Shown here: positions 1 to 56,960 of the stretch, piece by piece
Layout: each line of letters starts with the position of its first letter
How positions within the stretch are numbered: the first letter of the stretch is position 1
UHGV virus genome: UHGV-1359774
Strand: one strand, 5' to 3'
Origin: a virus
Length of the DNA stretch: 56,960 bases
Made by a program: the position numbers and the translations under genes
Notes under the pieces: model-generated
Seen by the model: only the letters and a program-made list of their open reading frames with translations
What the model was told of the DNA's origin: nothing
The model's database searches: none

Positions 1-320
1 ACCTGCACGATGCCAACCTGTGCGGTGCCGACCTGCACGGTGCCAACCTGTGCGGTGCCAACCTGTGCGGTGCCAACCTGCACGATGCCGACCTGTGCGA
101 TGCCGACCTGCACGGTGCCAACCTGCACGATGCCGACCTGTGCGATGCCGACCTGCACGGTGCCAACCTGCACGATGCCGACCTGTGCGATGCCGACCTG
201 CACGATGCCAACCTGTGCGGTGCCGACCTGCACGGTGCCAACCTGTGCGGTGCCAACCTGTGCGGTGCCGACCTGCACGATGCCAACCTGTGCGGTGCCG
301 ACCTGTGCGGTGCCAACCTG
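1..320. repeat. 15-nt periodic coding repeat (variants of ACCTGCACGATGCCA / ACCTGTGCGGTGCCG), about 21 units
   Basis: Direct reading; the same repeat appears at 56770-56960. Confidence 0.85.
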
Positions 321-527
321 GACTTTTCTTGCTGGCCGCTTTGGTGCGGCAGCAAAAACGTCAAAGCCGATGATCGGCTTATTGCGCAGCTTATCTTCCA
401 CGTCACAAGGTTGGATATTTCTTGCTGTTCTGGTGGCGTCCGCGAAGCTGTGGAACATATCCGGGCAATGGCCGTAAGCGACCTTTTTTGCGAATACCGC
501 AGTGATGTCTCAAAAATTGAAGAGTAG
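3..527 (+). CDS. Pentapeptide-repeat protein, C-terminal part (no start in window; in-phase continuation of the CDS beginning at 56693 if the molecule is circular)
   Basis: Frame 3 reads ...[19 protein letters not shown]... A(D/N)LxG units, then a non-repeat C-terminus ending at TAG 525-527. The ORF track shows only the two out-of-frame translations of the repeat. Confidence 0.55.
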   Translation: MHDANLCGADLHGANLCGANLCGANLHDADLCDADLHGANLHDADLCDADLHGANLHDADLCDADLHDANLCGADLHGANLCGANLCGADLHDANLCGADLCGANLDFSCWPLWCGSKNVKADDRLIAQLIFHVTRLDISCCSGGVREAVEHIRAMAVSDLFCEYRSDVSKIEE

Positions 528-537
528 GAGATATGGG

Positions 538-813
538 ATGAAAATCACCCTTCACTTGCCGATGTTCCTTCCCGGCGGCATCGCATACGACTTCACCACC
601 CCCGCAGAACTGCGGGATTTTTTGTCTCGGCTGACGACGCCTGAGGGATACGCGGACGACAGCCCGTCCACTGTGACTCTGAGCGCTGACGCGGCTTATA
701 CGCTGGCCGCCCTCGCAGTACGTGGGGAAAGCCTGCCGCGTACCGATGAAGAGCGCCACACGACGGAGAACCATAATCCAACCCAGGCCGCACTGGCCGT
801 TGCCAACACATAG
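538..813 (+). CDS. hypothetical protein
   Basis: ORF with AGGAGA RBS upstream of the ATG at 538. Confidence 0.3.
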   Translation: MKITLHLPMFLPGGIAYDFTTPAELRDFLSRLTTPEGYADDSPSTVTLSADAAYTLAALAVRGESLPRTDEERHTTENHNPTQAALAVANT

Positions 814-822
814 GAGGCTGCC

Positions 823-1161
823 ATGCCCATACGCGACACATTGCTGGCTAGACTGGCCGAAGCAGAAGAACGCATTCGGCAGCTTGAGAGCGATAACCGC
901 AAGCTGCGGCGTATGCTGCTGGCCCATGAGCAGGATTTGGAATCTCTGGAGCCCGGCCACTATGTCGTCACAAGCGACGGATGGAATGGCCCCTATCACA
1001 ACCAGAAGCAGGCTCTTGAACTGGGCAAGGACTTTGCCCAGGAAGATTTCAGCTTCACGGTTGAGATTGTGGCCCGGCATGAGGCCCAGGAGCAGCCTGA
1101 CGACAATGCCGGGCTGTATGCGCCCTGGACCATGAACCCGCCCGCGCGCGTGGCCGCGTGA
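823..1161 (+). CDS. hypothetical protein with N-terminal coiled coil
   Basis: GGAGG RBS 7 nt upstream; heptad-like N-terminus (LARLAEAEERIRQLESDNRKLRR). Confidence 0.45.
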   Translation: MPIRDTLLARLAEAEERIRQLESDNRKLRRMLLAHEQDLESLEPGHYVVTSDGWNGPYHNQKQALELGKDFAQEDFSFTVEIVARHEAQEQPDDNAGLYAPWTMNPPARVAA

Positions 1162-1400
1162 TGTGGGCCGAAGTATCACCCCGCCGCAACTGGCGGGGCT
1201 GGATCAGGGCCGTCTTCATCGTCTTGGTGTGGGCGGCCCTCAACTTTGTGGAGGATGTGGCATGGCCGTAATCACCTATTTTAACTCCGGCCGCCGTCGC
1301 GTGGTCGGCGTGCTGCCCATGCCTGATGGGGCGCGCAGGACTTTTCAGGGAACCAGTGTGGCGCAGGTGTTGCGTCTATGGAATGAAGCGAGGTCGCGGC

Positions 1401-1640
1401 ATGCGTTACGCTGTTTACGATAGGACGGACAGGCTGACGACACTTGCAAAAAACGCGGCATACATGCGCGAACGCTACCGCGCCTTGCGCAGCGCTGGGA
1501 TCTGTGTTCGCTGTAAAAATGCTGAGGCAATTCCCGGCATGTCCCTCTGCCGCGATTGCCGCCTCTGGAGCAATCAGCGACGCAGCGGCGCGGCAACGGC
1601 CCCGAGAAGCCCCTACAAGGATGGGCGAAGGAGGCAATGA
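1401..1640 (+). CDS. hypothetical zinc-ribbon protein (CxxC...CxxC)
   Basis: GAGGT RBS; motif CVRCKN...CRDC. Confidence 0.3.
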   Translation: MRYAVYDRTDRLTTLAKNAAYMRERYRALRSAGICVRCKNAEAIPGMSLCRDCRLWSNQRRSGAATAPRSPYKDGRRRQ

Positions 1641-1777
1641 TATGTGTATCCACAGAGGCGAGTGCCCGCATGCGGACATGACGTGCTCCACAGTCACATT
1701 TTGCCCGCTTGCGGATGATGAGGTTTATGTAGGCCCCGTGCAGGGGCCGTTTTTGTTCCAGCATGGAGAAAATAACT

Positions 1778-2662
1778 ATGACACAGTCAGCGGAACAGCT
1801 TTCGGAGCAGGCCAGCCGTTCTGCCAAGCCATTGAGCAATCAAGAGTTTGAGCAGGCTTTCGGCTTCAATCCGGCCCCTTTCTCATTGGAAAGCGTAGTA
1901 AGCAGCAAGGGCTTCCCACCGCAAAAGGTTGTGATCTACGGCGTGCCTGGCGTGGGCAAAACAACATTTGCCGCCACATGGCCCAAGCCCATACTGCTGC
2001 GCACGGAAGACGGCGCTTCGGCCTTGGATGTGCCGACCTTCCCCATGGTGGCCCGCAGTATTTCTGACCTGCGCGACGCATGCAACGCCCTGCTCCGAGG
2101 GAAACATGACTTCAAAACTTTGGTTCTTGATTCCCTGGATTGGACGGAGCCCATTGTCTGGCGCGAGGTTTGTCAGGAAGGACAAAAGAAAAACATCGAA
2201 GATTTCGGATATGGCAAGGGTTATGTCAAGGTAGACGACAAATGGCAGGCCATACAGGCGGGGTTTGAAAAGTTGCGCGACAAATGTGACATGCATATTG
2301 TCTGCATTGCACATGCTGTTCCAACTGTATTTGACCCACCCGACGCCGATCCTTACCAAAAGTACAACGTCAAACTGCACAAGCGTGCCTCTGCCATCTG
2401 GACGGAATGGGCAGAGATGCTGCTTTTTGTGAACTACAAGGCCAAGATTGTCACTGCCGAGGGAAGCTCCAAAGGAAAGGCCTTTGGTAAGGGCGAACGC
2501 GTCATCTACACGCAGGAGCGACCGGCCTACCAAGCCAAAAGTCGCTGGCCCCTGCCGGAAGAAATTTTTATCGGCCATGATTCCACATGGGCCGCGTTCC
2601 ATGAAGCGCTGAACGAAGCAAGCGAAGGGAAATACAACTATGAACATGATCGATCTGAATGA
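1778..2662 (+). CDS. P-loop ATPase, phage Sak4/RecA-like or AAA family
   Basis: Walker A GVPGVGKTT; GGAGAAA RBS before the second ATG; position in the early operon. Confidence 0.6.
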   Translation: MTQSAEQLSEQASRSAKPLSNQEFEQAFGFNPAPFSLESVVSSKGFPPQKVVIYGVPGVGKTTFAATWPKPILLRTEDGASALDVPTFPMVARSISDLRDACNALLRGKHDFKTLVLDSLDWTEPIVWREVCQEGQKKNIEDFGYGKGYVKVDDKWQAIQAGFEKLRDKCDMHIVCIAHAVPTVFDPPDADPYQKYNVKLHKRASAIWTEWAEMLLFVNYKAKIVTAEGSSKGKAFGKGERVIYTQERPAYQAKSRWPLPEEIFIGHDSTWAAFHEALNEASEGKYNYEHDRSE

Positions 2663-3323
2663 CGAACAGGAACAACGAGAACGCAACTACGGCCCCGTGC
2701 CTTGCGGCAGCAAGGTACTTGTGCGCCTTGAAGTGCAAAAGCCTAAATATGCATCCCGCGATGATGAGATGGTAGCCATGACCAAGAGCGGTTTGCTCCA
2801 GCTTCAATGCAAAATTGAAGTCTGCGCCGGAAGCTACGAAGGGTGCTGGTGGTACGAAAACATTACGTTACCATCCCGTATCCAGACCATCAGGCTGGAC
2901 GAAAATCTCCAGACGGCTTGCCGCATAGGCGGCTCCATGCTCAGGGCAATCATTGAATCCGTGCGCAGCATTGATCCAAAGGCTAGTGATCAAAAAGCCA
3001 CGCGCGCACGCCAGATCAATTCCTGGCTGGACTTTGACGGCCTTGAATTCCCCGTGCGTTTGGGCATCGACAAGCGCCCCTATGAAGGAAAGGACGGCAA
3101 AACGTACTGGAATAATCGTCTGGGAAGCGTCATCCCCTGCACGGCCAAGGAATACGCCGACATCATGGCTGGGGGTGAGATTATTACCGATGGCCCTGTA
3201 TCCGGTGAAGAATCCTATAAAAACGGGCGACAACCGTCCTATGGACAAAATGGCGTCCAGGTCCGGGAGTCCCTGCCGTATGACGGTACACCGCCGCCTG
3301 ATGATGATCTTGTGCCGTTCTAA
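2640..3323 (+). CDS. phage early protein, possible ssDNA-binding partner of the ATPase (DUF669-like, tentative)
   Basis: Translationally coupled to the ATPase gene; RBS present; no motif recognised with certainty. Confidence 0.4.
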   Translation: MNMIDLNDEQEQRERNYGPVPCGSKVLVRLEVQKPKYASRDDEMVAMTKSGLLQLQCKIEVCAGSYEGCWWYENITLPSRIQTIRLDENLQTACRIGGSMLRAIIESVRSIDPKASDQKATRARQINSWLDFDGLEFPVRLGIDKRPYEGKDGKTYWNNRLGSVIPCTAKEYADIMAGGEIITDGPVSGEESYKNGRQPSYGQNGVQVRESLPYDGTPPPDDDLVPF

Positions 3324-3379
3324 CATCCCCTCCTGCCACCTCAGCCCGCGCCCGCCCGGCGAAAGGCGGGCAATACAAA

Positions 3380-3811
3380 ATGGCAGACCGCACGCCCAAG
3401 GCCGCGTCTATTTTGCTCAGAAAAGAGGGCAAAACGCGGTCAATTTTTTTGTTCAATTTTGAGCGTTTTTCCGGGCAAAGCGAAGATGCCGGAACCTTCC
3501 GCGTCAAGATAGACGGCTGCTGGCACTGCCCGGACGGCAAGTACACGGCCATTGGCCCGCACGCCGTAGCTGAGCTCGTGCGGAGCTGGCTGACAGACAA
3601 CAATCCAGCGCCGCGCCCCGAAGGGCTCGACAAGCCCGTGCGCGTCTTCGCCCATTGGGAGCCTGATGAGGAGGATGATCCCGGTTGCGGGAGGGCATGG
3701 ACAAAAACGCCGCCGCATCTGGGCGCAGACGGGCGGTGGTGGATATGGGTAGACGGCCCGCGCCTAGTGCGCTGCGAAGACGTGCGCGTGCTGGGGCGTG
3801 GAGAGTTGTAG
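3380..3811 (+). CDS. hypothetical protein
   Basis: ORF in the co-directional early operon. Confidence 0.35.
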   Translation: MADRTPKAASILLRKEGKTRSIFLFNFERFSGQSEDAGTFRVKIDGCWHCPDGKYTAIGPHAVAELVRSWLTDNNPAPRPEGLDKPVRVFAHWEPDEEDDPGCGRAWTKTPPHLGADGRWWIWVDGPRLVRCEDVRVLGRGEL

Positions 3812-4098
3812 TGATTTGCTCCCGTGGCCGTGGAGACTCCGGCGAGGCTCTAGCCGGGGAAAAGTGCAACGGCGGGGCGATGCCTTCACCGTCCTCATGT
3901 CAATCCCTGAGCAGCCATGCCGGGCGGCGTTGTAGTCCGGCTTAATTCAACTCACGGCAGGCGCATCGCGGGCGAGCCGCGACGAAATGAACAGATAGAG
4001 TCCACGGCTAAGCCTGTTCTAGCGCGCGTAGTTATGCTTACACGACGTGGTGCCGTGCAAATCGGCAGCCTGCCATTAAAATAACATAGGGAGCAACC

Positions 4099-4881
4099 AT
4101 GCGCGGAGATATCCGTCAATGCGGCCTGCCAGGGTACGAGCTTGGCGACTACATCCGCGAGGCAATGGATTTTCTGCGCGAGCACGAACCGCCAGAAGGC
4201 TATTTTGTGGGATTCAGCGGCGGCAAGGACAGCATCACGTCCTTGGAACTGTGCCGCATGGCTGGGGTTAAGCATCAGGCATATTATAGTTGTACTCGCA
4301 TTGATCCGCCGGAAATGTACCGATTCATCCGGCAGCATTACCCCAGCGTGACATGGCTGTATCCAAGCATGACCATGTGGCAGGGCATAGAGGCCAAGTT
4401 TCCCCCGCTCATCACACGCCGTTGGTGCTGCGATGTCCTCAAAAAAGACCCAGCGAAAAGTCATTCTTTGAAAAACAGTATCATGGGCATCAGGGCAGAA
4501 GAAAGTACCAATCGAGCCAGTAAACCTCGCATAGCAACTTTTTACGGGAAGACTACATACAAACCGATTTTTAGCTGGGAGGAATGGGCCGTGTGGGAGT
4601 TTATCGAAGCGTTCAGCCTACCGTATCCGTCACTTTACGATGATGGTTTTGGACGTATCGGCTGTGTGGTGTGCCCGTACTTGCTGGGCGCGGGCGAAGC
4701 AAAAGCAATTCGTCGCGCCAGGTCAATGCAACGCTGGCCCGGAATCTGGAAGACTTTTGAGCACGCGGTAAAGCGCTGGTGGAGAGAGAAAAAAAACGGA
4801 GGCCTGGACGCGACAAAAACAAGTCGCATCAGTGAAAACGCCGACGACTACTGGCGGGCGTATCTCAATGGGTTCGAGTGA
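4099..4881 (+). CDS. phosphoadenosine-phosphosulfate reductase family PP-loop protein
   Basis: PP-loop motif FSGGKDS near the N-terminus; AGGGAG RBS. Confidence 0.6.
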   Translation: MRGDIRQCGLPGYELGDYIREAMDFLREHEPPEGYFVGFSGGKDSITSLELCRMAGVKHQAYYSCTRIDPPEMYRFIRQHYPSVTWLYPSMTMWQGIEAKFPPLITRRWCCDVLKKDPAKSHSLKNSIMGIRAEESTNRASKPRIATFYGKTTYKPIFSWEEWAVWEFIEAFSLPYPSLYDDGFGRIGCVVCPYLLGAGEAKAIRRARSMQRWPGIWKTFEHAVKRWWREKKNGGLDATKTSRISENADDYWRAYLNGFE

Positions 4882-4995
4882 GCCTCCCCTCTGACCTGCC
4901 GGGAACTTCCCGGCAGCGATTGGGCGGAGGACCGCTAACTGCGGACGGCTACAGCAGAGTCCAATCAACCTCAACCCGGCAAAAAAGTAGGGCAC

Positions 4996-5268
4996 ATGGA
5001 TATACCGACAAAGGCCAAACAGGGAGAGCCTTGCACTCGTTGCGGTCAGTGCTGCGCCCATGAAGTGTGCGGCGTTATGCTGGCAGTCAATCCCGATGCA
5101 AAGCCTCCCTGCCCCCAACTTGGATACAACCGGGAGCGCAACGAATTTGCATGTAGGGTTGTCCAGCTTGAGCAATTCATCGAACCGCGAGGCAACTGGC
5201 CAATAACTGCGGCCTTGGGTATCGGGGAAGGATGTGACTCGGTTGATAACGCTATGGAGGTTTCATGA
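4996..5268 (+). CDS. small Cys-cluster protein (CxxCxxCC, putative metal/Fe-S binding)
   Basis: Motif CTRCGQCCAHEVCG. Confidence 0.35.
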   Translation: MDIPTKAKQGEPCTRCGQCCAHEVCGVMLAVNPDAKPPCPQLGYNRERNEFACRVVQLEQFIEPRGNWPITAALGIGEGCDSVDNAMEVS

Positions 5269-6194
5269 CCACTAAAATCGAATGGGCCGACGCCACCATC
5301 AATCCCGTTGTCGGATGCACTAAATGCAGCGATGGATGCCGCTCATGCTATGCAGAGAGGTTCGCGGCTCGGATGGTGAGGCATCCGAATCCGAAGATCA
5401 GCGGCAAGTACGCAGACGTGGTGGACGAGCATGGAAAATGGACCGGGAAGACCAATATCGCTGACCACATGGATTTTTCCAAGCTCTATGGCATGCGTAA
5501 GTCAAAGCGCATTTTCGTGGGCAGCATGACTGACCTTTTCCACGCCAGTGTAAGCATTGAGACTCTGCGCGACATATTCAGCAGCATGTCGCTGTGCTCA
5601 CAGCATACATTCATGTTGCTGACCAAGCGTCCGGAACGCATGGCGGACTTTCTCCGTGAGTATTTTTCCACCCCGCTGCCGAATCTGTGGCTTGGCGTGA
5701 CGGTCTGTAACCAGGCCGAGGCCGACGCCAAAATTCCCGTTCTGCTCCAGACTCCGGCGGCTGTCCGGTTTGTGAGCGTGGAGCCATGCTTGGGGCCGGT
5801 GGATTTACGTGGAAAGCTTTGCCACTGGACGTGCCCTGACGGTTCCGGGAGTTGGTTTTCTCCGGTGCCGGGAAAAGTCCATCATCGTTTGCTCGACTGG
5901 GTCATTTGCGGCGGCGAAACCGGCCCCGGCGCGCGGCCCATGCATCCTGATTGGGTGCGTGGCCTGCGAGACCAGTGCCAGGCGGCGGCCACCCCGTTTT
6001 TCTTCAAGGGCTGGGGGGAGTTGGTAACAGAAAACCAGAGCCCGGAAGATATTGTGTTACCGGGTCATTCCACGATTCCTCATGGGTGGAAGGGCCGGAA
6101 ATATGAAGATTCTGTGTACCGTGTCGGCAAGCGCCGCGCTGGCCGTCTGCTCGACGGGCGGGAGTGGAATGAGGTGCCGGAGGTGAAAGCATGA
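5265..6194 (+). CDS. phage Gp37/Gp68 family protein
   Basis: N-terminal signature TKIEWADATINPVVGCTKCSDGCRSCYAE typical of that family; GGAGG RBS. Confidence 0.65.
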   Translation: MTTKIEWADATINPVVGCTKCSDGCRSCYAERFAARMVRHPNPKISGKYADVVDEHGKWTGKTNIADHMDFSKLYGMRKSKRIFVGSMTDLFHASVSIETLRDIFSSMSLCSQHTFMLLTKRPERMADFLREYFSTPLPNLWLGVTVCNQAEADAKIPVLLQTPAAVRFVSVEPCLGPVDLRGKLCHWTCPDGSGSWFSPVPGKVHHRLLDWVICGGETGPGARPMHPDWVRGLRDQCQAAATPFFFKGWGELVTENQSPEDIVLPGHSTIPHGWKGRKYEDSVYRVGKRRAGRLLDGREWNEVPEVKA

Positions 6195-6472
6195 GCGATG
6201 TAGCCCATCAATTCAGTCTGCCGGGCCTCTCCATTCTTGACGCAAGTGACGCTCCTCCCGGCTATCTCGCTGTTCTCAAAACTGACGCTTGCCCTAAGGA
6301 CAGTAACGAAAATTGTTGTCGCTTCTGCGACTGGCGACCTGAATGCCAGAAAGGGAGCCATGCGGCGCGTTGCATGCCATATCCTGCGGTGCTCCAGGAC
6401 GGGAGCCTGTGGGAGCGGAAGGACGGTTGTAGCGTCGTTTTCAAAAAAATGGAGGCCGAAAATGACCGCTGA
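6191..6472 (+). CDS. hypothetical Cys-rich small protein
   Basis: ATGA overlap with the upstream stop; multiple Cys (CCRFCDWRPECQ). Confidence 0.3.
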   Translation: MSDVAHQFSLPGLSILDASDAPPGYLAVLKTDACPKDSNENCCRFCDWRPECQKGSHAARCMPYPAVLQDGSLWERKDGCSVVFKKMEAENDR

Positions 6473-6776
6473 CGAATGGCTGGCCGACCTGGAGGACAAG
6501 GCTCAAGAGGCAGAGCAAGGGGAATGGAAAGCTATAACCAAAGAGTTCTTCGGTGACGTCAGCAGTGAAGTGGAAGTAAGCAGCGGGACTGTCGCTTATG
6601 ATTTGAATCCCGACGACGCGGCATTTATCGCCGCAGCCAATCCCGCCACCGTCCTGCGGCTCCTGGGCATGATACGCTTTTTAGCCTTTTCTGCTGCCCG
6701 TAGCCGAGGGCTGTTCGATGACCCCGCATATTGGATTGATACCGCCTATGTCGCAACGGAGAAACTACATGGCTAA
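6459..6776 (+). CDS. hypothetical protein
   Basis: GGAGG RBS before the ATG at 6459. Confidence 0.35.
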   Translation, partial: KMTADEWLADLEDKAQEAEQGEWKAITKEFFGDVSSEVEVSSGTVAYDLNPDDAAFIAAANPATVLRLLGMIRFLAFSAARSRGLFDDPAYWIDTAYVATEKLHG

Positions 6777-6984
6777 ACAACACGGCTTATCCATCAAGGA
6801 GCAGGCTATTTTATTGTGGGCGTTGTGCGTAGACGGCGACACCCCTAACAGCTGTCCCTGCAATTTTATACAGGACGTTGAAACGTGCCCTTTTGAAGAG
6901 GATTGTGAAGAGGTGAAAGACGGGGCGTGGCTCCCCTTCCTCGAAAAACGCGTACCCCCAGAGGATCAAGGTGGTGGAGCATGA
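6769..6984 (+). CDS. hypothetical protein
   Basis: GGAGAAA RBS. Confidence 0.3.
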   Translation: MAKQHGLSIKEQAILLWALCVDGDTPNSCPCNFIQDVETCPFEEDCEEVKDGAWLPFLEKRVPPEDQGGGA

Positions 6985-7520
6985 AAGAGCGCCCGATACT
7001 CTTCAACGGCGACATGGTCAGAGCGATCCTGGCCGGGCAGAAGACGCAGACGCGGCGAATTCCCTCCAAAACACAACAACACGCATTATTTTGCCCCTAC
7101 GGTCATCCCGGTGACCGTCTGTGGGTACGGGAGCGGTGGGCTACGGATATGTCTTTTGACGATCTTCCGCCACGGATGCTCCCGCCTCGTGGTATGCCGA
7201 TCTACTATCACGCCACAGCACAATGTATGGACTACAAATGGCGGCCATCCATCCACATGCCCCGCTGGGCCTCGCGCATCACCTTGGAGATCACCGATGT
7301 CCATGTGGAACGGGTGCAGGATATCCATGAAGAGGATGCTATTGCAGAAGGGATCGATCCTCGAAAACTTTCATATCTCTCGGGAGAAAGGGCTGTGACC
7401 AAATTTTACGTTCTGTGGAATTCCATCTACGCCGCAGACGGCCTTGGCTGGGACGTAAACCCGTGGGTCTGGGTGGTCACTTTTAAGCGTATGGAGAATC
7501 AGAAATGCCCGAAGAACTGA
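6981..7520 (+). CDS. ASCH/PUA-like domain protein (tentative)
   Basis: N-terminal ILFNGDMVRAILAGQKTQTRR resembles ASCH-type beta-barrel starts; AGGTGG RBS. Confidence 0.35.
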   Translation: MKERPILFNGDMVRAILAGQKTQTRRIPSKTQQHALFCPYGHPGDRLWVRERWATDMSFDDLPPRMLPPRGMPIYYHATAQCMDYKWRPSIHMPRWASRITLEITDVHVERVQDIHEEDAIAEGIDPRKLSYLSGERAVTKFYVLWNSIYAADGLGWDVNPWVWVVTFKRMENQKCPKN

Positions 7521-7966
7521 CGTCCAAAAATAAAATAGAAATATTGTCTGTACTTTATGGACCGTATGGGTGCACTTCGCTGTTTGTCTCCGGGATCACC
7601 TCCTCTATCGGGAAAAAAGAATGCGAAGCAATGCAAAAGGCTATCGCTAGTGCGTTGGATGGAGATATGGAGCCGCGCCCGAACCTCCGCGCCCCGCGCA
7701 TCACTCCCAACGACGCCGACTGCAAGGGCTGCCCCGAGCGTCGGCCGGCCCTGGTGTGGACGAAGGAGCCGCCCACGGTGCCGGGGTGGTATTGGTACCA
7801 TCGTTACTTTTCTAATCCTCGTATTGTACAGCTTATGTACCGGGGGCTTGATACCGATCGACTGGTAGTGTCCTTCGCAGGCAATGAAGAAAATGAATGG
7901 GTAGAAGACATGGTGGGCTGGTGGGCCGGGCCCATCCCCATGCCGGAGGAGAATGGAAATGAATAA
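7505..7966 (+). CDS. hypothetical protein
   Basis: GGAGAA RBS. Confidence 0.35.
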   Translation: MPEELTSKNKIEILSVLYGPYGCTSLFVSGITSSIGKKECEAMQKAIASALDGDMEPRPNLRAPRITPNDADCKGCPERRPALVWTKEPPTVPGWYWYHRYFSNPRIVQLMYRGLDTDRLVVSFAGNEENEWVEDMVGWWAGPIPMPEENGNE

Positions 7967-8789
7967 ACTGAAAATTTTTGAAAAGGCTGAGTTCGGTTCC
8001 GTCCGCGTGGTTGAGCACAATGGAGAACCGTGGTTTGTGGCGAAGGATGTTTGCGAGATTCTTGCACTGGAAAACCCGCGCTCAAGCCTTGCTCTTCTGG
8101 ACGAGGATGAAAAGGGGGTCCATATTATAGACACCCCTGGCGGAAAGCAGGAAATGACCATTGTTTCCGAATCCGGACTCTATTCCTTGATCTTCCGTAG
8201 CCGCAAACCCGAGGCCAAGTCTTTCAGCAAATGGGTCAGGGCCGATGTTTTACCCTCATTCCGCAAGAATGGTTTCTACGGCCAGCCGCCCGCCCTCTCC
8301 CGTGAGGACATCCTTTCTCAAGCCCTTGAAATCATCGGCGGCGAAAATGCGGCCCTGAAACAACAGCTTGCCATCGACGCCCCCAAGGTTGAATTTGCCG
8401 AAGCCGTCAGCGATGCGGAAGGCGGCATGACCATTAACCAGTTGGCAAAGGTTCTCCGGCAGCGCGGCATCAAGCACATGGGACCGCACAATCTTTTTCA
8501 GGAAATGCGCAAGCATGGCTTTCTCATGCGCCAGCGCAAGCACTGGAATGTCCCACGTCAAAAATATATCGAGAAGGGCTGGTTCAAAATCACGGTGCAT
8601 CTGTCGCCGGAAGACGACGGCATACAGTACGAAACAACCGACTTTGCCATCACCGGACCGGGCCAGCTTGGGCTGCTAGCCTTTTTTATGGACAAATACG
8701 GCATCAGTCGCCAGCTTTCTTTGCTGGACGGAAGACGGAGCTGCGGGGCAAGGACGGTCCCGGCTCCAAAGGAAGGTAGGCCACAGTGA
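7959..8789 (+). CDS. phage antirepressor, Bro-N domain plus KilA-C/ANT-like C-terminus
   Basis: FGSVRVVEHNGEPWFVAKDVCEILAL is a canonical Bro-N block. Confidence 0.65.
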   Translation: MNKLKIFEKAEFGSVRVVEHNGEPWFVAKDVCEILALENPRSSLALLDEDEKGVHIIDTPGGKQEMTIVSESGLYSLIFRSRKPEAKSFSKWVRADVLPSFRKNGFYGQPPALSREDILSQALEIIGGENAALKQQLAIDAPKVEFAEAVSDAEGGMTINQLAKVLRQRGIKHMGPHNLFQEMRKHGFLMRQRKHWNVPRQKYIEKGWFKITVHLSPEDDGIQYETTDFAITGPGQLGLLAFFMDKYGISRQLSLLDGRRSCGARTVPAPKEGRPQ

Positions 8790-9088
8790 CAGACCACCTC
8801 CTGAGACGCAAAGACATCGCGGCCATGCTGGGCACAAGCCCCGGCGTGGCCGCTTCCATTTTGGCGCAACACGGCGTTCATCCCATCGACTTCGGCTTGG
8901 GGCGAGGCCGTGGGCCGCGCTGGCTGGAATCTGCTGTACGACAGATCATTCTTGAGATGCACCAAGACGCCCAGCCCAAGCCCAAAGAAACGCGACAGTC
9001 CAAGCGACCGCCTGCCCCTTCGGTATCGCTCACCAACATGAGCATCAACGATATTTACAAATTGACCCAAGGCCCATGCGTCCAGTAG
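8786..9088 (+). CDS. xis: excisionase-like / AlpA-type small DNA-binding protein
   Basis: GTG start with AAGGAAGG RBS; HTH-like RRKDIAAMLGTS; directly upstream of int. Confidence 0.45.
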   Translation: MTDHLLRRKDIAAMLGTSPGVAASILAQHGVHPIDFGLGRGRGPRWLESAVRQIILEMHQDAQPKPKETRQSKRPPAPSVSLTNMSINDIYKLTQGPCVQ

Positions 9089-9126
9089 CCTATTCCTGGC
9101 ACATTTGGCGCATGATGGAGGACATC

Positions 9127-10221
9127 ATGGCCATACGGTACCGGAAAGGCCGCGCGTCGCCGTGGCAATGCTACTGGAACAATCCGCTGACCGGGAAGCG
9201 AGAGTGCGCTAATTTCGGCACTCAGCACGAGGCGGAAAAGCACGACTCCCTGATCAAACATCGCATCAAGTTTGATAGGGAGTCGTTTAGAAAAGAGGAG
9301 GATACCCAGGAAAAGCATGAAGTCCTCACACTCGAAGGTGCATATCTGCTGTACCTCAAGCAAAAACAGTTTAGCAAGAAAGGGCTGGAATGGCAAATGG
9401 ACGCCATGCGCTATCCCTTGAAATGCATTGGCGCGCTACCTATCGGCGAAATATCAAAAAAACAACTTGAGAAAATTAAAGAAGATATGCTTGCCATGCC
9501 GATAAAATCTGCCAGCGTACGCGGCCGTTTGTCCGTCTTACGAACTGTACTGCGGTGGTGCGCCACGCAGGAGTATCGCAGCCCTATTGATTTTCCGAAA
9601 CTCCCTCCAGCGCACTATGAAAAATTCATCCCGCCTACTGCTGATGAGCTGGAAATAATCATGGACCATGCTGCCCCGCATATTGTGCGAGTGATAGTGC
9701 TTGGAGCACAATGTGGTGTTCGTGTAGGTCCATCAGAAATGTTCCGGCTTACATGGGATGATGTTGACCTTGGGAGGCGCATTTTACGCGTACATGGAGC
9801 GAAGAAAAACTTAAATGCGCCATGGCGTGAAGTCCCTATACGCGAAGGACTTGTGCCCATCTTTAAAGCATGGCGGTCAGAAGATGAAGCTACAGGAATA
9901 AGCCACCTCGTGCATTATAGGGGGTGTCCAGTAGAAAAAATTGGTAAGGCCTGGAGCATGGCTCTACAACGCTCTGGAATAAAACGCCGCATCCGCCCCT
10001 ATGACTTGCGACATGCTTTTGCTACTGAATTGCTTGCCCACGAAGTTGACCCTGGAACAGTAGCCAAACTGATGGGTCATAGTTCACCCGGTATGCTCTG
10101 GGCATACTATCAGCATGTCTCTAACGATCAAAAATGTGATGCGGTGGAAAGACTGCCGGACCTCACGCATGTGCCCATCGGCATGTGTCCAAAGAAAAAG
10201 GCACTCACAGATATTCTGTAA
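9127..10221 (+). CDS. int: tyrosine recombinase (phage integrase)
   Basis: C-terminal catalytic block LRHAFATELL...GHSS...YYQH; P4-like N-terminus; abuts the att core. Confidence 0.8.
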   Translation: MAIRYRKGRASPWQCYWNNPLTGKRECANFGTQHEAEKHDSLIKHRIKFDRESFRKEEDTQEKHEVLTLEGAYLLYLKQKQFSKKGLEWQMDAMRYPLKCIGALPIGEISKKQLEKIKEDMLAMPIKSASVRGRLSVLRTVLRWCATQEYRSPIDFPKLPPAHYEKFIPPTADELEIIMDHAAPHIVRVIVLGAQCGVRVGPSEMFRLTWDDVDLGRRILRVHGAKKNLNAPWREVPIREGLVPIFKAWRSEDEATGISHLVHYRGCPVEKIGKAWSMALQRSGIKRRIRPYDLRHAFATELLAHEVDPGTVAKLMGHSSPGMLWAYYQHVSNDQKCDAVERLPDLTHVPIGMCPKKKALTDIL

Positions 10222-10237
10222 GTGCCTGATTTTACTG

Positions 10238-10300
10238 GTGGGTCGTGCGGGGATCGAACCTGCGACTCTCTGCTTAAAAGGCATAGAGCTAACACTATAA
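10238..10300 (-). other. attP core: degenerate 3' portion of a tRNA-Lys(UUU) gene (not a complete tRNA)
   Basis: Minus strand reads CTTTTAA anticodon loop ...GTCGCAGGTTCGATCCCCGCACGACCCACCA, near-identical to the 3' half of bacterial tRNA-Lys; the 5' acceptor strand GGGTCGT is absent. Confidence 0.55.
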
Positions 10301-10331
10301 CAGATTATAATAACACAATATTTTTATATTT

Positions 10332-10350
10332 AAATGTGCCAAATGTGCCC
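10332..10350. repeat. tandem 9-bp repeat AAATGTGCC x2 beside the att core (possible integrase arm-type sites)
   Basis: Direct reading. Confidence 0.3.
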
Positions 10351-10448
10351 AATTTGGCCTTTACCCTCCCCCTTTTATGTGCCCTGGGCACAGTCCTTCC
10401 CCTATCCCTCCTCCGCCCGTCCGGGCAACTCTCCCGTCCTCAAAACAA

Positions 10449-10478
10449 AAGCCCCTCGAAAGAGGGGCTCAGTTTTAG
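10449..10478 (-). terminator. intrinsic terminator, hairpin AGCCCCTC-gaaa-GAGGGGCT then T-run on the minus strand
   Basis: Immediately downstream of the minus-strand tail operon (tfa stop at 10481). Confidence 0.5.
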
Positions 10479-10480
10479 AT

Positions 10481-11107
10481 CTAACGGATAATTTTCACCG
10501 CAGGCGGCCAGGGCGTCAGATCACCACCGCCGTCCCACGGAGCTCCGGCTTGTTGCGGCAGATCACGCAGGGCTTGACGATATGTGCTGACCGTGGCCTT
10601 GGCCTCTTCCGTCAGGGGATAATCCGGCATGACCAGATAATCTGTGGCTGCAATGCGTCGGTCGCGTTCGGCGCGGAGAAAGGTGAACAGTTCCGGCACA
10701 GTGGGCGCTGGTTTTTCCGGACGCTCTGTCACCGCGCCTTCGGGCAGCGGGCCGAGAGTATCCATATAGCGGGGCGGGCTGGTGTAATCGTCGCCATCAG
10801 CTGGCAGCCAGAAGGGCGTGCCGCCCTGCTTGGTGTCCTTGGAATCCATGTGTTGGCGGTGATCAGCTATGTAATACCAAGTCCCGTGCTCACCCTGCGA
10901 CGCCACATCAAGGGATTGTGGATCATATACCCAGCGTGCTGTGCCCTTGGGCTTGTAGACCTGCGTATGGCCGGTTTTGTCTGGGCCAGTGGGTACAGGT
11001 GTTGCCGCCGCGCAGATGGTAAGCTCTTTGCCGCCTACAACCTGGGCGGGCCGGGAGCCGGTTGTCTCGTAAGTGCGCAAATCGAAAGTGTACATGGTGG
11101 TGCTCAT
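10481..11107 (-). CDS. tfa: tail fibre assembly protein (Tfa-like chaperone)
   Basis: GGAGG RBS; C-terminal block resembling Caudovirales tail-fibre assembly proteins; follows the fibre gene. Confidence 0.55.
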   Translation of the reverse strand: MSTTMYTFDLRTYETTGSRPAQVVGGKELTICAAATPVPTGPDKTGHTQVYKPKGTARWVYDPQSLDVASQGEHGTWYYIADHRQHMDSKDTKQGGTPFWLPADGDDYTSPPRYMDTLGPLPEGAVTERPEKPAPTVPELFTFLRAERDRRIAATDYLVMPDYPLTEEAKATVSTYRQALRDLPQQAGAPWDGGGDLTPWPPAVKIIR

Positions 11108-11119
11108 AGAATCCTCCTA

Positions 11120-12346
11120 TTAAGCAGGCCGCCCAAGATAAAGGATCACGGGGATATTAACGCTGGGCGGCATGACCGTGGATGATGCGCCATAGATAGC
11201 GTTACTTTTGGACGCGTCGATACCGAGTGCATAGCCTTTGCCATAGCTGGAGGATGACATCACGCTGCCATGTGTGCACTGCGACCCCTTGATGATAGCA
11301 CCGTTTACAAGGCCAGCGGCGACACCACCTCCAGGGGAGATAAATCCGTCCTCGTTGCCGACAGACGTCGCTTGTCCCGTAATGTTGGGCAGCCCTGGTT
11401 TGTTGTGACTCCCCGCCATCCCATCGGCCCCGAGCACCCAAGCTTGGAAAAACTGGCCGCCGTGCAAAGGAAGATATAATCCCGTGGGGTTAGCGCTATT
11501 TGGGCGATACTTACCAAGGTTGGCCGCCTGGGTAGCGGCGTCGGCATCCCAAGGCATCAGCATGCCCGCAAAACCGCCCGCGTCGTACACAGCCTTGAAC
11601 TCCGGCCAGTCGTCGAAGAGGATCAGCGAGCCGTCCGGATATGCATGATTTGTGGGGAGCGTGGTGGAGCGCCAGAACTTCGGGCAGCCGATGGAGAGTT
11701 TGCGGAGAAACTCTTGTTCCTCCAACTCCGCTTGCAGCCTTTCGGACAGATTGAGCAATCCGGAGATAATATCCAGATTGGCACCGTCTGGCCGGATGAC
11801 GCCCGGTTTGTCCTTTTCAGCAAGGGGGACGGAGACGACGCCCTGCGCAGTGACATCCAAGTTGTCACCGATCTGCATCACGCCAAGGTTGTCTCTGGAG
11901 GCGACCTTTTGCGGTTGTGCTAGTGACTTCTGTCGCCAGGAACCACTCTCCAAGCGGAGCGTCAGCCACCAGTCCATGCCCAGCAACACGTCCTTACCGT
12001 CCACCGTCAATATGCCGTTGACCGCCGCACTGTTTTTGACCGTGACCACGCGGCTGCTGTCCTTGGCCTGGATGGACAACTCCATGCCCTCATGCAGCGT
12101 CGTGCCGTTGCTCAGCGTGGTGGATATGACAGCCAGGTCATCCGCTGGTGCCCCACCTTCTGTATCCACGATGACCGCCGCGCGCGTGGGGCTAATACTG
12201 CCGTCAAGGATGACCAGACTTTCCGGCGGCAATGCGCCGGGAAGTTCCAGCTTGGCAATCCTGTCCTGTTCCATGGCGGCCAAGCCAGAGCCCGCCAGCG
12301 GCCCAGGTTTGTTTGTAAAAAATCCAGCAGGCAAATTTGTACCCAT
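11120..12346 (-). CDS. tail fibre protein
   Basis: GGGAGAG RBS before the ATG at 12346; Gly-rich C-terminal receptor-binding-like region; sits between J and tfa. Confidence 0.55.
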   Translation of the reverse strand: MGTNLPAGFFTNKPGPLAGSGLAAMEQDRIAKLELPGALPPESLVILDGSISPTRAAVIVDTEGGAPADDLAVISTTLSNGTTLHEGMELSIQAKDSSRVVTVKNSAAVNGILTVDGKDVLLGMDWWLTLRLESGSWRQKSLAQPQKVASRDNLGVMQIGDNLDVTAQGVVSVPLAEKDKPGVIRPDGANLDIISGLLNLSERLQAELEEQEFLRKLSIGCPKFWRSTTLPTNHAYPDGSLILFDDWPEFKAVYDAGGFAGMLMPWDADAATQAANLGKYRPNSANPTGLYLPLHGGQFFQAWVLGADGMAGSHNKPGLPNITGQATSVGNEDGFISPGGGVAAGLVNGAIIKGSQCTHGSVMSSSSYGKGYALGIDASKSNAIYGASSTVMPPSVNIPVILYLGRPA

Positions 12347-12359
12347 ATTTCTCTCCCGG

Positions 12360-15300
12360 CTAGTAGCCTTTGATCCTGATGTCACAATTGGCGCTTGTAA
12401 GCGCCCCGTTGGATGTAAGAGCCCTGATTAACGGCCCGTCAGTCAAATAGCCGTCCTGCCCCATAATTTCGCTGCCGCGCACCCTTTGCACGCTTACAGC
12501 GGTACTGTCTTGATTGTATTGCAAGCCGAAAACCACATTGGTGATGGCCCTGAAATAGTCGTCAGGGATGTCTATGCGTGTCTGCCCGTCAGCGGCCACG
12601 GCAACGTCTTCCAAAGAAAATTCCTTGTCTGTCACATCCAACACAGTGACGATATCCAGCAGTTGTGCCTGCTCCGTATTGGCGTAGGTCACACGGAACT
12701 CCAGCGTCTCGCCGCCCGGCGTCAAATAATTATCCGGCATGACATCCCATTCGCTCACCTCCGGCTGCGGCCAGAGGTAGGGATCAACGGTTTCTTCTTG
12801 CCCGTCCGCACCCACGCTCACCTCCGGCTGCGGCCAGAGGTAGGCGGCATCATCCTGCGGCCAAAGGTAAGGCTCTTTATAGTGGCGAAACTCCAGGCGT
12901 TGCAGTCTGCCGCTCACCGCATCCGGCAGCACCAGCACTCGCGCGCCCGCATAGCCTGCCGGGATGTCCACCTGCCACATATAGACCAGGGTTTCCGCCG
13001 TGCCGGACGGCCAAAGCGGTAGGGCGTTATCCTGCTGCCAGAGCGGGGCATCATCGCCCTGGGGCCAGAGATAGGCGTTTTCGTCCGCAAACAGCGTGTC
13101 TCCAGACACATACCCGCCCGTAATCTCCCCGTTCCATTCACGCTCACTCTCCGAGAACTCAAACAGCACATTGTCGGGCAATATGTCGCCCAGATTGACC
13201 ACAATGCGCACCGGATCGGACAACAGCCCCAGCTCATCCACGGTCCGTACAAAGATGGCCCGTGCACGCCCGGCCCAGGGCGTCAGGTCAAAGGTGCCCG
13301 TGGTTGTATAGGGATTGGTCAGCTCCAAGGACATGGAGATATCGTCGTTCTCGTCCATGGCCATGAAAACCTTGTGCCCCACCACGTCCAGCGGGCGGTT
13401 CGACTGCCTGATGCTGATGCTGTAGCCGCTCAAAAATACGCCGTCCGGCGCGGGCGGCGGCGTGGTGCGGCCAATGACCTTGTGACGAACTGGCGTGGAC
13501 CAGGCGCTTGTACGGCCGATCTGGCTTATGGCCCTGATCCGCACGTCGTACACTTCGCCTTCAATGACGCCCTGCGCGGCCACAAACTCCTCAAGCCCGG
13601 TGCTCATGCCCAACGCCTGGCTGCCGATCCCCACCGGCGTAGCCATGATCTGATAAACAAGGCCGCTCTCACTCTGCCCGGCGTCCACCCTCCACCAAGC
13701 CGCGATACGCGGAATGGTGCCGCCCGACGCACTGCGGATCAGTACGCTTTCGTCAGAGCGGATATCCATAATCAACGGCGTGGGCAGGCCGGTACCGCCG
13801 ATAACGTCCAGGTGCAACGGCGGTTCATAAGGCGGGATGTCCCCCTCGCTGGCCGCCTCGATCTCCTTGGCCGCATAGGGGATAAGCGACAGGTCCGCTG
13901 ATGCATTGTCCCCCGGCGTGATGGAGGCCACCAGATATTCGGCGTATTCGTCACCGAGTATGGACACGGACACGAGCGCTTGGAATGGCGGCACCTGTGC
14001 GGCGGTAATGGGATTCTTGAAGTACAGGACGGAGCGCTCTTCGCCGTATTCCGGCACGATTTCATAGCTCGTCAGCCGGGACGCCGTATCGCGGATGGCA
14101 ATGCCGTAGCGCGCGGGTGCCGGATCGGAAAACACCACGCTATCGTCCAGTTGCACGCCCACAGGCAACAAGGGGTTGCCGTCAGCGTCCAGCGGAACTT
14201 CTTCCGGCCGCCCGGCAAGCACTTCCTGTCCGTCCACCACATAGGCCAAACGCTGCACCCTGGCCGTGCCGAATACGTTCATCAACACGTCAGAGGCCAC
14301 GCCCACCAGATCACCACGGCGGCAGGCCAGCCATTCCCAGTCGGTAGACAGCGAAATGGTCATCTGGCGATGCAGTAGCTTGGCGAGATGATAGCGGCCC
14401 ATTTTCCACAGCGATTCCCAATTGGTCACGCCCGGATAGTCCCACTCCACGATGTTGACGGCATTGCTTCTGTCGTAGCCGTCGGCATACACAAAGCTCT
14501 CGGTCTGCACATAGTCGCTTTTTTCATCGACAAATTTGACCCGCAGGGCATGCGGCAAATCCGCAAATCCGCGCTCCACGCGCAGCCCCCAGGAATTGCG
14601 CGGCGTAAACAACTGCACCGGCGTTTTGCCGGAGCGATCTATAACCACGCTGAACATGCCGTCCCGATCCGTGGTGATGCCGCCGCGCCCCGGTGAGGCA
14701 ACTTGTACAAGCCGGTTCCAGACCACCTCCTCCGTATCGCAGACAAAGTTAAATTCGTGCCCCTGCTCCACACACCATTGGTGGAATGCCACCAGGGCGG
14801 TGTCATCTATTTTGGCGGTGGTATAGGGAGTATTCAGCCCATGCCGCGAGGTAAGCAGGTAGCGGATCAGCGAGGCGGGGTTGCTGGTAGTCCGCACGGT
14901 CCATTGGTTGCCGTCCCAATCCGGTACCTTGGAGTGGCATATGGCATTGAAGTCATCCACATAGCCGGATAGCTGCTCCGATGCCTGGATGCGCAATTCA
15001 GAGACGCAGACGGGAATCGGCGTGTTGAAGGCAGGCTCGTTGAGGATGGCCCGCACCGTGCCCCAGGTGGCCTCGTCCATGATATATTGGCTGTCGGTAT
15101 CCGGGGTAAGGCGTTTGATGCGGATGTCGTAAATAGCGCGCGGCAAGCTCTCAACGCGGTAATTTCTGACCAGCAGCTTTGTCTGCGCCCCTGAAATTTC
15201 AATGATGCCCTGATTGTCAAAGACGCCGCTACTTACTTCGACACGGGTCTTATTTTCCCCTGAGTAGCTGATATTGACATTGCAACCCGAAACATAGGGA

Positions 15301-16491
15301 TTTTTGTTGGGGTATATCTGAATATCGCCACCTATGCCGTAGCCGATGGAAATGTTACCGTCCCAGTCGGAATAGACGTTGGGCTTTCTGGCCCCAAAAA
15401 CCGTAAAGCCCTCGACTACGGCTGATCCACCCTTGATCTCGACACGGCTTCCCGCGACGACGTTTTTCCACTCTTCATCTTCCTTCTTCTTGTACTGCGC
15501 CTGGAACGTCACCGTGCGCCACTGGTTGCTACCATTCTCCTTGTTGATGGTCGTCAGCCCACGCTGAAACATAATATCAACGCTGATGTCTTCGGCTTCC
15601 CCGATGGTGCGTGTGGTCCACCCTTCGGACTGCTTGAGCGTGGCGCTCACGCTCTGCTCGTTATAACTCTTGGCAAAGAGCTTCAGATCATTTCCCGTGG
15701 TGGACTGGTGGAAAACGTGCTCAACCTGCTTGTAGTTTTCAAGGATGGTCTTGCCGATGCGGAAATCGGCAACTTCGATATCCGGGTGTCCCCAGCAGAC
15801 GCACATGTTGAAAAATTGCTTGTCGCCCTCCCACACGGTCCAGGACTTGGCGGCCAGGGGCGGCGTGTGGCGGTGCCTGCCCAGCACCAGCGGCACAAAG
15901 CCATAGGGATTGGCGGTATTGCGCGCGCCGTTGATGGAATAGGTGGGACTGTCCTTGGCCCGGTCGTTGAAGGTCGGGCCGGAAAGTGCGGGCTGTGCTG
16001 TGGGGAACAGGGCGTTGACCAACATGCCGCCAGCCAGCATGATGCCGCCCGTAATAACCCCACCGACGATAGAGGCGGTGGTCCCAGTCAACCCCAAAAC
16101 TGCCGAACCGGCGATAAACGGACCAGCCCAAATAGCAACCACGGAAATAACTACACCAAGAATGATTCCCAGTGGGTTCTTACCGCCCCCTCCCCCACCG
16201 CCGAGTACGCCGCGAAGCACCTCGATACGGTCGCCGGGCTTGGGCCAGGTGTCCGCCCATTGCGCACGGGGAATCTCAAAGCCGTTGACCCGACAGCGGG
16301 CATAGCGCAGCAGTGTACGGGCCTGGGCGCGGCTGTACTGACGTTCCCGGCGCATGGCCTGGATGGTGTCGAGAACGATCCGCTCAAGGCTCTGCTCTTC
16401 CAAGGCAAGGCGGTGAACCGGCGCGCCACCATCCCACCTGCGGCCCATGACGGCGATCTGTTTGGAGGCTTGCTGCGACATTTGGGAGCAA
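12360..16491 (-). CDS. fused tail assembly protein I-like N-terminus plus host-specificity/tip-attachment protein J (central tail fibre)
   Basis: The N-terminal ~190 aa has a ubiquitin-like region then a Gly/hydrophobic segment like lambda gpI; the rest has J-like blocks (YDIRIKRLTPDTDSQ...). Confidence 0.7.
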
Positions 16492-16510
16492 GTATAGCGT
16501 CCGCGCCGGA

Positions 16511-16541
16511 CGGCGAGAAGATTAAACACTCACTTTTTTTA
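16511..16541 (-). promoter_or_regulatory. late-operon motif copy A (AAAAAAGTGAGTGTTTAATC in gene sense), ~30 nt upstream of the I-J start
   Basis: One of three copies of the same motif (see 22338 and 41283). Confidence 0.5.
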
Positions 16542-16620
16542 GGGGGATGGGGCGAAGAGGGTTGACAACGAAGTTGAGAAAGCTGGCGGGAATAGATAGG
16601 TTGGCGGCGAGGGGGGAAAA

Positions 16621-16965
16621 ATGGATATCCAGACGTTTGTCAAAGAGACCTTGGTGCAAATTGCAAACGGCGTTGCCAGTGCACGGGAAGAAGCCAAGAA
16701 AAAGGGAGTGTTGATCGGTCAGCCTTGTCTTGCCGATGAAAAAACAGGGGTAGTGTTTACAGGCATCAATATCGGCGGTGCCAGACCGCATCCATTTATG
16801 GTAAATTTTGACGTTGCGGTGTCCACCACAAAATCAGCAGACGGCGGCCTTAAAATTTTGGAAGTTCTTGGAGTAAAAGGAAACTATGAAAATGCGGCGA
16901 TCAATCGTGTCCGTTTTGAAGTCCCTGTAAGTTGGATTGATCATCAGCCGCGACAACGAGGATAA
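16621..16965 (+). CDS. hypothetical protein
   Basis: ORF at the edge of the cargo island. Confidence 0.3.
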   Translation: MDIQTFVKETLVQIANGVASAREEAKKKGVLIGQPCLADEKTGVVFTGINIGGARPHPFMVNFDVAVSTTKSADGGLKILEVLGVKGNYENAAINRVRFEVPVSWIDHQPRQRG

Positions 16966-17149
16966 TGTCAAGGTCAGCCATTTCTCCAGCACCGGGACGC
17001 CCGACATAAAGATCATCCGTCACAGAACACCGCATGCGCACTCTTTCGATTGAAGGGTGCGCATTAAGAATGCTGGCAATCGCTTCATCCAGCTTTTTGC
17101 CGCTGACCATGTCAAACTGACCTGTTTCCAAGTTTTCCTGCCTGATCAT
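16901..17149 (-). CDS. hypothetical small protein
   Basis: GAGAGG RBS; overlaps the 3' end of the previous ORF on the other strand. Confidence 0.25.
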   Translation of the reverse strand: MIRQENLETGQFDMVSGKKLDEAIASILNAHPSIERVRMRCSVTDDLYVGRPGAGEMADLDIILVVAADDQSNLQGLQNGHD

Positions 17150-17268
17150 ATTCTGCCTCTCTATATCAATGCATATTGATATCTTTATATCCTAATATCC
17201 TGATTTTATCCAGCGAAAGATGCCCGCTACGCCTTGCGACGCTATTGGATTGCTGGTAGGTCGGATGC

Positions 17269-18009
17269 ATGCACAAAATCATCCTCACACTCGTGTTATC
17301 CCTTGTCCCGGCACTGGCTCTTGCCGCTGGCAATACCACCAACGACAGCTTCAGCCAGGCCAAGCGGATGCTTGAGCGTCAGGTCTACCACGATCACCGT
17401 GTGACGCTTTACTGTGGAGCGGAGTTCAACGCTCAGAAGCGCGTGACGCTGCCTGCTGGCTTCACCACGCCCGCGCATGAAAAACGGGCCACCAAAATTG
17501 AATGGGAGCACGCGGTGCCTGCTGAGAACTTCGGCCGCGCCTTTCCAGAGTGGCGAGACGGGCACCCCGAATGCGTCAACCGCAACGGCAAACCATTCAA
17601 GGGCCGTCGCTGCGCAGAGAAGGTCAACATGGAATACCGCCACATGCAGGCGGACATGTACAACCTCTTTCCGGCCATTGGCACGGTGAACGCCGTTCGC
17701 AGCAACAAGCAGTATTCGGCTCTACCCGGCTCTGAATCCGCATTCGGTAGTTGTCCGGCCAAGGTAGATGGCAACCGCTTTGAGCCACCGGACAGGGCCA
17801 AGGGGCAAGTGGCGCGCGCCGCGCTGTACATGGCCGACAGTTACCCAAAGTACCGCTTGAGCCGCCAGCAACAGCAGCTTTTTGAGGCGTGGGATAAGAT
17901 GTTCCCGGTAGATCAATGGGAATGTACGCGGGCCAAAAGGATCGAGAAGCTACAGGGCAACGCGAATGCTAGGGTCAAGCAGCCGTGCCAGCAGGCGGGG
18001 TTGTGGTGA
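17269..18009 (+). CDS. secreted Endonuclease I (EndA/Dns/Vvn family DNA/RNA non-specific nuclease)
   Basis: Signal peptide MHKIILTLVLSLVPALALA; blocks TLYCGAEF, IEWEHAVPAENF, ADMYNLFPAIGTVNAVRSN match the family. Confidence 0.75.
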   Translation: MHKIILTLVLSLVPALALAAGNTTNDSFSQAKRMLERQVYHDHRVTLYCGAEFNAQKRVTLPAGFTTPAHEKRATKIEWEHAVPAENFGRAFPEWRDGHPECVNRNGKPFKGRRCAEKVNMEYRHMQADMYNLFPAIGTVNAVRSNKQYSALPGSESAFGSCPAKVDGNRFEPPDRAKGQVARAALYMADSYPKYRLSRQQQQLFEAWDKMFPVDQWECTRAKRIEKLQGNANARVKQPCQQAGLW

Positions 18010-18183
18010 GGTTTTAAAGGATGCTCAGCTTGACTTTGTGATCAGTCGTCCTTATTGAAAAAGAGAGGGCGGCAAGGTGCTAGAACACCCCACCGCCCGT
18101 GGGACACGTTCTCCGCGATTACTGGAATCGCAAGATTTGCGCCCCGGTAGAAGAAGCGACCTTCTACCGGGGCAACTTGCGTC

Positions 18184-18267
18184 TTAGAGGTTCATCAGAC
18201 GAACCACCAGAGCCGCAAGGATGGCTGCCGCAAGTGCGGCCAACACATCCCGGAGAAAGTGCTTCAT
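18184..18267 (-). CDS. 27-aa hydrophobic peptide (MKHFLRDVLAALAAAILAALVVRLMNL), type-I-toxin-like
   Basis: AAGGAGGA RBS 7 nt from the ATG; single predicted TM helix. Confidence 0.35.
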   Translation of the reverse strand: MKHFLRDVLAALAAAILAALVVRLMNL

Positions 18268-18421
18268 GGGTGTATCCTCCTTTCGGAGAACGCGCCCACG
18301 CGAAAGCTGTAACAGAATCGTCTCGGCCTATCAATGTACCTGCCTTCCCAGCCGCCCGTGAGGCGGCTTTTCGCTTGATTTGACGTCACGCCATGGAGTA
18401 TGGGGGAAAGAGGAGGGTTCT

Positions 18422-18811
18422 ATGCGTAAACTGATCAGTTTGCTGGTGTTGGCTATGGTCGTGGTCGTCGGGGCGGGGTGTGCAAAGCCTGTCTATAAAG
18501 ATTGGATGGCAATGGGCGGGAGCCGTAGCGATGCTACTGTAAAATTGGGGTATACTTGGAATCCTAACAATGAAAAGCCAGAGACAAGCCAGCAGCAAGC
18601 AATTGATTTGGCTAGTCAAAAATGCCAAACTTGGGGATATGAACGCGCTGAGCCGTTTGGTAGTACTTTTAGCAAGTGTACAAGCATGTCATATCAACCT
18701 TTTGCTGGGGTGGTGTGCTACCAAATGCAGGCTGAGGCTGAATTTCAATGCGTAGGGAAATTGCCTCCTGATATTGAAGACGTTTCGAATAAATTGACAA
18801 AAAAGAAATAA
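18422..18811 (+). CDS. lipoprotein (lipobox VGAGC), low GC
   Basis: AGAGGAGGG RBS; signal/lipobox MRKLISLLVLAMVVVVGAGC. Confidence 0.5.
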   Translation: MRKLISLLVLAMVVVVGAGCAKPVYKDWMAMGGSRSDATVKLGYTWNPNNEKPETSQQQAIDLASQKCQTWGYERAEPFGSTFSKCTSMSYQPFAGVVCYQMQAEAEFQCVGKLPPDIEDVSNKLTKKK

Positions 18812-18859
18812 GTAAATGTTTGGATAAGATGCTCAAGATTTAAAGCTAGATTCATAAAG

Positions 18860-18888
18860 TAAGGCCCCTCACGGGGCCTTTCTTTATA
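18860..18888. terminator. bidirectional intrinsic terminator (AGGCCCC-tcac-GGGGCCT, T-runs both sides) between convergent genes
   Basis: Direct reading. Confidence 0.5.
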
Positions 18889-20281
18889 TCACTTTTTTCC
18901 TTACACACACTACCTTTGCCGCAATGCCTAGTTTCGGCATTAGGTTAGTCCAAGTATATATCTGGCTGTCCAGAAGATGATCTTTAGTTTTTACCTCTAC
19001 TAAAAGCATTTCTTTACCATCAAATGCAAAAATATCGGGCCAGCCGATAGAATTATCTTGCGGATTTTCAAGAACCATTTCAAGAAGCTGATGAAAGCGA
19101 TCCCATCCAAGACCGTCTAACACTGCTTCTATATCTTCAAGCGTTAGCCCGCTGAACCATTTTTTCAATGAAGCGTCTGTATAAATGTCTTGCCAATTTT
19201 GTAATAGTTCTTGTTTTATAGAAAATTTGACATCTTGAATGACATCAACTTTATTAAGTCCATACATATTGATTTGCACGTTAAACGTTCTAGCCCTGTA
19301 ATTTTCTTCAAATAATGCTTTTGATTTTTCTGCAATATAATTAAGACAACCAGCTTGCATGAGCTGCATTATTGGGTGCAATTCATATGTTGTTCCTTTA
19401 TACCCTTGGTGACGCAAATGCCACATTACGGCATCTTCTGGTCTTTTTATTTTTACCGTATCGCTAAGAATATATTTCTTTTCAGTATTATTCCATTGTA
19501 TTTCTAAATATTCCAATTTTATATTATTATTTTTACACTGTTCTTCAAGAAATTTATTATTATTTGCATTTGTTTTATCTACATCTCCTTGTTTTTGTTT
19601 ATCATTTTTTGTAATCAATTTATTTTTTAATTCTGTTGCCTTAAGAATACGTTTTTCCCACTTCCATTCTTCTCCGCTACCTATCAACACACCATAACAG
19701 TTTGTTATCTTTTTAAATTCTTGATGATCTTTATTTAATTCCAGTGCTCTTTGACACGCTTCTATTTCAAGGTCATAATTTTTCAATTTACGAGCTAATA
19801 TAGCTACTCGAAGATATGGTTCTAGACTTATCCATCCGCCAGTAGCATATAAATATAATTCTGATTTATCGCATTCTATGAACCTATTATTTAGTTCTAG
19901 CCTAGTTATTTCATTATCGTCTTCGGAGACAATGTCATATTCACTAAGAGATTTACGCAATTGACCAAAATATAAGTTTTGTGGATTCGGATTTTTTGAT
20001 GGATAGAATTTAAATTCCCCATCTTCTTCTTTTAATTCTCCATATAATCCGCAAAATTCACATTCTAAGTTGAAAAAAATAGAGCCAATTATATTTGCCT
20101 GTTTTCCGCAATTTGGACATGCGGCAGTCAATCCTGCATTGCTATATAGTTGAGTTAAGTTATTTGATAAATTCAATTCACCGCTATCTGTTATTTTATT
20201 ACCATTGACACCTTCAGGCATACTGTCATTGGAAGTTGACTTTTTACCCCATCCACTAAATAACCGCTTTAAAAAATTCAT
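18884..20281 (-). CDS. zinc-ribbon / helical / C-terminal VRR-NUC (PD-(D/E)xK) nuclease protein, very low GC
   Basis: C-terminal block GWPDIFAFDGKEMLLVEVKTKDHLLDSQIYTWTNLMPKLG matches VRR-NUC; N-terminal CPNCG...CEFCG; GGGAGGGGGGG RBS before the ATG at 20281; gene is ~30 % GC against ~60 % nearby. Confidence 0.6.
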   Translation of the reverse strand: MNFLKRLFSGWGKKSTSNDSMPEGVNGNKITDSGELNLSNNLTQLYSNAGLTAACPNCGKQANIIGSIFFNLECEFCGLYGELKEEDGEFKFYPSKNPNPQNLYFGQLRKSLSEYDIVSEDDNEITRLELNNRFIECDKSELYLYATGGWISLEPYLRVAILARKLKNYDLEIEACQRALELNKDHQEFKKITNCYGVLIGSGEEWKWEKRILKATELKNKLITKNDKQKQGDVDKTNANNNKFLEEQCKNNNIKLEYLEIQWNNTEKKYILSDTVKIKRPEDAVMWHLRHQGYKGTTYELHPIMQLMQAGCLNYIAEKSKALFEENYRARTFNVQINMYGLNKVDVIQDVKFSIKQELLQNWQDIYTDASLKKWFSGLTLEDIEAVLDGLGWDRFHQLLEMVLENPQDNSIGWPDIFAFDGKEMLLVEVKTKDHLLDSQIYTWTNLMPKLGIAAKVVCVRKKVI

Positions 20282-20425
20282 CCCCCCCCTCCCCATACAA
20301 AATAATCTAAAAAGGTTTTCGATTACTCCATCTCGTAGATAAAGCTACCAGTTACCAAATATCCGCTCAACAATTTTCTTGACTCGGCGGTGATTTTGTG
20401 GCGTCAAAGGCACAGGAGGGGAATT

Positions 20426-20767
20426 ATGAAAAAAATAGTTTTCTTACTGATCGCGTTGGCAATCTTCATCATGCCTTCAGGAAATTCTTTTGCTCAAAAT
20501 TGCGACAAAGCTGAAGCTCAAAAAATTATCGATGCTCTCGTTTCTGGAGGTTTGGCAGAGCGTCAAGATACTCCAGGAAGCATTACTGTCTGGTATATTT
20601 GGAAAGCAAATTGGTATGGAATGCCAAAGGAAAAACAGTATAGCATGATTTCTGGCTTGGGCGGCGTTGAGCAATGTCTCAAACCGGGAAGAGCTGTTAG
20701 AATTCGAGTTGCCGGTAAAGACGTTGCAAGGGCCAGCTCTACGGGAAAAATCGAATTGTTAGACTAA
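20426..20767 (+). CDS. small secreted protein (signal peptide), low GC
   Basis: AGGAGGGG RBS; MKKIVFLLIALAIFIMPSGNSFA. Confidence 0.45.
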   Translation: MKKIVFLLIALAIFIMPSGNSFAQNCDKAEAQKIIDALVSGGLAERQDTPGSITVWYIWKANWYGMPKEKQYSMISGLGGVEQCLKPGRAVRIRVAGKDVARASSTGKIELLD

Positions 20768-20822
20768 GTTAATATATTTTTATGTACCATTAAGATGGAA
20801 TTTGCATCCGGTGTTCAATGAA

Positions 20823-20849
20823 AGCCCTGCCGAAGCAGGGCTTTTTCTT
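20823..20849 (+). terminator. intrinsic terminator AGCCCTGC-cgaa-GCAGGGCT-TTTTT
   Basis: Direct reading. Confidence 0.5.
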
Positions 20850-21136
20850 GACTTCAATCTTTTTTCGTGCTTCCATTTCTTCACGGTGCTTGAAAACACC
20901 CTCTGGCGGCAACGCCACCCGACAGTTTGGCGCTTTTTTGTGCCCTTTTCCCAAAGTCAAGATTTTTCTTGATGATGTTTTGGGCTAGAATTGCAACCAT
21001 TGTTGCCGGGTGTCCCCGATATGTCCAGGCCGCGAGGCTAAAGGCGGGGAGCAGCTCCAGAGGCTGTTTTCAACACCCGGCATTTTCTATTGGAGAGAAT
21101 GCCTTGTGAACCTTGAAAAGTTCCTCTGGAGGCATC

Positions 21137-22057
21137 ATGAACATCTCCCTCACCTTCAACGAAATTTCTTTCACACCCGTCACCCACCAAAACAGTCTTT
21201 GGATTCGTGCAGCAGAACTTGCCCACGCTTTGGGTTTTGCGCGCGAAGATAAGGTTACTCAAATCTATCAGCGGCATGCCGACGAGTTTACGCCGGATAT
21301 GACGCAACTTATTGAAAACGCCGTAGAACCTCAAAATGGGGTTCAGGGTAATTTAGCTCCTGGCCGCTGCCGCATCTTCTCCCTTCGCGGCTGCCACCTC
21401 CTTGCCATGTTCGCGCGCACGCCCGTAGCCAAGGCGTTTCGCAAGTGGGTGCTGGATGTGCTGGACAGGCTGGCGGCTGAAGAACGAGCCACCCTGCCGT
21501 CTTCCGGCACGCTGACGCCGGAGCAGCAGGCCCAGCTACAGGCCATCGTGGCGGCCAAGGCCGGGATGGTCCCGGCATCTCATCGTCGCAGGGCGTTTCA
21601 GGAAATCTGGGCGCGCTTCAACAACAATTTCCAGATCGCGCGCTATGCCCAGCTTCCCCCAGCCAGAATAGGCGAGGCTGTGGAATATCTGGTGAGCATG
21701 GAGGTCAAGGCGGCCAAGGCCCTGCCGCCAACCGACAAGGAATCCTTGACAGTTGCCGCGTCCACGGCCCTCGCCTTCCGCGCGGATTTTCCCGACGACA
21801 TGGGCAGTGACCGCAAGGAGGCCATGCAGCGGATCGAGCGCATTGCACGCGAGATGCACACCAGCTTTACCGTGGTGCGCAATATCGTCCGCCTTGGCTG
21901 CCATCCGGGCAGCAAGACCATGCGCATGAGTCTGGACGAGCGGGAGGCATATGAAACCCTCCACAACCTCTATACCACTGCGGACGAAAGCCTGTGCGCC
22001 GCCTACAACGCCCTTGACGCCGGGTACAAGCTGGGCCGCCTGTACGGGCGTGGGTAG
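21137..22057 (+). CDS. phage antirepressor, AntA/AntB N-terminal domain family
   Basis: GGAGG RBS; ISFTPVTHQNSLWIRAAELAHALGF resembles the AntA N-domain. Confidence 0.55.
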   Translation: MNISLTFNEISFTPVTHQNSLWIRAAELAHALGFAREDKVTQIYQRHADEFTPDMTQLIENAVEPQNGVQGNLAPGRCRIFSLRGCHLLAMFARTPVAKAFRKWVLDVLDRLAAEERATLPSSGTLTPEQQAQLQAIVAAKAGMVPASHRRRAFQEIWARFNNNFQIARYAQLPPARIGEAVEYLVSMEVKAAKALPPTDKESLTVAASTALAFRADFPDDMGSDRKEAMQRIERIAREMHTSFTVVRNIVRLGCHPGSKTMRMSLDEREAYETLHNLYTTADESLCAAYNALDAGYKLGRLYGRG

Positions 22058-22066
22058 GGGGCCGTC

Positions 22067-22285
22067 ATGGATACCCCTGCCATCAACATGTACCAGCGCA
22101 TGGCCCTGCTGGCCCTGATCGATGTGGAATCCGCGCGAGTGGCTGTGGGACAGCGCGAACGCCGGGCGGCCAGGCATCGGCTCTTTGCCCTGATCCGGGA
22201 GCGGTACGGCGAGAAGTACACCAAACTGCCGCCGAGAGTATTCAGAGAGACGGCGCACTGGCTCATTGATGGGCCGCTGAACTAA
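22067..22285 (+). CDS. hypothetical protein
   Basis: ORF coupled to the antirepressor gene. Confidence 0.3.
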   Translation: MDTPAINMYQRMALLALIDVESARVAVGQRERRAARHRLFALIRERYGEKYTKLPPRVFRETAHWLIDGPLN

Positions 22286-22291
22286 CTGAGG

Positions 22292-22328
22292 GGCCGGGCG
22301 CTTATGGCGTCCGGCCTTTTATTTTTTT
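22292..22328 (+). terminator. intrinsic terminator (GGCCGGGCGC-ttatg-GCGTCCGGCC then TTTTATTTTTTT)
   Basis: Direct reading. Confidence 0.6.
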
Positions 22329-22337
22329 CTGCCCCCC

Positions 22338-22369
22338 CCAAAAAAGTGAGTGTTTAATCTGTTTTTGCC
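22338..22369 (+). promoter_or_regulatory. late-operon motif copy B (CAAAAAAGTGAGTGTTTAATCTGTTTTTGCC), ~50 nt upstream of the tape-measure gene
   Basis: Identical over 30 nt to copy C. Confidence 0.5.
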
Positions 22370-22410
22370 GTCATGCGGGCGCTAGAGTTTTCCCAAAAAG
22401 GAGAAAGCGT

Positions 22411-25400
22411 ATGCCCGGAATCGTCGTTGGAATTGATGTCAGCGAGTTCAATAAAAAACTTTCCGCCGCCCAGCAGGCCGTGAATGGCCTGTCCAGCGTT
22501 CTGAAGGTCGTGCCGCGTGAAGCTCTGAAAACTGCCGCTGCGCTAAATGACACAGGAAAAAACTTCAAAAATACGGCTGATAATTCAGCAACATTTTCTA
22601 AAGAATTGAATGGAGCCAGTAGCGCCGCCCAAAAAGCAGCCCTGAATATCAAATCCCTTGGGGCGCGAATTTTGGCGTTAGTAGGGGCCTACAAGGCGCT
22701 AGAAGGAATCAAGGGATATTATCAAAATATCATAAATTTTAACAGCAGCATTGAATCCTCTACAATTTCTATTGCATCTGTTCTTGGCGCTACCAACAAA
22801 ATAGCCACCGCCGAAGGAAAAAGCCTTGAGGGCATTGAAAAATTCAATGCTGCTCAAAAAATTTCCGCCGAGCTTATGGAACAAATTCAGGTTTTGGCCC
22901 TTGAATCGACAGCGACGTTTGAGGGCCTCGCTGATGGTGTTTCAGGCATCATTGCTCCGGCCACAAAAGCGGGGATAGCCATTGAGAAATTGCCCAAATT
23001 CGCCGTTACCGCAGCGCAAGCCATGGCTGCGATGAAGATTCCAACGCAGCAAATGCGGACGGAGATTGAGGCTCTTTTGAGTGGCAATATCAACAAAGTA
23101 CAAGATATCCTTGCGACAAACCTTGGCATCACGGGGGAAATGGTCAAGAATTGGCAAAAACAGGGCACGCTTATCGAGGAGCTTGAAAAAAGGCTTCGTA
23201 TTTTTGCAGAAGCGGGAAAAGCGTCTGCACAAACATGGTCAGGGTTAGTCAGCAATTTGAATGATGCCTATGATTATCTTTCAGCAAAAACTGGAAAGGG
23301 CATCTTTGAGGGGATGAAACAGTCATTCCGCGAATTATTGGATATTCTTGTCAATACGAAAGGAAAACTTGGCGTTGGCGAAGACATACAAAACATTGTA
23401 AAAATGGTTACAGAACTCCAAGATGAAATAGGAAATGGACTTATATCTGTAACAAGAGATTTTATTGACGATATTAAAGAACTGAATAAGCCGGAAAATA
23501 TAGCAGACATAAAAAGAGGATTTTCAGAATTTAAAAATACCCTAACTGGTACATTTGATATTTTGAAAAGTGTTGTATCTACACTGAAAGATGCAATATC
23601 TTTTTCCCTCAAGGGATGGAGTGACGCCCCTGACATCATTAAAGAAATGGGGCTAATCGGAGCGATTGCCCTTGGGGCAAAAGGGAGAATAGCACTCCTC
23701 GCCATTGGCGCTGCTGCTGAAGGCTTGGAACGGCTACAAGCCGTAATGTACAAATTGGGGATGTCAAGCTCATCAGACGTCACTTCTCAAATGCTAAAAA
23801 CAGCGGGCTATCTTGACCAGTCAGAACTTTACGATACCGGGCCGTCTTTAGCATCAACAAGAAAACCCAAAACACAACCCCCGGCGCTTTCCAATTCACA
23901 CGGAGCCCCTGCGTTGGCGAGTTCTCATGGCACAGAGTCAAATTCGGGACGCGAAAAATACAAGACAGGAAATGATATTGGTGGTTTTGGCGGAGAAAAC
24001 AAGGGGCAGTCGAAAATTGAGAACGCCCAAGAGAAAATAAAGCGATTGCGCGAAGAAATAAACCGCCTCAACGACGATGCCAGCAAAGCGGGCAACAGCC
24101 TCGACCAGAAGCTCAGAGAAATTGAGAAACTCGGTGAGTCAGCCGGACTGTCTGCGTCTGAAGTAAGTCAACTCAAGACGGAGTATACGCAGGCATTCAA
24201 GGCGGACACCCTCAAAGAATTTGATAAGGCGTTGCTGGAAGCACAAGGCGACACACAGGCGCTGCAACAGATCAAAATTGATGAAACGATGCAGACATGG
24301 GGTGCGCAGTTTAGCCAACTCAATACGAAATTAAGTGAGCTTGGATTGGCGACAATCGATGCCACTCCGAAGCTTGAAGAGATGCGTAAGGCCCTTGAGC
24401 ATGAACAAAACACCAAAAACCTCCAAGTCACCGCCGACTTTTACAAGCAGCTTGCCGAATACTCCGGCGACTACAACCTGTCTATGGAATACCAGAACCG
24501 GCTCATTGAGATTCAGGGCCAGAACTGGATTCAAAACGGCATAGCCATGAATGATGTCATCAAGATGCAGGAGCTTATGCGACAGGAGGCGGCCCGCGAT
24601 CCGTGGTCCGGCATGCTGCGCGGGATGCGCAAATGGAGCGGAGAAGCCACCAACCTTGGCAAACAGGTGGAAACGTCCCTGACATCCGCCTTTGATAACG
24701 CTTCCGACGCCCTGGCCGACTTCGTCACCACCGGCAAGCTGAACTTCGCGGACCTGGCGAACAGTATTATTTCCGACTTGGCGCGTATCGCGGCGCGGCA
24801 GGCCATCGGCGGCATTGTGGGGGGCCTGGCGAGCGGCTTGGGCAACCTGTTCGGCGGCAGCTATACCGATACGGCTAAAAACATGGTGAACTATATCCCT
24901 GGCGTGAATTTTTCCGCCAAGGGCAACGTCTTTTCCGGCGGCAACATCTCGGATTACTCCAATTCCATCGTCTCGCGGCCCACTCTCTTCAGCTACGGCT
25001 CCCAGCTGCAGCCCTTCGCGCGCGGGGCCGGATTGATGGGCGAAGCCGGGCGGGAAGCTATCCTGCCTTTGGCGCGCACCAGCGGCGGCAATCTCGGCGT
25101 ATATGCCACCTTTGAGCAACGGCAGCTGCAACGCGACATGGACAGTCTCAAGGCGTCCATGAACACCGTAGAGGCAATCATACTGAGCCATAAGGCGCAA
25201 CGCGAGGCGGCAGCCGCGCCCGCGCCGGAAGTCAAGGTTAACATCATCAACAACAGCAACGCACAGGTCACGCAGGAAACGCGCACAGACAACTACGGCA
25301 ACAAGACCATTGACGTAATGGTCGGCGACGCGGCGGCCCGGCAACTCAATCGGCCCGGCACCACTCTGAACAAATCCTTCTACCAGCAAACCGGCCTGCA

Positions 25401-25422
25401 ACGCAGGGCCATCAGGAGGTAA
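22411..25422 (+). CDS. tail length tape-measure protein
   Basis: 1003 aa, long helical low-complexity protein; AAGGAGAAA RBS; followed by M/L/K homologues. Confidence 0.8.
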   Translation: MPGIVVGIDVSEFNKKLSAAQQAVNGLSSVLKVVPREALKTAAALNDTGKNFKNTADNSATFSKELNGASSAAQKAALNIKSLGARILALVGAYKALEGIKGYYQNIINFNSSIESSTISIASVLGATNKIATAEGKSLEGIEKFNAAQKISAELMEQIQVLALESTATFEGLADGVSGIIAPATKAGIAIEKLPKFAVTAAQAMAAMKIPTQQMRTEIEALLSGNINKVQDILATNLGITGEMVKNWQKQGTLIEELEKRLRIFAEAGKASAQTWSGLVSNLNDAYDYLSAKTGKGIFEGMKQSFRELLDILVNTKGKLGVGEDIQNIVKMVTELQDEIGNGLISVTRDFIDDIKELNKPENIADIKRGFSEFKNTLTGTFDILKSVVSTLKDAISFSLKGWSDAPDIIKEMGLIGAIALGAKGRIALLAIGAAAEGLERLQAVMYKLGMSSSSDVTSQMLKTAGYLDQSELYDTGPSLASTRKPKTQPPALSNSHGAPALASSHGTESNSGREKYKTGNDIGGFGGENKGQSKIENAQEKIKRLREEINRLNDDASKAGNSLDQKLREIEKLGESAGLSASEVSQLKTEYTQAFKADTLKEFDKALLEAQGDTQALQQIKIDETMQTWGAQFSQLNTKLSELGLATIDATPKLEEMRKALEHEQNTKNLQVTADFYKQLAEYSGDYNLSMEYQNRLIEIQGQNWIQNGIAMNDVIKMQELMRQEAARDPWSGMLRGMRKWSGEATNLGKQVETSLTSAFDNASDALADFVTTGKLNFADLANSIISDLARIAARQAIGGIVGGLASGLGNLFGGSYTDTAKNMVNYIPGVNFSAKGNVFSGGNISDYSNSIVSRPTLFSYGSQLQPFARGAGLMGEAGREAILPLARTSGGNLGVYATFEQRQLQRDMDSLKASMNTVEAIILSHKAQREAAAAPAPEVKVNIINNSNAQVTQETRTDNYGNKTIDVMVGDAAARQLNRPGTTLNKSFYQQTGLQRRAIRR

Positions 25423-25424
25423 AC

Positions 25425-25808
25425 ATGGGCGCAATCTGGCCCCCTGCCCTGCCGCAACGCCCGCAGCGAAGCGGCTACAAATCGCAGTACCCGAACCAGC
25501 TTATCCGTTCCGATATGGACAGTGGCCCGGCCAAGGTGCGCCGACGCGGCAACGCCAAGCCGGTGACGCTCTCTCTGACCTATGTGCTCAATGCGGAGCA
25601 ATTGGCGGTTTTCAAGGATTTTGTCTCGGAAGCCATCGCGGAGGGCGCGGTCTGTTTCGACTGGCCGCATCCGGTGCTCAACCGTTATGTCCGGGCGCGC
25701 CTAGTGGGACAAAATTCGTCCATCTACGACGAACAACTGTTCGGCGATACCTTGGACTGGCAGATAACCTTAACACTGGAGTACTGGCCCGATGCCCCTC
25801 TCACCTAA
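25425..25808 (+). CDS. minor tail protein M-like
   Basis: GGAGG RBS; size and blocks (GYKSQYP...VTLSLTYVLNAEQLAVFKDF) parallel lambda gpM. Confidence 0.5.
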   Translation: MGAIWPPALPQRPQRSGYKSQYPNQLIRSDMDSGPAKVRRRGNAKPVTLSLTYVLNAEQLAVFKDFVSEAIAEGAVCFDWPHPVLNRYVRARLVGQNSSIYDEQLFGDTLDWQITLTLEYWPDAPLT

Positions 25809-26313
25809 AGCGCTTTCGGTCATCTTGGAGCCATCCACTGAAGAGCGAGAAATCGGCCTGATTACCATGACCCACGCCAAGTGGGCGGAGCCTATCCGCT
25901 TGTCCACGGATGCCACGGAATGGCTGCGCAACGATGAAAAGAGCGGCGAACCGATTTACTGCACCAAAAGCCGGGGAGAAATCTATCTGTACGCGCCCAT
26001 GAATGCCGTACTGCCGGATTCCAGCGAGGAGTCCCCGCCCACCGGCAAGGTGACGTTCTCCAACGTGGGCCGCATCGTCACACCGTATCTGACGCTGGTA
26101 GACAGCAAGTATCCGCGCGTAACCCTGGAAGTGGTGTTGGCTTCCAGTCCTGACATCGTGGAAGTATGCTATCCGGAACTCGATCTTTCTTCAGCCAACT
26201 GGGACAGTCAGACGGCGGAAGTCTCCATGTCCATGAACATCGTCGCCCATGAACCCATGCCCTGGCTGCGCTTCGTGCCCGCCTATTTTTACAACATCAC
26301 TGCCGGAGAGTAA
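25792..26313 (+). CDS. minor tail protein L-like (by position)
   Basis: Position between the M-like and K-like genes. Confidence 0.4.
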   Translation: MPLSPKALSVILEPSTEEREIGLITMTHAKWAEPIRLSTDATEWLRNDEKSGEPIYCTKSRGEIYLYAPMNAVLPDSSEESPPTGKVTFSNVGRIVTPYLTLVDSKYPRVTLEVVLASSPDIVEVCYPELDLSSANWDSQTAEVSMSMNIVAHEPMPWLRFVPAYFYNITAGE

Positions 26314-26314
26314 T

Positions 26315-26719
26315 ATGGACCTGCGCAAATATATCGGCATCCCGTTTCGGGACCACGGGCGCGGCTTTGACGGTTGCGATTGCTGGGGCTTGTGTATGCT
26401 GGCCTACCGCGAGGAACTTGGCCTGGAACTGCCGGACCTGGGCGACGCGTACTCCGAAGCCTATGCCCGCGGCGAAGTGGACGCGACAGTCAGGCGCACC
26501 GTGTCGGAATCCTGGAACCTTGACGTGACCGGCGGCCCGTATCTGCCCCTGGACGTGATGATATTCAGCCGGGGCGGCGAGGATTGCCATGTGGGGCTAT
26601 GGGTGGCCCCCGGAGAAATGCTGCATGTTATTGAGGGCATCGACGCCTGCCTGGAACGCTTCGATAGCGCGCGATGGAAACGCAAGCTCTCGCGGGTTAT
26701 CCGGCACCGGCAGCGCTAA
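26315..26719 (+). CDS. tail assembly protein K-like, NlpC/P60 Cys-His peptidase domain
   Basis: GCDCWGLCMLAY ... HVGLWV ... H pattern; GGAGAG RBS. Confidence 0.55.
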   Translation: MDLRKYIGIPFRDHGRGFDGCDCWGLCMLAYREELGLELPDLGDAYSEAYARGEVDATVRRTVSESWNLDVTGGPYLPLDVMIFSRGGEDCHVGLWVAPGEMLHVIEGIDACLERFDSARWKRKLSRVIRHRQR

Positions 26720-26927
26720 AGGCCCTGTCCAGCGCATCCCGGCTCGTCTGGCTCAATGTACCGCAAATGCCGCAGCATTCGCCATCGGGACTACCCATGC
26801 CCTGACAAAATACGCGGCACCAGACGGGGCGCGGCGCGTCATCAGCCATCGCTTCGCCGCGCGGCAGCTTTCCGTCTATCTCGATAAGAGCGCGCACCAG
26901 GCACACGGCATCCAAGGCATCGGCCAT
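26697..26927 (-). CDS. hypothetical protein
   Basis: GGAGTGAGG RBS; overlaps the 3' end of the K-like gene. Confidence 0.25.
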   Translation of the reverse strand: MADALDAVCLVRALIEIDGKLPRGEAMADDAPRPVWCRVFCQGMGSPDGECCGICGTLSQTSRDALDRAFSAAGAG

Positions 26928-26932
26928 AATCC

Positions 26933-27143
26933 TCACTCCATGGGCCAAACGCCGTCATAGCAGCCGTCAAGAGCCTTGGTGTGATTCTGAGGCCAGAACT
27001 TGCGGGGACAAATGCCTGTATCCGCGTCCGAAGCGCTGGAGTCCTCCCGTAGCGGAATCCAGATGGCGCACACGCCACAGACCAGATAAGGGCGTGCATC
27101 CGGTTTAGAGCCGTCAGAGACAGGCGCACAGGCCGCCTTACAC
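26933..27143 (-). CDS. hypothetical Cys-rich protein
   Basis: ATG overlaps the stop of the upstream gene (ATGTGTAA). Confidence 0.2.
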
Positions 27144-27335
27144 ATCAGCGGCAGCCTTTTTGGCAGACTTGCGCGGCTTCTGCCGGGCAGGCGCGGAAAG
27201 CGGCTCCACACTCTGTTCAAGCTGGACCGCCTTCGCATCACGTGATTGACTGACCACCTTCACCGGCCTGGGCAGTGGCGTGTTCACGCCCAGAGCCAGG
27301 CAAAGACGCCGTAAAAACAAGATATTCACATCCAT
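27138..27335 (-). CDS. hypothetical small basic protein with Lys/Ala-rich tail
   Basis: AAGAGGA RBS. Confidence 0.35.
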   Translation of the reverse strand: MDVNILFLRRLCLALGVNTPLPRPVKVVSQSRDAKAVQLEQSVEPLSAPARQKPRKSAKKAAADV

Positions 27336-27385
27336 GTCCTCTTATAGCGCCCCGGCCAGGCACGATACCCAGCCGGGGCGCACCG

Positions 27386-27616
27386 TCAGCGCGCGACTTC
27401 TTCCGAAGCCGTGACAATCGCCAACAGCATTACCGCTATCTCTTCCAGTTGCCGCAGCGACGGCACGCGGCCACGGGTCTTGTAAGCCATGAACATCGGC
27501 GCGCCTTCACGGATCACCTTGTTCAAGACATCCCGAGAGCTGCGCTCCCGTTCCATGGTCCGCGCGACATCATCTTCAACACGGTCCATGACCCGGCGCA
27601 GGGCGTCGTCACTCAT
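27386..27616 (-). CDS. hypothetical protein
   Basis: Start overlaps the stop of the upstream gene. Confidence 0.35.
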   Translation of the reverse strand: MSDDALRRVMDRVEDDVARTMERERSSRDVLNKVIREGAPMFMAYKTRGRVPSLRQLEEIAVMLLAIVTASEEVAR

Positions 27617-28127
27617 GGCTCACCTCGCCGATAGGCATGCTTTCGCCTTCTTCTTGCGCCTCTTCCCCGCTCTCCGGGGCCGGGGGCTGAAAAAGATCGC
27701 TTGCCCATGTTTCCTTCGGCCCCTGTGCGCGGGACTCTTCCGCCACAGTGCCGAAAAGGGAATCAACAAAACCCTGTGCAGGGTCTGTGCTTTGGTGCTT
27801 GGGCGTGGCCGCATAGCAGATCATGTTACCCGGCTGCAACAGGTCAAACGGGATTGGCCTGTCCGACAGCCGGAAGAACAGATATTGCCGCGCGGGCGTG
27901 GTCGTGCCTGGAATCGGCGGCTGTTGCATGACAACATAGCTGAAGACCATCTTGCCCTTGTCGCTCACCGTCACCTGCTGGCTGTTCCGCGCAATGCAGT
28001 GCATACGCGAAACATTGGGTTCCATGCCATAGCGCGGATCAGCGTCCGCAGGCAGGTTGGGAATGTAGACCAGGGAATAGTCCACTACGCCGTCGCTGAA
28101 ACGGGCCGGAAGAGGCAGTTTGCTCAT
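27609..28127 (-). CDS. hypothetical protein
   Basis: Start 2 nt after the stop of the upstream ORF. Confidence 0.4.
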   Translation of the reverse strand: MSKLPLPARFSDGVVDYSLVYIPNLPADADPRYGMEPNVSRMHCIARNSQQVTVSDKGKMVFSYVVMQQPPIPGTTTPARQYLFFRLSDRPIPFDLLQPGNMICYAATPKHQSTDPAQGFVDSLFGTVAEESRAQGPKETWASDLFQPPAPESGEEAQEEGESMPIGEVSHE

Positions 28128-28131
28128 GGTT

Positions 28132-28468
28132 ACACCTTTGCCCTTTCGGGCTGGCTTTGGGTTTCTTCCTTTTTCATGAGATGGGCGCGGGCCTGGGCCG
28201 CAGCCGAAGCCACATGCCCAAGCTCACGGATAGCGTCACGAATGCAGCCGGTTCCGGCCTTGTAGGCGTCCACGGCCTTTTTCGCTTCGCCGTATTCCAT
28301 CTCCACAATGCCCCAGTATTCGCCCTTGGCGAGATAGGGCGGCCATGTGGGCGGCGGGCTGTTTACGGTATCCCATTCGAAGTTCAGGGTTTCGCGTAAA
28401 TAATCACCGCCGCCCCGAGGTTCTCGGTCAGCTTCTTCAGCTTGGTTTTCATCCCGTCCGTGACCGTC
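28132..28468 (-). other. open frame continuing in phase directly after the TGA of the Arg/Asp-rich ORF (possible recoding, extension domain, or separate gene with a non-ATG start)
   Basis: The frame stays open ~110 codons after the TGA at 28472-74 and keeps an R/D/E/G-rich composition (ADGHGRDENQAEEADREPRGGGDY...). Confidence 0.3.
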
Positions 28469-28471
28469 CGC

Positions 28472-28882
28472 TCAGTCATAGCCGTCGTCATCGTCGTAAT
28501 ATTCCCGCTCACGGCGGCTACGACGCTCACGGCGGCGTTCACGGTCGTTTTCGTCCTCGTAGTAGCGGCGCTCACGCTCCGGGTCCACGAAGCCCTGAGT
28601 CTGCCAGTCGTCCTCGCGGTAACGGCGGCGGCCCATGTCATCGTGCTCGTCGCCGCGATAGCCCCAGTCCTCGTGATCGTCGTTGTACTCGTGGCGACGG
28701 CGGCGGAATTCGCCGTAGCGATTGCGCGGGGGCAGACGCCGGGCCTCATAGCGGCCGCCGTCCTCCTCCATGCGCATCCGGCTCCGGCCGCCGGAACCGC
28801 GACGATAATCGTATTCGTAACGGTCATCGTCGCGCCGGTCGTCCCGTCCGCCATCACGGCGCATCATGATTCGCATGGTCAT
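28472..28882 (-). CDS. Arg/Asp/Glu/Tyr-rich low-complexity protein (136 aa)
   Basis: GGAGG RBS 6 nt upstream; G/C-rich third positions in this frame; the hydrophobic antisense ORFs are artefacts of GAC/CGC codons. Confidence 0.5.
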   Translation of the reverse strand: MTMRIMMRRDGGRDDRRDDDRYEYDYRRGSGGRSRMRMEEDGGRYEARRLPPRNRYGEFRRRRHEYNDDHEDWGYRGDEHDDMGRRRYREDDWQTQGFVDPERERRYYEDENDRERRRERRSRREREYYDDDDGYD

Positions 28883-28893
28883 AGCATGCCTCC

Positions 28894-29706
28894 TTACGCG
28901 GTGGGCGTGGTGGTAGAGGCCGTGCGGATCGCGGCCATGTGACCAATGATGTTCACGGTGTTGGCGTTCATTTCATTGCGCAGCTGCGAACCCAGACCAG
29001 CCACAGCCTGGGCCGTGAAGTTCTGGGCTTCCATGGACGCAATCTTGGACTTGGCGTCACAGAGCTGGGTTTGCAGGTTTTCGTAAGCGTAGCGGTCGAT
29101 CAGCTGACGCGTGGCCGAACCTTCGGCCATAATGGTGCGCTGCGTGGTGCAGCAGCAATCATTGATGGCGCTGGTGACCTGATTGGTGCTCTGGCAGGAC
29201 AGCAGGGCATTGTCCTTGCTGGAACTCAGGATGGCCGTGTTGACGCCGTTGAAGCCCTGACAGAGGCTGTTCTGAAGCGACTGGTCACCGGAGACGATGG
29301 TGGAATTCAGGCCCGCAAAGCCCTGAGTCAGGGTGTTGTTCACGCTGGCGGTCTGCGCGGCGGTTTCAGCGGCAAGACCGCCGAAGCCCTGGCAGGCGGC
29401 CAGATTCGCGGCGTTCTGGCCCTGCAAGACCTGCAATCCAACGCCATTAATGCTGGTCTGGATGCCGCTCAGCGCGTCCAGCTCAGCGGTGGAAGCGGTG
29501 CCGCCGCCGGGATTCCCGGCGATAATCACCGAAGGAGCGCCGCCGCCGGAATTGCAGCAGCCGCCATTGCCGCCGTTGTTGCCAAAGCCGTTGCCCCACC
29601 AGGAGCCGAACAGCGCCCCGGCAAAGGCTCCAACAGCATCGCCCCAGCCGTTGTTGTTGCCGCCGTCATTGACCGAAAAAGTGGGGACAAACCCGTCCAT
29701 GCCCAT
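28894..29706 (-). CDS. Gly/Asn/Gln/Ser/Thr-rich protein with CC and CCC clusters and QGF(x)G(x)N repeats (~271 aa from the ATG with RBS)
   Basis: GGAGG RBS before MGMDGF; own promoter upstream and a terminator before that. Confidence 0.5.
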   Translation of the reverse strand: MGMDGFVPTFSVNDGGNNNGWGDAVGAFAGALFGSWWGNGFGNNGGNGGCCNSGGGAPSVIIAGNPGGGTASTAELDALSGIQTSINGVGLQVLQGQNAANLAACQGFGGLAAETAAQTASVNNTLTQGFAGLNSTIVSGDQSLQNSLCQGFNGVNTAILSSSKDNALLSCQSTNQVTSAINDCCCTTQRTIMAEGSATRQLIDRYAYENLQTQLCDAKSKIASMEAQNFTAQAVAGLGSQLRNEMNANTVNIIGHMAAIRTASTTTPTA

Positions 29707-29764
29707 AGCAATACCTCCAAAGTTTTTCCCGGCGGGATGCCGGGCTTTGAAAAGATGATGGGCC

Positions 29765-29794
29765 AATGGATGGATTCTTACTAACTACGGATGG
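29765..29794 (-). promoter_or_regulatory. sigma70-like promoter TTGTCG-N17-TAAGAAT for the Gly-rich/RD-rich operon
   Basis: Direct reading of the minus strand. Confidence 0.4.
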
Positions 29795-29840
29795 TTACGA
29801 CAAAGTATGGGTGGGATATGGATAGCGTTTTTTTGAACAT

Positions 29841-29869
29841 GAAAAAGCCGGGCATTTAAGGTGCCCGGC
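29841..29869 (-). terminator. intrinsic terminator (GCCGGGCA-loop-TGCCCGGC then TTTTT) after the Zn-ribbon gene
   Basis: Direct reading. Confidence 0.55.
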
Positions 29870-29874
29870 CGTGG

Positions 29875-30081
29875 TCATTCCAGCTTTGCTTTCCGGACTG
29901 GACGCAATCTGCCTTCCGGGCGTTCCAGCATGTACCGCGCGCCGCATTCCTTGTTCTGGCATGTCCAGTAGGAAACGCGCGAATATTCGAGAGGATGGCC
30001 ATCAAGGCCGATGGAAATCGTTCTGGTGCATTTTAAGGATTGCAGCCCGCATTTTGGGCAAAATTGTCTGCTGGTCGCCAT
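29875..30081 (-). CDS. small zinc-ribbon protein (CPKCG...CQNKEC)
   Basis: ORF followed by an intrinsic terminator. Confidence 0.4.
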   Translation of the reverse strand: MATSRQFCPKCGLQSLKCTRTISIGLDGHPLEYSRVSYWTCQNKECGARYMLERPEGRLRPVRKAKLE

Positions 30082-30245
30082 GGTGCAAGCCCCTTGGCTC
30101 GCCCCGACCGCCCTATGGATTTTTTTATCAATTTCCGATTAACTACGCAGGGCGGATACTCTGCAAGCGGCTTCCCTCCGCTTGTGGGGCCGTGGGGATG
30201 CGTTGCTGCGCATCTCCGGCGGGGGCGCGTGAAGCCCCCGCCCCT

Positions 30246-30605
30246 CTACCGCTTTTGGGCGCGTGCCCTGTTGTTCCGTTCTTCTTTTTTGTGGCGCTCC
30301 GCGTTTTTCAGGTCAACAAATTGCGCATCCAGGAGCCGCAGCCGCCACAGCAGTTCTTCCGGCTCGGCATGACGCGCGATCTCCGCTAAAAGGGCCTCAT
30401 GCCGGATTGCCAGGGTTGCGCCCGTCATGTTGTCCACCGGCGCGCCATGCTGCCGCAGCATGTGCCATATCCGCATCGCTTCCTCGTTACGCGGACTCAG
30501 CGGCCAATGTCGGGTACAGTTGGCGCAATCTTGCTTCTCTTTGTGTATCCAACGGCAGTCATTGCATGTGGGCCGGTCGCCAAATTGCCAACCGGCCCAC
30601 TCCAT
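30246..30605 (-). CDS. tail assembly chaperone T-part (-1 frame extension, G-T fusion)
   Basis: Starts inside the stop of the G-like ORF (TGATG); slippery A_AAA_AAC heptamer. Confidence 0.5.
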   Translation of the reverse strand: MEWAGWQFGDRPTCNDCRWIHKEKQDCANCTRHWPLSPRNEEAMRIWHMLRQHGAPVDNMTGATLAIRHEALLAEIARHAEPEELLWRLRLLDAQFVDLKNAERHKKEERNNRARAQKR

Positions 30606-30970
30606 CAGTTTTTTTCTTCTTCCAGCCGCCCTTCACGCGCGATATGCTTTAAACGGCCATACTGCCGGTCCATGAAGGCATTTTCGACGTCGCAGAGTTC
30701 GGCCACCATGTCGGGGCTGAACGGCAGCGGTTCATTGTTCAAATCCATCAAACCGTCCCAACCCACAATCTGCGTCTGCATGACCACGGGCAGGATTCTG
30801 AGCCCGGCCAGATCGGTGTCATAGCCGCATTCGGCCATGACCTTTTTTACCACCTCTTGCTGCGCCGTGGCAGACAGGGGCTTGCAAAGAAAATACGCCT
30901 GGCCGTCCGGCGTCAGATCCATGCGAAAAACCTTTTCCTGATATTTCCTGGTCAGAACCGTGAAGGCCAT
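30605..30970 (-). CDS. tail assembly chaperone G-like
   Basis: AAGGAG RBS; position after the tube gene; slippery site at its 3' end. Confidence 0.55.
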   Translation of the reverse strand: MAFTVLTRKYQEKVFRMDLTPDGQAYFLCKPLSATAQQEVVKKVMAECGYDTDLAGLRILPVVMQTQIVGWDGLMDLNNEPLPFSPDMVAELCDVENAFMDRQYGRLKHIAREGRLEEEKN

Positions 30971-30972
30971 GT

Positions 30973-32118
30973 TTACGCTCCTTGAATGGTGATGGTGAAA
31001 CTGTCTTCGCCCTGGATGCCCAAAGCCGTGCCCGTGCTGTCCAGCGTCAGAACAGCGTCGTCCTCACCGACTGTGGGAGAGGAAAGACGCACCTTGGGTG
31101 TGTTCACCGCAATACTGCCGTTGCTGTTTTCCGCCTTCAGGGTCACGTCCAGGGTCACGCCTTCCAGCGTTTGACCAAAGCGTACGGCCTCTGCTTTACG
31201 GAAGTACACGCTCATATCCATGCTGATGCTGCGCTTATTGTCCGACGCCTCGCCGGGGAACTTGTCTCCGACTTCCTCAAGGAATTGCGTGGGCAGCGAC
31301 GCGGTGAAGGTGGAAGGACGGATACGGCCCTCTACACCATCAATCAGCAGTGAAACGCTGTTGTTTTCCACTTCCACGCCGATGGTATCCGCCTCCGGCA
31401 GCCAGGGGCCGATTTCCTCTCCCGCCAGCCAGTCCGTGGGCGCGGTGTCCAGAACCAGCGTATCCGTGGCCGTGTCGATGGCCGTAATCTGGTATTCTTG
31501 GCTCTCATTCTTGCTCACGTTACGGATGAAACCGCCCACGCTGAAGGCCAGGGATTGCCCCGTTTCCAGCTTGATTGTGGTAGTGTCCGGAACTTCGGCC
31601 AACTCACCGAAGCCGACCACGCCAGCCCGGCGGCCACGCCCGGAGAAGGTGAAGATAGTCAGGCCGTCGCGATCCACGGCCCATTCCAGGCTTTCCACGG
31701 TGCAACCGCTCATAAACTGCACGGTCTGGTCATTTTGCAGCCAGAGGGACGCCGTGGGGCGGCAAGTGGAAAGCCGGTACTGGCGCTTATTGGCTGTGCT
31801 GGCATCCACAATGCCGAGAGTGGCCCGGAACAGCGCGTCACCCTGCGGGGCACCGGCGGACGGCGTAAGCCGCGCCACCATGGGCAAGGACCAGTCGCCA
31901 GGCGGCATGGCGTCCCGGCTCTGGCTCACCACATCCAGGGTGGCGGCAAGTTCCGGGCTATCCGTGAATGTGGGTGTCTGCGCGATGGAACCGCGCCCGG
32001 CTGGACGGATAAACCCGGCGGGCACCGGCTTTTCAAGTATACCGGTGGCTGTTTCCAGCATGACAAAGGCGCGCTGGACATTGCTTTTTTGCACGGTCGA
32101 GCACATGGCTTGCGACAT
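30973..32118 (-). CDS. major tail (tube) protein
   Basis: AGGAGG RBS before the ATG at 32118; size and position upstream of the G/GT chaperone. Confidence 0.55.
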   Translation of the reverse strand: MSQAMCSTVQKSNVQRAFVMLETATGILEKPVPAGFIRPAGRGSIAQTPTFTDSPELAATLDVVSQSRDAMPPGDWSLPMVARLTPSAGAPQGDALFRATLGIVDASTANKRQYRLSTCRPTASLWLQNDQTVQFMSGCTVESLEWAVDRDGLTIFTFSGRGRRAGVVGFGELAEVPDTTTIKLETGQSLAFSVGGFIRNVSKNESQEYQITAIDTATDTLVLDTAPTDWLAGEEIGPWLPEADTIGVEVENNSVSLLIDGVEGRIRPSTFTASLPTQFLEEVGDKFPGEASDNKRSISMDMSVYFRKAEAVRFGQTLEGVTLDVTLKAENSNGSIAVNTPKVRLSSPTVGEDDAVLTLDSTGTALGIQGEDSFTITIQGA

Positions 32119-32119
32119 T

Positions 32120-32578
32120 CTAGACCTCCTGTGCCCTGGGCCCTTCAAAAACGGTGTGCCAGGGGATATTGGTTTGTATCAGATACCGGCCTGTGTCCGG
32201 CGCGGTGCCGCGATCTTCGGTATAGGGTTCCCCACAATGCACGGCGCATGATCCGGCCGAGAAAGACTTGCGGCGGAAAGCGGCCTCAAGCGCTGAACCT
32301 GTCTGGAGGCCCTGCCCTACCGCCATCTTCTTCGGTAGGCTTTGTGTGATGATCCAGACGCCCACGCGGGTGGAAAGAGCCTGTGGGCCGCCCAGTTCGT
32401 CGGAAGTGGAAAGGCCCGGCTTGAAACTGTAGAGGATATGCAGCCTCGCCTGATCCAGATTGCTGTCGCTGTTCATGGGCAAAAGCTGATATTGTCCGGA
32501 ACCCGCCGGAAAAAGCGCGTCCAGCGCCTCGCTGGTCAGGGTGGAAAAGGCCCGCAGAATCAGATCAAGGCGCAGCAT
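32120..32578 (-). CDS. tail terminator / tail completion-like protein (by position)
   Basis: GGGGAAAA RBS; sits between the gp10-like and tube genes. Confidence 0.4.
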   Translation of the reverse strand: MLRLDLILRAFSTLTSEALDALFPAGSGQYQLLPMNSDSNLDQARLHILYSFKPGLSTSDELGGPQALSTRVGVWIITQSLPKKMAVGQGLQTGSALEAAFRRKSFSAGSCAVHCGEPYTEDRGTAPDTGRYLIQTNIPWHTVFEGPRAQEV

Positions 32579-32580
32579 GG

Positions 32581-32979
32581 CTAGATTTTCCCCAGCTCTG
32601 AGTTCATCTGGTGCTTCATCTCCTGGAGAGCGAGGGCAACCATGCCCTGAGGGGCGTTCTTCGACCAGCCTGCCTCAAGCGCCTCGATATATTCCAAATT
32701 GCTGCTGATATACCACATATCCGGATTTGCCTGGAGTATTTCCGCTACTGTCTTCTGCACAATGGTGTTTATCTCGCCTTTGTAGTTTCCCGGCGGCGGC
32801 ACATAGTCACTGGGCGCACTGGTGGAAAACTGCCACGAGCGCTTGGCTCTGCCCGTCTCCACCGGAGTGCGCTCCACGATTTTTTTGTAAGTCATAATCA
32901 CAATGCCCCTGACGGCTCCCAACGCCTCACCTTGGATTTTAAGCCGCACCAGTTCGTTGAGCGTGCGCTGGAAGTCGTC
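32581..32979 (-). pseudogene. 5'-truncated copy of the HK97 gp10-like gene, created at the duplication junction
   Basis: Identical to the 3' 369 nt of 37134..37637; the junction at 32979/32980 joins it in phase to the frame downstream of the RD-rich ORF. Confidence 0.5.
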
Positions 32980-33024
32980 GTCAGCTTCTTCAGCTTGGTT
33001 TTCATCCCGTCCGTGACCGTCCGC

Positions 33025-33435
33025 TCAGTCATAGCCGTCGTCATCGTCGTAATATTCCCGCTCACGGCGGCTACGACGCTCACGGCGGCGTTCACGGTCG
33101 TTTTCGTCCTCGTAGTAGCGGCGCTCACGCTCCGGGTCCACGAAGCCCTGAGTCTGCCAGTCGTCCTCGCGGTAACGGCGGCGGCCCATGTCATCGTGCT
33201 CGTCGCCGCGATAGCCCCAGTCCTCGTGATCGTCGTTGTACTCGTGGCGACGGCGGCGGAATTCGCCGTAGCGATTGCGCGGGGGCAGACGCCGGGCCTC
33301 ATAGCGGCCGCCGTCCTCCTCCATGCGCATCCGGCTCCGGCCGCCGGAACCGCGACGATAATCGTATTCGTAACGGTCATCGTCGCGCCGGTCGTCCCGT
33401 CCGCCATCACGGCGCATCATGATTCGCATGGTCAT
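33025..33435 (-). CDS. Arg/Asp/Glu-rich low-complexity protein (copy 2)
   Basis: Identical to 28472..28882. Confidence 0.5.
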   Translation of the reverse strand: MTMRIMMRRDGGRDDRRDDDRYEYDYRRGSGGRSRMRMEEDGGRYEARRLPPRNRYGEFRRRRHEYNDDHEDWGYRGDEHDDMGRRRYREDDWQTQGFVDPERERRYYEDENDRERRRERRSRREREYYDDDDGYD

Positions 33436-33446
33436 AGCATGCCTCC

Positions 33447-34259
33447 TTACGCGGTGGGCGTGGTGGTAGAGGCCGTGCGGATCGCGGCCATGTGACCAAT
33501 GATGTTCACGGTGTTGGCGTTCATTTCATTGCGCAGCTGCGAACCCAGACCAGCCACAGCCTGGGCCGTGAAGTTCTGGGCTTCCATGGACGCAATCTTG
33601 GACTTGGCGTCACAGAGCTGGGTTTGCAGGTTTTCGTAAGCGTAGCGGTCGATCAGCTGACGCGTGGCCGAACCTTCGGCCATAATGGTGCGCTGCGTGG
33701 TGCAGCAGCAATCATTGATGGCGCTGGTGACCTGATTGGTGCTCTGGCAGGACAGCAGGGCATTGTCCTTGCTGGAACTCAGGATGGCCGTGTTGACGCC
33801 GTTGAAGCCCTGACAGAGGCTGTTCTGAAGCGACTGGTCACCGGAGACGATGGTGGAATTCAGGCCCGCAAAGCCCTGAGTCAGGGTGTTGTTCACGCTG
33901 GCGGTCTGCGCGGCGGTTTCAGCGGCAAGACCGCCGAAGCCCTGGCAGGCGGCCAGATTCGCGGCGTTCTGGCCCTGCAAGACCTGCAATCCAACGCCAT
34001 TAATGCTGGTCTGGATGCCGCTCAGCGCGTCCAGCTCAGCGGTGGAAGCGGTGCCGCCGCCGGGATTCCCGGCGATAATCACCGAAGGAGCGCCGCCGCC
34101 GGAATTGCAGCAGCCGCCATTGCCGCCGTTGTTGCCAAAGCCGTTGCCCCACCAGGAGCCGAACAGCGCCCCGGCAAAGGCTCCAACAGCATCGCCCCAG
34201 CCGTTGTTGTTGCCGCCGTCATTGACCGAAAAAGTGGGGACAAACCCGTCCATGCCCAT
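33447..34259 (-). CDS. Gly/Asn/Gln-rich Cys-cluster protein (copy 2)
   Basis: Identical to 28894..29706. Confidence 0.5.
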   Translation of the reverse strand: MGMDGFVPTFSVNDGGNNNGWGDAVGAFAGALFGSWWGNGFGNNGGNGGCCNSGGGAPSVIIAGNPGGGTASTAELDALSGIQTSINGVGLQVLQGQNAANLAACQGFGGLAAETAAQTASVNNTLTQGFAGLNSTIVSGDQSLQNSLCQGFNGVNTAILSSSKDNALLSCQSTNQVTSAINDCCCTTQRTIMAEGSATRQLIDRYAYENLQTQLCDAKSKIASMEAQNFTAQAVAGLGSQLRNEMNANTVNIIGHMAAIRTASTTTPTA

Positions 34260-34427
34260 AGCAATACCTCCAAAGTTTTTCCCGGCGGGATGCCGGGCTT
34301 TGAAAAGATGATGGGCCAATGGATGGATTCTTACTAACTACGGATGGTTACGACAAAGTATGGGTGGGATATGGATAGCGTTTTTTTGAACATGAAAAAG
34401 CCGGGCATTTAAGGTGCCCGGCCGTGG

Positions 34428-34634
34428 TCATTCCAGCTTTGCTTTCCGGACTGGACGCAATCTGCCTTCCGGGCGTTCCAGCATGTACCGCGCGCCGCAT
34501 TCCTTGTTCTGGCATGTCCAGTAGGAAACGCGCGAATATTCGAGAGGATGGCCATCAAGGCCGATGGAAATCGTTCTGGTGCATTTTAAGGATTGCAGCC
34601 CGCATTTTGGGCAAAATTGTCTGCTGGTCGCCAT
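34428..34634 (-). CDS. small zinc-ribbon protein (copy 2)
   Basis: Identical to 29875..30081. Confidence 0.4.
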   Translation of the reverse strand: MATSRQFCPKCGLQSLKCTRTISIGLDGHPLEYSRVSYWTCQNKECGARYMLERPEGRLRPVRKAKLE

Positions 34635-34798
34635 GGTGCAAGCCCCTTGGCTCGCCCCGACCGCCCTATGGATTTTTTTATCAATTTCCGATTAACTACG
34701 CAGGGCGGATACTCTGCAAGCGGCTTCCCTCCGCTTGTGGGGCCGTGGGGATGCGTTGCTGCGCATCTCCGGCGGGGGCGCGTGAAGCCCCCGCCCCT

Positions 34799-35158
34799 CT
34801 ACCGCTTTTGGGCGCGTGCCCTGTTGTTCCGTTCTTCTTTTTTGTGGCGCTCCGCGTTTTTCAGGTCAACAAATTGCGCATCCAGGAGCCGCAGCCGCCA
34901 CAGCAGTTCTTCCGGCTCGGCATGACGCGCGATCTCCGCTAAAAGGGCCTCATGCCGGATTGCCAGGGTTGCGCCCGTCATGTTGTCCACCGGCGCGCCA
35001 TGCTGCCGCAGCATGTGCCATATCCGCATCGCTTCCTCGTTACGCGGACTCAGCGGCCAATGTCGGGTACAGTTGGCGCAATCTTGCTTCTCTTTGTGTA
35101 TCCAACGGCAGTCATTGCATGTGGGCCGGTCGCCAAATTGCCAACCGGCCCACTCCAT
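34799..35158 (-). CDS. chaperone T-part (copy 2)
   Basis: Identical to 30246..30605. Confidence 0.5.
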   Translation of the reverse strand: MEWAGWQFGDRPTCNDCRWIHKEKQDCANCTRHWPLSPRNEEAMRIWHMLRQHGAPVDNMTGATLAIRHEALLAEIARHAEPEELLWRLRLLDAQFVDLKNAERHKKEERNNRARAQKR

Positions 35159-35523
35159 CAGTTTTTTTCTTCTTCCAGCCGCCCTTCACGCGCGATATGC
35201 TTTAAACGGCCATACTGCCGGTCCATGAAGGCATTTTCGACGTCGCAGAGTTCGGCCACCATGTCGGGGCTGAACGGCAGCGGTTCATTGTTCAAATCCA
35301 TCAAACCGTCCCAACCCACAATCTGCGTCTGCATGACCACGGGCAGGATTCTGAGCCCGGCCAGATCGGTGTCATAGCCGCATTCGGCCATGACCTTTTT
35401 TACCACCTCTTGCTGCGCCGTGGCAGACAGGGGCTTGCAAAGAAAATACGCCTGGCCGTCCGGCGTCAGATCCATGCGAAAAACCTTTTCCTGATATTTC
35501 CTGGTCAGAACCGTGAAGGCCAT
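35158..35523 (-). CDS. tail assembly chaperone G-like (copy 2)
   Basis: Identical to 30605..30970. Confidence 0.55.
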   Translation of the reverse strand: MAFTVLTRKYQEKVFRMDLTPDGQAYFLCKPLSATAQQEVVKKVMAECGYDTDLAGLRILPVVMQTQIVGWDGLMDLNNEPLPFSPDMVAELCDVENAFMDRQYGRLKHIAREGRLEEEKN

Positions 35524-35525
35524 GT

Positions 35526-36671
35526 TTACGCTCCTTGAATGGTGATGGTGAAACTGTCTTCGCCCTGGATGCCCAAAGCCGTGCCCGTGCTGTCCAGCGT
35601 CAGAACAGCGTCGTCCTCACCGACTGTGGGAGAGGAAAGACGCACCTTGGGTGTGTTCACCGCAATACTGCCGTTGCTGTTTTCCGCCTTCAGGGTCACG
35701 TCCAGGGTCACGCCTTCCAGCGTTTGACCAAAGCGTACGGCCTCTGCTTTACGGAAGTACACGCTCATATCCATGCTGATGCTGCGCTTATTGTCCGACG
35801 CCTCGCCGGGGAACTTGTCTCCGACTTCCTCAAGGAATTGCGTGGGCAGCGACGCGGTGAAGGTGGAAGGACGGATACGGCCCTCTACACCATCAATCAG
35901 CAGTGAAACGCTGTTGTTTTCCACTTCCACGCCGATGGTATCCGCCTCCGGCAGCCAGGGGCCGATTTCCTCTCCCGCCAGCCAGTCCGTGGGCGCGGTG
36001 TCCAGAACCAGCGTATCCGTGGCCGTGTCGATGGCCGTAATCTGGTATTCTTGGCTCTCATTCTTGCTCACGTTACGGATGAAACCGCCCACGCTGAAGG
36101 CCAGGGATTGCCCCGTTTCCAGCTTGATTGTGGTAGTGTCCGGAACTTCGGCCAACTCACCGAAGCCGACCACGCCAGCCCGGCGGCCACGCCCGGAGAA
36201 GGTGAAGATAGTCAGGCCGTCGCGATCCACGGCCCATTCCAGGCTTTCCACGGTGCAACCGCTCATAAACTGCACGGTCTGGTCATTTTGCAGCCAGAGG
36301 GACGCCGTGGGGCGGCAAGTGGAAAGCCGGTACTGGCGCTTATTGGCTGTGCTGGCATCCACAATGCCGAGAGTGGCCCGGAACAGCGCGTCACCCTGCG
36401 GGGCACCGGCGGACGGCGTAAGCCGCGCCACCATGGGCAAGGACCAGTCGCCAGGCGGCATGGCGTCCCGGCTCTGGCTCACCACATCCAGGGTGGCGGC
36501 AAGTTCCGGGCTATCCGTGAATGTGGGTGTCTGCGCGATGGAACCGCGCCCGGCTGGACGGATAAACCCGGCGGGCACCGGCTTTTCAAGTATACCGGTG
36601 GCTGTTTCCAGCATGACAAAGGCGCGCTGGACATTGCTTTTTTGCACGGTCGAGCACATGGCTTGCGACAT
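35526..36671 (-). CDS. major tail (tube) protein (copy 2)
   Basis: Identical to 30973..32118. Confidence 0.55.
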   Translation of the reverse strand: MSQAMCSTVQKSNVQRAFVMLETATGILEKPVPAGFIRPAGRGSIAQTPTFTDSPELAATLDVVSQSRDAMPPGDWSLPMVARLTPSAGAPQGDALFRATLGIVDASTANKRQYRLSTCRPTASLWLQNDQTVQFMSGCTVESLEWAVDRDGLTIFTFSGRGRRAGVVGFGELAEVPDTTTIKLETGQSLAFSVGGFIRNVSKNESQEYQITAIDTATDTLVLDTAPTDWLAGEEIGPWLPEADTIGVEVENNSVSLLIDGVEGRIRPSTFTASLPTQFLEEVGDKFPGEASDNKRSISMDMSVYFRKAEAVRFGQTLEGVTLDVTLKAENSNGSIAVNTPKVRLSSPTVGEDDAVLTLDSTGTALGIQGEDSFTITIQGA

Positions 36672-36672
36672 T

Positions 36673-37131
36673 CTAGACCTCCTGTGCCCTGGGCCCTTCA
36701 AAAACGGTGTGCCAGGGGATATTGGTTTGTATCAGATACCGGCCTGTGTCCGGCGCGGTGCCGCGATCTTCGGTATAGGGTTCCCCACAATGCACGGCGC
36801 ATGATCCGGCCGAGAAAGACTTGCGGCGGAAAGCGGCCTCAAGCGCTGAACCTGTCTGGAGGCCCTGCCCTACCGCCATCTTCTTCGGTAGGCTTTGTGT
36901 GATGATCCAGACGCCCACGCGGGTGGAAAGAGCCTGTGGGCCGCCCAGTTCGTCGGAAGTGGAAAGGCCCGGCTTGAAACTGTAGAGGATATGCAGCCTC
37001 GCCTGATCCAGATTGCTGTCGCTGTTCATGGGCAAAAGCTGATATTGTCCGGAACCCGCCGGAAAAAGCGCGTCCAGCGCCTCGCTGGTCAGGGTGGAAA
37101 AGGCCCGCAGAATCAGATCAAGGCGCAGCAT
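36673..37131 (-). CDS. tail terminator-like protein (copy 2)
   Basis: Identical to 32120..32578. Confidence 0.4.
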   Translation of the reverse strand: MLRLDLILRAFSTLTSEALDALFPAGSGQYQLLPMNSDSNLDQARLHILYSFKPGLSTSDELGGPQALSTRVGVWIITQSLPKKMAVGQGLQTGSALEAAFRRKSFSAGSCAVHCGEPYTEDRGTAPDTGRYLIQTNIPWHTVFEGPRAQEV

Positions 37132-37133
37132 GG

Positions 37134-37637
37134 CTAGATTTTCCCCAGCTCTGAGTTCATCTGGTGCTTCATCTCCTGGAGAGCGAGGGCAACCATGCCC
37201 TGAGGGGCGTTCTTCGACCAGCCTGCCTCAAGCGCCTCGATATATTCCAAATTGCTGCTGATATACCACATATCCGGATTTGCCTGGAGTATTTCCGCTA
37301 CTGTCTTCTGCACAATGGTGTTTATCTCGCCTTTGTAGTTTCCCGGCGGCGGCACATAGTCACTGGGCGCACTGGTGGAAAACTGCCACGAGCGCTTGGC
37401 TCTGCCCGTCTCCACCGGAGTGCGCTCCACGATTTTTTTGTAAGTCATAATCACAATGCCCCTGACGGCTCCCAACGCCTCACCTTGGATTTTAAGCCGC
37501 ACCAGTTCGTTGAGCGTGCGCTGGAAGTCGTCCACGTCCTTGCAGCGTTTGTTGTTGAGCTCCTTGATACGCGCGGCAAAGGCTTTTCTGGTGCGGTCTA
37601 TACCGTCAAGCTCTTTGGCAAGTGCGTCAGCCATCAC
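37134..37637 (-). CDS. HK97 gp10-family tail-component protein (full length)
   Basis: Block RTPVETGRAKRSWQF ... NLEYIEALEAG matches the gp10 family. Confidence 0.5.
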   Translation of the reverse strand: MMADALAKELDGIDRTRKAFAARIKELNNKRCKDVDDFQRTLNELVRLKIQGEALGAVRGIVIMTYKKIVERTPVETGRAKRSWQFSTSAPSDYVPPPGNYKGEINTIVQKTVAEILQANPDMWYISSNLEYIEALEAGWSKNAPQGMVALALQEMKHQMNSELGKI

Positions 37638-38035
37638 GCCGCCGTCCTGCTGTAGCCCGTGGCCCCGCCCGCGTTGCGCACGAAAATTTTGTACATGATG
37701 GGCACCGTGCCGGGCTTGGTGGCTTCCACATAAATCACATCCCAGGCTTCTTTCTCGCCATTCGGGTTTTCGGCTCGTACCCAGTCCGTGGTGTCCGGCG
37801 CGGGGATGGCATTACCGGCGCACCAGATCACGCTGTCGTCCTGCTGCACCAGATTGCCGATTTCCTGCACCTTGGGGCTATCCCACATGCCCACGAAAGA
37901 TGTCACGACCTGCTCAATGTCCGGCTGCATGGTTTCCGGGTTGGTGGGGCCTTCGGTTTCCCGCACAAACTCCATACGCTGGCCGTATTGGCTGATTTTC
38001 TTGTTGGCCTTGCGGGCCATAGCTGCCGGATTCAT
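37634..38035 (-). CDS. hypothetical head-tail joining protein (by position)
   Basis: AAGGTG RBS; TGATG overlap with the upstream gene. Confidence 0.35.
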   Translation of the reverse strand: MNPAAMARKANKKISQYGQRMEFVRETEGPTNPETMQPDIEQVVTSFVGMWDSPKVQEIGNLVQQDDSVIWCAGNAIPAPDTTDWVRAENPNGEKEAWDVIYVEATKPGTVPIMYKIFVRNAGGATGYSRTAA

Positions 38036-38478
38036 CAGCGCCGCACCTTTTTGACAGGGTCGTTCTTCCATAAAAAACGGTACAGGGCATCGAAGAGCTT
38101 GCCATGCATGTAGCAGATTCGCTCCTGCTGCTCTGTTTCTGCCATGTCGTTTTCCAGCCCATTGCAAAGAATGAAGTTCACCGTGGCGTGCATAGCCTCA
38201 TGTGCGACCACTTCCGTGTCCCACGTCCCTCGGGCAAAATGCATTTCTCCCAAGATGCGCGGCAGGCGACGCGTACCGTCAGGCAGGATCGTATACGGCG
38301 CGGGACACGTCAGGCCGATAGTCCGTCTGTCGCAACCATCTACACGGCAAGCCATCTCCCTTTGCAGCGCATCAGGATTGGACCAGAGCACCGCATGCCA
38401 GCAATGCGCGCCGTCCTCTATGGGGATATCCACGGTATGGGCAACATTGGCCCGGTCAGGATGATAAATACACGCCAT
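38035..38478 (-). CDS. small protein with HExxH motif (HEAMH), putative zincin-like
   Basis: GGGAGG RBS; VVAHEAMHATVNF. Confidence 0.4.
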   Translation of the reverse strand: MACIYHPDRANVAHTVDIPIEDGAHCWHAVLWSNPDALQREMACRVDGCDRRTIGLTCPAPYTILPDGTRRLPRILGEMHFARGTWDTEVVAHEAMHATVNFILCNGLENDMAETEQQERICYMHGKLFDALYRFLWKNDPVKKVRR

Positions 38479-38480
38479 GC

Positions 38481-39044
38481 CTACGACCTCCCGGCTTCGA
38501 CCATGCCGGTGACGCTCTGCGCCTGACCCGGAATTTTCGCCAGAAACATCCCCACAAGGCCCGAAACAGCCGGGTACAAGGTTTCACTCGCGGCATCCTC
38601 AAAATACGTTGTGGAGAGGGGCCCTACGGTTTCAGACGCTACCCTGCCGCCGCGCTCTACTGGGGCCAGCGGGTCTTCCCCGCCCATGAACAAGGCCGCC
38701 AGTTCGATACAGGCCCGCTTGACCGCCTGCGGCACGCTGTCTCCCGGCACGAATTCGCCGCCATGCGGCATACCAGGCAAAGGAACATCCGCGCGCGGCC
38801 AGGCCATCGGCCAATCCCAGACTTGACGGCTGCCTAGCCATTGCAGGGAGTTAAGATAGTCGCTGGCCCGGATAAGTGCTGCTTCCTTGACCGGGAGATT
38901 GGGATCAGGTTCGAGGTCGCTACCCTGAACAGGAGCAGGCCAGTCGGAAATGCCGCGCGACACAAGATAGACGTCCGCATCTTCCACAGACGCATAGCTG
39001 TTCGCGCCTTCAGGCATGGTTCCGTCTTCAACGATCAGGGCCAT
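38481..39044 (-). CDS. head-tail connector / adaptor (gp6-like) protein
   Basis: AAGGAGAAA RBS; position after the capsid gene. Confidence 0.4.
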   Translation of the reverse strand: MALIVEDGTMPEGANSYASVEDADVYLVSRGISDWPAPVQGSDLEPDPNLPVKEAALIRASDYLNSLQWLGSRQVWDWPMAWPRADVPLPGMPHGGEFVPGDSVPQAVKRACIELAALFMGGEDPLAPVERGGRVASETVGPLSTTYFEDAASETLYPAVSGLVGMFLAKIPGQAQSVTGMVEAGRS

Positions 39045-39110
39045 ACAGTTTCTCCTTCCAATGGCGACCGGGAACAGGGGGACGCTCCCGGCCGCTGTGG
39101 AGGGGGAAAA

Positions 39111-39356
39111 TCAGGCATCCGCCTGTTTGGCGCGCAACGCCTGCAGCTGCTGCTTCAGCATCCTGTTTTCGTTGCGCAACACTTCCAGTTCATTCACGCT
39201 GTGCTCACGCCGAAGCCAGGAGGCAATGCGCAGATTTCGTTGGATTTCCGTTTCCTGCGCGGGCGCGTTCTCCTGCACGCCGGGCGTGGGGCTCTGCCCT
39301 TCGCCAGGGCCCTGTGGCTGCTGTGCGTCGTCCATGGTGCTTTTTTCTTTAGCCAT
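39111..39356 (-). CDS. hypothetical small coiled-coil protein
   Basis: GGAGG RBS. Confidence 0.35.
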   Translation of the reverse strand: MAKEKSTMDDAQQPQGPGEGQSPTPGVQENAPAQETEIQRNLRIASWLRREHSVNELEVLRNENRMLKQQLQALRAKQADA

Positions 39357-39365
39357 ATCCGCCTC

Positions 39366-40385
39366 CTAGCCCTGGGTAATCAGCACGGCTAGGGGAATAC
39401 GCTTGCGCTCAAACGCCCGCTCCCAGTTGGCCGCCGCCTGCAACTCGGCGATGGTCGGCGTATGGTCCAAGCCGAACTTGAAGCCCTGCGGGTGAATGAT
39501 CCATTCCACGCGGCTGTAGAGCAGTTCCTCGCCGCCACCGTTACCGGAAGCGGGTTTGCGCTCATACTCCATCGGCACCTTGGGTGAACCCATGCCCAGC
39601 GCGATAGCGCCGGGGCCGAATAGGTAGGAATAGTATTTGGCCGGGGCCGGGGTGTCGCCCGTGACAGGGGGAACCACGGTCATAGCGTCATCCACGATAA
39701 TGCCCGCGCCCATGTACGTGCCGAAGCCGATGTCAGCCTGCGCGTTGGGGATGGTATCAATCAGGTTTTGGCGCTGCATGGTCTGGTAGACGGTGGAATG
39801 CACAGCGATATTACCGAGCTGCGAGGAGCGGTCGCCCATGCTGCCCTTAGCGGTTATGTAGGCATCCGCGTTGAAAAGCGCAGCAGTGCCGCTTTCACCG
39901 CTGACATCCACCACCATGTCCTTGGGGCCGCCGGAAGCCTGATCAGCCGCAGCCACGCCATACAGCGAGGCCAGGACGCGCCGCGTCAGCACCGTGTTCC
40001 AGTAATCGCCGATCTGGGTAGCGATAGCGCCCATGGGATCGCTGCCGTAAAGGTCGGCGGTCAGGTCCATGACAGACCAGGACTGGTTCAGGCTCTGGCG
40101 CACGGCCAGATTGCTGATGCCCGTGATTTTCTTCGGCACGGACAGCACGGCCGGATCATCGGAACTGATGTTCGGATCATCGTCCCGAAGCGGGGCCAGC
40201 ATACGCGGTTCAATGGTTTTGCCGCCGTTCTCGCTGTTCAGGAAACTCGTCAGCATGGGGTCTTCCCGCGCCACACCGGAGCGCACAAAGGCGTTGGTGT
40301 TCAGAGTGCGCAGGATGATGTTGCCGACAATGATTTTCGAGGCAACAATGAGGTCTTTGACTTGGGTGGTATTGGCATCAGCCAT
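39366..40385 (-). CDS. major capsid protein
   Basis: 339 aa; AAGGAAAG RBS; follows the scaffold gene; lambda-E-like size and composition. Confidence 0.65.
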   Translation of the reverse strand: MADANTTQVKDLIVASKIIVGNIILRTLNTNAFVRSGVAREDPMLTSFLNSENGGKTIEPRMLAPLRDDDPNISSDDPAVLSVPKKITGISNLAVRQSLNQSWSVMDLTADLYGSDPMGAIATQIGDYWNTVLTRRVLASLYGVAAADQASGGPKDMVVDVSGESGTAALFNADAYITAKGSMGDRSSQLGNIAVHSTVYQTMQRQNLIDTIPNAQADIGFGTYMGAGIIVDDAMTVVPPVTGDTPAPAKYYSYLFGPGAIALGMGSPKVPMEYERKPASGNGGGEELLYSRVEWIIHPQGFKFGLDHTPTIAELQAAANWERAFERKRIPLAVLITQG

Positions 40386-40397
40386 GAGAGCTTTCCT

Positions 40398-41195
40398 TTA
40401 CCCGCGCAGGGGCGCGCCCGCCTGTTTCGCCAAGGCCTCGGCCTGTGCGGGATTTTCTTTGTAGATTCTGCATTGTTCAGTCACGTTAAAATGTTCCTTG
40501 CTCCACGGATTCTGGGCGGCATTGAACCCGCTGCCGCCAGGCCGCGCGCCGGAACCGCCCGGAGCCTGCTTCAGCAGATTGTCCCGGAACGGGCTGTCCA
40601 TGACCATGCGCTTGATGGCTTCATCGAAGGCGGCGATATTCCCGTTTTCGCCGTACATGTCGCTGCCGTCCGGGTTTTTGGCGACTAGTGCGCCGTCGCG
40701 CAGGGCGAACCGCCCGGCAAAAAGTTCTTTCGCCATGGCCGGATTGACCAGCTTTTCATTGACATAGGGCGATCGCAGGAAATTTCCGCCGATGACTTCC
40801 ATAGCCAGCTGCGTGGCGGTCTTCTCATAGTCGGCCTTGAGCTTGTCGCGTTCGGCAATGACCGGGCCGGTGGCCGCCTTTACGGCCTCATCAATCCGGC
40901 GGCGCACGACATCCTCGTTTTCGCGGTCCTTATCCTTCAGGGATGCAACTGTTTCGGCATCAAGCTTGGCCTGGCGCGCAAAGGCCGCCACGTCTTCGAC
41001 ACCTTCCAGCGAGGCGAAACGGGCGGAGATTGCTTCGAGTTCTTCCTTGCGCTTGGCCGCCTTGGCCGTGAGTTCGGCAATCTGCCTGCCTCGCGCTTCC
41101 GGGTCGTAACCGCCTTCTTTGCCGTCAGCGCCGATCCAGACAGGGTTTTCGCCGTCCATGACCAGAGAGCCGTTTTCATCTCTTTTCCAGGGCAT
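40398..41195 (-). CDS. capsid scaffolding protein
   Basis: AAGGAGAAG RBS before MPWKRDENG; helical charged middle region; sits between the MuF and capsid genes. Confidence 0.5.
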   Translation of the reverse strand: MPWKRDENGSLVMDGENPVWIGADGKEGGYDPEARGRQIAELTAKAAKRKEELEAISARFASLEGVEDVAAFARQAKLDAETVASLKDKDRENEDVVRRRIDEAVKAATGPVIAERDKLKADYEKTATQLAMEVIGGNFLRSPYVNEKLVNPAMAKELFAGRFALRDGALVAKNPDGSDMYGENGNIAAFDEAIKRMVMDSPFRDNLLKQAPGGSGARPGGSGFNAAQNPWSKEHFNVTEQCRIYKENPAQAEALAKQAGAPLRG

Positions 41196-41282
41196 CTGCT
41201 TCTCCTTGCGCCAACCGGCGCGCATTCTGTTGTGCGGCGCGGAACTCCGCGCCTTTTTCAGCAAGTATGCCCGTCATTGCAT

Positions 41283-41313
41283 GGCAAAAACAGATTAAAC
41301 ACTCACTTTTTTG
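41283..41313 (-). promoter_or_regulatory. late-operon motif copy C (CAAAAAAGTGAGTGTTTAATCTGTTTTTGCC in gene sense) upstream of the scaffold/capsid genes
   Basis: 30/30 identical to copy B. Confidence 0.5.
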
Positions 41314-41383
41314 AGTTTTGCGCAAAAAAATCCCCGGTACTGCTTGACAGCTACCGGGGGAAGAGATGTGAGAGCAGGAATTC

Positions 41384-42499
41384 TCAGAGCGGATTGCCCT
41401 GTTCGTCGAAACCAAGCTCTTTCAGGGTATACGGCAAGCCGGTTTGCTTGTTGGAAAGCTCATCCCAACTCACCTTGCCTTCCTTGAGCAAGCGCAGCCG
41501 CACAGGGCCGATGCTGGTTTTCAGCTGACTGTCTTCGGGCAAGGACATCAGCCAGCCGTGAAAATCTTCCTTGCTGGTGCCGTATTCCTCGATTTTCGCG
41601 CCGGATGTACCCAGGTTGCCGGTGCCCCGGATGGCCCAGGGCCGGGCGACCTCTTCAAACTCATCCATATCCAGGCCGAGTTCGCGGAATGATTTCAAAA
41701 GAGGCAAATATACGCCCCGGCAATTCGGATGCGCGGGCAAATCAGGCTTTTTTTCATGCAGGCCGTATTTCGCGCCGTCCATCAGCGCGCAAATCCGGCA
41801 CGTGTGGTTATCAAGCGTTTCCACACGCTTATATCCCGTAATGATGTCTTCATTCTGTTTGTACACGGCCTCTTGCGCGCCGGTATTGGCACTCTGGACA
41901 TAGGTACGCACCAATGTTGCGGCCTCGCGCTGGGTGATGCCGAAGCCTTGGGCCGCAGCGTCCATGACTCGGCGCTCCAGCTTGCGGTAACTTTCCCCCT
42001 GCATGACGCCAGCACGGATGGCATCAAGCATCAGCTGTTGCGCGCCGGAAGTGAAACTGCGGTCAACCCACTCAGAGAGCAGCCTGCCGCCCAAGGGCTG
42101 ATCCACGAAGAATTGCCGAACCTGGTCCCGTGTGAGGCCGCTGACCAGTTTCACAGATGTAGCCGCGCCCTCGAAAGACAAAATGCTGTTGTACGTCTCG
42201 ACCGACGCCAGGGCCACGCCGATACTGGTTTCAGTGATAAGACTGGTCACGGTTCCGCGCGCCGCCGCAGTGACCTCGTTGAGCCAAGCCACCACCTGCT
42301 GATCGTAGTCCTTGCGCCACTCGGACACACTGGCCAAGCCTTCAAGCTCCGCGCGGATTTTCTTCACAATTTCCTGTCGCGCGCCGTTGAGCACGTCGAG
42401 CAAGGCCTCTAAAGCTTCATCGGAAAGCTGACCGAGTTCATGCCGCCACCAGAGCATCCGGGTAAGCTGGTACAGCTCCGCGCGTTGTTTGGCTGTCAT
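41384..42499 (-). CDS. head morphogenesis protein, Mu F / SPP1 gp7 family
   Basis: HTCRICALMDG ... HPNCRGV motif pair typical of the Mu F domain. Confidence 0.7.
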   Translation of the reverse strand: MTAKQRAELYQLTRMLWWRHELGQLSDEALEALLDVLNGARQEIVKKIRAELEGLASVSEWRKDYDQQVVAWLNEVTAAARGTVTSLITETSIGVALASVETYNSILSFEGAATSVKLVSGLTRDQVRQFFVDQPLGGRLLSEWVDRSFTSGAQQLMLDAIRAGVMQGESYRKLERRVMDAAAQGFGITQREAATLVRTYVQSANTGAQEAVYKQNEDIITGYKRVETLDNHTCRICALMDGAKYGLHEKKPDLPAHPNCRGVYLPLLKSFRELGLDMDEFEEVARPWAIRGTGNLGTSGAKIEEYGTSKEDFHGWLMSLPEDSQLKTSIGPVRLRLLKEGKVSWDELSNKQTGLPYTLKELGFDEQGNPL

Positions 42500-42514
42500 G
42501 CCTGCCGTCCGCCC

Positions 42515-43954
42515 TTATATGCTTGCTGAACCGGAGTTGGCCCCTCTTTGGAGCATATCCGTAAGCCGTAGCGCGCCACTGGCCCCGCCGGACTGCCCCG
42601 CCTCCCGCTGTAGGCGCGTGGCCTCTTCTTCCGGCGTCCAGCCATCCGGCATATATTGCTTGACGGCATCCGTCTCTCGTACAGTAGCGGCGGAAATAAC
42701 GCCCTGTCCGTTCAAGGACAGCAAGGCGCTAATAATGGTCTCCGTGGCGGCTTCCACGTCATAATTTTCGTTGTAGGGCGCAGAAATTTTTTCCATTTCC
42801 GCTTCGTCAATCTCCAGCCATCTCGCCGCGATTTTCCAGCACTGCGTTTCCGCACTGGCGCAGCGACGGGCAAAGTTTGCGAGCTGGGTGTCCAACTGCT
42901 GGCGGTCAAGCTGCTTGGATTCCGCGCTTTCGCCCACGCCGGACAGGGGTCGGATCATCCGCAGGGCGATTTCCCGCACGCTGTTTTCGTCCCTGGACAG
43001 AGCCGCCGCCTGCGCCTCAAAACTAGCGCCGGTACTCTCCACGTAGAAAGCATTGATGCCGTCGCGCTCCGAGCTCATCAGGGCGTTGGAACTGCCTACC
43101 GTGAAGGCCTCCCACTGCTTTTCGTCTATGCCGCAAACGGTCAGCAACGGCACCGCGCGGTCAAAAAGCATCTTGTCCAATTCGCTGTCCCGGCGGTAAA
43201 TGCGCAGCACCAACGAAAGCACATCATCCGTGGCCGGTAACCCGGTCATGTAATTGCCGCTCTCCTCAAAAACAAAGGGAACCAAGGGTACGACGCCGGT
43301 GGGATTCTGACCTTCGCTGTCCTCATGCCAGCCGCCGACAGAACCGGAAAGCGCGCGCCTGTAGCGCCGCCATTCGCTTCTGGTCCAAACTGTCAGTATT
43401 TCGTACTCCACTCCCTCAGTGAAAGGCTGATCCCCTTCCACGCTCAAGCTGTGCAGTACGACCCATTCAAGGCCATCGGCCCCCACCTCCCAATCCCACA
43501 CGTCATCAGGATTAATGCCCAAAAAATAGGGGATGTCCCGGCGCTGCGCCTGCTTTGCGTCGGCTTGCGTGCGCCCGGCAGGCGGTTCCATGTCCACGAG
43601 CACAAAACGCACGCCCCCGGCGGCGGTCAGGCGCGTCACATCGGAAAAAAACGGATTGGCTTTGGTGCCCAGGCGGTCGGCATTCTGCTCCACCCCACGT
43701 AACGTGTCCGGCAACTGGCGCGGCGGCCTGTCTTCGTTGATAAAGGAGGCGAACACATCCACAATGGGCGCGGCATAGTTCCGATACGTGGCCCGCTGCT
43801 GCCGTATATTGAACTGCTTTTCGCTCTCATACGGGTGCCGGATAAGGTAGCCGGTATTCTTTTCGACCAGTGAGCCGCCCTCGTACAAATCAAGGGCCAG
43901 CCGTCGCCGTTGGAGGCCGTAAGTATAGGCCGGATGTTTCTTTTCGTATTCCAT
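42515..43954 (-). CDS. portal protein (SPP1 gp6-like by position)
   Basis: 479 aa between TerL and the MuF-like gene; AAGGGA RBS. Confidence 0.55.
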   Translation of the reverse strand: MEYEKKHPAYTYGLQRRRLALDLYEGGSLVEKNTGYLIRHPYESEKQFNIRQQRATYRNYAAPIVDVFASFINEDRPPRQLPDTLRGVEQNADRLGTKANPFFSDVTRLTAAGGVRFVLVDMEPPAGRTQADAKQAQRRDIPYFLGINPDDVWDWEVGADGLEWVVLHSLSVEGDQPFTEGVEYEILTVWTRSEWRRYRRALSGSVGGWHEDSEGQNPTGVVPLVPFVFEESGNYMTGLPATDDVLSLVLRIYRRDSELDKMLFDRAVPLLTVCGIDEKQWEAFTVGSSNALMSSERDGINAFYVESTGASFEAQAAALSRDENSVREIALRMIRPLSGVGESAESKQLDRQQLDTQLANFARRCASAETQCWKIAARWLEIDEAEMEKISAPYNENYDVEAATETIISALLSLNGQGVISAATVRETDAVKQYMPDGWTPEEEATRLQREAGQSGGASGALRLTDMLQRGANSGSASI

Positions 43955-43965
43955 ATCTCAGTCCC

Positions 43966-45357
43966 TTATCCCATGGAGTTACCGAAGAAGACTTCACGCT
44001 TTTTGAACATGCAGGCATAGCGTGCCGCATCTAAAGCATGGTCTTCAAAGTCCGTGTCGATGTCGTCCGGGATACGTTCATCATGTGGCGCAGCAGGCAA
44101 GGTGCGGATGATCTCCGTACAGGTATTGAACACATACAGCATGGGGCATTCGTCATCGCCCCAGATACGCTCACGCATCTGCTGCCAGCCCGTAACGCGC
44201 GTGTTATCCGCCGGAACCCAGCGAACGCCCTCTGCGGCCATATTGTCGGCCACACTAGGCCCATCCTGATGCGCGAAGATAGCCGGGTCAGCCGGGCCGG
44301 GGTTGACGGTTATCCCCAGGCGCTGGCGCATCTCGGCTTCTCTGGCCCGGATGCCGCGCGCCACATCGCGGCTCGGTAATCTAAGGCCTTCATTGGGAAC
44401 GACCCTGCCCGAAGCGTCCTTTTTGGCTCCGTACCATTCGGCGAAGTGGATCAGGGCCCCACGCGGATACAGAACGCCGTCAGGTGCCTCTGTTCCATCA
44501 GCAATAGCCCACCAGCCCACGGTAAAAGGCCGCGCACTGCCCCAGTCAAACGCCCGGAAGCAGTACCAGGAACGAGGGATGCTGAACGGCCGCAAGACAT
44601 TACGGTCAGCCCGCCAGACGTCTCCGAAGAAGGAGCCAGCCACAACATCCCAATCACCATTGAGCCATGCGCGACGCAACATATCGTCCGCAATAGATTC
44701 AAGGCGGCGCACATACTCCGGGTCGGCGTCGACCAGATGCCGATTGTCGTAGATCGTAGCCGGAATAAATACGCGCTTGCCGCCATGAGTGGACTCTATG
44801 GGCGTCAAGGCTGGCGCGGGATCAATGAAATACCGTTTGACCCATAGATGCCCAGGCCCAAGCGGGTTTGCTGTACAGCGGATCATCTTGGGCACATCGG
44901 GATTGCTGGATCTGCAAAATCCCTTGGCCTTTTCGTACACGTCCTGGCTGGAAAGGTTGCAGAGTTCATCGAAGCCCACGAAAGGATATTCATGCCCTTG
45001 GTAATTTTCCATGTCCGCCGGGCGGCGCGCATGCCGCAACTTGAGGGATTCGCCCGCAGGGAAAATCCATTCCATGGCCCCAGATCGAAATTGAGCACCC
45101 GGACATATCGCCGGGAAGAAACGCCTGGACTTGGCTACAATCTCCTCAAGCTGCTTATATGTCTGCCGGAAAATGATGCCCTTCCAATCTGGGCCATAGC
45201 CCCGGTCTACATGCTGCAAAAAGGCCATGAGCAAGCTGTCTGTCTTGCCTGGCCCGCGCGCGCCCCCAAAGAGCAATTCAGGATAGGGACAGGACAAAAA
45301 AAGTGCCTGTGGGCGGCTGTTGGGCTGCCAGATTACTTTTGCGCCGCTGCTTCCCAT
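43966..45357 (-). CDS. terL: terminase large subunit
   Basis: Walker A GGARGPGKT; GGAGGG RBS; size 463 aa. Confidence 0.8.
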   Translation of the reverse strand: MGSSGAKVIWQPNSRPQALFLSCPYPELLFGGARGPGKTDSLLMAFLQHVDRGYGPDWKGIIFRQTYKQLEEIVAKSRRFFPAICPGAQFRSGAMEWIFPAGESLKLRHARRPADMENYQGHEYPFVGFDELCNLSSQDVYEKAKGFCRSSNPDVPKMIRCTANPLGPGHLWVKRYFIDPAPALTPIESTHGGKRVFIPATIYDNRHLVDADPEYVRRLESIADDMLRRAWLNGDWDVVAGSFFGDVWRADRNVLRPFSIPRSWYCFRAFDWGSARPFTVGWWAIADGTEAPDGVLYPRGALIHFAEWYGAKKDASGRVVPNEGLRLPSRDVARGIRAREAEMRQRLGITVNPGPADPAIFAHQDGPSVADNMAAEGVRWVPADNTRVTGWQQMRERIWGDDECPMLYVFNTCTEIIRTLPAAPHDERIPDDIDTDFEDHALDAARYACMFKKREVFFGNSMG

Positions 45358-45899
45358 TCGCCCTCCGAAAGTAGGCCGGGAGTCACGAGGACACCGGACT
45401 CTCTATCAGCTTCTTTCTCCGTATTTTTTCTCTCAAACATGCCGATATAATTTCCAATCAGCTCAAGTGCCTTAAGTTTGTCGTGTTTCTTAAGTCTTAT
45501 TGTTCTGCCGTTCTTGGTGGTCATTTCGCTTACTTCGGCCACGCTGGCAGCCTGTTCTTCCGTAAGTTCACTGCTGCTCTTAAGCGTGATGCCGTCCGGC
45601 CCCCACTCCATGAGATCGCGCGGGTCCGCAAAGGCGATCTTCGCCAATTCGGACACCACGCGGTCAGCAGTGATATCTAGCCGCTGAGCACGCTTGGCTT
45701 GATTTACGGCGATGGCTTCCGCGACTGAAGTTTTATGAAGCAGCTCAGCACCGATGCGATATGCTGTCCGCTTGCTGTACCCCGCACGGATAGCTGCCTG
45801 CGTGGCATTGAAGTCCACCAAGTATTCCGCCACAAAGGCACGCTGTTTATTTGTTAATTTTTTATCCATATATTTAAATACATTATACAGCATTCGCAA
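45333..45899 (-). CDS. terS: terminase small subunit (P27-family-like)
   Basis: KQRAFVAEYLVDFNATQAAIRAGYS block; overlaps the terL start. Confidence 0.6.
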   Translation of the reverse strand: MRMLYNVFKYMDKKLTNKQRAFVAEYLVDFNATQAAIRAGYSKRTAYRIGAELLHKTSVAEAIAVNQAKRAQRLDITADRVVSELAKIAFADPRDLMEWGPDGITLKSSSELTEEQAASVAEVSEMTTKNGRTIRLKKHDKLKALELIGNYIGMFERKNTEKEADRESGVLVTPGLLSEGEWEAAAQK

Positions 45900-46126
45900 T
45901 CATATTCCCTCCCGAAGGAGAGAATGCGGCGGCTTTTTCTAGTGCCGCCAATGCCGTACATCACGCGAATTATCGGGCCTGTGGAGCTACTCCGACCAAC
46001 TCCCCTCGCAGGGCGGCGGCTACCTGTCGTCGATTTGCCGCCTTTTTCACGACCACGCCCGTTTACCGGCAAGAGCCGATCGGCGGCCGGGAGGCATGCC
46101 GCCGCGTGACTTTGCTTTCAAAAAAT

Positions 46127-46357
46127 TTACCCCACCACTTCCATACGCCAGCGCGCGCCGCAGACGGGGCACTGACAATAGCGCACATACACAAAGCCGC
46201 TGCGCCTGGCGCGTAATACGCCGCTGGGCGAAGAGCATTCGGGGCAACATATCCCGCTACGGGGGCGTCCATGTTCTCCAGTGTAGCGCGTCAAAGACTG
46301 GCATCCGGTTTTTACCCGGATTGCCCGTAACTTATTGCTGTCGGCCTCTGTCTGCAT
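46127..46357 (-). CDS. small zinc-finger protein (CPEC...CQCPVC), candidate Ogr/Delta-like late activator
   Basis: AAGGGGGAA RBS; CxxC-x19-CxCxxC arrangement loosely like Ogr/Delta. Confidence 0.3.
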   Translation of the reverse strand: MQTEADSNKLRAIRVKTGCQSLTRYTGEHGRPRSGICCPECSSPSGVLRARRSGFVYVRYCQCPVCGARWRMEVVG

Positions 46358-46392
46358 GGTTCCCCCTTTTGCCGCGTGCCATACAACACCAA

Positions 46393-46704
46393 CTACTTGC
46401 AGCCCATGCGGCCACGATTGCGGATGTAATTGACCATGGCATCTTGCCCGGCGGACAGCAGTTGGCCGCCGCAATAGCCCACAGACCCTACAATGGCCCC
46501 CATTGTGCCGGGGCCGATGCCGCTGACCTCGGAAAGTAAAAGTGCGGTCAGGAACCCAGCGAAAGCCGAACAAGCCATGCTCGCAAAAATATACCAGACA
46601 GACCGCGCGCCGGTCCGGAGCATGTGCACAAGGCCGCCCAGCAGCGCTACGCCGACATAGGGAAGAGATTCCTTCGCCACATCGAAAAAAGTCTTTTCAA
46701 TCAT
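46393..46704 (-). CDS. putative holin (three TM segments)
   Basis: GGGGCGGGGA RBS; three hydrophobic stretches; adjacent to the spanin and endolysin genes. Confidence 0.4.
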   Translation of the reverse strand: MIEKTFFDVAKESLPYVGVALLGGLVHMLRTGARSVWYIFASMACSAFAGFLTALLLSEVSGIGPGTMGAIVGSVGYCGGQLLSAGQDAMVNYIRNRGRMGCK

Positions 46705-46738
46705 TCCCCGCCCCGGTGTGGCGCTATTGGTTTCGTTA

Positions 46739-47000
46739 CTATTCCTGGCCATGATCCATATCCAAGCTACGCCGATAGGCGCGGAGGGCCTGCTTGTCCG
46801 CATTGCAGTCGTCCAACGCGGCATACTGATCGATGACAAGATTGACTAAGTCCGCATTGGTTTTGATCTGGCGCGGTACAACCGGTTCGCAGTCATCCAG
46901 CAGGGAGTCGGGAGGCATGAACTTAACGATCTTCACCGCCGGGGAGCAGGCGCAGCACATCATCAGGGAGCAGGCCAGTAGCCCAATCAGGATTATCCGC
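46739..47000 (-). CDS. Rz1-like o-spanin lipoprotein embedded in the +1 frame of Rz (start uncertain)
   Basis: Lipobox LIGLLAC followed by a Pro/Cys-rich region, within the Rz gene. Confidence 0.3.
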
Positions 47001-47240
47001 CGCAACTCGTGCGGCGCTATCTTTTCTCTCTGCTGCGCGCTGGTGGGCCAGATTTTGCGCTTCCCTCTGCACTTTGATTGCGGCATTGACCGCCTCCTGG
47101 TTGATTTCATGGGCCGCAAGCTGGATCTGCAATTTAGCCTGCTTCTCGGTCGCTCCCCGATACGCCGTCCACAAAGCCGCATTGACGGTCAACGACACGC
47201 AGATCAGAGCCGCCAAGCCGACAGCGGCCCACCGTATCAC
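46923..47240 (-). CDS. Rz-like i-spanin
   Basis: N-terminal TM then coiled coil; overlaps the endolysin stop. Confidence 0.5.
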   Translation of the reverse strand: MIRWAAVGLAALICVSLTVNAALWTAYRGATEKQAKLQIQLAAHEINQEAVNAAIKVQREAQNLAHQRAAERKDSAARVAADNPDWATGLLPDDVLRLLPGGEDR

Positions 47241-47851
47241 GCAATCTCCGCGAGCAGTTCGCCTTCGATCCGGCGGCGCACTTTGTATTGCGTGAAGCCA
47301 TATTTCATCTCATGCGTGGCTTTGCTCCACTCCTGGCGCGTGAGATAGCCCCAGAGCTTGGGCCAGTCGCGCCGCACGCCGCCGCATCCCTTCTGGAAGC
47401 AGCACGAAAAAATCACGGCCTGTGCCTGCTTGGGTAGGTTGTCTAAACTCACGCCCGCCGCCTTCTCGTAGGCTGGGCGCACGTAGCGGTCGAGGTAGCC
47501 GCGATGCACGCAATGGTCGATCTCGGCAGCGGCGTCGGGGGAGATGCTCAGCGGTAACTGTGCCAGCTTGGCGATAGCACGGAAGGTTTTAAGGCCGATG
47601 TAGGGGATCAGCGAGTTGATTATGGCATGAGACAGGCCATAGGCGCACAATGTGGCCACGTCGGTTTGCCCCAGGTCGCAGCCCGTGGCGATGGTCACGC
47701 CGGAAGCGCCGATGGCTGTGTATGCGTCCGGGTGCTGCCCGTAATCGCCGGTGAAGTTGCGGGGCCGAGCCGGGATGTAACCCCGCGTCTGCCGCTTCCC
47801 TTCGACACCGGGCTTATTCAAAAAATCGGAAATGTATTCGATGTCCGCCAT
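47237..47851 (-). CDS. endolysin, lysozyme-like (GH24 / pesticin-type muramidase fold)
   Basis: EGKRQTRGYIP near the N-terminus and a C-terminal block parallel to T4 lysozyme helices. Confidence 0.55.
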   Translation of the reverse strand: MADIEYISDFLNKPGVEGKRQTRGYIPARPRNFTGDYGQHPDAYTAIGASGVTIATGCDLGQTDVATLCAYGLSHAIINSLIPYIGLKTFRAIAKLAQLPLSISPDAAAEIDHCVHRGYLDRYVRPAYEKAAGVSLDNLPKQAQAVIFSCCFQKGCGGVRRDWPKLWGYLTRQEWSKATHEMKYGFTQYKVRRRIEGELLAEIA

Positions 47852-47920
47852 GCTTCGCTCCATTTGGGAGAAAGCATAGCAGAGCAGGCATCAAGCCATG
47901 TATGGGAATATCAGGTAAAA

Positions 47921-48139
47921 TCAGGGAATATCGTGGACTGTTCCTTCTTCAGACACCAAATTTCGCTGCCGAGCATATTCAATAAGCTCGTTTTTGAATG
48001 CAAAAACACCCCCGAATCCCCCCGATTTGCCGCTACCCTCTCTGCGTACAGGGTAACACTGTAAAAGTACTGTCTTCCGGCTCACACCCAAGTAAGCTTC
48101 AATTTCTTTCCAGCCACGCAAGATATCGTTTTCAGACAT
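47921..48139 (-). CDS. small HTH DNA-binding protein, possible late-gene regulator
   Basis: ORF just upstream of the lysis cassette. Confidence 0.3.
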   Translation of the reverse strand: MSENDILRGWKEIEAYLGVSRKTVLLQCYPVRREGSGKSGGFGGVFAFKNELIEYARQRNLVSEEGTVHDIP

Positions 48140-48159
48140 ATCGTTACTCCAAATCCTAT

Positions 48160-48447
48160 TTACCTTTTGCCCTGCCGCGCTTTATGCTCCCCAATGGCGA
48201 ACCGTATGGTTGTCGCAGCTACATCGAGAGCTTCGTCAATCTGGCGATCCTGACTTTCCTGTTCCCAGGCGTATTGCAGTTCCCAAAATTCAGACTCAAT
48301 AACATCCACGGCTTCTTCCGCGCTTTCGGCAAACACGGGGTGCTTTCCCCTGGCCTCTTCAAGCCGCCGGGCCAACATAAAAATCGTCTGCCGACCCTTA
48401 CCCACATCGCCATTGCCAAACGCCATACAGGCCCGGACATAGGACAT
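48160..48447 (-). CDS. hypothetical protein (start uncertain)
   Basis: ORF between RusA and the regulator gene. Confidence 0.25.
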   Translation of the reverse strand: MSYVRACMAFGNGDVGKGRQTIFMLARRLEEARGKHPVFAESAEEAVDVIESEFWELQYAWEQESQDRQIDEALDVAATTIRFAIGEHKARQGKR

Positions 48448-48485
48448 GGGCCAGTCTTTGCGCCTAGCACAGTTATGCTCAGCCA

Positions 48486-48995
48486 CTAGCTCAACCTCCT
48501 GATCTGTACCACGGCCTTGCCGCTCCGCACATTTTCGCCCCACTCCATGGACAGCCGCCGCACCTGACTGTCATCGAGCCAGACCCCGGCGTGCGTCAGG
48601 GCGTCAAGGAGGGCCTTGCCACCAAAGTTGTCGAGGTCACGCCGCCGGTTGTCCGGCGCATGGAGGGTTACAGCTACGGCGACGCCAGAGCCTATTCTAA
48701 GAGCCTTTCGTTCCGCCATGACCGTTTGTGTCACCTGCTGTCGAAAATCCCTTCCCGCTACGGATATAAGAGTTCTTGTGGCATTCCCGATGCGTACTGA
48801 CCGCCAGTAATGATTTACAGACGGTGGGAACGGCAGTTCTAGGACCAAGGGTGGATAAGCATCCTTGTCCGGGTTCGCCGGACACGATACGCAGCACAGG
48901 TCGCCGTCGATGGCACGGGGGCAGGTGAGGCCGGGGCAAGCGCTCACAGGTCGTTCCCCGCCGCGGCGTATTGGCCACTCGTTTTGGCGGCCCAC
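48486..48995 (-). CDS. rusA: RusA-family Holliday junction resolvase (true start probably internal, near LVLELPFPPSVNHYW)
   Basis: PPSVNHYW ... D..N..K..LD.L...G...DD pattern. Confidence 0.65.
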   Translation of the reverse strand: MGRQNEWPIRRGGERPVSACPGLTCPRAIDGDLCCVSCPANPDKDAYPPLVLELPFPPSVNHYWRSVRIGNATRTLISVAGRDFRQQVTQTVMAERKALRIGSGVAVAVTLHAPDNRRRDLDNFGGKALLDALTHAGVWLDDSQVRRLSMEWGENVRSGKAVVQIRRLS

Positions 48996-50347
48996 TCATC
49001 GGCGTGGGTATCCTCGACAAAATCCGAAAATGGCTTGTCAAAGAGCAGATTCGCCGCGCCCGTGCCCGAACTACGCCCCTTGGCGACGATGGCCCGCACC
49101 GGCATACGGGCAAGCCCCTGATTCGCCTTTTTTGCGTGCAGAAACATGACGATATCCGCGTCTTGCTCAATTGCCCCGGACTCGCGCAAATCAGACAGCC
49201 GCGGGGCGCGATCCGATTCCTCTACCTGCCGATTGAGCTGGGAGAGCAGCAACACCGGGCAGTCGCAATCCAGGGCGAGTTGCTTCATGGCGCGAGACAT
49301 TTCGGCCACCTCACGCTCCCGGCTGTTTTGCTTCGTATCGGGGTTGAGCAGTTGCAGGTAGTCCACCACCACGAGCCCAACGCCCTTGATGGACTTCGCC
49401 AACCGGCGAACCTCACGCGGTGTCATGGGCGCTATGGATTTTTCCACCACGCGCATGGGTAGGCCTGCGATCCTGGCCGAGGCCGCCTTGATGGCAGGCA
49501 GCACGTTGGGGGCCCGGTCCACACGCTGCCGAAAACACGAGAGGTCAATGCGCCCTTCCCTAGCCGTAAGACGGTTGCCGATGGTCAGGTCTTTGACTTC
49601 GCGGCTGATAAAAAGCGTGTCCACACCGTTGCGGGCCGTTTCCAGCGCCATGCATCCGGCCAAGGCCGTCTTGCCCATGCCAGGTCTGGCCGCGAGAATG
49701 ACAAGCTCGCCGGGGACGATGCCCCCACGCAATACCCGGTTCAACGATGGCCAGGGTGTCGGCAGTGGTTTTCCGGCTTCGCCGTTTTCAGCCGCGGCTA
49801 CAACACGCCCCATGAGTTCGGAAAGATCCATGGGCAGCACGTCCGCGCCGCCGTCCAGTTCAGCCGCCAGGGCTGTTAGTCCGCTGGCGATTTCCACCGG
49901 GTCGTTACCGTAGCGCTGGCAGTCACCGACGAGGCCCATGAGCATGGCTTCAGCCCGACGCTTGAGGCCTTCAGCGCGTACTTGTTGCGCGGCCAGCATC
50001 ACAGCGTCTTCTCTCCGGCCAAAAATGCTGAGCGTATAATCAGCCACCGTGGCCGCAGTGATCTCGTCAGGCCATGGTTCAGCCTTGGGATCATTGGCGG
50101 CCTGCCCTGCCCGGATGGCAGACCAGACGGCCTGGAGCGTCATCGGCGCACCGGATTCAGCCACAGCAGCCATGGCCCGGTAGATGGCTCGTGGAACCCT
50201 GGCCGTGAGCATGTCCAGGGGGCACACAGCCAGGAGATCACGGGCGCTGACCGTTTTGGCGCAGGCTGCCGTAAGGGCCATGTTCACGAATTCGTGCTCC
50301 CGGTCTTCACGCATTTCGACCACGTTGAATTTTTCGGCCATGTTCAC
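48944..50347 (-). CDS. dnaB: replicative DNA helicase DnaB-like
   Basis: Walker A ARPGMGKTALAG, LVVVDYLQLL, N-terminal DnaB helical domain; GGAGG RBS. Confidence 0.8.
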   Translation of the reverse strand: MNMAEKFNVVEMREDREHEFVNMALTAACAKTVSARDLLAVCPLDMLTARVPRAIYRAMAAVAESGAPMTLQAVWSAIRAGQAANDPKAEPWPDEITAATVADYTLSIFGRREDAVMLAAQQVRAEGLKRRAEAMLMGLVGDCQRYGNDPVEIASGLTALAAELDGGADVLPMDLSELMGRVVAAAENGEAGKPLPTPWPSLNRVLRGGIVPGELVILAARPGMGKTALAGCMALETARNGVDTLFISREVKDLTIGNRLTAREGRIDLSCFRQRVDRAPNVLPAIKAASARIAGLPMRVVEKSIAPMTPREVRRLAKSIKGVGLVVVDYLQLLNPDTKQNSREREVAEMSRAMKQLALDCDCPVLLLSQLNRQVEESDRAPRLSDLRESGAIEQDADIVMFLHAKKANQGLARMPVRAIVAKGRSSGTGAANLLFDKPFSDFVEDTHADEWAAKTSGQYAAAGNDL

Positions 50348-51255
50348 GCCTCCGGCCTGTTGTCGTATTTGCCTTCAATCACGCCCACAAAGCCTCCAGG
50401 GCTCATAAGCTTGTCAAAATCCACCCGGTACACGCTTCCATCCCGGAACGTCCGCTTGCCGGTAAGAAAGTCAGACATGGCCGCCTTGTTAAAAAGCCGC
50501 TGGAAGTAGGCCAGTCTTTCAGCGGCGGAATCAGGCCTTTTGAGTTCTCGGAGTCGTTTCCCCGCGTCTCCCCATCGAGCTTTCACGGCCCCCTTGCGCT
50601 TGGTACTAAGCAGCGCAACGCGGGGGTGCTCGGGGAAGGCTGCGTGATACATGTCCCGGATTTGCTCATAGGGGCATGGAGGTATGTCTTTGCGTTCAGG
50701 ACATTGTGCCTTGAGCGAAGGTGACTCTGCTGCCAAGGCTGTGCTGTATTCCTGCCCGTCAAGGCCGGTTGCGGGGGCGTCGTCGCCCACCGGCGGCGAC
50801 AAGCACTCGAACGAAGTGAGAGTGCTATCTTGTATTTTTCTTTCTTTCTTACCTTCTTCTTCCTTATAGGAAGGTTGTCCATCGGTTAACCGCTGGTCGT
50901 CCATTGGTTGACCATCGGTTAACCACCGACTTGATTCTGATTGCTGATAAGTGTTCCAGTTTACTATTGTTATTATGCAGAATCGGTTAGCCACATTCTC
51001 GATCGTGATGAAGTTGTCAGCTTGCAGGTGCTTCAACATGCGGACAACCGTTGATCGTGGGGTATTCAGTGCTTCCGCCATGTTGCTTAACACAGCCCCG
51101 AACTGCCCAGGCTTGAGGGTACGCCCCTGATAATGAGACTCTTTCCAGCAGGCGCGCATGAGCAGGTTGACGATAAGTCCCTGATAGACGAGGCCACGTG
51201 CCCAGGAAGATGAATCTTGGGCTTTCCGCCAAATTTTGATATATCCTCTATCCAT
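50344..51255 (-). CDS. replication initiation protein (lambda O-like, with internal iterons)
   Basis: N-terminal HTH-like region; iterons within the coding sequence; coupled to dnaB. Confidence 0.5.
   Translation of the reverse strand: MDRGYIKIWRKAQDSSSWARGLVYQGLIVNLLMRACWKESHYQGRTLKPGQFGAVLSNMAEALNTPRSTVVRMLKHLQADNFITIENVANRFCIITIVNWNTYQQSESSRWLTDGQPMDDQRLTDGQPSYKEEEGKKERKIQDSTLTSFECLSPPVGDDAPATGLDGQEYSTALAAESPSLKAQCPERKDIPPCPYEQIRDMYHAAFPEHPRVALLSTKRKGAVKARWGDAGKRLRELKRPDSAAERLAYFQRLFNKAAMSDFLTGKRTFRDGSVYRVDFDKLMSPGGFVGVIEGKYDNRPEA
50877..50924. repeat. three imperfect 14-15 bp direct repeats GTCCAT(C/T)GGTT(A/G)ACC (candidate ori iterons)
   Basis: Direct reading. Confidence 0.45.
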
Positions 51256-51283
51256 GAAATGCCCCGATATGAATGGAGGTGCT

Positions 51284-51460
51284 ATGAGCAATTTTGAAAT
51301 CCCAGCCAGACAATCTATAAAAATTGATGTCGAAGAGGGCGGGGAATGGATTGTGTTTAGGCAGGATGACGCGTCTGTGGCGATTCACAAAAAGGACCTG
51401 CCGAATGTCATAGATTACTTGTGTGACATTGCTGGTGTAGGAAGCAGTAAAACGGCTTGA
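51284..51460 (+). CDS. hypothetical small protein
   Basis: GGAGGTG RBS. Confidence 0.3.
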   Translation: MSNFEIPARQSIKIDVEEGGEWIVFRQDDASVAIHKKDLPNVIDYLCDIAGVGSSKTA

Positions 51461-51565
51461 CTTTTTTTCCTGATCCGCACGCGGTTCGGATGCAAATACT
51501 CCGTACTTGCCCCCGTGTACTTTCGTAAGGAGGCAATCTGGCTTTTGGCGCACCCGCGTGAATAG

Positions 51566-51665
51566 TTGACAAACATCAGTGTTATGGTACATACTGTTCT
51601 CGTTGATTAACGATCTTTTGTTTCCCGCATTAAGCCCGGTCGCCTGCCGGGCTTTTCCTTTTTCC
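51566..51665 (+). ncRNA. candidate oop-like small RNA: TTGACA -35 (51566-71), weak -10, intrinsic terminator AAGCCCGG-loop-CCGGGCTT-TTCCTTTTT at 51632-51665
   Basis: Promoter-like and terminator elements ~65 nt apart on the strand opposite the early-right operon, between the CII-side genes and the O-like gene. Confidence 0.3.
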
Positions 51666-52064
51666 CTAGGCATACACAAAATCTTCATCCACGCGCTGCG
51701 CTGTTTCACTTCCACCTCTGATCCTGGACCAGCACGCTGAGCAGCGATAATTGCCGTGGCTTGGCTTTCCGCAGTCGTGGCAACGGCGTACTTCCTGTTT
51801 CAGGGCAGCCTTTTCGTCAAAGCCGTATTCACTCTCTGCCCTGCGCTCCCACACAGATTTTTGCGGGGCGAATGCTTTCTGACGAGATTTAGCCGTCTTT
51901 TGCTCTCTCCGGTTTTTCAACACCTGGCGGCAGCCCTTGCAGTGTTTGGGGTTAAGCGCCAGCCCGGCGGTGAACTCTCGGCCGCACCGCTCGCACTTCT
52001 TTTTCACGCACCAGACGCCGTTTTTAGCTCTAAAAGCGCCTTGCGCTGGCTTCTCGTTCGCCAT
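51666..52064 (-). CDS. zinc-ribbon protein (four CxxC pairs)
   Basis: GGGGAAAGAG RBS before MANEKP. Confidence 0.4.
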   Translation of the reverse strand: MANEKPAQGAFRAKNGVWCVKKKCERCGREFTAGLALNPKHCKGCRQVLKNRREQKTAKSRQKAFAPQKSVWERRAESEYGFDEKAALKQEVRRCHDCGKPSHGNYRCSACWSRIRGGSETAQRVDEDFVYA

Positions 52065-52245
52065 CACTCTTTCCCCGTTGCCTGCTTCAGCAGGTCTTCC
52101 CAAATCTCTTGCTCATAGGTCCGCACATAGGCCGCTATGTCTTCCCGCCGCTGAGGATCGCGTATCTCCACCTTTCCGCCCGGCAACGCCGTGAGGTGAA
52201 GGTCTGGGTAATAGGCGAAGAGGAAGGCGGCGCGGTTCATGGGGC

Positions 52246-52719
52246 CTACGACTCTCCATTCTCGAGCACGTATTCCCGCCGATATTGCTCCACGGTCTCG
52301 TCGATCTCTGACTGGAGCGCACGCGCCAACATGGCGATCACCGCAGGCTTATTCCGCTTGTCACGAAGGGCTTGTTGGAATTCATCCAGGGCATGCAGAT
52401 CATCCAGAGCTTCGTCACGCACGTCGGCATGATCCGGGATCGAGCACAGCGGCACAGCCTTGAAACCGCACTTGGAATTGAGCCAGATCACCGGCGCGGG
52501 GGCACTTTTGAACGGCATATGGATGCAGGCGCGGATCAGCGGAAGGAGCGTATCAACCCCCAGCTTGCCGCCTTCATCGGTCGCATCAAGTTCGCGATAC
52601 AGTGTGGAGTAGCCCTTGCCGATTTCAGCGGCGATAGCCTTGAGGGGCCTACCGCTATCATCCACCATTCTGGCGCAGACTTCAGAAAGCGGAATGGTGT
52701 TAAAAAAGTCGCTATTCAC
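52246..52719 (-). CDS. CII-like / HTH early regulator (tentative)
   Basis: GTG start with AAGAGGAA RBS; HTH-like LKAIAAEIGKGYSTLYREL; position downstream of cro. Confidence 0.3.
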   Translation of the reverse strand: MNSDFFNTIPLSEVCARMVDDSGRPLKAIAAEIGKGYSTLYRELDATDEGGKLGVDTLLPLIRACIHMPFKSAPAPVIWLNSKCGFKAVPLCSIPDHADVRDEALDDLHALDEFQQALRDKRNKPAVIAMLARALQSEIDETVEQYRREYVLENGES

Positions 52720-52913
52720 TGTCCGTTCCTCTTTGTGCTACAGCATGGGATTATGGACCCATGCAAAATTTCGTTCCCGCCCTGCTCCGCCTTACAGCCC
52801 GGCCCCGCTACTGGCGTATTGCCGTCATCCTGCCGGGGCGCATCCTTTGGCGCACCTACAGCCGCGTGGAGTACCCGACGCCGGACGAAGCAGTGCTGCG
52901 GTGTCTGGCGGGG

Positions 52914-53078
52914 CTACTTTTTCCCGATGTTTTGATGGCTGCTTTGAAACCCGGAGTTCATACGCCGCCATCCTCGGATGAAGAAAAAAGTGGAGATGAT
53001 AAACACCACGACGCCAATAAGACTCAGGGCGCAATAACCCATGAGCACCCACGTAGCGACTTCAAAAAATTGATCCAT
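52914..53078 (-). CDS. 54-aa hydrophobic membrane peptide
   Basis: GAGGAG RBS. Confidence 0.3.
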   Translation of the reverse strand: MDQFFEVATWVLMGYCALSLIGVVVFIISTFFFIRGWRRMNSGFQSSHQNIGKK

Positions 53079-53251
53079 AAATTACTCCTCGCGCCAGAGG
53101 CTGCCTGTAGTTTTGATGATGCCGCAGCCGAGAGTCAGAGCAAGTTCAGCCGCAGTGAGGGACAAGTCCATGATTCAGCTCTTCATTATGATCCAAGCAA
53201 TCGCTACCATCCAGCCATTGTGGATACCCAGATAATGACTCCTTCCATGAC

Positions 53252-53371
53252 CTACTCCTTTCCGGCGGCATACAGCCACAGGCAGACCAGCGCGCTAAAG
53301 AAAGCCACCACGGACACGCCGAACCACAGCGCTGGCTCCCAGCCGTAGAAGGTGACGAAGCTACGCAGCAT
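53252..53371 (-). CDS. 39-aa hydrophobic membrane peptide
   Basis: GAGGT RBS. Confidence 0.3.
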   Translation of the reverse strand: MLRSFVTFYGWEPALWFGVSVVAFFSALVCLWLYAAGKE

Positions 53372-53374
53372 GGC

Positions 53375-53560
53375 TTACCTCATGCACTCAGCGCTAAACA
53401 GGCAAAGAATCCCCGCGATGAACAAGACCAGCGCGATACTCAGCCATTTCTTGCGGGCCACGCACAACCACGCAGGCAATTTCTGGGAGGCCCACAAAAC
53501 AAAATATCCGAGGATAGTCAGAGCGAAGGTGGCAATGTAGAGGATATCAACGCTATCCAT
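53375..53560 (-). CDS. 61-aa two-TM membrane protein overlapping the cro stop
   Basis: G-rich RBS. Confidence 0.35.
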   Translation of the reverse strand: MDSVDILYIATFALTILGYFVLWASQKLPAWLCVARKKWLSIALVLFIAGILCLFSAECMR

Positions 53561-53783
53561 CCCCGCCCCCTTCCCCCGGTTCGGGTTCGGGCGGCGTGGT
53601 GGGGGTGGCTATAACTCCTCGGTCAATTAGGAATTCGGCCAATCGCTCCCCAGTACTCTTTTTCTTCTGTCTCAGAAGATATCTGTTGAGTGATATGACA
53701 TTGACTCCAATCTCAGCGGCAAGCCGAGTTTGGCTCCACTTCGATTCCCGGAGGAAAATCTTTGTTTGCTCGCTAATGTTCAT
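53553..53783 (-). CDS. cro: Cro-like XRE-family HTH regulator
   Basis: HTH SQTRLAAEIGVNVISLNRYL; divergent from the cI-like gene. Confidence 0.6.
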   Translation of the reverse strand: MNISEQTKIFLRESKWSQTRLAAEIGVNVISLNRYLLRQKKKSTGERLAEFLIDRGVIATPTTPPEPEPGEGGGDG

Positions 53784-53892
53784 ATCAAAATTTTAGTCTA
53801 TTCACCACTCAAAAACAAGCCAAAAAAGTAAATCGGCGATTTGCCAGATTTTAGCGCATACGCTAAGAATCTAGAAAAAAGGTAGAAATATT
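53784..53892. promoter_or_regulatory. immunity switch region: operator palindrome TTAGCGcataCGCTAA (53851-66) inside a TTGCCA-N17-TAAGAA promoter toward cI; candidate PR TTGGCT-N17-TAGACT toward cro; second palindrome AAATCGgCGATTT (53829-41)
   Basis: Direct reading. Confidence 0.5.
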
Positions 53893-54525
53893 ATGGCTGC
53901 TGAAAAGCTCAGAAAATATTTCAACGCCATTATTGGCGAGGGAAAGCGTTTTTCTACCCAAACCGAAATGGCTAGATACCTAGGGCTTGGGCAAACCACC
54001 GCCACGAAGCTCTACGGCTTTTTAGATGGTGCGGATACTCGTTTTTCAGCCGTTGTAGACTGGCTTGAAAAACTGGGAGGCCAGATCGTATTGCCCGATG
54101 AGGAATTGGAACAATTTGAAATGATCCCCAAGGTTCGCGCTGTCGCTGGGGCTGGTGAAAGCCTAGTTACGTCCGGAAAGGTAACAGGGCAGTATGCTTT
54201 TCGTGAGAGTTTTCTAAAACGCGAACATATCCACCCTGAAAAATGCGTCCTGATGTGCGTCGCGGGCGATTCGATGGAACCCTTAATTCGGGAGGGTGAC
54301 ACTATTTTAGTGGATGAATCCGAAAAGGGTAAAGAGTTGCGTGATGGGCATATCTTTGTGGTGGGGTTGAGTGATGCCCTGATGGTCAAGCGCCTTGCCA
54401 AAATCCCCAGTGGTTGGAGGCTTTGCTCTGAAAACAAAGAACGTCCGGATATTGATGTACAGGGGGATGACTTCAATACGTTCCGTGTTTATGGCCGTGT
54501 CCGCTGGTTTGGGCGAGTGGTTTAG
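53893..54525 (+). CDS. cI: CI-like repressor with C-terminal S24 (LexA-type) peptidase domain
   Basis: N-terminal HTH; C-terminal GDSMEP ... TILVD ... K block. Confidence 0.75.
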   Translation: MAAEKLRKYFNAIIGEGKRFSTQTEMARYLGLGQTTATKLYGFLDGADTRFSAVVDWLEKLGGQIVLPDEELEQFEMIPKVRAVAGAGESLVTSGKVTGQYAFRESFLKREHIHPEKCVLMCVAGDSMEPLIREGDTILVDESEKGKELRDGHIFVVGLSDALMVKRLAKIPSGWRLCSENKERPDIDVQGDDFNTFRVYGRVRWFGRVV

Positions 54526-54647
54526 AGAACGTAAAGAAGAAATAAGTTATCTCAATTGGTGCATCAGAAGAGGCCGGGGCACTCCCACCTTATTGTTCCA
54601 GTGCGGTGATGGCTGACGCAACTGGCGCAAAAAGGAGGTGAGTCCTA

Positions 54648-54761
54648 TGGCTAAAACCAAGGAAGGGAAAAAGATTGTTCCCGTTAAGCCCTACGTCAGG
54701 AAAGCCCCTGGCGGTAGCAAGGTGTCGGTGAAGCGGCATCGGCGCTCAACGCCGAACTAAT
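54648..54761 (+). CDS. 37-aa highly basic peptide
   Basis: AAAGGAGGTG RBS; followed by a terminator. Confidence 0.25.
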
Positions 54762-54800
54762 CCTTAACCCAGCCCCGGCCTCTTCTAGTACGCCAACCAT

Positions 54801-54825
54801 GCCCTTCGCTCGAAGGGCTTTTTTG
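54801..54825 (+). terminator. intrinsic terminator GCCCTTCG-ctc-GAAGGGC-TTTTTTG
   Basis: Direct reading. Confidence 0.6.
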
Positions 54826-54908
54826 TGCCCTTTGAGCGGGCTACCAGCAGTAAATTTAATACCCTTATCTTATTGAATAATTAGCGTAAGTGCAAATATT
54901 TTTATCTA

Positions 54909-54964
54909 TTTTTTAGCTTAATTGCTAAAAATTTGTTGCAATATGATAGCGTATTCGCTATTCT
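54909..54964 (+). promoter_or_regulatory. PL-like early-left promoter TTGCAA-N17-TATTCT with two operator palindromes: TTAGCttaattGCTAA (54913-28) and ATAGCGtattCGCTAT (54946-61)
   Basis: Same half-site family as the operator next to cI. Confidence 0.45.
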
Positions 54965-55296
54965 AACTTTGCCAACGGGGGAAAGGCGGCGAACACGGGC
55001 CACGGCCCAGAAGCCGTTTGAACCTCGGAGGCTAAGGCCAACAAGTACCGGGTGCAGGCTACCTGCAAACGGGGCATGGCGGAAGGTGGATGCCTGATGA
55101 TGCCAGCCCGCAGTGGGAAAGGACACGAAGCACAGGGAAGGCCCGACAATTCCAACGGCATCGCCCGGCCGTCAAGAAGGGGCGCTCGAAAAACCACGGC
55201 GTGCTGCGCCGGAGTCTGTGAAGGACGAGAAAAACTTTAACTTCTTTTTGATTTTTCCTTGCCACCATTTTTATGGTGGCGAGATAAAAAGCAAAA

Positions 55297-55790
55297 TGGA
55301 GTTCGATATGAAAATAATCCCTCTTACAAAGGGCTTTAGTACAATCATTGACGATGAAGACTATGAATTGTTCTGTAGATTCAAATGGACAGCAAATGTG
55401 ACACGGCAAGATAAGGTATATGTAGTCCGTGGAACAAAAGAAAAAAAGAAGATATTTCTTCATCGTGAAATTTCAAAATGCCCTTCTGAATTGGTAGTTG
55501 ACCATATAAATGGTGACACTCTTGATAATAGAAGATCAAATTTGCGCTGCGTATCAAAGAGGATAAATACTCTAAATGCAAAAAATCTTTCAAGGAACAC
55601 ATCTGGGTATAGAGGAGTTTCTTTTTCCAAAGAAACAAAAAAGTGGGTTGCTAAACTAGAAGTTAGCTCTAATGGGCAAAGAAATACAATCTGTTTAGGA
55701 AGTTATAACTCTCCAGAACTCGCATTTGAAGCGTACAAAAAGAAATTTTCAGAACTATACGGGAATTTAGAAATGGTTTGGCTGAAATGA
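55297..55790 (+). CDS. HNH endonuclease with AP2 DNA-binding domain (homing-endonuclease-like), AT-rich
   Basis: VVDHINGDTLDNRRSNLRCVS HNH block; SGYRGVSFSKETKKWVAKL AP2 block. Confidence 0.6.
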
Positions 55791-55808
55791 CGACACACGG
55801 AGAAAATT

Positions 55809-56045
55809 ATGATTGAGCACAAAATACCACGGTTACGCATGGAGCGGGAAATCGCTCACACCCTTAAAAAGATGCAGGATTTTTTGTGTGGTTACGACCT
55901 ATGGAAGCGCAATCAGGAACGAAAACAAGCGGCTAGCTGCCTGAAAATGGCACGGGAATATAGAAATCATGCTCGCAAACTCAAAAAGTATCTTGATGCC
56001 GGGCTTATGATATCCGGCAATTATCGGTACATATTTGTTGATTAA
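55809..56045 (+). CDS. hypothetical small basic protein
   Basis: ORF in the early-left operon. Confidence 0.3.
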   Translation: MIEHKIPRLRMEREIAHTLKKMQDFLCGYDLWKRNQERKQAASCLKMAREYRNHARKLKKYLDAGLMISGNYRYIFVD

Positions 56046-56325
56046 CCCCTTACCATCTATAGAAAATGAGATGGATAAACGCAAACAATGCCTTGAAATA
56101 GAGATTAAATCCATTGATATGGCTATAGAATTAGGGCGGCTAATACGCCTGCAGCGCACATCAATAGGCTTATCACCTGAGAGATTAGCAGAACTCGCGT
56201 CCGTGCATGCTGGAGACATTAAAGCCGCTGAAGCTGCAAAATGCGTCCCCATCCTGACAATCATCAAAATTTTAGCAGCAGTAGGCCTGAAAATTTCTTT
56301 TTCTGAGCTGAGCATAAAACGCTAA
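56035..56325 (+). CDS. XRE-like HTH protein
   Basis: AIELGRLIRLQRTSIGLSPERLAELASV. Confidence 0.4.
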   Translation: MLINPLPSIENEMDKRKQCLEIEIKSIDMAIELGRLIRLQRTSIGLSPERLAELASVHAGDIKAAEAAKCVPILTIIKILAAVGLKISFSELSIKR

Positions 56326-56406
56326 GGCCTATGGCGAGTTCTGCGCTCGCCAATGAGCAGGGCCGGAGACATCGTGTCTCTGGCTTTTTCTTTTGTCCCC
56401 TTCTGA

Positions 56407-56619
56407 ATGAGGCTGGATATGCTGAAAGAGGTAAGCAAGGAAGACTTTTACAAGGTGATAGATACGCTCGACGTCAGCCCATATCCCCAAGGAAAATGGG
56501 ATGACCTGGGAGGATACAAAAGCATCTGGAGGTTACGGAACGGCGAACTTGTCGGCGTATCTGAGCCGAAAACTTACGGTTTTACTGAGAAAAAATATTT
56601 CCTCGTTCAGGATGACTGA
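56407..56619 (+). CDS. hypothetical protein
   Basis: ORF. Confidence 0.3.
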   Translation: MRLDMLKEVSKEDFYKVIDTLDVSPYPQGKWDDLGGYKSIWRLRNGELVGVSEPKTYGFTEKKYFLVQDD

Positions 56620-56692
56620 CACCCCGGCAGCCCATGCTGCCTCTTCCACACCCGCCGCCACATGAGTGGCGACGGGGAATGGAGGATTTACC

Positions 56693-56960
56693 ATGCGAGA
56701 GCTTACCAACAACGAGATACAGATTCTTCAACGGCACGCGAAATGGCTGGTATCTGGCGGGACTGATGGCGAAAGTGCCAACCTGTGCGGTGCCGACCTG
56801 CACGGTGCCAACCTGCACGATGCCAACCTGTGCGGTGCCGACCTGCACGGTGCCAACCTGTGCGGTGCCAACCTGTGCGGTGCCAACCTGCACGATGCCG
56901 ACCTGTGCGATGCCGACCTGCACGGTGCCAACCTGCACGATGCCGACCTGTGCGATGCCG
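56693..56960 (+). CDS. pentapeptide-repeat protein, N-terminal part (runs off the window end; continues in phase at position 3)
   Basis: GGAGGA RBS; [23 protein letters not shown] then A(D/N)LxG repeats. Confidence 0.65.
56770..56960. repeat. 15-nt periodic coding repeat, same family as at 1-320
   Basis: Direct reading. Confidence 0.85.

What the first reader, a model, noticed from the sequence alone, without database searches (positions are those of the whole stretch)
28472..29869. Self-contained operon for a Gly/Asn/Gln-rich Cys-cluster protein and an Arg/Asp/Glu/Tyr-rich low-complexity protein inside the tail module
In a lambda/SPP1-like layout the tape measure should follow G/GT. Instead, an intrinsic terminator (29841-69) is followed by a sigma70-like promoter (TTGTCG-N17-TAAGAAT) and GGAGG RBSs driving two genes. 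The first is a ~271-aa protein with a 16-aa leader ending in GG, a Gly-zipper N-terminus (GWGDAVGAFAGALFGSWWGNGFGNNGGNGGCC), three QGFxGxN repeats and a CCC cluster. The second is a 136-aa protein that is almost pure R/D/E/Y/G (RRDGGRDDRRDDDRYEYDYRRGSGG...). Neither resembles a canonical virion or lysis protein, and the pair is duplicated with the surrounding unit. Possible roles are a secreted bacteriocin/microcin-like or amyloid/prion-like moron with a disordered partner, or a new virion accessory.
Basis: partly seen in the sequence, partly recalled or inferred. Interest (0 to 1): 0.75.

Follow-up and report, generated by a model that had tools for sequence, protein, structure and literature searches.

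The report
Conserved four-gene phage accessory cassette
The two odd genes are real, but they are the front end of a widespread four-gene phage cassette of unknown function; its second gene is split by a conserved stop codon and seems to need unusual decoding, and the bacteriocin idea is not supported.

Summary
Both ORFs exist on the minus strand and are under purifying selection. The terminator, GGAGG sites, QGF repeats, CCC cluster and duplication are confirmed. The proposed promoter does not rise above chance.

The pair is not a two-gene operon. It starts a conserved cassette, g1-g2-g3-g4, often preceded by an Ogr/Delta-like zinc-finger gene. The same cassette occurs in cultured phages: eiAU, PY100, phiWae15, JenP1, JakobBernoulli (BASEL Bas07) and Sasha. 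All copies are annotated as hypothetical.

- **g1:** the Gly-rich protein belongs to phrog_9288, a large family (1567 cluster representatives).
- **g2:** the RD-rich ORF is the detached N-terminal half of g2. The conserved C-terminal domain lies downstream without a start codon. It sits behind an in-frame TGA here, and behind TAG in the -1 frame in sister lineages. A conserved 22-31-codon ORF overlaps it. Some relatives have g2 uninterrupted, so recoding is needed; the mechanism is unresolved.
- **Host:** probably Bilophila, from the human gut.
- **Duplication:** the perfect 4553-bp tandem duplication is absent from about 20 related contigs.
- **Function:** unknown. No bacteriocin, lysis or known tail-protein signature was found.

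The parts
29875..30081 (-). 68-aa zinc-finger gene upstream of the cassette (second copy at 34428-34634). It is Ogr/Delta-like and a possible activator.
   Evidence: Pfam Ogr_Delta E 0.0068 and Zn-ribbon hits, all below the curated cut-offs. Homologous small zinc-finger genes precede g1 in L088 and phiWae15.
29846..29870 (-). Intrinsic terminator after the zinc-finger gene (second copy at 34399-34423).
   Evidence: 9-bp stem with 7 GC pairs, followed by TTTTT.
29715..29754 (-). Conserved 5'-UTR stem-loop of g1. The inner hairpin CCCGGC-AUCCC-GCCGGG is at 29744-29728, and the outer stem reaches the GGAGG Shine-Dalgarno sequence.
   Evidence: Alignment of five lineages. RNAalifold gives 16 pairs, 8 of them with compensatory changes.
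28894..29706 (-). g1: 270-aa protein with a Gly-zipper, a coiled coil and a CCC cluster (second copy at 33447-34259).
   Evidence: phrog_9288 at E 5e-22. There are 98 phage records by tblastn, 140 homologues and 1567 cluster representatives. The AF2 model is all-helical after a disordered Gly linker, with pLDDT 56.
28472..28882 (-). g2a: the RD-rich ORF (136 aa), ending ...DDDDGYD-TGA (second copy at 33025-33435). It is the N-terminal motif plus the expanded charged region of cassette gene 2.
   Evidence: Translation. The N-motif MTMRIMMRRDGG matches the start of uninterrupted g2 proteins. Third-position bias is 395/446/989, and conserved blocks are present.
28384..28479 (-). Small overlapping ORF 'S'. 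It is 31 codons from the ATG that overlaps the g2a stop, or 22 codons from the ATG at 28452: MKTKLKKLTENLGAAVIIYAKP*.
   Evidence: Its start, stop position and sequence are conserved in 8 distinct sequences, with the stop as TGA, TAG or TAA. Substitutions between close pairs are synonymous in this frame.
28384..28393 (-). Frame-transition zone G-AAA-CCC-TGA: the end of S and the point where selection switches to the EMEY-domain frame.
   Evidence: Y-A-K|T-L-N... gives gap-free colinearity with phiWae15 (GYARTL) and L088 (HYMETL).
28130..28471 (-). g2 C-terminal reading frame after the TGA: an acidic linker followed by the conserved 'PPxTW...EMEY...ELGH' helical domain. There is no canonical start upstream of codon 55.
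   Evidence: Codon-position differences in the uncalled stretch are 78/79/228. It is homologous to the C-termini of eiAU P858_09, PY100 ORF30, phiWae15, JenP1 gp27 and Bas07_0033.
27609..28127 (-). g3: 172-aa protein with a beta-rich core and a disordered acidic tail.
27386..27616 (-). g4: 76-aa helical protein, the last gene of the cassette.
   Evidence: It aligns with eiAU P858_11, PY100 ORF32, JenP1 gp29, Bas07_0031 and Sasha gp10.
28427..37532 (.). Two exact tandem copies of a 4553-bp unit, with the novel junction at 32979/32980. The junction truncates one copy of the Neck1/tail-completion gene and one copy of g2.
   Evidence: The junction is absent from all 121 fetched loci and from IMG/VR. 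The unit is single-copy in the 20 locus fetches for related contigs (several contigs appear in both).

Best explanation
The flagged ORFs are gene 1 and the detached front half of gene 2 of a conserved, mobile, four-gene phage accessory cassette (g1-g4). In several lineages an Ogr/Delta-like zinc-finger gene precedes it. Here the cassette sits in a probable Bilophila prophage, at the point where the head-neck-tube operon and an inverted tape-measure operon converge.

**g1.** This is a member of phrog_9288. It has an N-terminal glycine zipper that resembles a fusion peptide, then a disordered Gly/Asn linker, then about 190 residues of long helices carrying QGFxGLN repeats and an invariant CCC. 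It is probably an oligomeric coiled coil.

**g2.** In the ancestor this was one protein: an MR[IV][LM]M N-terminal motif, a variable charged or His-rich disordered region, and a helical PPxTW/EMEY domain. In this clade the disordered region has expanded into the RD-rich ORF and ends at a conserved stop after ...GYD. A short ORF (S) is translationally coupled to that stop. The EMEY domain has no start codon of its own, so it must be reached by recoding. Two routes fit the data:
- (a) a -1 shift at the end of S, at G-AAA-CCN-stop;
- (b) passage of the g2a stop itself: UGA read-through here, or a +5 hop GAC-UA-GAU in sister lineages.

**Shown:** the anatomy, the conservation, the selection in each frame and the single-copy state in relatives.

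**Inferred:** the recoding route, and the function. My best guess is a late-expressed complex that acts at the cell envelope or on the virion periphery, nucleated by the g1 coiled coil with g2-g4 as partners or chaperones. I hold that guess with low confidence.
For: **The cassette is conserved.**
- g1-g2-g3-g4 occur in the same order in eiAU (P858_08-11), PY100 (ORF29-32), phiWae15, JenP1 (gp26-29), JakobBernoulli (bas07_0035-31), Sasha (gp07-10), L088 and all Bilophila-type contigs.
- g1 matches phrog_9288 at E 5e-22, and the family has 1567 representatives.
- The g3 fold matches the g3-position proteins of Salmonella and Shigella phages.

**g2 was originally one gene.**
- Uninterrupted g2 exists in L081/L082 (160 aa) and in L109-L118 (330-400 aa).

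**The split is conserved.**
- The stop falls after GYD in 8 distinct sequences: TGA with the domain in frame 0 (window, L024), or TAGATG with the domain in frame -1 (L025, L095, L080, L096, L083, L084).

**The downstream frame is translated but has no start.**
- Codon-position differences are 78/79/228.
- L025 versus L095 shows 8 synonymous and 0 nonsynonymous changes after the S stop.
- No ATG, GTG or TTG lies upstream of PPxTW.

**S is under selection.**
- Its start and stop positions are conserved, the stop changes TAG to TAA, and changes in ..LGAAVIIY are synonymous.

**The EMEY frame is kept open across S.**
- None of about 40 T-capable at-risk third positions is T, against a 17% background.

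**The RD ORF is translated**.

**The host is probably Bilophila**.

**The cassette is not the lysis cassette.**
- Holin and an Rz-like spanin lie at 46.4-47.2 kb.

**It moves as a unit.**
- It sits after the tail-fibre genes (eiAU, JenP1, Bas07), next to terL (Sasha, PY100), or in a different tail backbone with an IS beside it (L004).
Against: - The g1 model has low confidence (pLDDT 56). Its most hydrophobic 19-residue window scores only 0.89 on Kyte-Doolittle, so membrane insertion is not predicted by the usual rule.
- The HA2 resemblance is weak (E 0.002) and partly compositional.
- For the recoding, S contains no classical X_XXY_YYZ heptamer. No conserved downstream RNA structure was found, and no Rfam element.
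- The data support both frames across S, so routes (a) and (b) cannot be separated.
- In distant Firmicutes-type phages the g1-like protein has other neighbours. The four-gene association is therefore not universal.
Confidence: 0.6

Rival explanations
1. Virion accessory: g1 is a trimeric coiled-coil fibre or whisker, or an ejection/penetration protein with a fusion-peptide-like tip. g3 is its globular partner, and g2 and g4 are assembly chaperones.
For: In eiAU, JenP1 and JakobBernoulli the cassette lies directly after the tail-fibre genes at the end of the late operon. g1 is predicted as long helices. In Firmicutes-type phages the g1-like gene sits beside a BclA_C-like (C1q-type head) protein. 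The g1 N-terminus resembles the HA2 fusion peptide.
Against: There is no similarity to any known tail, fibre or head PHROG. The cassette has its own terminator-bounded unit and also sits away from tail genes, next to terL in Sasha and PY100. No virion proteomics covering these genes was found.
Confidence: 0.22
2. One reading: g1 is a secreted bacteriocin/microcin-like or amyloid-forming moron with a double-glycine leader, and the RD protein is its disordered partner or immunity factor.
For: The N-terminus is Gly-rich with a GG at residues 15-16 and a glycine zipper. The unit is self-contained behind a terminator.
Against: The N-terminal 16 residues do not fit a double-glycine leader, and the GG is not conserved in position. 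The protein is 270 aa and mostly coiled coil. The family is common in strictly lytic coliphages and Yersinia phages, where a bacteriocin moron makes little sense. No hits to bacteriocin or C39 families were found. The RD ORF is half of a conserved gene.
Confidence: 0.03
3. g2 is simply broken: the TGA is a nonsense mutation or sequencing error, and the downstream domain is a decaying pseudogene.
For: There is a single in-frame TGA in an otherwise continuous frame. Uninterrupted versions exist elsewhere.
Against: The exact 136-aa product is on record in 259 collection blocks. The stop is at the same place in lineages only 60-70% identical. The downstream domain shows strong third-position bias and no frame decay.
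Confidence: 0.04
4. The window's TGA is decoded as selenocysteine, or the sister lineages' TAG as pyrrolysine, because Bilophila has both systems. The stop would then be a sense codon in the host.
For: The host is probably Bilophila. That Bilophila wadsworthia carries Sec and Pyl machinery is from my own knowledge and was not tested here. In the TAG lineages S is in frame with the RD ORF, so TAG read-through would fuse them.
Against: No SECIS-like or conserved hairpin follows the stop. TGA is a normal stop for many long ORFs in the window. The codon is TGA in one group and TAG in the other, with a different downstream frame. A frame change is still needed in the TAG group.
Confidence: 0.07
5. 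The cassette is an alternative lysis or membrane-fusion (spanin-like or disruptin-like) module.
For: g1 combines a fusion-peptide-like N-terminus with a Cys-bearing coiled coil. In L088 a holin-like gene follows the cassette.
Against: The window phage has its own holin and Rz-like spanin next to terS. PY100 has a separate endolysin cassette. g1 has no TM-grade hydrophobic segment and no lipoprotein partner.
Confidence: 0.05

Closest known systems
PHROG family phrog_9288 (unknown function), with the linked gene sets eiAU P858_08-11, PY100 ORF29-32, JenP1 gp26-29, JakobBernoulli bas07_0035-0031 and Sasha gp07-10
   Same: g1 matches the family profile (E 5e-22). It shares the Gly-zipper N-terminus, the QGFxGLN repeats, the CCC-x-T-Q-K/R-x-I-x-A-E-G-x-A-T-R motif and the LQTQLCDAK coiled coil. 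g2, g3 and g4 follow in the same order.
   Different: The window's g1 has a longer Gly/Asn linker with an extra CC pair. Its g2 carries a much longer Arg/Asp/Glu/Tyr region instead of a His-rich one, and it is interrupted by a stop and an overlapping small ORF. The host is a Desulfovibrionaceae anaerobe, not an enterobacterium.
Programmed -1 frameshifting of phage tail chaperones (lambda G/GT type) and dnaX
   Same: There is a short zero-frame product that stops just after the transition point. A longer product continues in the -1 frame. A G-rich Shine-Dalgarno-like stretch lies 15-22 nt upstream.
   Different: There is no X_XXY_YYZ slippery heptamer and no conserved downstream structure. The candidate site is G-AAA-CCN-stop.
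Stop-codon hopping or bypassing: E. coli '+5/+6 hops' and T4 gene 60 (recalled from the literature, not tested here)
   Same: The take-off codon GAC is followed at once by a stop. A matching Asp codon lies just downstream in the required frame in every lineage: GAC-UA-GAU, GAC-UGA-GCG-GAC, GAC-UGA-GCA-GAU.
   Different: The gaps are only 2-6 nt. No gene-60-like hairpin or nascent-peptide signal has been demonstrated. The match of codons could be a by-product of the TAGATG stop-start overlap.
Influenza haemagglutinin HA2 (class I fusion protein)
   Same: The profile of the g1 family aligns its GAFAGALFGSWFGNGW segment and the start of the first long helix to the HA2 fusion peptide GAIAGFIEGGWTGMxDGW and helix A (E 0.002-0.03).
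   Different: The score is borderline and composition-driven. There is no HA1, no cleavage site and no transmembrane anchor. This is an analogy to be tested, not homology.
Ogr/Delta late-gene activators of P2-like phages
   Same: It is a small four-Cys zinc-finger protein encoded just upstream of an activator-type (poor -35) region. Homologues precede g1 in three lineages.
   Different: The Pfam score (16.7 bits) is below the cut-off of 26.3. No TGT-N12-ACA site was seen on reading the upstream region.

Membership tests
phrog_9288 (phage protein family of unknown function) | Significant match to the family profile over most of the conserved core | tested here: met
   E 5.2e-22, residues 145-244 against profile positions 107-213 of 234. 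tblastn hits in 98 phage records.
g1-g4 cassette (as in eiAU, PY100, JenP1, Bas07, Sasha) | g1 is followed in order by a charged-N-terminus/EMEY-domain protein, a protein of about 150-180 aa with PxPGT...YxGF...MHVY motifs and an acidic tail, and a helical protein of about 80 aa | tested here: met
   Alignments. Foldseek match of g3 to Segz_1 and 2019SD1 proteins, E 7e-5 to 4e-4.
Class II bacteriocin / microcin with double-glycine leader | Leader of 15-30 aa with a conserved hydrophobic pattern ending GG/GA, conserved at the cleavage site | tested here: not met
   The N-terminus MGMDGFVPTFSVNDGG runs straight into a Gly-rich region, and the GG position is not conserved among 57 homologues.
Class II bacteriocin / microcin with double-glycine leader | Small mature peptide, with a C39-peptidase ABC exporter and an immunity gene nearby | tested here: not met
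   g1 is 270 aa. No bacteriocin or C39 family was hit in the ten cassette and neighbouring proteins scanned. I did not scan every ORF of the window.
Spanin (Rz/Rz1 or u-spanin) | N-terminal transmembrane domain or lipobox, and a position in the lysis cassette | tested here: not met
   The maximum Kyte-Doolittle score over 19 residues is 0.89. A separate holin and Rz-like spanin lie at 46393-47182.
Canonical -1 programmed ribosomal frameshift | Slippery heptamer X_XXY_YYZ in the zero frame | tested here: not met
   No conserved heptamer in the small ORF across 8 sequences.
Canonical -1 programmed ribosomal frameshift | Stimulatory downstream stem-loop or pseudoknot | tested here: not met
   RNAalifold consensus energy is -2.2 kcal/mol with no covariation. 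Single-sequence z-scores are not significant except for L024.
Canonical -1 programmed ribosomal frameshift | Two protein products that share an N-terminus | not testable with these tools
   This needs proteomics or tagged expression.
Selenocysteine recoding | UGA conserved as UGA, with a SECIS hairpin just downstream | tested here: not met
   Sister lineages have UAG and another frame. No conserved hairpin and no Rfam hit.
Ogr/Delta zinc-finger activators (PF04606) | Score above Pfam's gathering threshold | tested here: inconclusive
   16.7 bits against a cut-off of 26.3, E 0.0068.
Known tail, tip or head components | Profile or fold match to a structural family | tested here: not met

The most novel reading that the evidence does not exclude
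Gene 2 of this cassette is expressed through a non-canonical recoding event that has been kept for a long time in Bilophila phages. It is either a slippery-site-free -1 shift at the stop of a 22-31-codon overlapping ORF, or a tRNA-Asp hop over the stop that ends the RD-rich ORF. The event sets the ratio of a free Arg/Asp/Tyr-rich disordered protein to a full-length protein. The cassette as a whole would be an undescribed envelope-active phage system, built around a coiled-coil protein with a viral-fusion-peptide-like tip.
Probability: 0.25. Interest if true: 0.8.

Novelty: new variant of a known kind. Interest (0 to 1): 0.5.

Why it matters
- A four-gene module of unknown function is shared by gut Bilophila prophages and by easily handled coliphages (BASEL Bas07, JenP1, 9NA/Sasha-like, T1-like). 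The g1 family has more than 1,500 protein clusters. Its function can therefore be tested directly by knock-outs in E. coli phages.
- The split gene 2 gives a natural comparative series. One gene appears uninterrupted, interrupted by an in-frame TGA, or interrupted by TAG plus a frame change, always with a conserved overlapping small ORF.
- That series is a clean test bed for recoding in bacteria that lacks the usual slippery-site signals.
- It also shows how gene callers fragment such genes. Public annotations list 136-aa and 56-aa 'proteins' here.

Tried and rejected
**Global stop-codon reassignment.** Rejected: TGA ends 16 of 43 long non-overlapping ORFs.

**Nucleotide relatives among cultured phages.** None found.

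**Function assignment.**
- Pfam and NCBIfam gave no significant hits for g1-g4.
- PDB sequence profiles gave only weak hits: HA2 for g1 and Vipp1 for g2 (E 0.011).
- I looked for a MazG-like reading of the ExxE...ELxD pattern in g2. Pfam and PDB searches did not support it.
- The AF2 model of g1 was too poor for a fold search.
- The g3 model was good but had no structural neighbour in PDB. In BFVD it matched only uncharacterised phage proteins.

**Recoding signals.**
- No SECIS or frameshift-stimulating RNA was found.
- No slippery heptamers were found.
- Re-initiation at the S stop is rejected. The overlapping codons are CUG, UUA, AUA or CUA, and the first canonical start is about 20 codons into the conserved region.

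**Relationship of the RD-rich proteins.** BLASTP between the window's RD ORF and an R/D/Y-rich protein of a Firmicutes-type phage was not significant (E 0.81).

**The duplication junction.** It was not found in IMG/VR or in any fetched locus.

**Literature.** Searches on PY100, 9NA, 9g, Drexlerviridae and Bilophila prophages found no characterisation of these genes.

**A caveat on my own evidence.** All differences are synonymous, but that is partly forced. The loci were retrieved by exact identity to the 136-aa product. I therefore re-tested with divergent relatives.
Full report
**1. What is there**

- The Gly-rich protein runs 29706..28894 (270 aa from the ATG that follows GGAGG).
- The RD-rich ORF runs 28882..28472 (136 aa).

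The Gly-rich protein has these features:
- a perfect GxxxGxxxGxxxG stretch (G26-G38);
- a first 72 residues that are 32% Gly;
- three QGFxG motifs (residues 106, 128, 150);
- nine Cys, including CC at 50-51 and CCC at 184-186.

The RD ORF is 77% R/D/E/Y/G, with 38 Arg and no Lys.

The terminator after the upstream gene is confirmed at 29870-29846. The proposed promoter TTGTCG-N17-TAAGAAT matches only 8 of 12 consensus positions. The scan did not report it, and it found no more promoter-like sites than in shuffled sequence.

**2. The duplication**

The unit 28427-32979 is repeated exactly at 32980-37532. It is 4553 bp, 100% identical, head to tail, with no microhomology.

The novel junction at 32979/32980 truncates one copy of the Neck1/tail-completion gene. 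The full copy is at 37637-37134 and matches phrog_169 at E 3e-30. The junction also cuts off everything downstream of the RD ORF in the upstream copy.

The exact 136-aa and 270-aa proteins are on record in 259 and 162 blocks of the public collection. In all 20 locus fetches for these contigs (several contigs appear in both look-ups) the unit is single-copy. The junction sequence is in none of the 121 fetched loci, nor in IMG/VR.

The duplication is therefore peculiar to this contig. It is either a recent variant or an assembly artefact, and these tools cannot decide. It is not a property of the system.

**3. It is a four-gene cassette, not a pair**

The Gly-rich protein matches phrog_9288 (unknown function) at E 5e-22. 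By tblastn it has relatives in 98 cultured-phage records from Escherichia, Salmonella, Yersinia, Edwardsiella, Shigella, Klebsiella, Enterobacter and Aeromonas. All are annotated as hypothetical.

In six cultured phages the homologue is followed by the same three genes. The phages are eiAU, PY100, phiWae15, JenP1, JakobBernoulli (BASEL Bas07) and Sasha. The three genes are:
- a protein of about 90-125 aa with a charged or His-rich N-terminal part and a conserved helical C-terminal domain (PPxTW...[IV][IV]EMEY.EL...KEL.DLAAAC);
- a protein of about 150-180 aa with PxPGT...Y.GF...MHVY motifs and an acidic tail;
- a helical protein of about 80 aa.

The window has the last two at 28127-27609 (g3) and 27616-27386 (g4).

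A small four-Cys zinc-finger gene precedes g1 in the window (30081-29875; weak Ogr/Delta match), in L088 and in phiWae15.

The cassette is bounded by terminators in Sasha and sits in different places:
- after the tail-fibre genes in eiAU, JenP1 and Bas07;
- beside terL in Sasha and PY100;
- in a different tail backbone with an IS next to it in L004.

It behaves as a mobile accessory unit. A profile of the g1 family finds 1567 cluster representatives at E <= 1e-3 in the 50%-clustered library.

In distant, low-GC phages the g1-like protein (phrog_16490, with a true hydrophobic helix) has other neighbours. These include a BclA_C-like protein and an R/D/Y-rich protein, and my g2-g4 profiles find nothing there.

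**4. Genomic setting and host**

- A g1 homologue (63% identical) lies on a contig of a Bilophila MAG.
- A g3 homologue is annotated from Bilophila wadsworthia on a 3.17-Mb contig.
- Nearly all the metagenome hits come from human-gut assemblies.

The window is thus most likely a Bilophila prophage. Integrase is at 9076-10221.

The tape-measure gene is not missing. It is on the plus strand (22411-25422), followed by two minor tail genes and an NlpC/P60 gene, and it converges on the cassette. The central fibre J is on the minus strand at 16529-12360. The cassette therefore occupies the convergence point of two late operons. In relatives that slot also holds HicAB and other morons.

The phage has an ordinary holin and an Rz-like spanin next to terS (46393-47182).

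**5. The RD-rich ORF is half of gene 2**

Translating past the TGA at 28474-28472 gives one continuous frame of 250 codons. It ends at 28130 and contains the conserved PPPTWPPYLAKGEYWGIVEMEYGEAKK...IRELGHVASAAAQ domain.

The RD ORF begins MTMRIMMRRDGG. This is the same N-terminal motif as the uninterrupted g2 proteins: phiWae15 MKRILLIRGG, eiAU MRVLMYRR, L081 MRMLMQYGG.

Relatives carry g2 as a single ORF:
- L081/L082, whose g1 is about 60% identical (160 aa);
- a more distant clade, L109-L118 (330-400 aa).

The ancestral gene was therefore one protein: N-motif, variable disordered region, then the EMEY domain.

The RD part is not featureless. Across six lineages it keeps invariant blocks (RYEARRLPPR..G.F, REDDW, RRER, DGYD). 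It shows 395/446/989 differences at codon positions 1/2/3.

**6. The interruption is conserved and needs recoding**

In eight distinct sequences the RD ORF ends at the same place, after ...D(D)GYD. Two arrangements occur:
- TGA, with the EMEY domain in the same frame (window, L024);
- TAG immediately followed by ATG, with the EMEY domain in the -1 frame (L025, L095, L080, L096, L083, L084).

The evidence on the downstream frame:
- The EMEY frame has no ATG, GTG or TTG upstream of the conserved PPxTW..YWGIV stretch in any lineage.
- That stretch is clearly translated. Codon-position differences are 78/79/228.
- L025 and L095 differ there by eight synonymous and no nonsynonymous changes.

A short ORF, S, starts at or overlaps the RD stop. 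It is 22-31 codons, with a basic N-terminal half followed by ..LGAAVIIYAKP, and it is conserved in all lineages. Its stop is always at the same position but appears as TGA, TAG or TAA. Close pairs differ synonymously in its frame up to ..VIIY.

The EMEY frame is also kept open across S. None of about 40 third positions that could synonymously become T, and so create a stop in that frame, is T. The background is about 17%.

Both frames therefore look protected.

**7. Two routes to the EMEY domain**

*Route (a).* S is translated by coupling to the RD stop, and the ribosome shifts -1 at G-AAA-CCN-stop. The product ...IIY-A-K|T-L-N-F-E-W... is then gap-free colinear with phiWae15 (G-Y-A-R-T-L + 9 aa + PPLTW) and with L088 (H-Y-M-E-T-L + 9 aa + HPETW). 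This single mechanism would serve all lineages whatever the frame of the RD ORF.

*Route (b).* The RD stop itself is passed. In the window that would be UGA read-through. In the others it would be a short hop of tRNA-Asp from GAC to the next Asp codon (GAC-UA-GAU). In the window GAC-UGA-GCG-GAC would also allow a hop.

Against a textbook frameshift:
- there is no X_XXY_YYZ heptamer;
- there is no conserved downstream structure;
- there is no Rfam match.

Other readings:
- A nonsense-mutation pseudogene is very unlikely, given the conservation.
- Selenocysteine is unlikely: no SECIS, and the relatives have TAG and another frame.
- Global reassignment is excluded, because TGA ends many long ORFs here.

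I conclude that recoding is required, but the route is unresolved.

**8. What the proteins might do**

*g1.* It is predicted with low confidence (pLDDT 56). The model has a short N-terminal helix over the glycine zipper, a disordered Gly/Asn linker, and three long helices covering residues 73-262. The only PDB sequence matches of the family profile are to influenza HA2 from residue 3. They align GAFAGALFGSWFGNGW with the fusion peptide and the next helix with helix A. At E 0.002-0.03 this is an analogy, not homology. The segment is not hydrophobic enough to be called a transmembrane helix.

*g2.* Its profile hits nothing convincing. The best is Vipp1 at E 0.011.

*Regulation.* The 5' UTR of g1 carries a conserved hairpin inside a longer stem that pairs with the GGAGG site. 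Eight of 16 pairs show compensatory changes in five lineages. This suggests regulated translation.

*Working model (inference, low confidence).* A late-expressed complex is organised by an oligomeric g1 coiled coil. Its glycine-zipper tip engages a membrane or another surface. g2-g4 act as partners or chaperones.

A virion-accessory role remains a serious rival, either as a fibre or whisker or as a penetration protein. Bacteriocin and lysis roles are not supported.

**9. Verdict**

The interpretation needs revising:
- the operon has four genes (five with the zinc finger);
- it belongs to a large known-but-uncharacterised phage family set;
- the RD-rich 'protein' is the detached, expanded N-terminal region of gene 2;
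- the duplication is contig-specific.

The novel elements are the conserved split and recoding of gene 2, with an overlapping small ORF. The function is experimentally accessible through coliphage homologues.

Interest is moderate (0.5). Novelty is a new variant of a known kind.

Noticed in passing
window 1-320 and 56775-56959: Both ends of the window carry the same 15/45-nt tandem repeat (unit TGCCAACCTGTGCGG, which would encode pentapeptide-type A-N-L-x-G repeats). The contig is probably circular, or was cut inside one repeat-containing gene.
   Followed up: partly
window 12360-26719: The tape-measure, two minor tail genes and an NlpC/P60 gene are on the plus strand (22411-26719). The head, neck and tube genes and the central fibre J (16529-12360) are on the minus strand. 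The tail module is interrupted by an inverted block, and all relatives share this layout.
   Followed up: partly
window 29715-29754 (second copy 34268-34307): The g1 5' UTR has a conserved hairpin, CCCGGC-AUCCC-GCCGGG, nested in a longer stem that pairs upstream sequence (CCUCCA in relatives) with the GGAGG ribosome-binding site. Eight of 16 pairs show compensatory changes across five lineages, which suggests regulated translation.
   Followed up: partly
window 32979/32980: The duplication junction joins the g2 linker in frame to the C-terminal 122 codons of the tail-completion gene (...AEEAD|DDFQRTLNELV...). This is probably coincidence.
   Followed up: no
L004/L014 about 7917-8957 (locus coordinates): An IS (rve-family transposase) is inserted directly upstream of g1 in a contig whose tail-tube gene differs (472 aa). 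The cassette therefore travels between backbones.
   Followed up: no
L021 804-2879: The Mu-F-like head protein is 691 aa there instead of 371 aa, with a weak intein-splicing domain hit. This is a possible intein insertion.
   Followed up: no
L026-L079 (IMG/VR loci), e.g. L028 3442-6904: In low-GC gut phages a g1-like protein (phrog_16490) with a true transmembrane-type helix sits in a different conserved set. Its neighbours are a Q/P-rich protein, a Met-rich small protein, a BclA_C-like protein, an R/D/Y-rich protein, DUF7841 and phrog_3754. All are of unknown function.
   Followed up: partly
window 46393-47182: A canonical holin and an Rz-like spanin lie just upstream of the small terminase gene, so lysis is encoded elsewhere.
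   Followed up: yes
window 4099-4881; 1763-2662; 7953-8789; 9076-10221: A PAPS-reductase-like gene, a Sak4-like annealing protein, an Ant anti-repressor and an integrase mark the early/lysogeny arm of the prophage.
   Followed up: no
L119 4827-5531 (JakobBernoulli bas07_0035/0034): In this BASEL phage g1 is annotated as two ORFs (77 aa and 125 aa, the second labelled 'putative sugar-binding protein'). This may be another interrupted or mis-called gene in the cassette.
   Followed up: no

What the first reader, a model, noticed from the sequence alone, without database searches (positions are those of the whole stretch)
56693..56960. Phage-encoded pentapeptide-repeat protein in the early-left operon: candidate DNA mimic or anti-defence factor, and an assembly hazard
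About 35 consecutive A(D/N)LxG units, encoded by a near-perfect 15-nt DNA periodicity, span the window junction (see also 3-527). Pentapeptide-repeat proteins such as Qnr/MfpA fold into DNA-like beta-helices. An early-expressed phage copy could protect against or interfere with host DNA-binding enzymes such as topoisomerases or restriction systems. The repeat is easily collapsed or expanded by assemblers, so the true unit count is uncertain.
Basis: partly seen in the sequence, partly recalled or inferred. Interest (0 to 1): 0.6.

Follow-up and report, generated by a model that had tools for sequence, protein, structure and literature searches.

The report
Phage pentapeptide-repeat protein, variable-length array
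A temperate phage, probably of sulfate-reducing gut bacteria (Desulfovibrionaceae), encodes a rod-shaped repeat protein of unknown function whose repeat number changes quickly and breaks genome assemblies; it belongs to a large, uncharacterised family of phage proteins and is a modest lead, not a new kind of system.

Summary
An ORF starts at ATG 56693, runs off the window end, resumes at base 1 and stops at 525-527. It encodes perfect A(D/N)L(C/H)(G/D) pentapeptides from a 15-nt tandem array (Pfam PF00805, E=1e-66).

The count of about 35 units is probably an over-count. The first 150 nt of the window equal the last 150 nt exactly, so the contig is a circular assembly whose overlap lies inside the array. 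That gives 24 units and 214 aa when the overlap is collapsed, against 34 units and 264 aa when the ends are abutted. The true number cannot be known without long reads.

The gene lies downstream of a cI-like repressor and upstream of the recombination genes. Relatives share this synteny, which supports the "early-left" placement.

It belongs to a large uncharacterised family (at least 1093 clusters at 50% identity). Members have a conserved N-terminal helix, a DNA-level tandem array of 1-45 units, and a conserved DFSCWPLWCGS-plus-helices C-terminal domain. Length variation is real: six paralogs in one finished Blautia genome carry 24-36 units. About 17% of related loci are cut inside the array.

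It is not a Qnr or MfpA member. Array charge across the family runs from about -1.0 to +0.4 per unit, so DNA mimicry is not a conserved trait, although this copy is strongly acidic (net -21). Function is untested.

The parts
56693..56960 (+). 5' part of the PRP gene. It holds ATG 56693, the N-terminal helix/cap codons 56693-56776 ([28 protein letters not shown]), then 12 full 15-nt units plus 4 nt of the next unit.
   Evidence: The N-terminal 28 aa are 96-100% identical to relatives P0001, P0004 and P0006. AF2 predicts a helix at residues 6-20 in both models.
1..326 (+). Continuation of the 15-nt tandem array. It holds the remaining 11 nt of the split unit, 20 full units, and the terminal degenerate unit ANLDF at 312-326.
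1..150 (.). Terminal direct repeat: these bases are identical to 56811-56960. This is most likely a circular-assembly overlap, so these 10 units are counted twice if the window ends are simply abutted.
   Evidence: 150 is the only exact end/start overlap, with 0 mismatches.
321..527 (+). Conserved C-terminal domain (DFSCWPLWCGSKNVKADDRL... followed by 2-3 helices) and the stop codon TAG 525-527.
   Evidence: Invariant residues are D147, S149, P152, L153, C155, S157, D163 and Q169. Helices at 164-176, 184-195 and 198-201 have block-mean pLDDT up to 94. There is no Pfam or PHROG match for this domain alone. A profile of the domain finds 1093 cluster representatives.
56681..56685 (+). Shine-Dalgarno-like GGAGG, 7 nt before the ATG.
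   Evidence: The same GGAGGAATTTACCATG arrangement occurs in relative L006.
56359..56387 (+). Terminator-like hairpin (13-bp stem followed by a T run). It lies between the upstream 96-aa HTH gene and the 70-aa ORF that precedes the PRP gene.
538..813 (+). Downstream 91-aa gene starting 10 nt after the PRP stop. It is conserved next to the PRP gene only in close relatives.
   Evidence: It has no Pfam, PHROG, PADLOC or NCBIfam match.
823..1161 (+). 112-aa gene, conserved after the PRP gene in the relatives L006, L007, L009 and L030.
   Evidence: No family match.
53893..54525 (+). cI-like repressor (Peptidase_S24) that anchors the immunity region. The PRP gene lies about 2.2 kb downstream on the same strand.
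   Evidence: The divergent cro-like gene (53553-53783, -), CII/CP76-like gene (52246-52719, -) and DnaB (48944-50347, -) are in the same call.
1763..2662 (+). AAA_24 (Sak4-type) recombination ATPase. It marks the start of the recombination/DNA-metabolism module downstream of the PRP gene.
   Evidence: E=7.5e-47.

Best explanation
SHOWN.
- This is a genuine protein-coding gene (56693->end, 1->527) of an uncultivated temperate tailed phage. The host is probably a Desulfovibrionaceae bacterium.
- It encodes a pentapeptide-repeat protein with three parts:
  - an N-terminal cap helix;
  - an uninterrupted run of near-idealised A(D/N)L(C/H)(G/D) units, encoded by a DNA-level 15-nt tandem array;
  - a conserved C-terminal domain, the DFSCWPLWCGS motif followed by helices.
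- It belongs to a large, uncharacterised family of prophage and phage proteins. In relatives the same caps flank arrays of 1 to 45 units.
- The arrays change by whole-unit gain, loss and shuffling. Within an array, synonymous sites are homogeneous, and only codons for outward-facing residues vary.
- The arrays also break short-read assemblies. In this window the contig ends overlap by 150 nt inside the array, so the parsimonious gene has 24 units (214 aa), not 34-35.

INFERRED, about 0.35 probability for the functional part.
- The array folds into a right-handed quadrilateral beta-helix of about 6 coils, roughly 29 A long and about as wide as duplex DNA.
- The rod is capped at both ends and may dimerise through the C-terminal helices, as Qnr and MfpA do.
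- It would be made early from the leftward operon as an accessory protein that binds a host DNA-handling enzyme (nuclease, restriction complex or topoisomerase) as an acidic, DNA-shaped decoy.
- The conserved caps would give specificity, and the rod length would be free to vary.
For: Gene and fold:
- Pfam PF00805 E=1.1e-66.
- phmmer against the PDB reaches 1e-34 to solved PRPs, with 40-58% identity in the Foldseek alignments.
- The AF2 model built with an alignment gives beta rungs at about residues 90-147 (block-mean pLDDT 72-85), an N-terminal helix and confident C-terminal helices.
- The single-sequence model gives a strand every 5 residues from 30 to 147.
- All top PDB and BFVD fold hits are PRPs.

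Family:
- 148 homologues were found with the C-terminal domain. Their lengths differ in steps of 5 aa, and the closest have 3-11 units with near-identical caps.
- A profile search finds 1093 representatives at E<=1e-3 and 257 at E<=1e-10.

Real length variation:
- The complete genome of Blautia producta DSM 2950 carries six paralogs with near-identical caps and 24, 24, 24, 25, 27 and 36 units.
- A 4.26-Mb Desulfovibrionaceae contig has 29 units. IMG/VR contigs have up to 45 units.
- The 15-nt DNA periodicity is also present in relatives.

Variation confined to outward positions:
- The window has 6 unit types and 4 variable nucleotides, all transitions and all nonsynonymous.
- The family-wide entropy profile shows the same restriction.

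Assembly:
- The 150-nt exact terminal overlap.
- 11 of 65 loci are cut in the array; the binomial p for the 9 of 45 viral loci is about 6e-10 at 1% expectation.
- An N-gap inside the array of L006, and L083 starts in the array.

Position:
- The gene follows the cI-like repressor and precedes the recombination genes in the window and in relatives.
- Across about 35 diverse loci, the ORFs of at least 120 aa within 3 kb on the same strand include RecT (7), AAA_24 (4), Gp157 (3), DUF1351 (3), YqaJ (3), ERF (2), SSB (2) and S24 repressors (3).
- Unrelated phages place PRPs beside ral (a P22-like Salmonella phage) or beside a host-nuclease inhibitor and a methyltransferase (a Listeria phage).

Charge of this copy:
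- The 24-unit array has 20 Asp, no Lys or Arg, and a net charge of -21.
Against: - Function is entirely untested, and no experimentally characterised phage PRP was found in the literature searches.
- Array charge in relatives runs from about -1.0 to +0.39 per unit with a median near -0.2, and many arrays are Arg-rich. A negatively charged DNA mimic is therefore not the conserved property of the family.
- The array's DNA sub-period is 45 nt (3 units), not 60 nt (one 4-unit coil). There is therefore no face-specific surface pattern such as Qnr and MfpA have (and the unit order).
- Relatives with only 1-3 units could not form even one coil, unless those arrays were collapsed by the assembler.
- Global model quality is mediocre: mean pLDDT 60-68 and TM <=0.38 to solved PRPs.
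- A terminator-like hairpin lies upstream, so early co-transcription is not shown.
- PADLOC has no hit, but that library holds defence proteins, not anti-defence proteins.
- PRPs coexist with dedicated nuclease inhibitors in the Listeria and Salmonella phages. They are therefore not simple Gam or Abc substitutes.
Confidence: 0.6

Rival explanations
1. Passive ruler or spacer. The function lies in the conserved N-terminal helix and C-terminal domain, which would bind an unknown phage or host partner. The beta-helix is only a rigid rod of free length and surface, expanding and contracting neutrally by slippage. No DNA mimicry is involved.
For: - The caps are the conserved parts, with invariant D147, S149, P152, L153, C155, S157, D163 and Q169.
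- Array length ranges from 1 to 45 units, and charge from about -1.0 to +0.39 per unit.
- Paralogs with identical caps carry different arrays.
- There is no 4-unit, coil-register periodicity in the DNA repeat.
Against: - Within arrays, variation is confined to outward-facing codons, and all of it is nonsynonymous. This looks more like maintained surface diversity than drift.
- The long arrays kept in finished genomes (24-36 units) suggest that length has some value.
- No conserved partner gene was found across the family.
Confidence: 0.3
2. The long array in this window is largely an assembly artefact. The real gene has about 3-11 units like its closest relatives, and the assembler walked round a repeat cycle too many times.
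For: - The closest relatives (87-100% identical caps) are assembled with 3-11 units.
- L001-L005 are 97-99% identical in the flanks but have 3 units.
- The contig ends lie in the array with a 150-nt overlap.
- The same contig carries an exact 4553-bp tandem duplication, which suggests trouble resolving repeats.
- The array contains nested higher-order repeats: 95% identity at a 195-nt offset when the ends are abutted.
Against: - Short-read assemblers usually collapse tandem arrays rather than expand them. The 3-unit versions come from Logan assemblies, which use k=31 (my knowledge of that resource, not tested here).
- Relative L006 has at least 31 units with a gap in the array.
- Finished or long contigs in the wider family carry 24-45 units.
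- The unit order in the window is not a simple cycle.
Confidence: 0.15
3. A Qnr/MfpA/AlbG/McbG-type topoisomerase-protecting PRP. It would bind DNA gyrase or topo IV and rescue them from poisons such as toxins and microcins, or damp supercoiling during infection.
For: - It shares the fold class, and has weak sequence similarity to Qnr (1.5e-8) and MfpA (5.4e-8) structures.
- Its C-terminal helices could mediate dimerisation as in Qnr and MfpA. The review PMC10886550 states that PRPs typically dimerise through C-terminal helices.
- Phages are known to encode gyrase inhibitors, namely Gip and Igy (PMC10886550).
Against: - The NCBIfam Qnr model scores 35.8 bits against a cutoff of 240. The MfpA model scores 42.6 against 360.
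- The array is uninterrupted, with no counterpart of the Qnr loops or the break between repeat halves.
- The similarity is far stronger to idealised and cyanobacterial PRPs than to Qnr or MfpA.
- A variable length is hard to reconcile with docking across the gyrase saddle.
Confidence: 0.07
4. A metal-binding rod. The outward-facing Cys, His and Asp residues form ladders spaced about 4.8 A apart on the four faces and chelate Zn, Ni, Fe or Cu in a sulfide-rich host.
For: - The 24-unit array has 12 Cys, 11 His and 20 Asp, all at outward positions.
- Cys and His at the i+1 position recur in the closest Desulfovibrionaceae-clade relatives.
Against: - Close relatives replace Cys and His by Arg, Ser, Tyr or Asn (for example ADLRY and ADLSN in P0011-P0015).
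- The i+1 codons YRC (Cys, Tyr, Arg, His) are single-transition neighbours, so the composition may be mutational happenstance.
- There is no metal-related gene context.
Confidence: 0.05
5. A precursor of a ribosomally synthesised, post-translationally modified peptide of the 'Cys-every-fifth' (CefA) type.
For: The NCBIfam model NF038108 (CefA) scores 32.8 bits against a cutoff of 30.
Against: - The match covers only repeat residues 99-144, which share the ANLCG-like composition.
- The CefA model is 65 positions long, whereas this protein is 214-264 aa with conserved folded caps.
- No radical-SAM/SPASM maturase was found among the neighbours scanned.
- Cys is not conserved at that position in relatives.
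Confidence: 0.02

Closest known systems
Uncharacterised phage and prophage pentapeptide-repeat proteins (PHROG 7713). Annotated examples include Salmonella phage Salfasec13b gp046 (phrog_37032), Listeria phage LP-HM00113468 gp25, and the Rheinheimera and Caulobacter phage 'pentapeptide' proteins.
   Same: - They share the N-terminal 'L..H..WL....G.RA.L' helix followed by a long, near-idealised PRP array.
- They sit in the early region of temperate phages beside anti-restriction, nuclease-inhibitor and recombination genes.
- Their function is unknown.
   Different: - The C-terminal DFSCWPLWCGS-plus-helices domain of the window protein is absent from the Salmonella protein (the tblastn match ends at residue 146).
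- It is only weakly alignable in the Listeria protein.
- It matches no PHROG or Pfam model on its own.
- This copy is unusually acidic and rich in Cys and His.
Qnr / MfpA / AlbG / McbG topoisomerase-interacting pentapeptide-repeat proteins
   Same: - Right-handed quadrilateral beta-helix repeat class.
- Comparable size (about 200 aa).
- C-terminal helices that could mediate dimerisation.
- An acidic surface in this copy.
   Different: - It fails the curated family models by a wide margin.
- Its repeats are near-perfect and are repeated at the DNA level, whereas Qnr and MfpA repeats are degenerate.
- It has no loops or interruptions.
- Its length is hypervariable among relatives.
- It is phage-encoded and lies in an early operon.
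Idealised and cyanobacterial PRPs (Np275/Np276, HetL, Alr5209, Rfr23) and the synthetic 'beta1' solenoids
   Same: These are the best sequence matches (1e-34 to 1e-24) and the best local structural matches (rmsd 0.7-1.6 A over 52-58 residues). They also have consensus A(D/N)LXX units without insertions.
   Different: They have no relationship in the caps, the genomic context or the organism. The resemblance is one of repeat consensus, not of orthology. The NCBIfam Alr5209 model scores 103.8 against a cutoff of 125, and HetL 84.1 against 260, so neither is met.
Phage DNA-mimic anti-defence proteins (T7 Ocr, ArdA, lambda Gam)
   Same: They are early-expressed small acidic proteins encoded next to recombination or anti-restriction genes. 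This copy's array carries about 20 acidic residues over about 29 A. That linear charge density is similar to duplex DNA (my arithmetic and the known 4.8 A rise per coil).
   Different: The fold is unrelated: Ocr, ArdA and Gam are helical or mixed folds. There is no sequence similarity. The acidity is not conserved in the family. No functional data exist.

Membership tests
Pentapeptide repeat superfamily (Pfam PF00805) | Tandem A(D/N)LXX units scoring above the Pfam gathering threshold | tested here: met
   220.2 bits against a cutoff of 20.2, E=1.1e-66, with 7 matched stretches. There are 24 uninterrupted units with the overlap collapsed, or 34 with the ends abutted.
Pentapeptide repeat superfamily (Pfam PF00805) | Right-handed quadrilateral beta-helix (Rfr fold), four units per coil | tested here: inconclusive
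   AF2 places a strand every 5 residues from 30 to 147 and gives confident rungs at about 90-147. All top Foldseek hits are PRPs, with local rmsd of 0.7-1.6 A. However, mean pLDDT is 60-68 and global TM is <=0.38. The fold is safely inferred from 40-58% identity to solved PRPs.
Qnr family (NCBIfam NF033086) | Score above the curated equivalog cutoff | tested here: not met
   35.8 bits against a cutoff of 240. All QnrA/B/C/E/S/VC models score 25-32 against 450-500.
Qnr family (NCBIfam NF033086) | Two repeat halves, with loops A and B protruding from the helix | tested here: not met
   The array is an uninterrupted run of 5-residue units with no insertion.
Qnr family (NCBIfam NF033086) | Protects gyrase or topo IV from quinolones | not testable with these tools
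   Needs expression and MIC or supercoiling assays.
MfpA (NCBIfam NF000349) | Score above the curated cutoff | tested here: not met
   42.6 bits against a cutoff of 360.
CefA 'Cys-every-fifth' RiPP precursor (NCBIfam NF038108) | Score above the curated cutoff | tested here: met
   32.8 bits against a cutoff of 30, matching only repeat residues 99-144. The pass is marginal and driven by composition.
CefA 'Cys-every-fifth' RiPP precursor (NCBIfam NF038108) | Short precursor peptide encoded next to a radical-SAM/SPASM maturase | tested here: not met
   The protein is 214-264 aa with conserved folded caps. No radical-SAM family was found among the neighbouring ORFs scanned.
Phage early-region PRP family with the DFSCWPLWCGS C-terminal domain (unnamed, defined here) | N-terminal helix, PRP array and conserved C-terminal domain placed at the C-terminus | tested here: met
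   Relatives share 53-95% identity over the C-terminal 86 aa. The architecture is shared. The profile finds 1093 representatives, always with the domain at the C-terminus.
Phage early-region PRP family with the DFSCWPLWCGS C-terminal domain (unnamed, defined here) | Location in a temperate-phage early region, between the repressor and the recombination module | tested here: met
   The window, relatives L001-L009, and the neighbour census.
DNA-mimic anti-restriction/anti-nuclease proteins (Ocr, ArdA, Gam class; functional class) | Surface negative charge arrayed like the DNA backbone | tested here: inconclusive
   This copy has a net charge of -21 over 24 units. Relatives range from about -1.0 to +0.39 per unit. 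No reliable 3-D electrostatics could be computed.
DNA-mimic anti-restriction/anti-nuclease proteins (Ocr, ArdA, Gam class; functional class) | Binds and inhibits a DNA-binding defence or repair enzyme | not testable with these tools
   Requires biochemistry or genetics.

The most novel reading that the evidence does not exclude
The family is a widespread class of phage counter-defence proteins. A duplex-DNA-shaped beta-helical rod, capped by conserved ends, acts as a decoy for host DNA-end or DNA-binding enzymes. Its tandem-repeat coding makes rod length and surface chemistry evolve by slippage on arms-race timescales, in effect a protein-level 'VNTR' contingency locus in phages. The window copy, with about 20 Asp and alternating Cys/His ladders, would be an extreme DNA-like, and possibly metal-stabilised, allele.
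Probability: 0.15. Interest if true: 0.65.

Novelty: new member of a known kind. Interest (0 to 1): 0.35.

Why it matters
If the family proves to be a counter-defence or host-takeover factor, it would give a function to more than a thousand protein clusters in gut and environmental prophages. It would also give an example of repeat-number evolution tuning a phage-host interaction.

There is an immediate practical point. These arrays systematically break or collapse in metagenomic assemblies, which produces truncated gene calls, spurious 'direct terminal repeats' and wrong unit counts. Annotation and completeness tools should therefore treat them with care.

As it stands, the window gene is one more uncharacterised phage PRP, and nothing about its function has been shown.

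Tried and rejected
Searches that found nothing:
- Megablast of both flanks against 50,697 phage records gave no match. The phage has no close cultured relative. Its terminase is at most 46% identical to those of Xanthomonas and Stenotrophomonas siphophages.
- An exact-DNA search for the N-terminal coding segment found nothing in the metagenome or viral collections.
- An exact-protein lookup of the upstream 70-aa ORF found nothing.
- PADLOC gave no hit for the PRP or its neighbours, apart from a weak HTH match.
- Rfam at gathering threshold and tRNA scans of the whole window found nothing.

Analyses with limited return:
- The C-terminal domain alone has no PHROG match, and Pfam matched only the repeats.
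- A conserved partner gene was sought across the family. Partners are shared only among close relatives.
- Structure prediction with the family alignment left residues 42-85 unconfident, because relatives have shorter arrays. The single-sequence run fixed the array but lost the C-terminal domain. Neither model gives a good global superposition.
- Six literature searches for a characterised phage PRP found none.

Readings considered and rejected:
- Diversity-generating retroelement targeting. No reverse transcriptase was found among the larger ORFs scanned. The variable sites are A/G and T/C transitions in fixed unit types, not adenine-specific mutagenesis.
- A CefA RiPP precursor, which passes the HMM only marginally and has the wrong architecture and context.
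- A gene on another frame or strand. All frames are open through the repeat, but only the PRP frame joins the conserved N- and C-terminal domains.
- A Gam-replacement reading. No Gam-like Pfam family is present in the window's early-left ORFs. However, PRPs coexist with nuclease inhibitors in the Listeria and Salmonella phages, so this is not supported.
Full report
**1. The observation**

- The region 56693-56960 begins with ATG at 56693, preceded by GGAGG at 56681-56685.
- After 28 non-repeat codons it enters a 15-nt tandem array. The array runs to the last base of the window and resumes at base 1, ending at 326. The reading frame closes at TAG 525-527.
- Tandem Repeats Finder reports a 15-nt period with 83% matches, and a 45-nt period with 91-92% matches, at both ends.
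- The degenerate unit GCCRACCTGYRCGRT occurs 32 times in the window, against 0.00 expected in 100 shuffles.
- Every unit translates to A(D/N)L(C/H)(G/D). There are only six unit types and four variable nucleotides. All four are transitions, and all are nonsynonymous.
- The described feature is therefore real and far beyond chance.

**2. The unit count**

- The first 150 nt of the window are identical to the last 150 nt, and 150 is the only exact end/start overlap.
- A direct terminal repeat of this kind is the signature of a circular contig reported with overlapping ends.
- For simple concatenation to be right, the linearisation point would have to fall exactly on the boundary between two identical 150-nt tandem blocks.
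Collapsing the overlap gives 24 units and 214 aa.
- I take 24 as the parsimonious reading. The array contains nested higher-order repeats: identity is 92% at an offset of 150 nt and 95% at 195 nt in the abutted array.
- Short reads could not fix the number, so the true count stays open.
- The same contig also contains an exact 4553-bp tandem duplication, 28427-32979 = 32980-37532. That is a second sign of unresolved repeat structure.

**3. What the protein is**

- Pfam PF00805 matches at E=1.1e-66.
- phmmer against the PDB gives 1e-34 to 1e-24 for synthetic 'beta1' solenoids, HetL and Np275/276. It gives only about 1e-8 for Qnr and MfpA.
- An AlphaFold2 model built with a 41-sequence family alignment has these features:
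  - an N-terminal helix at residues 6-20;
  - beta rungs at about 90-147, with block-mean pLDDT of 72-85;
  - C-terminal helices at 164-176, 184-195 and 198-201, with block-mean pLDDT up to 94;
  - low confidence for residues 42-85, where the shorter relatives leave the alignment empty.
- A single-sequence model places a strand every five residues from 30 to 147, with pLDDT of 75-82 for 30-100.
- Foldseek against the PDB and against viral models returns only pentapeptide-repeat proteins at the top. Local rmsd is 0.7-1.6 A over 52-58 residues, but global TM-scores are poor, at most 0.38.
- I conclude that the quadrilateral beta-helix is well supported by homology. The predictions support it only moderately.

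**4. Family and relatives**

- A search with the last 86 residues found 148 proteins.
- The closest share the N-terminal 28 aa ([25 protein letters not shown]) and the C-terminal 68 aa (DFSCWPLWCGSKNVKADDRL...) at 87-100% identity.
- Those relatives carry only 3-11 units, and their lengths step by 5 aa: 109, 114, 124, 129, 134, 139, 144 and 149.
- Pairs such as P0001/P0002, P0008/P0009 and P0018/P0021 differ only by whole-unit deletions.
- A profile of the C-terminal domain finds 1093 cluster representatives at E<=1e-3 and 257 at E<=1e-10. They are 71-322 aa long, and the domain is always at the C-terminus.
- Named hosts with the full domain are Desulfovibrio and Desulfovibrionaceae. The DFSCWPLWCGS cap with a different tail extends into Firmicutes prophages.

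**5. Is the length variation real?** Both real variation and assembly error occur.

Real variation:
- The complete genome of Blautia producta DSM 2950 carries six paralogs with near-identical caps and arrays of 24, 24, 24, 25, 27 and 36 units.
- A 4.26-Mb Desulfovibrionaceae contig has 29 units. IMG/VR contigs have 33, 34 and 45 units.
- These arrays are also 15-nt DNA repeats with 80-85% matches.

Assembly error:
- Of 65 related loci, 11 have the array cut by a contig end. That is 9 of 45 viral loci, with a binomial p of about 6e-10 if 1% were expected.
- L006, a 56.8-kb scaffold of a related phage, has about 100 N inside an array of at least 31 units.
- L083 starts inside the array. The window itself breaks there.
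- The 3-unit versions in L001-L005 have flanks 97-99% identical to the window. They come from Logan assemblies, which use k=31 to my knowledge, and may be collapsed. I could not test this.

**6. How the arrays evolve**

- Across 34 arrays of at least 15 units, nucleotide entropy is concentrated at unit positions 4 and 10-15. These encode the outward-facing i-1, i+1 and i+2 residues.
- The Ala and Leu codons, including their four-fold degenerate third positions, are almost invariant within an array.
- This is the pattern expected for recent, repeated unit duplication and shuffling, that is, concerted evolution with a few surface variants retained.
- It does not fit a diversity-generating retroelement. 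No reverse transcriptase was found among the scanned ORFs, and the changes are not adenine-specific.

**7. Genomic context**

- The window is a temperate tailed phage, with these genes:
  - integrase 9076-10221;
  - terminase, portal, MuF, capsid and tail tube on the minus strand;
  - tape measure 22411-25422;
  - J-like tip protein 12360-16529.
- The immunity region holds a cI-like S24 repressor (53893-54525, +). It also holds a divergent cro-like gene, a CII/CP76-like gene and DnaB on the minus strand.
- Downstream of cI on the plus strand come, in order:
  - an HNH/AP2 gene;
  - small ORFs, including a 96-aa weak HTH match;
  - the PRP gene;
  - 91-aa and 112-aa genes;
  - an AAA_24 (Sak4-type) ATPase;
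  - PAPS reductase and DUF5131.
- Relatives L001-L009 show the same order. The 'early-left operon' label is therefore justified by synteny.
- Timing itself is not shown, and a 13-bp-stem terminator-like hairpin lies at 56359-56387.
- In a census of ORFs of at least 120 aa within 3 kb on the same strand in about 35 diverse loci, the commonest families were RecT, AAA_24, Gp157, DUF1351, YqaJ, ERF, SSB, S24 repressors and Dam.
- No partner gene is conserved across the family.
- Unrelated phages also place PRPs in this kind of region. In a P22-like Salmonella phage the PRP follows ral. In a Listeria phage it sits near a host-nuclease inhibitor and next to a methyltransferase. Those proteins share the N-terminal helix and the array but not the C-terminal domain.

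**8. Mechanism**

What is shown is the architecture, the family, the position and the repeat dynamics. What follows is inference.
- With four units per coil and a rise of about 4.8 A per coil (established PRP geometry), 24 units give about 6 coils, or about 29 A.
- This copy's array has 20 Asp, 12 Cys, 11 His and no basic residue, for a net charge of -21. That linear charge density is comparable to duplex DNA.
- The position and the company of anti-restriction and recombination genes make an accessory role against a host DNA-handling enzyme the most plausible function. I put it at about 0.35.

Against a conserved DNA-mimic mechanism:
- array charge in relatives spans about -1.0 to +0.39 per unit, and many arrays are Arg-rich;
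- the length varies 1-45 units;
- the DNA sub-period is three units, not the four of a coil, so no face-specific surface is maintained.

The main rival reading, at about 0.3, is that the conserved caps carry the function and the rod is a free-length spacer.

**9. Comparison with known families**

- The protein is a member of the pentapeptide-repeat superfamily.
- It is not a Qnr or MfpA family member: it scores 35.8 against a cutoff of 240, and 42.6 against 360. It also lacks their loops.
- It marginally passes the CefA 'Cys-every-fifth' RiPP model, 32.8 against 30. It has neither the size nor the maturase context of such precursors.
- PHROG 7713 (unknown function) matches the N-terminus and repeats at 1.9e-58.
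- No paper in the searchable library reports a function for a phage PRP. A review notes that PRPs usually dimerise through C-terminal helices, and that phages encode other gyrase inhibitors (PMC10886550).

**10. Verdict**

- The finding is real. It was correctly recognised as a PRP in an early-left position and as an assembly hazard.
- The unit count is inflated by a terminal overlap.
- The Qnr-like DNA-mimic reading fails the membership tests and is not a family-wide property.
- It is a new member of a known, though functionally uncharacterised, kind, and interest is modest.

Noticed in passing
window 28427-32979 and 32980-37532: An exact (100% identical) 4553-bp tandem duplication. It contains a tail-tube gene (PF18906; 30973-32148 on the minus strand, with the copy at 35526-36701) and neighbouring structural ORFs. 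It is either an assembly artefact or a very recent duplication. Without it and the 150-nt overlap, the genome would be about 52.26 kb.
   Followed up: partly
window 12360-28400; inverted repeat arms 16519-16546 and 22333-22360: The tail module has an odd orientation. The tape-measure gene (22411-25422) is on the plus strand, while terminase, portal, capsid, tube and the J-like tip protein (16529-12360) are on the minus strand. A 28-nt inverted repeat (93% complementary) flanks a low-GC (0.40-0.49) 5.8-kb segment. That segment carries an Endonuclease_1 gene (17269-18009), a 470-aa unknown ORF and a Bro-N/ORF6C gene. This may be an invertible or acquired cassette, or a misassembly.
   Followed up: partly
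window 56359-56387 (+): A strong terminator-like hairpin (13-bp stem plus a T run) directly after the 96-aa HTH gene, about 300 nt upstream of the PRP start. No sigma-70-like promoter was found between it and the gene. Expression may need antitermination or a non-canonical promoter.
   Followed up: no
L006 8940-9420: In a related phage, the PRP gene is preceded by a stretch of about 480 nt with no called gene. It begins with a TTGACT...TATATT promoter-like element and is purine-rich. It could be a leader or a regulatory RNA. The equivalent region in the window holds a 70-aa ORF (56407-56619) that has no homologue on record.
   Followed up: no
window 4099-4881 and 5265-6194: A PAPS_reduct (DndC-like fold) gene and a DUF5131 (Gp37/Gp68) gene lie close together downstream. 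L001 and L002 carry both; L006 has only PAPS_reduct and L009 only DUF5131. They may form a phage DNA-modification module. Lar_restr_allev genes occur further downstream in L006 and L007.
   Followed up: no
window 55113-55790 (+): An HNH_3 + AP2-domain (homing-endonuclease-like) gene is inserted between the cI-like repressor and the PRP gene. The close relatives L001-L003 show no HNH/AP2 family call at that position.
   Followed up: no
L022-L027 (Blautia producta DSM 2950, NZ_CP039126.1): Six paralogous PRP genes occur at six separate sites in one finished genome. Their caps are near-identical, and their arrays have 24-36 Arg-rich units. Three copies are identical. This would be a good natural system for measuring array turnover.
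   Followed up: partly
PRP residues 99-144 (window about 57-194 in the collapsed model): The repeat marginally passes the NCBIfam 'Cys-every-fifth RiPP peptide CefA' model (32.8 bits against a cutoff of 30). This is probably a compositional false positive, and it could mislead automated annotation.
   Followed up: yes
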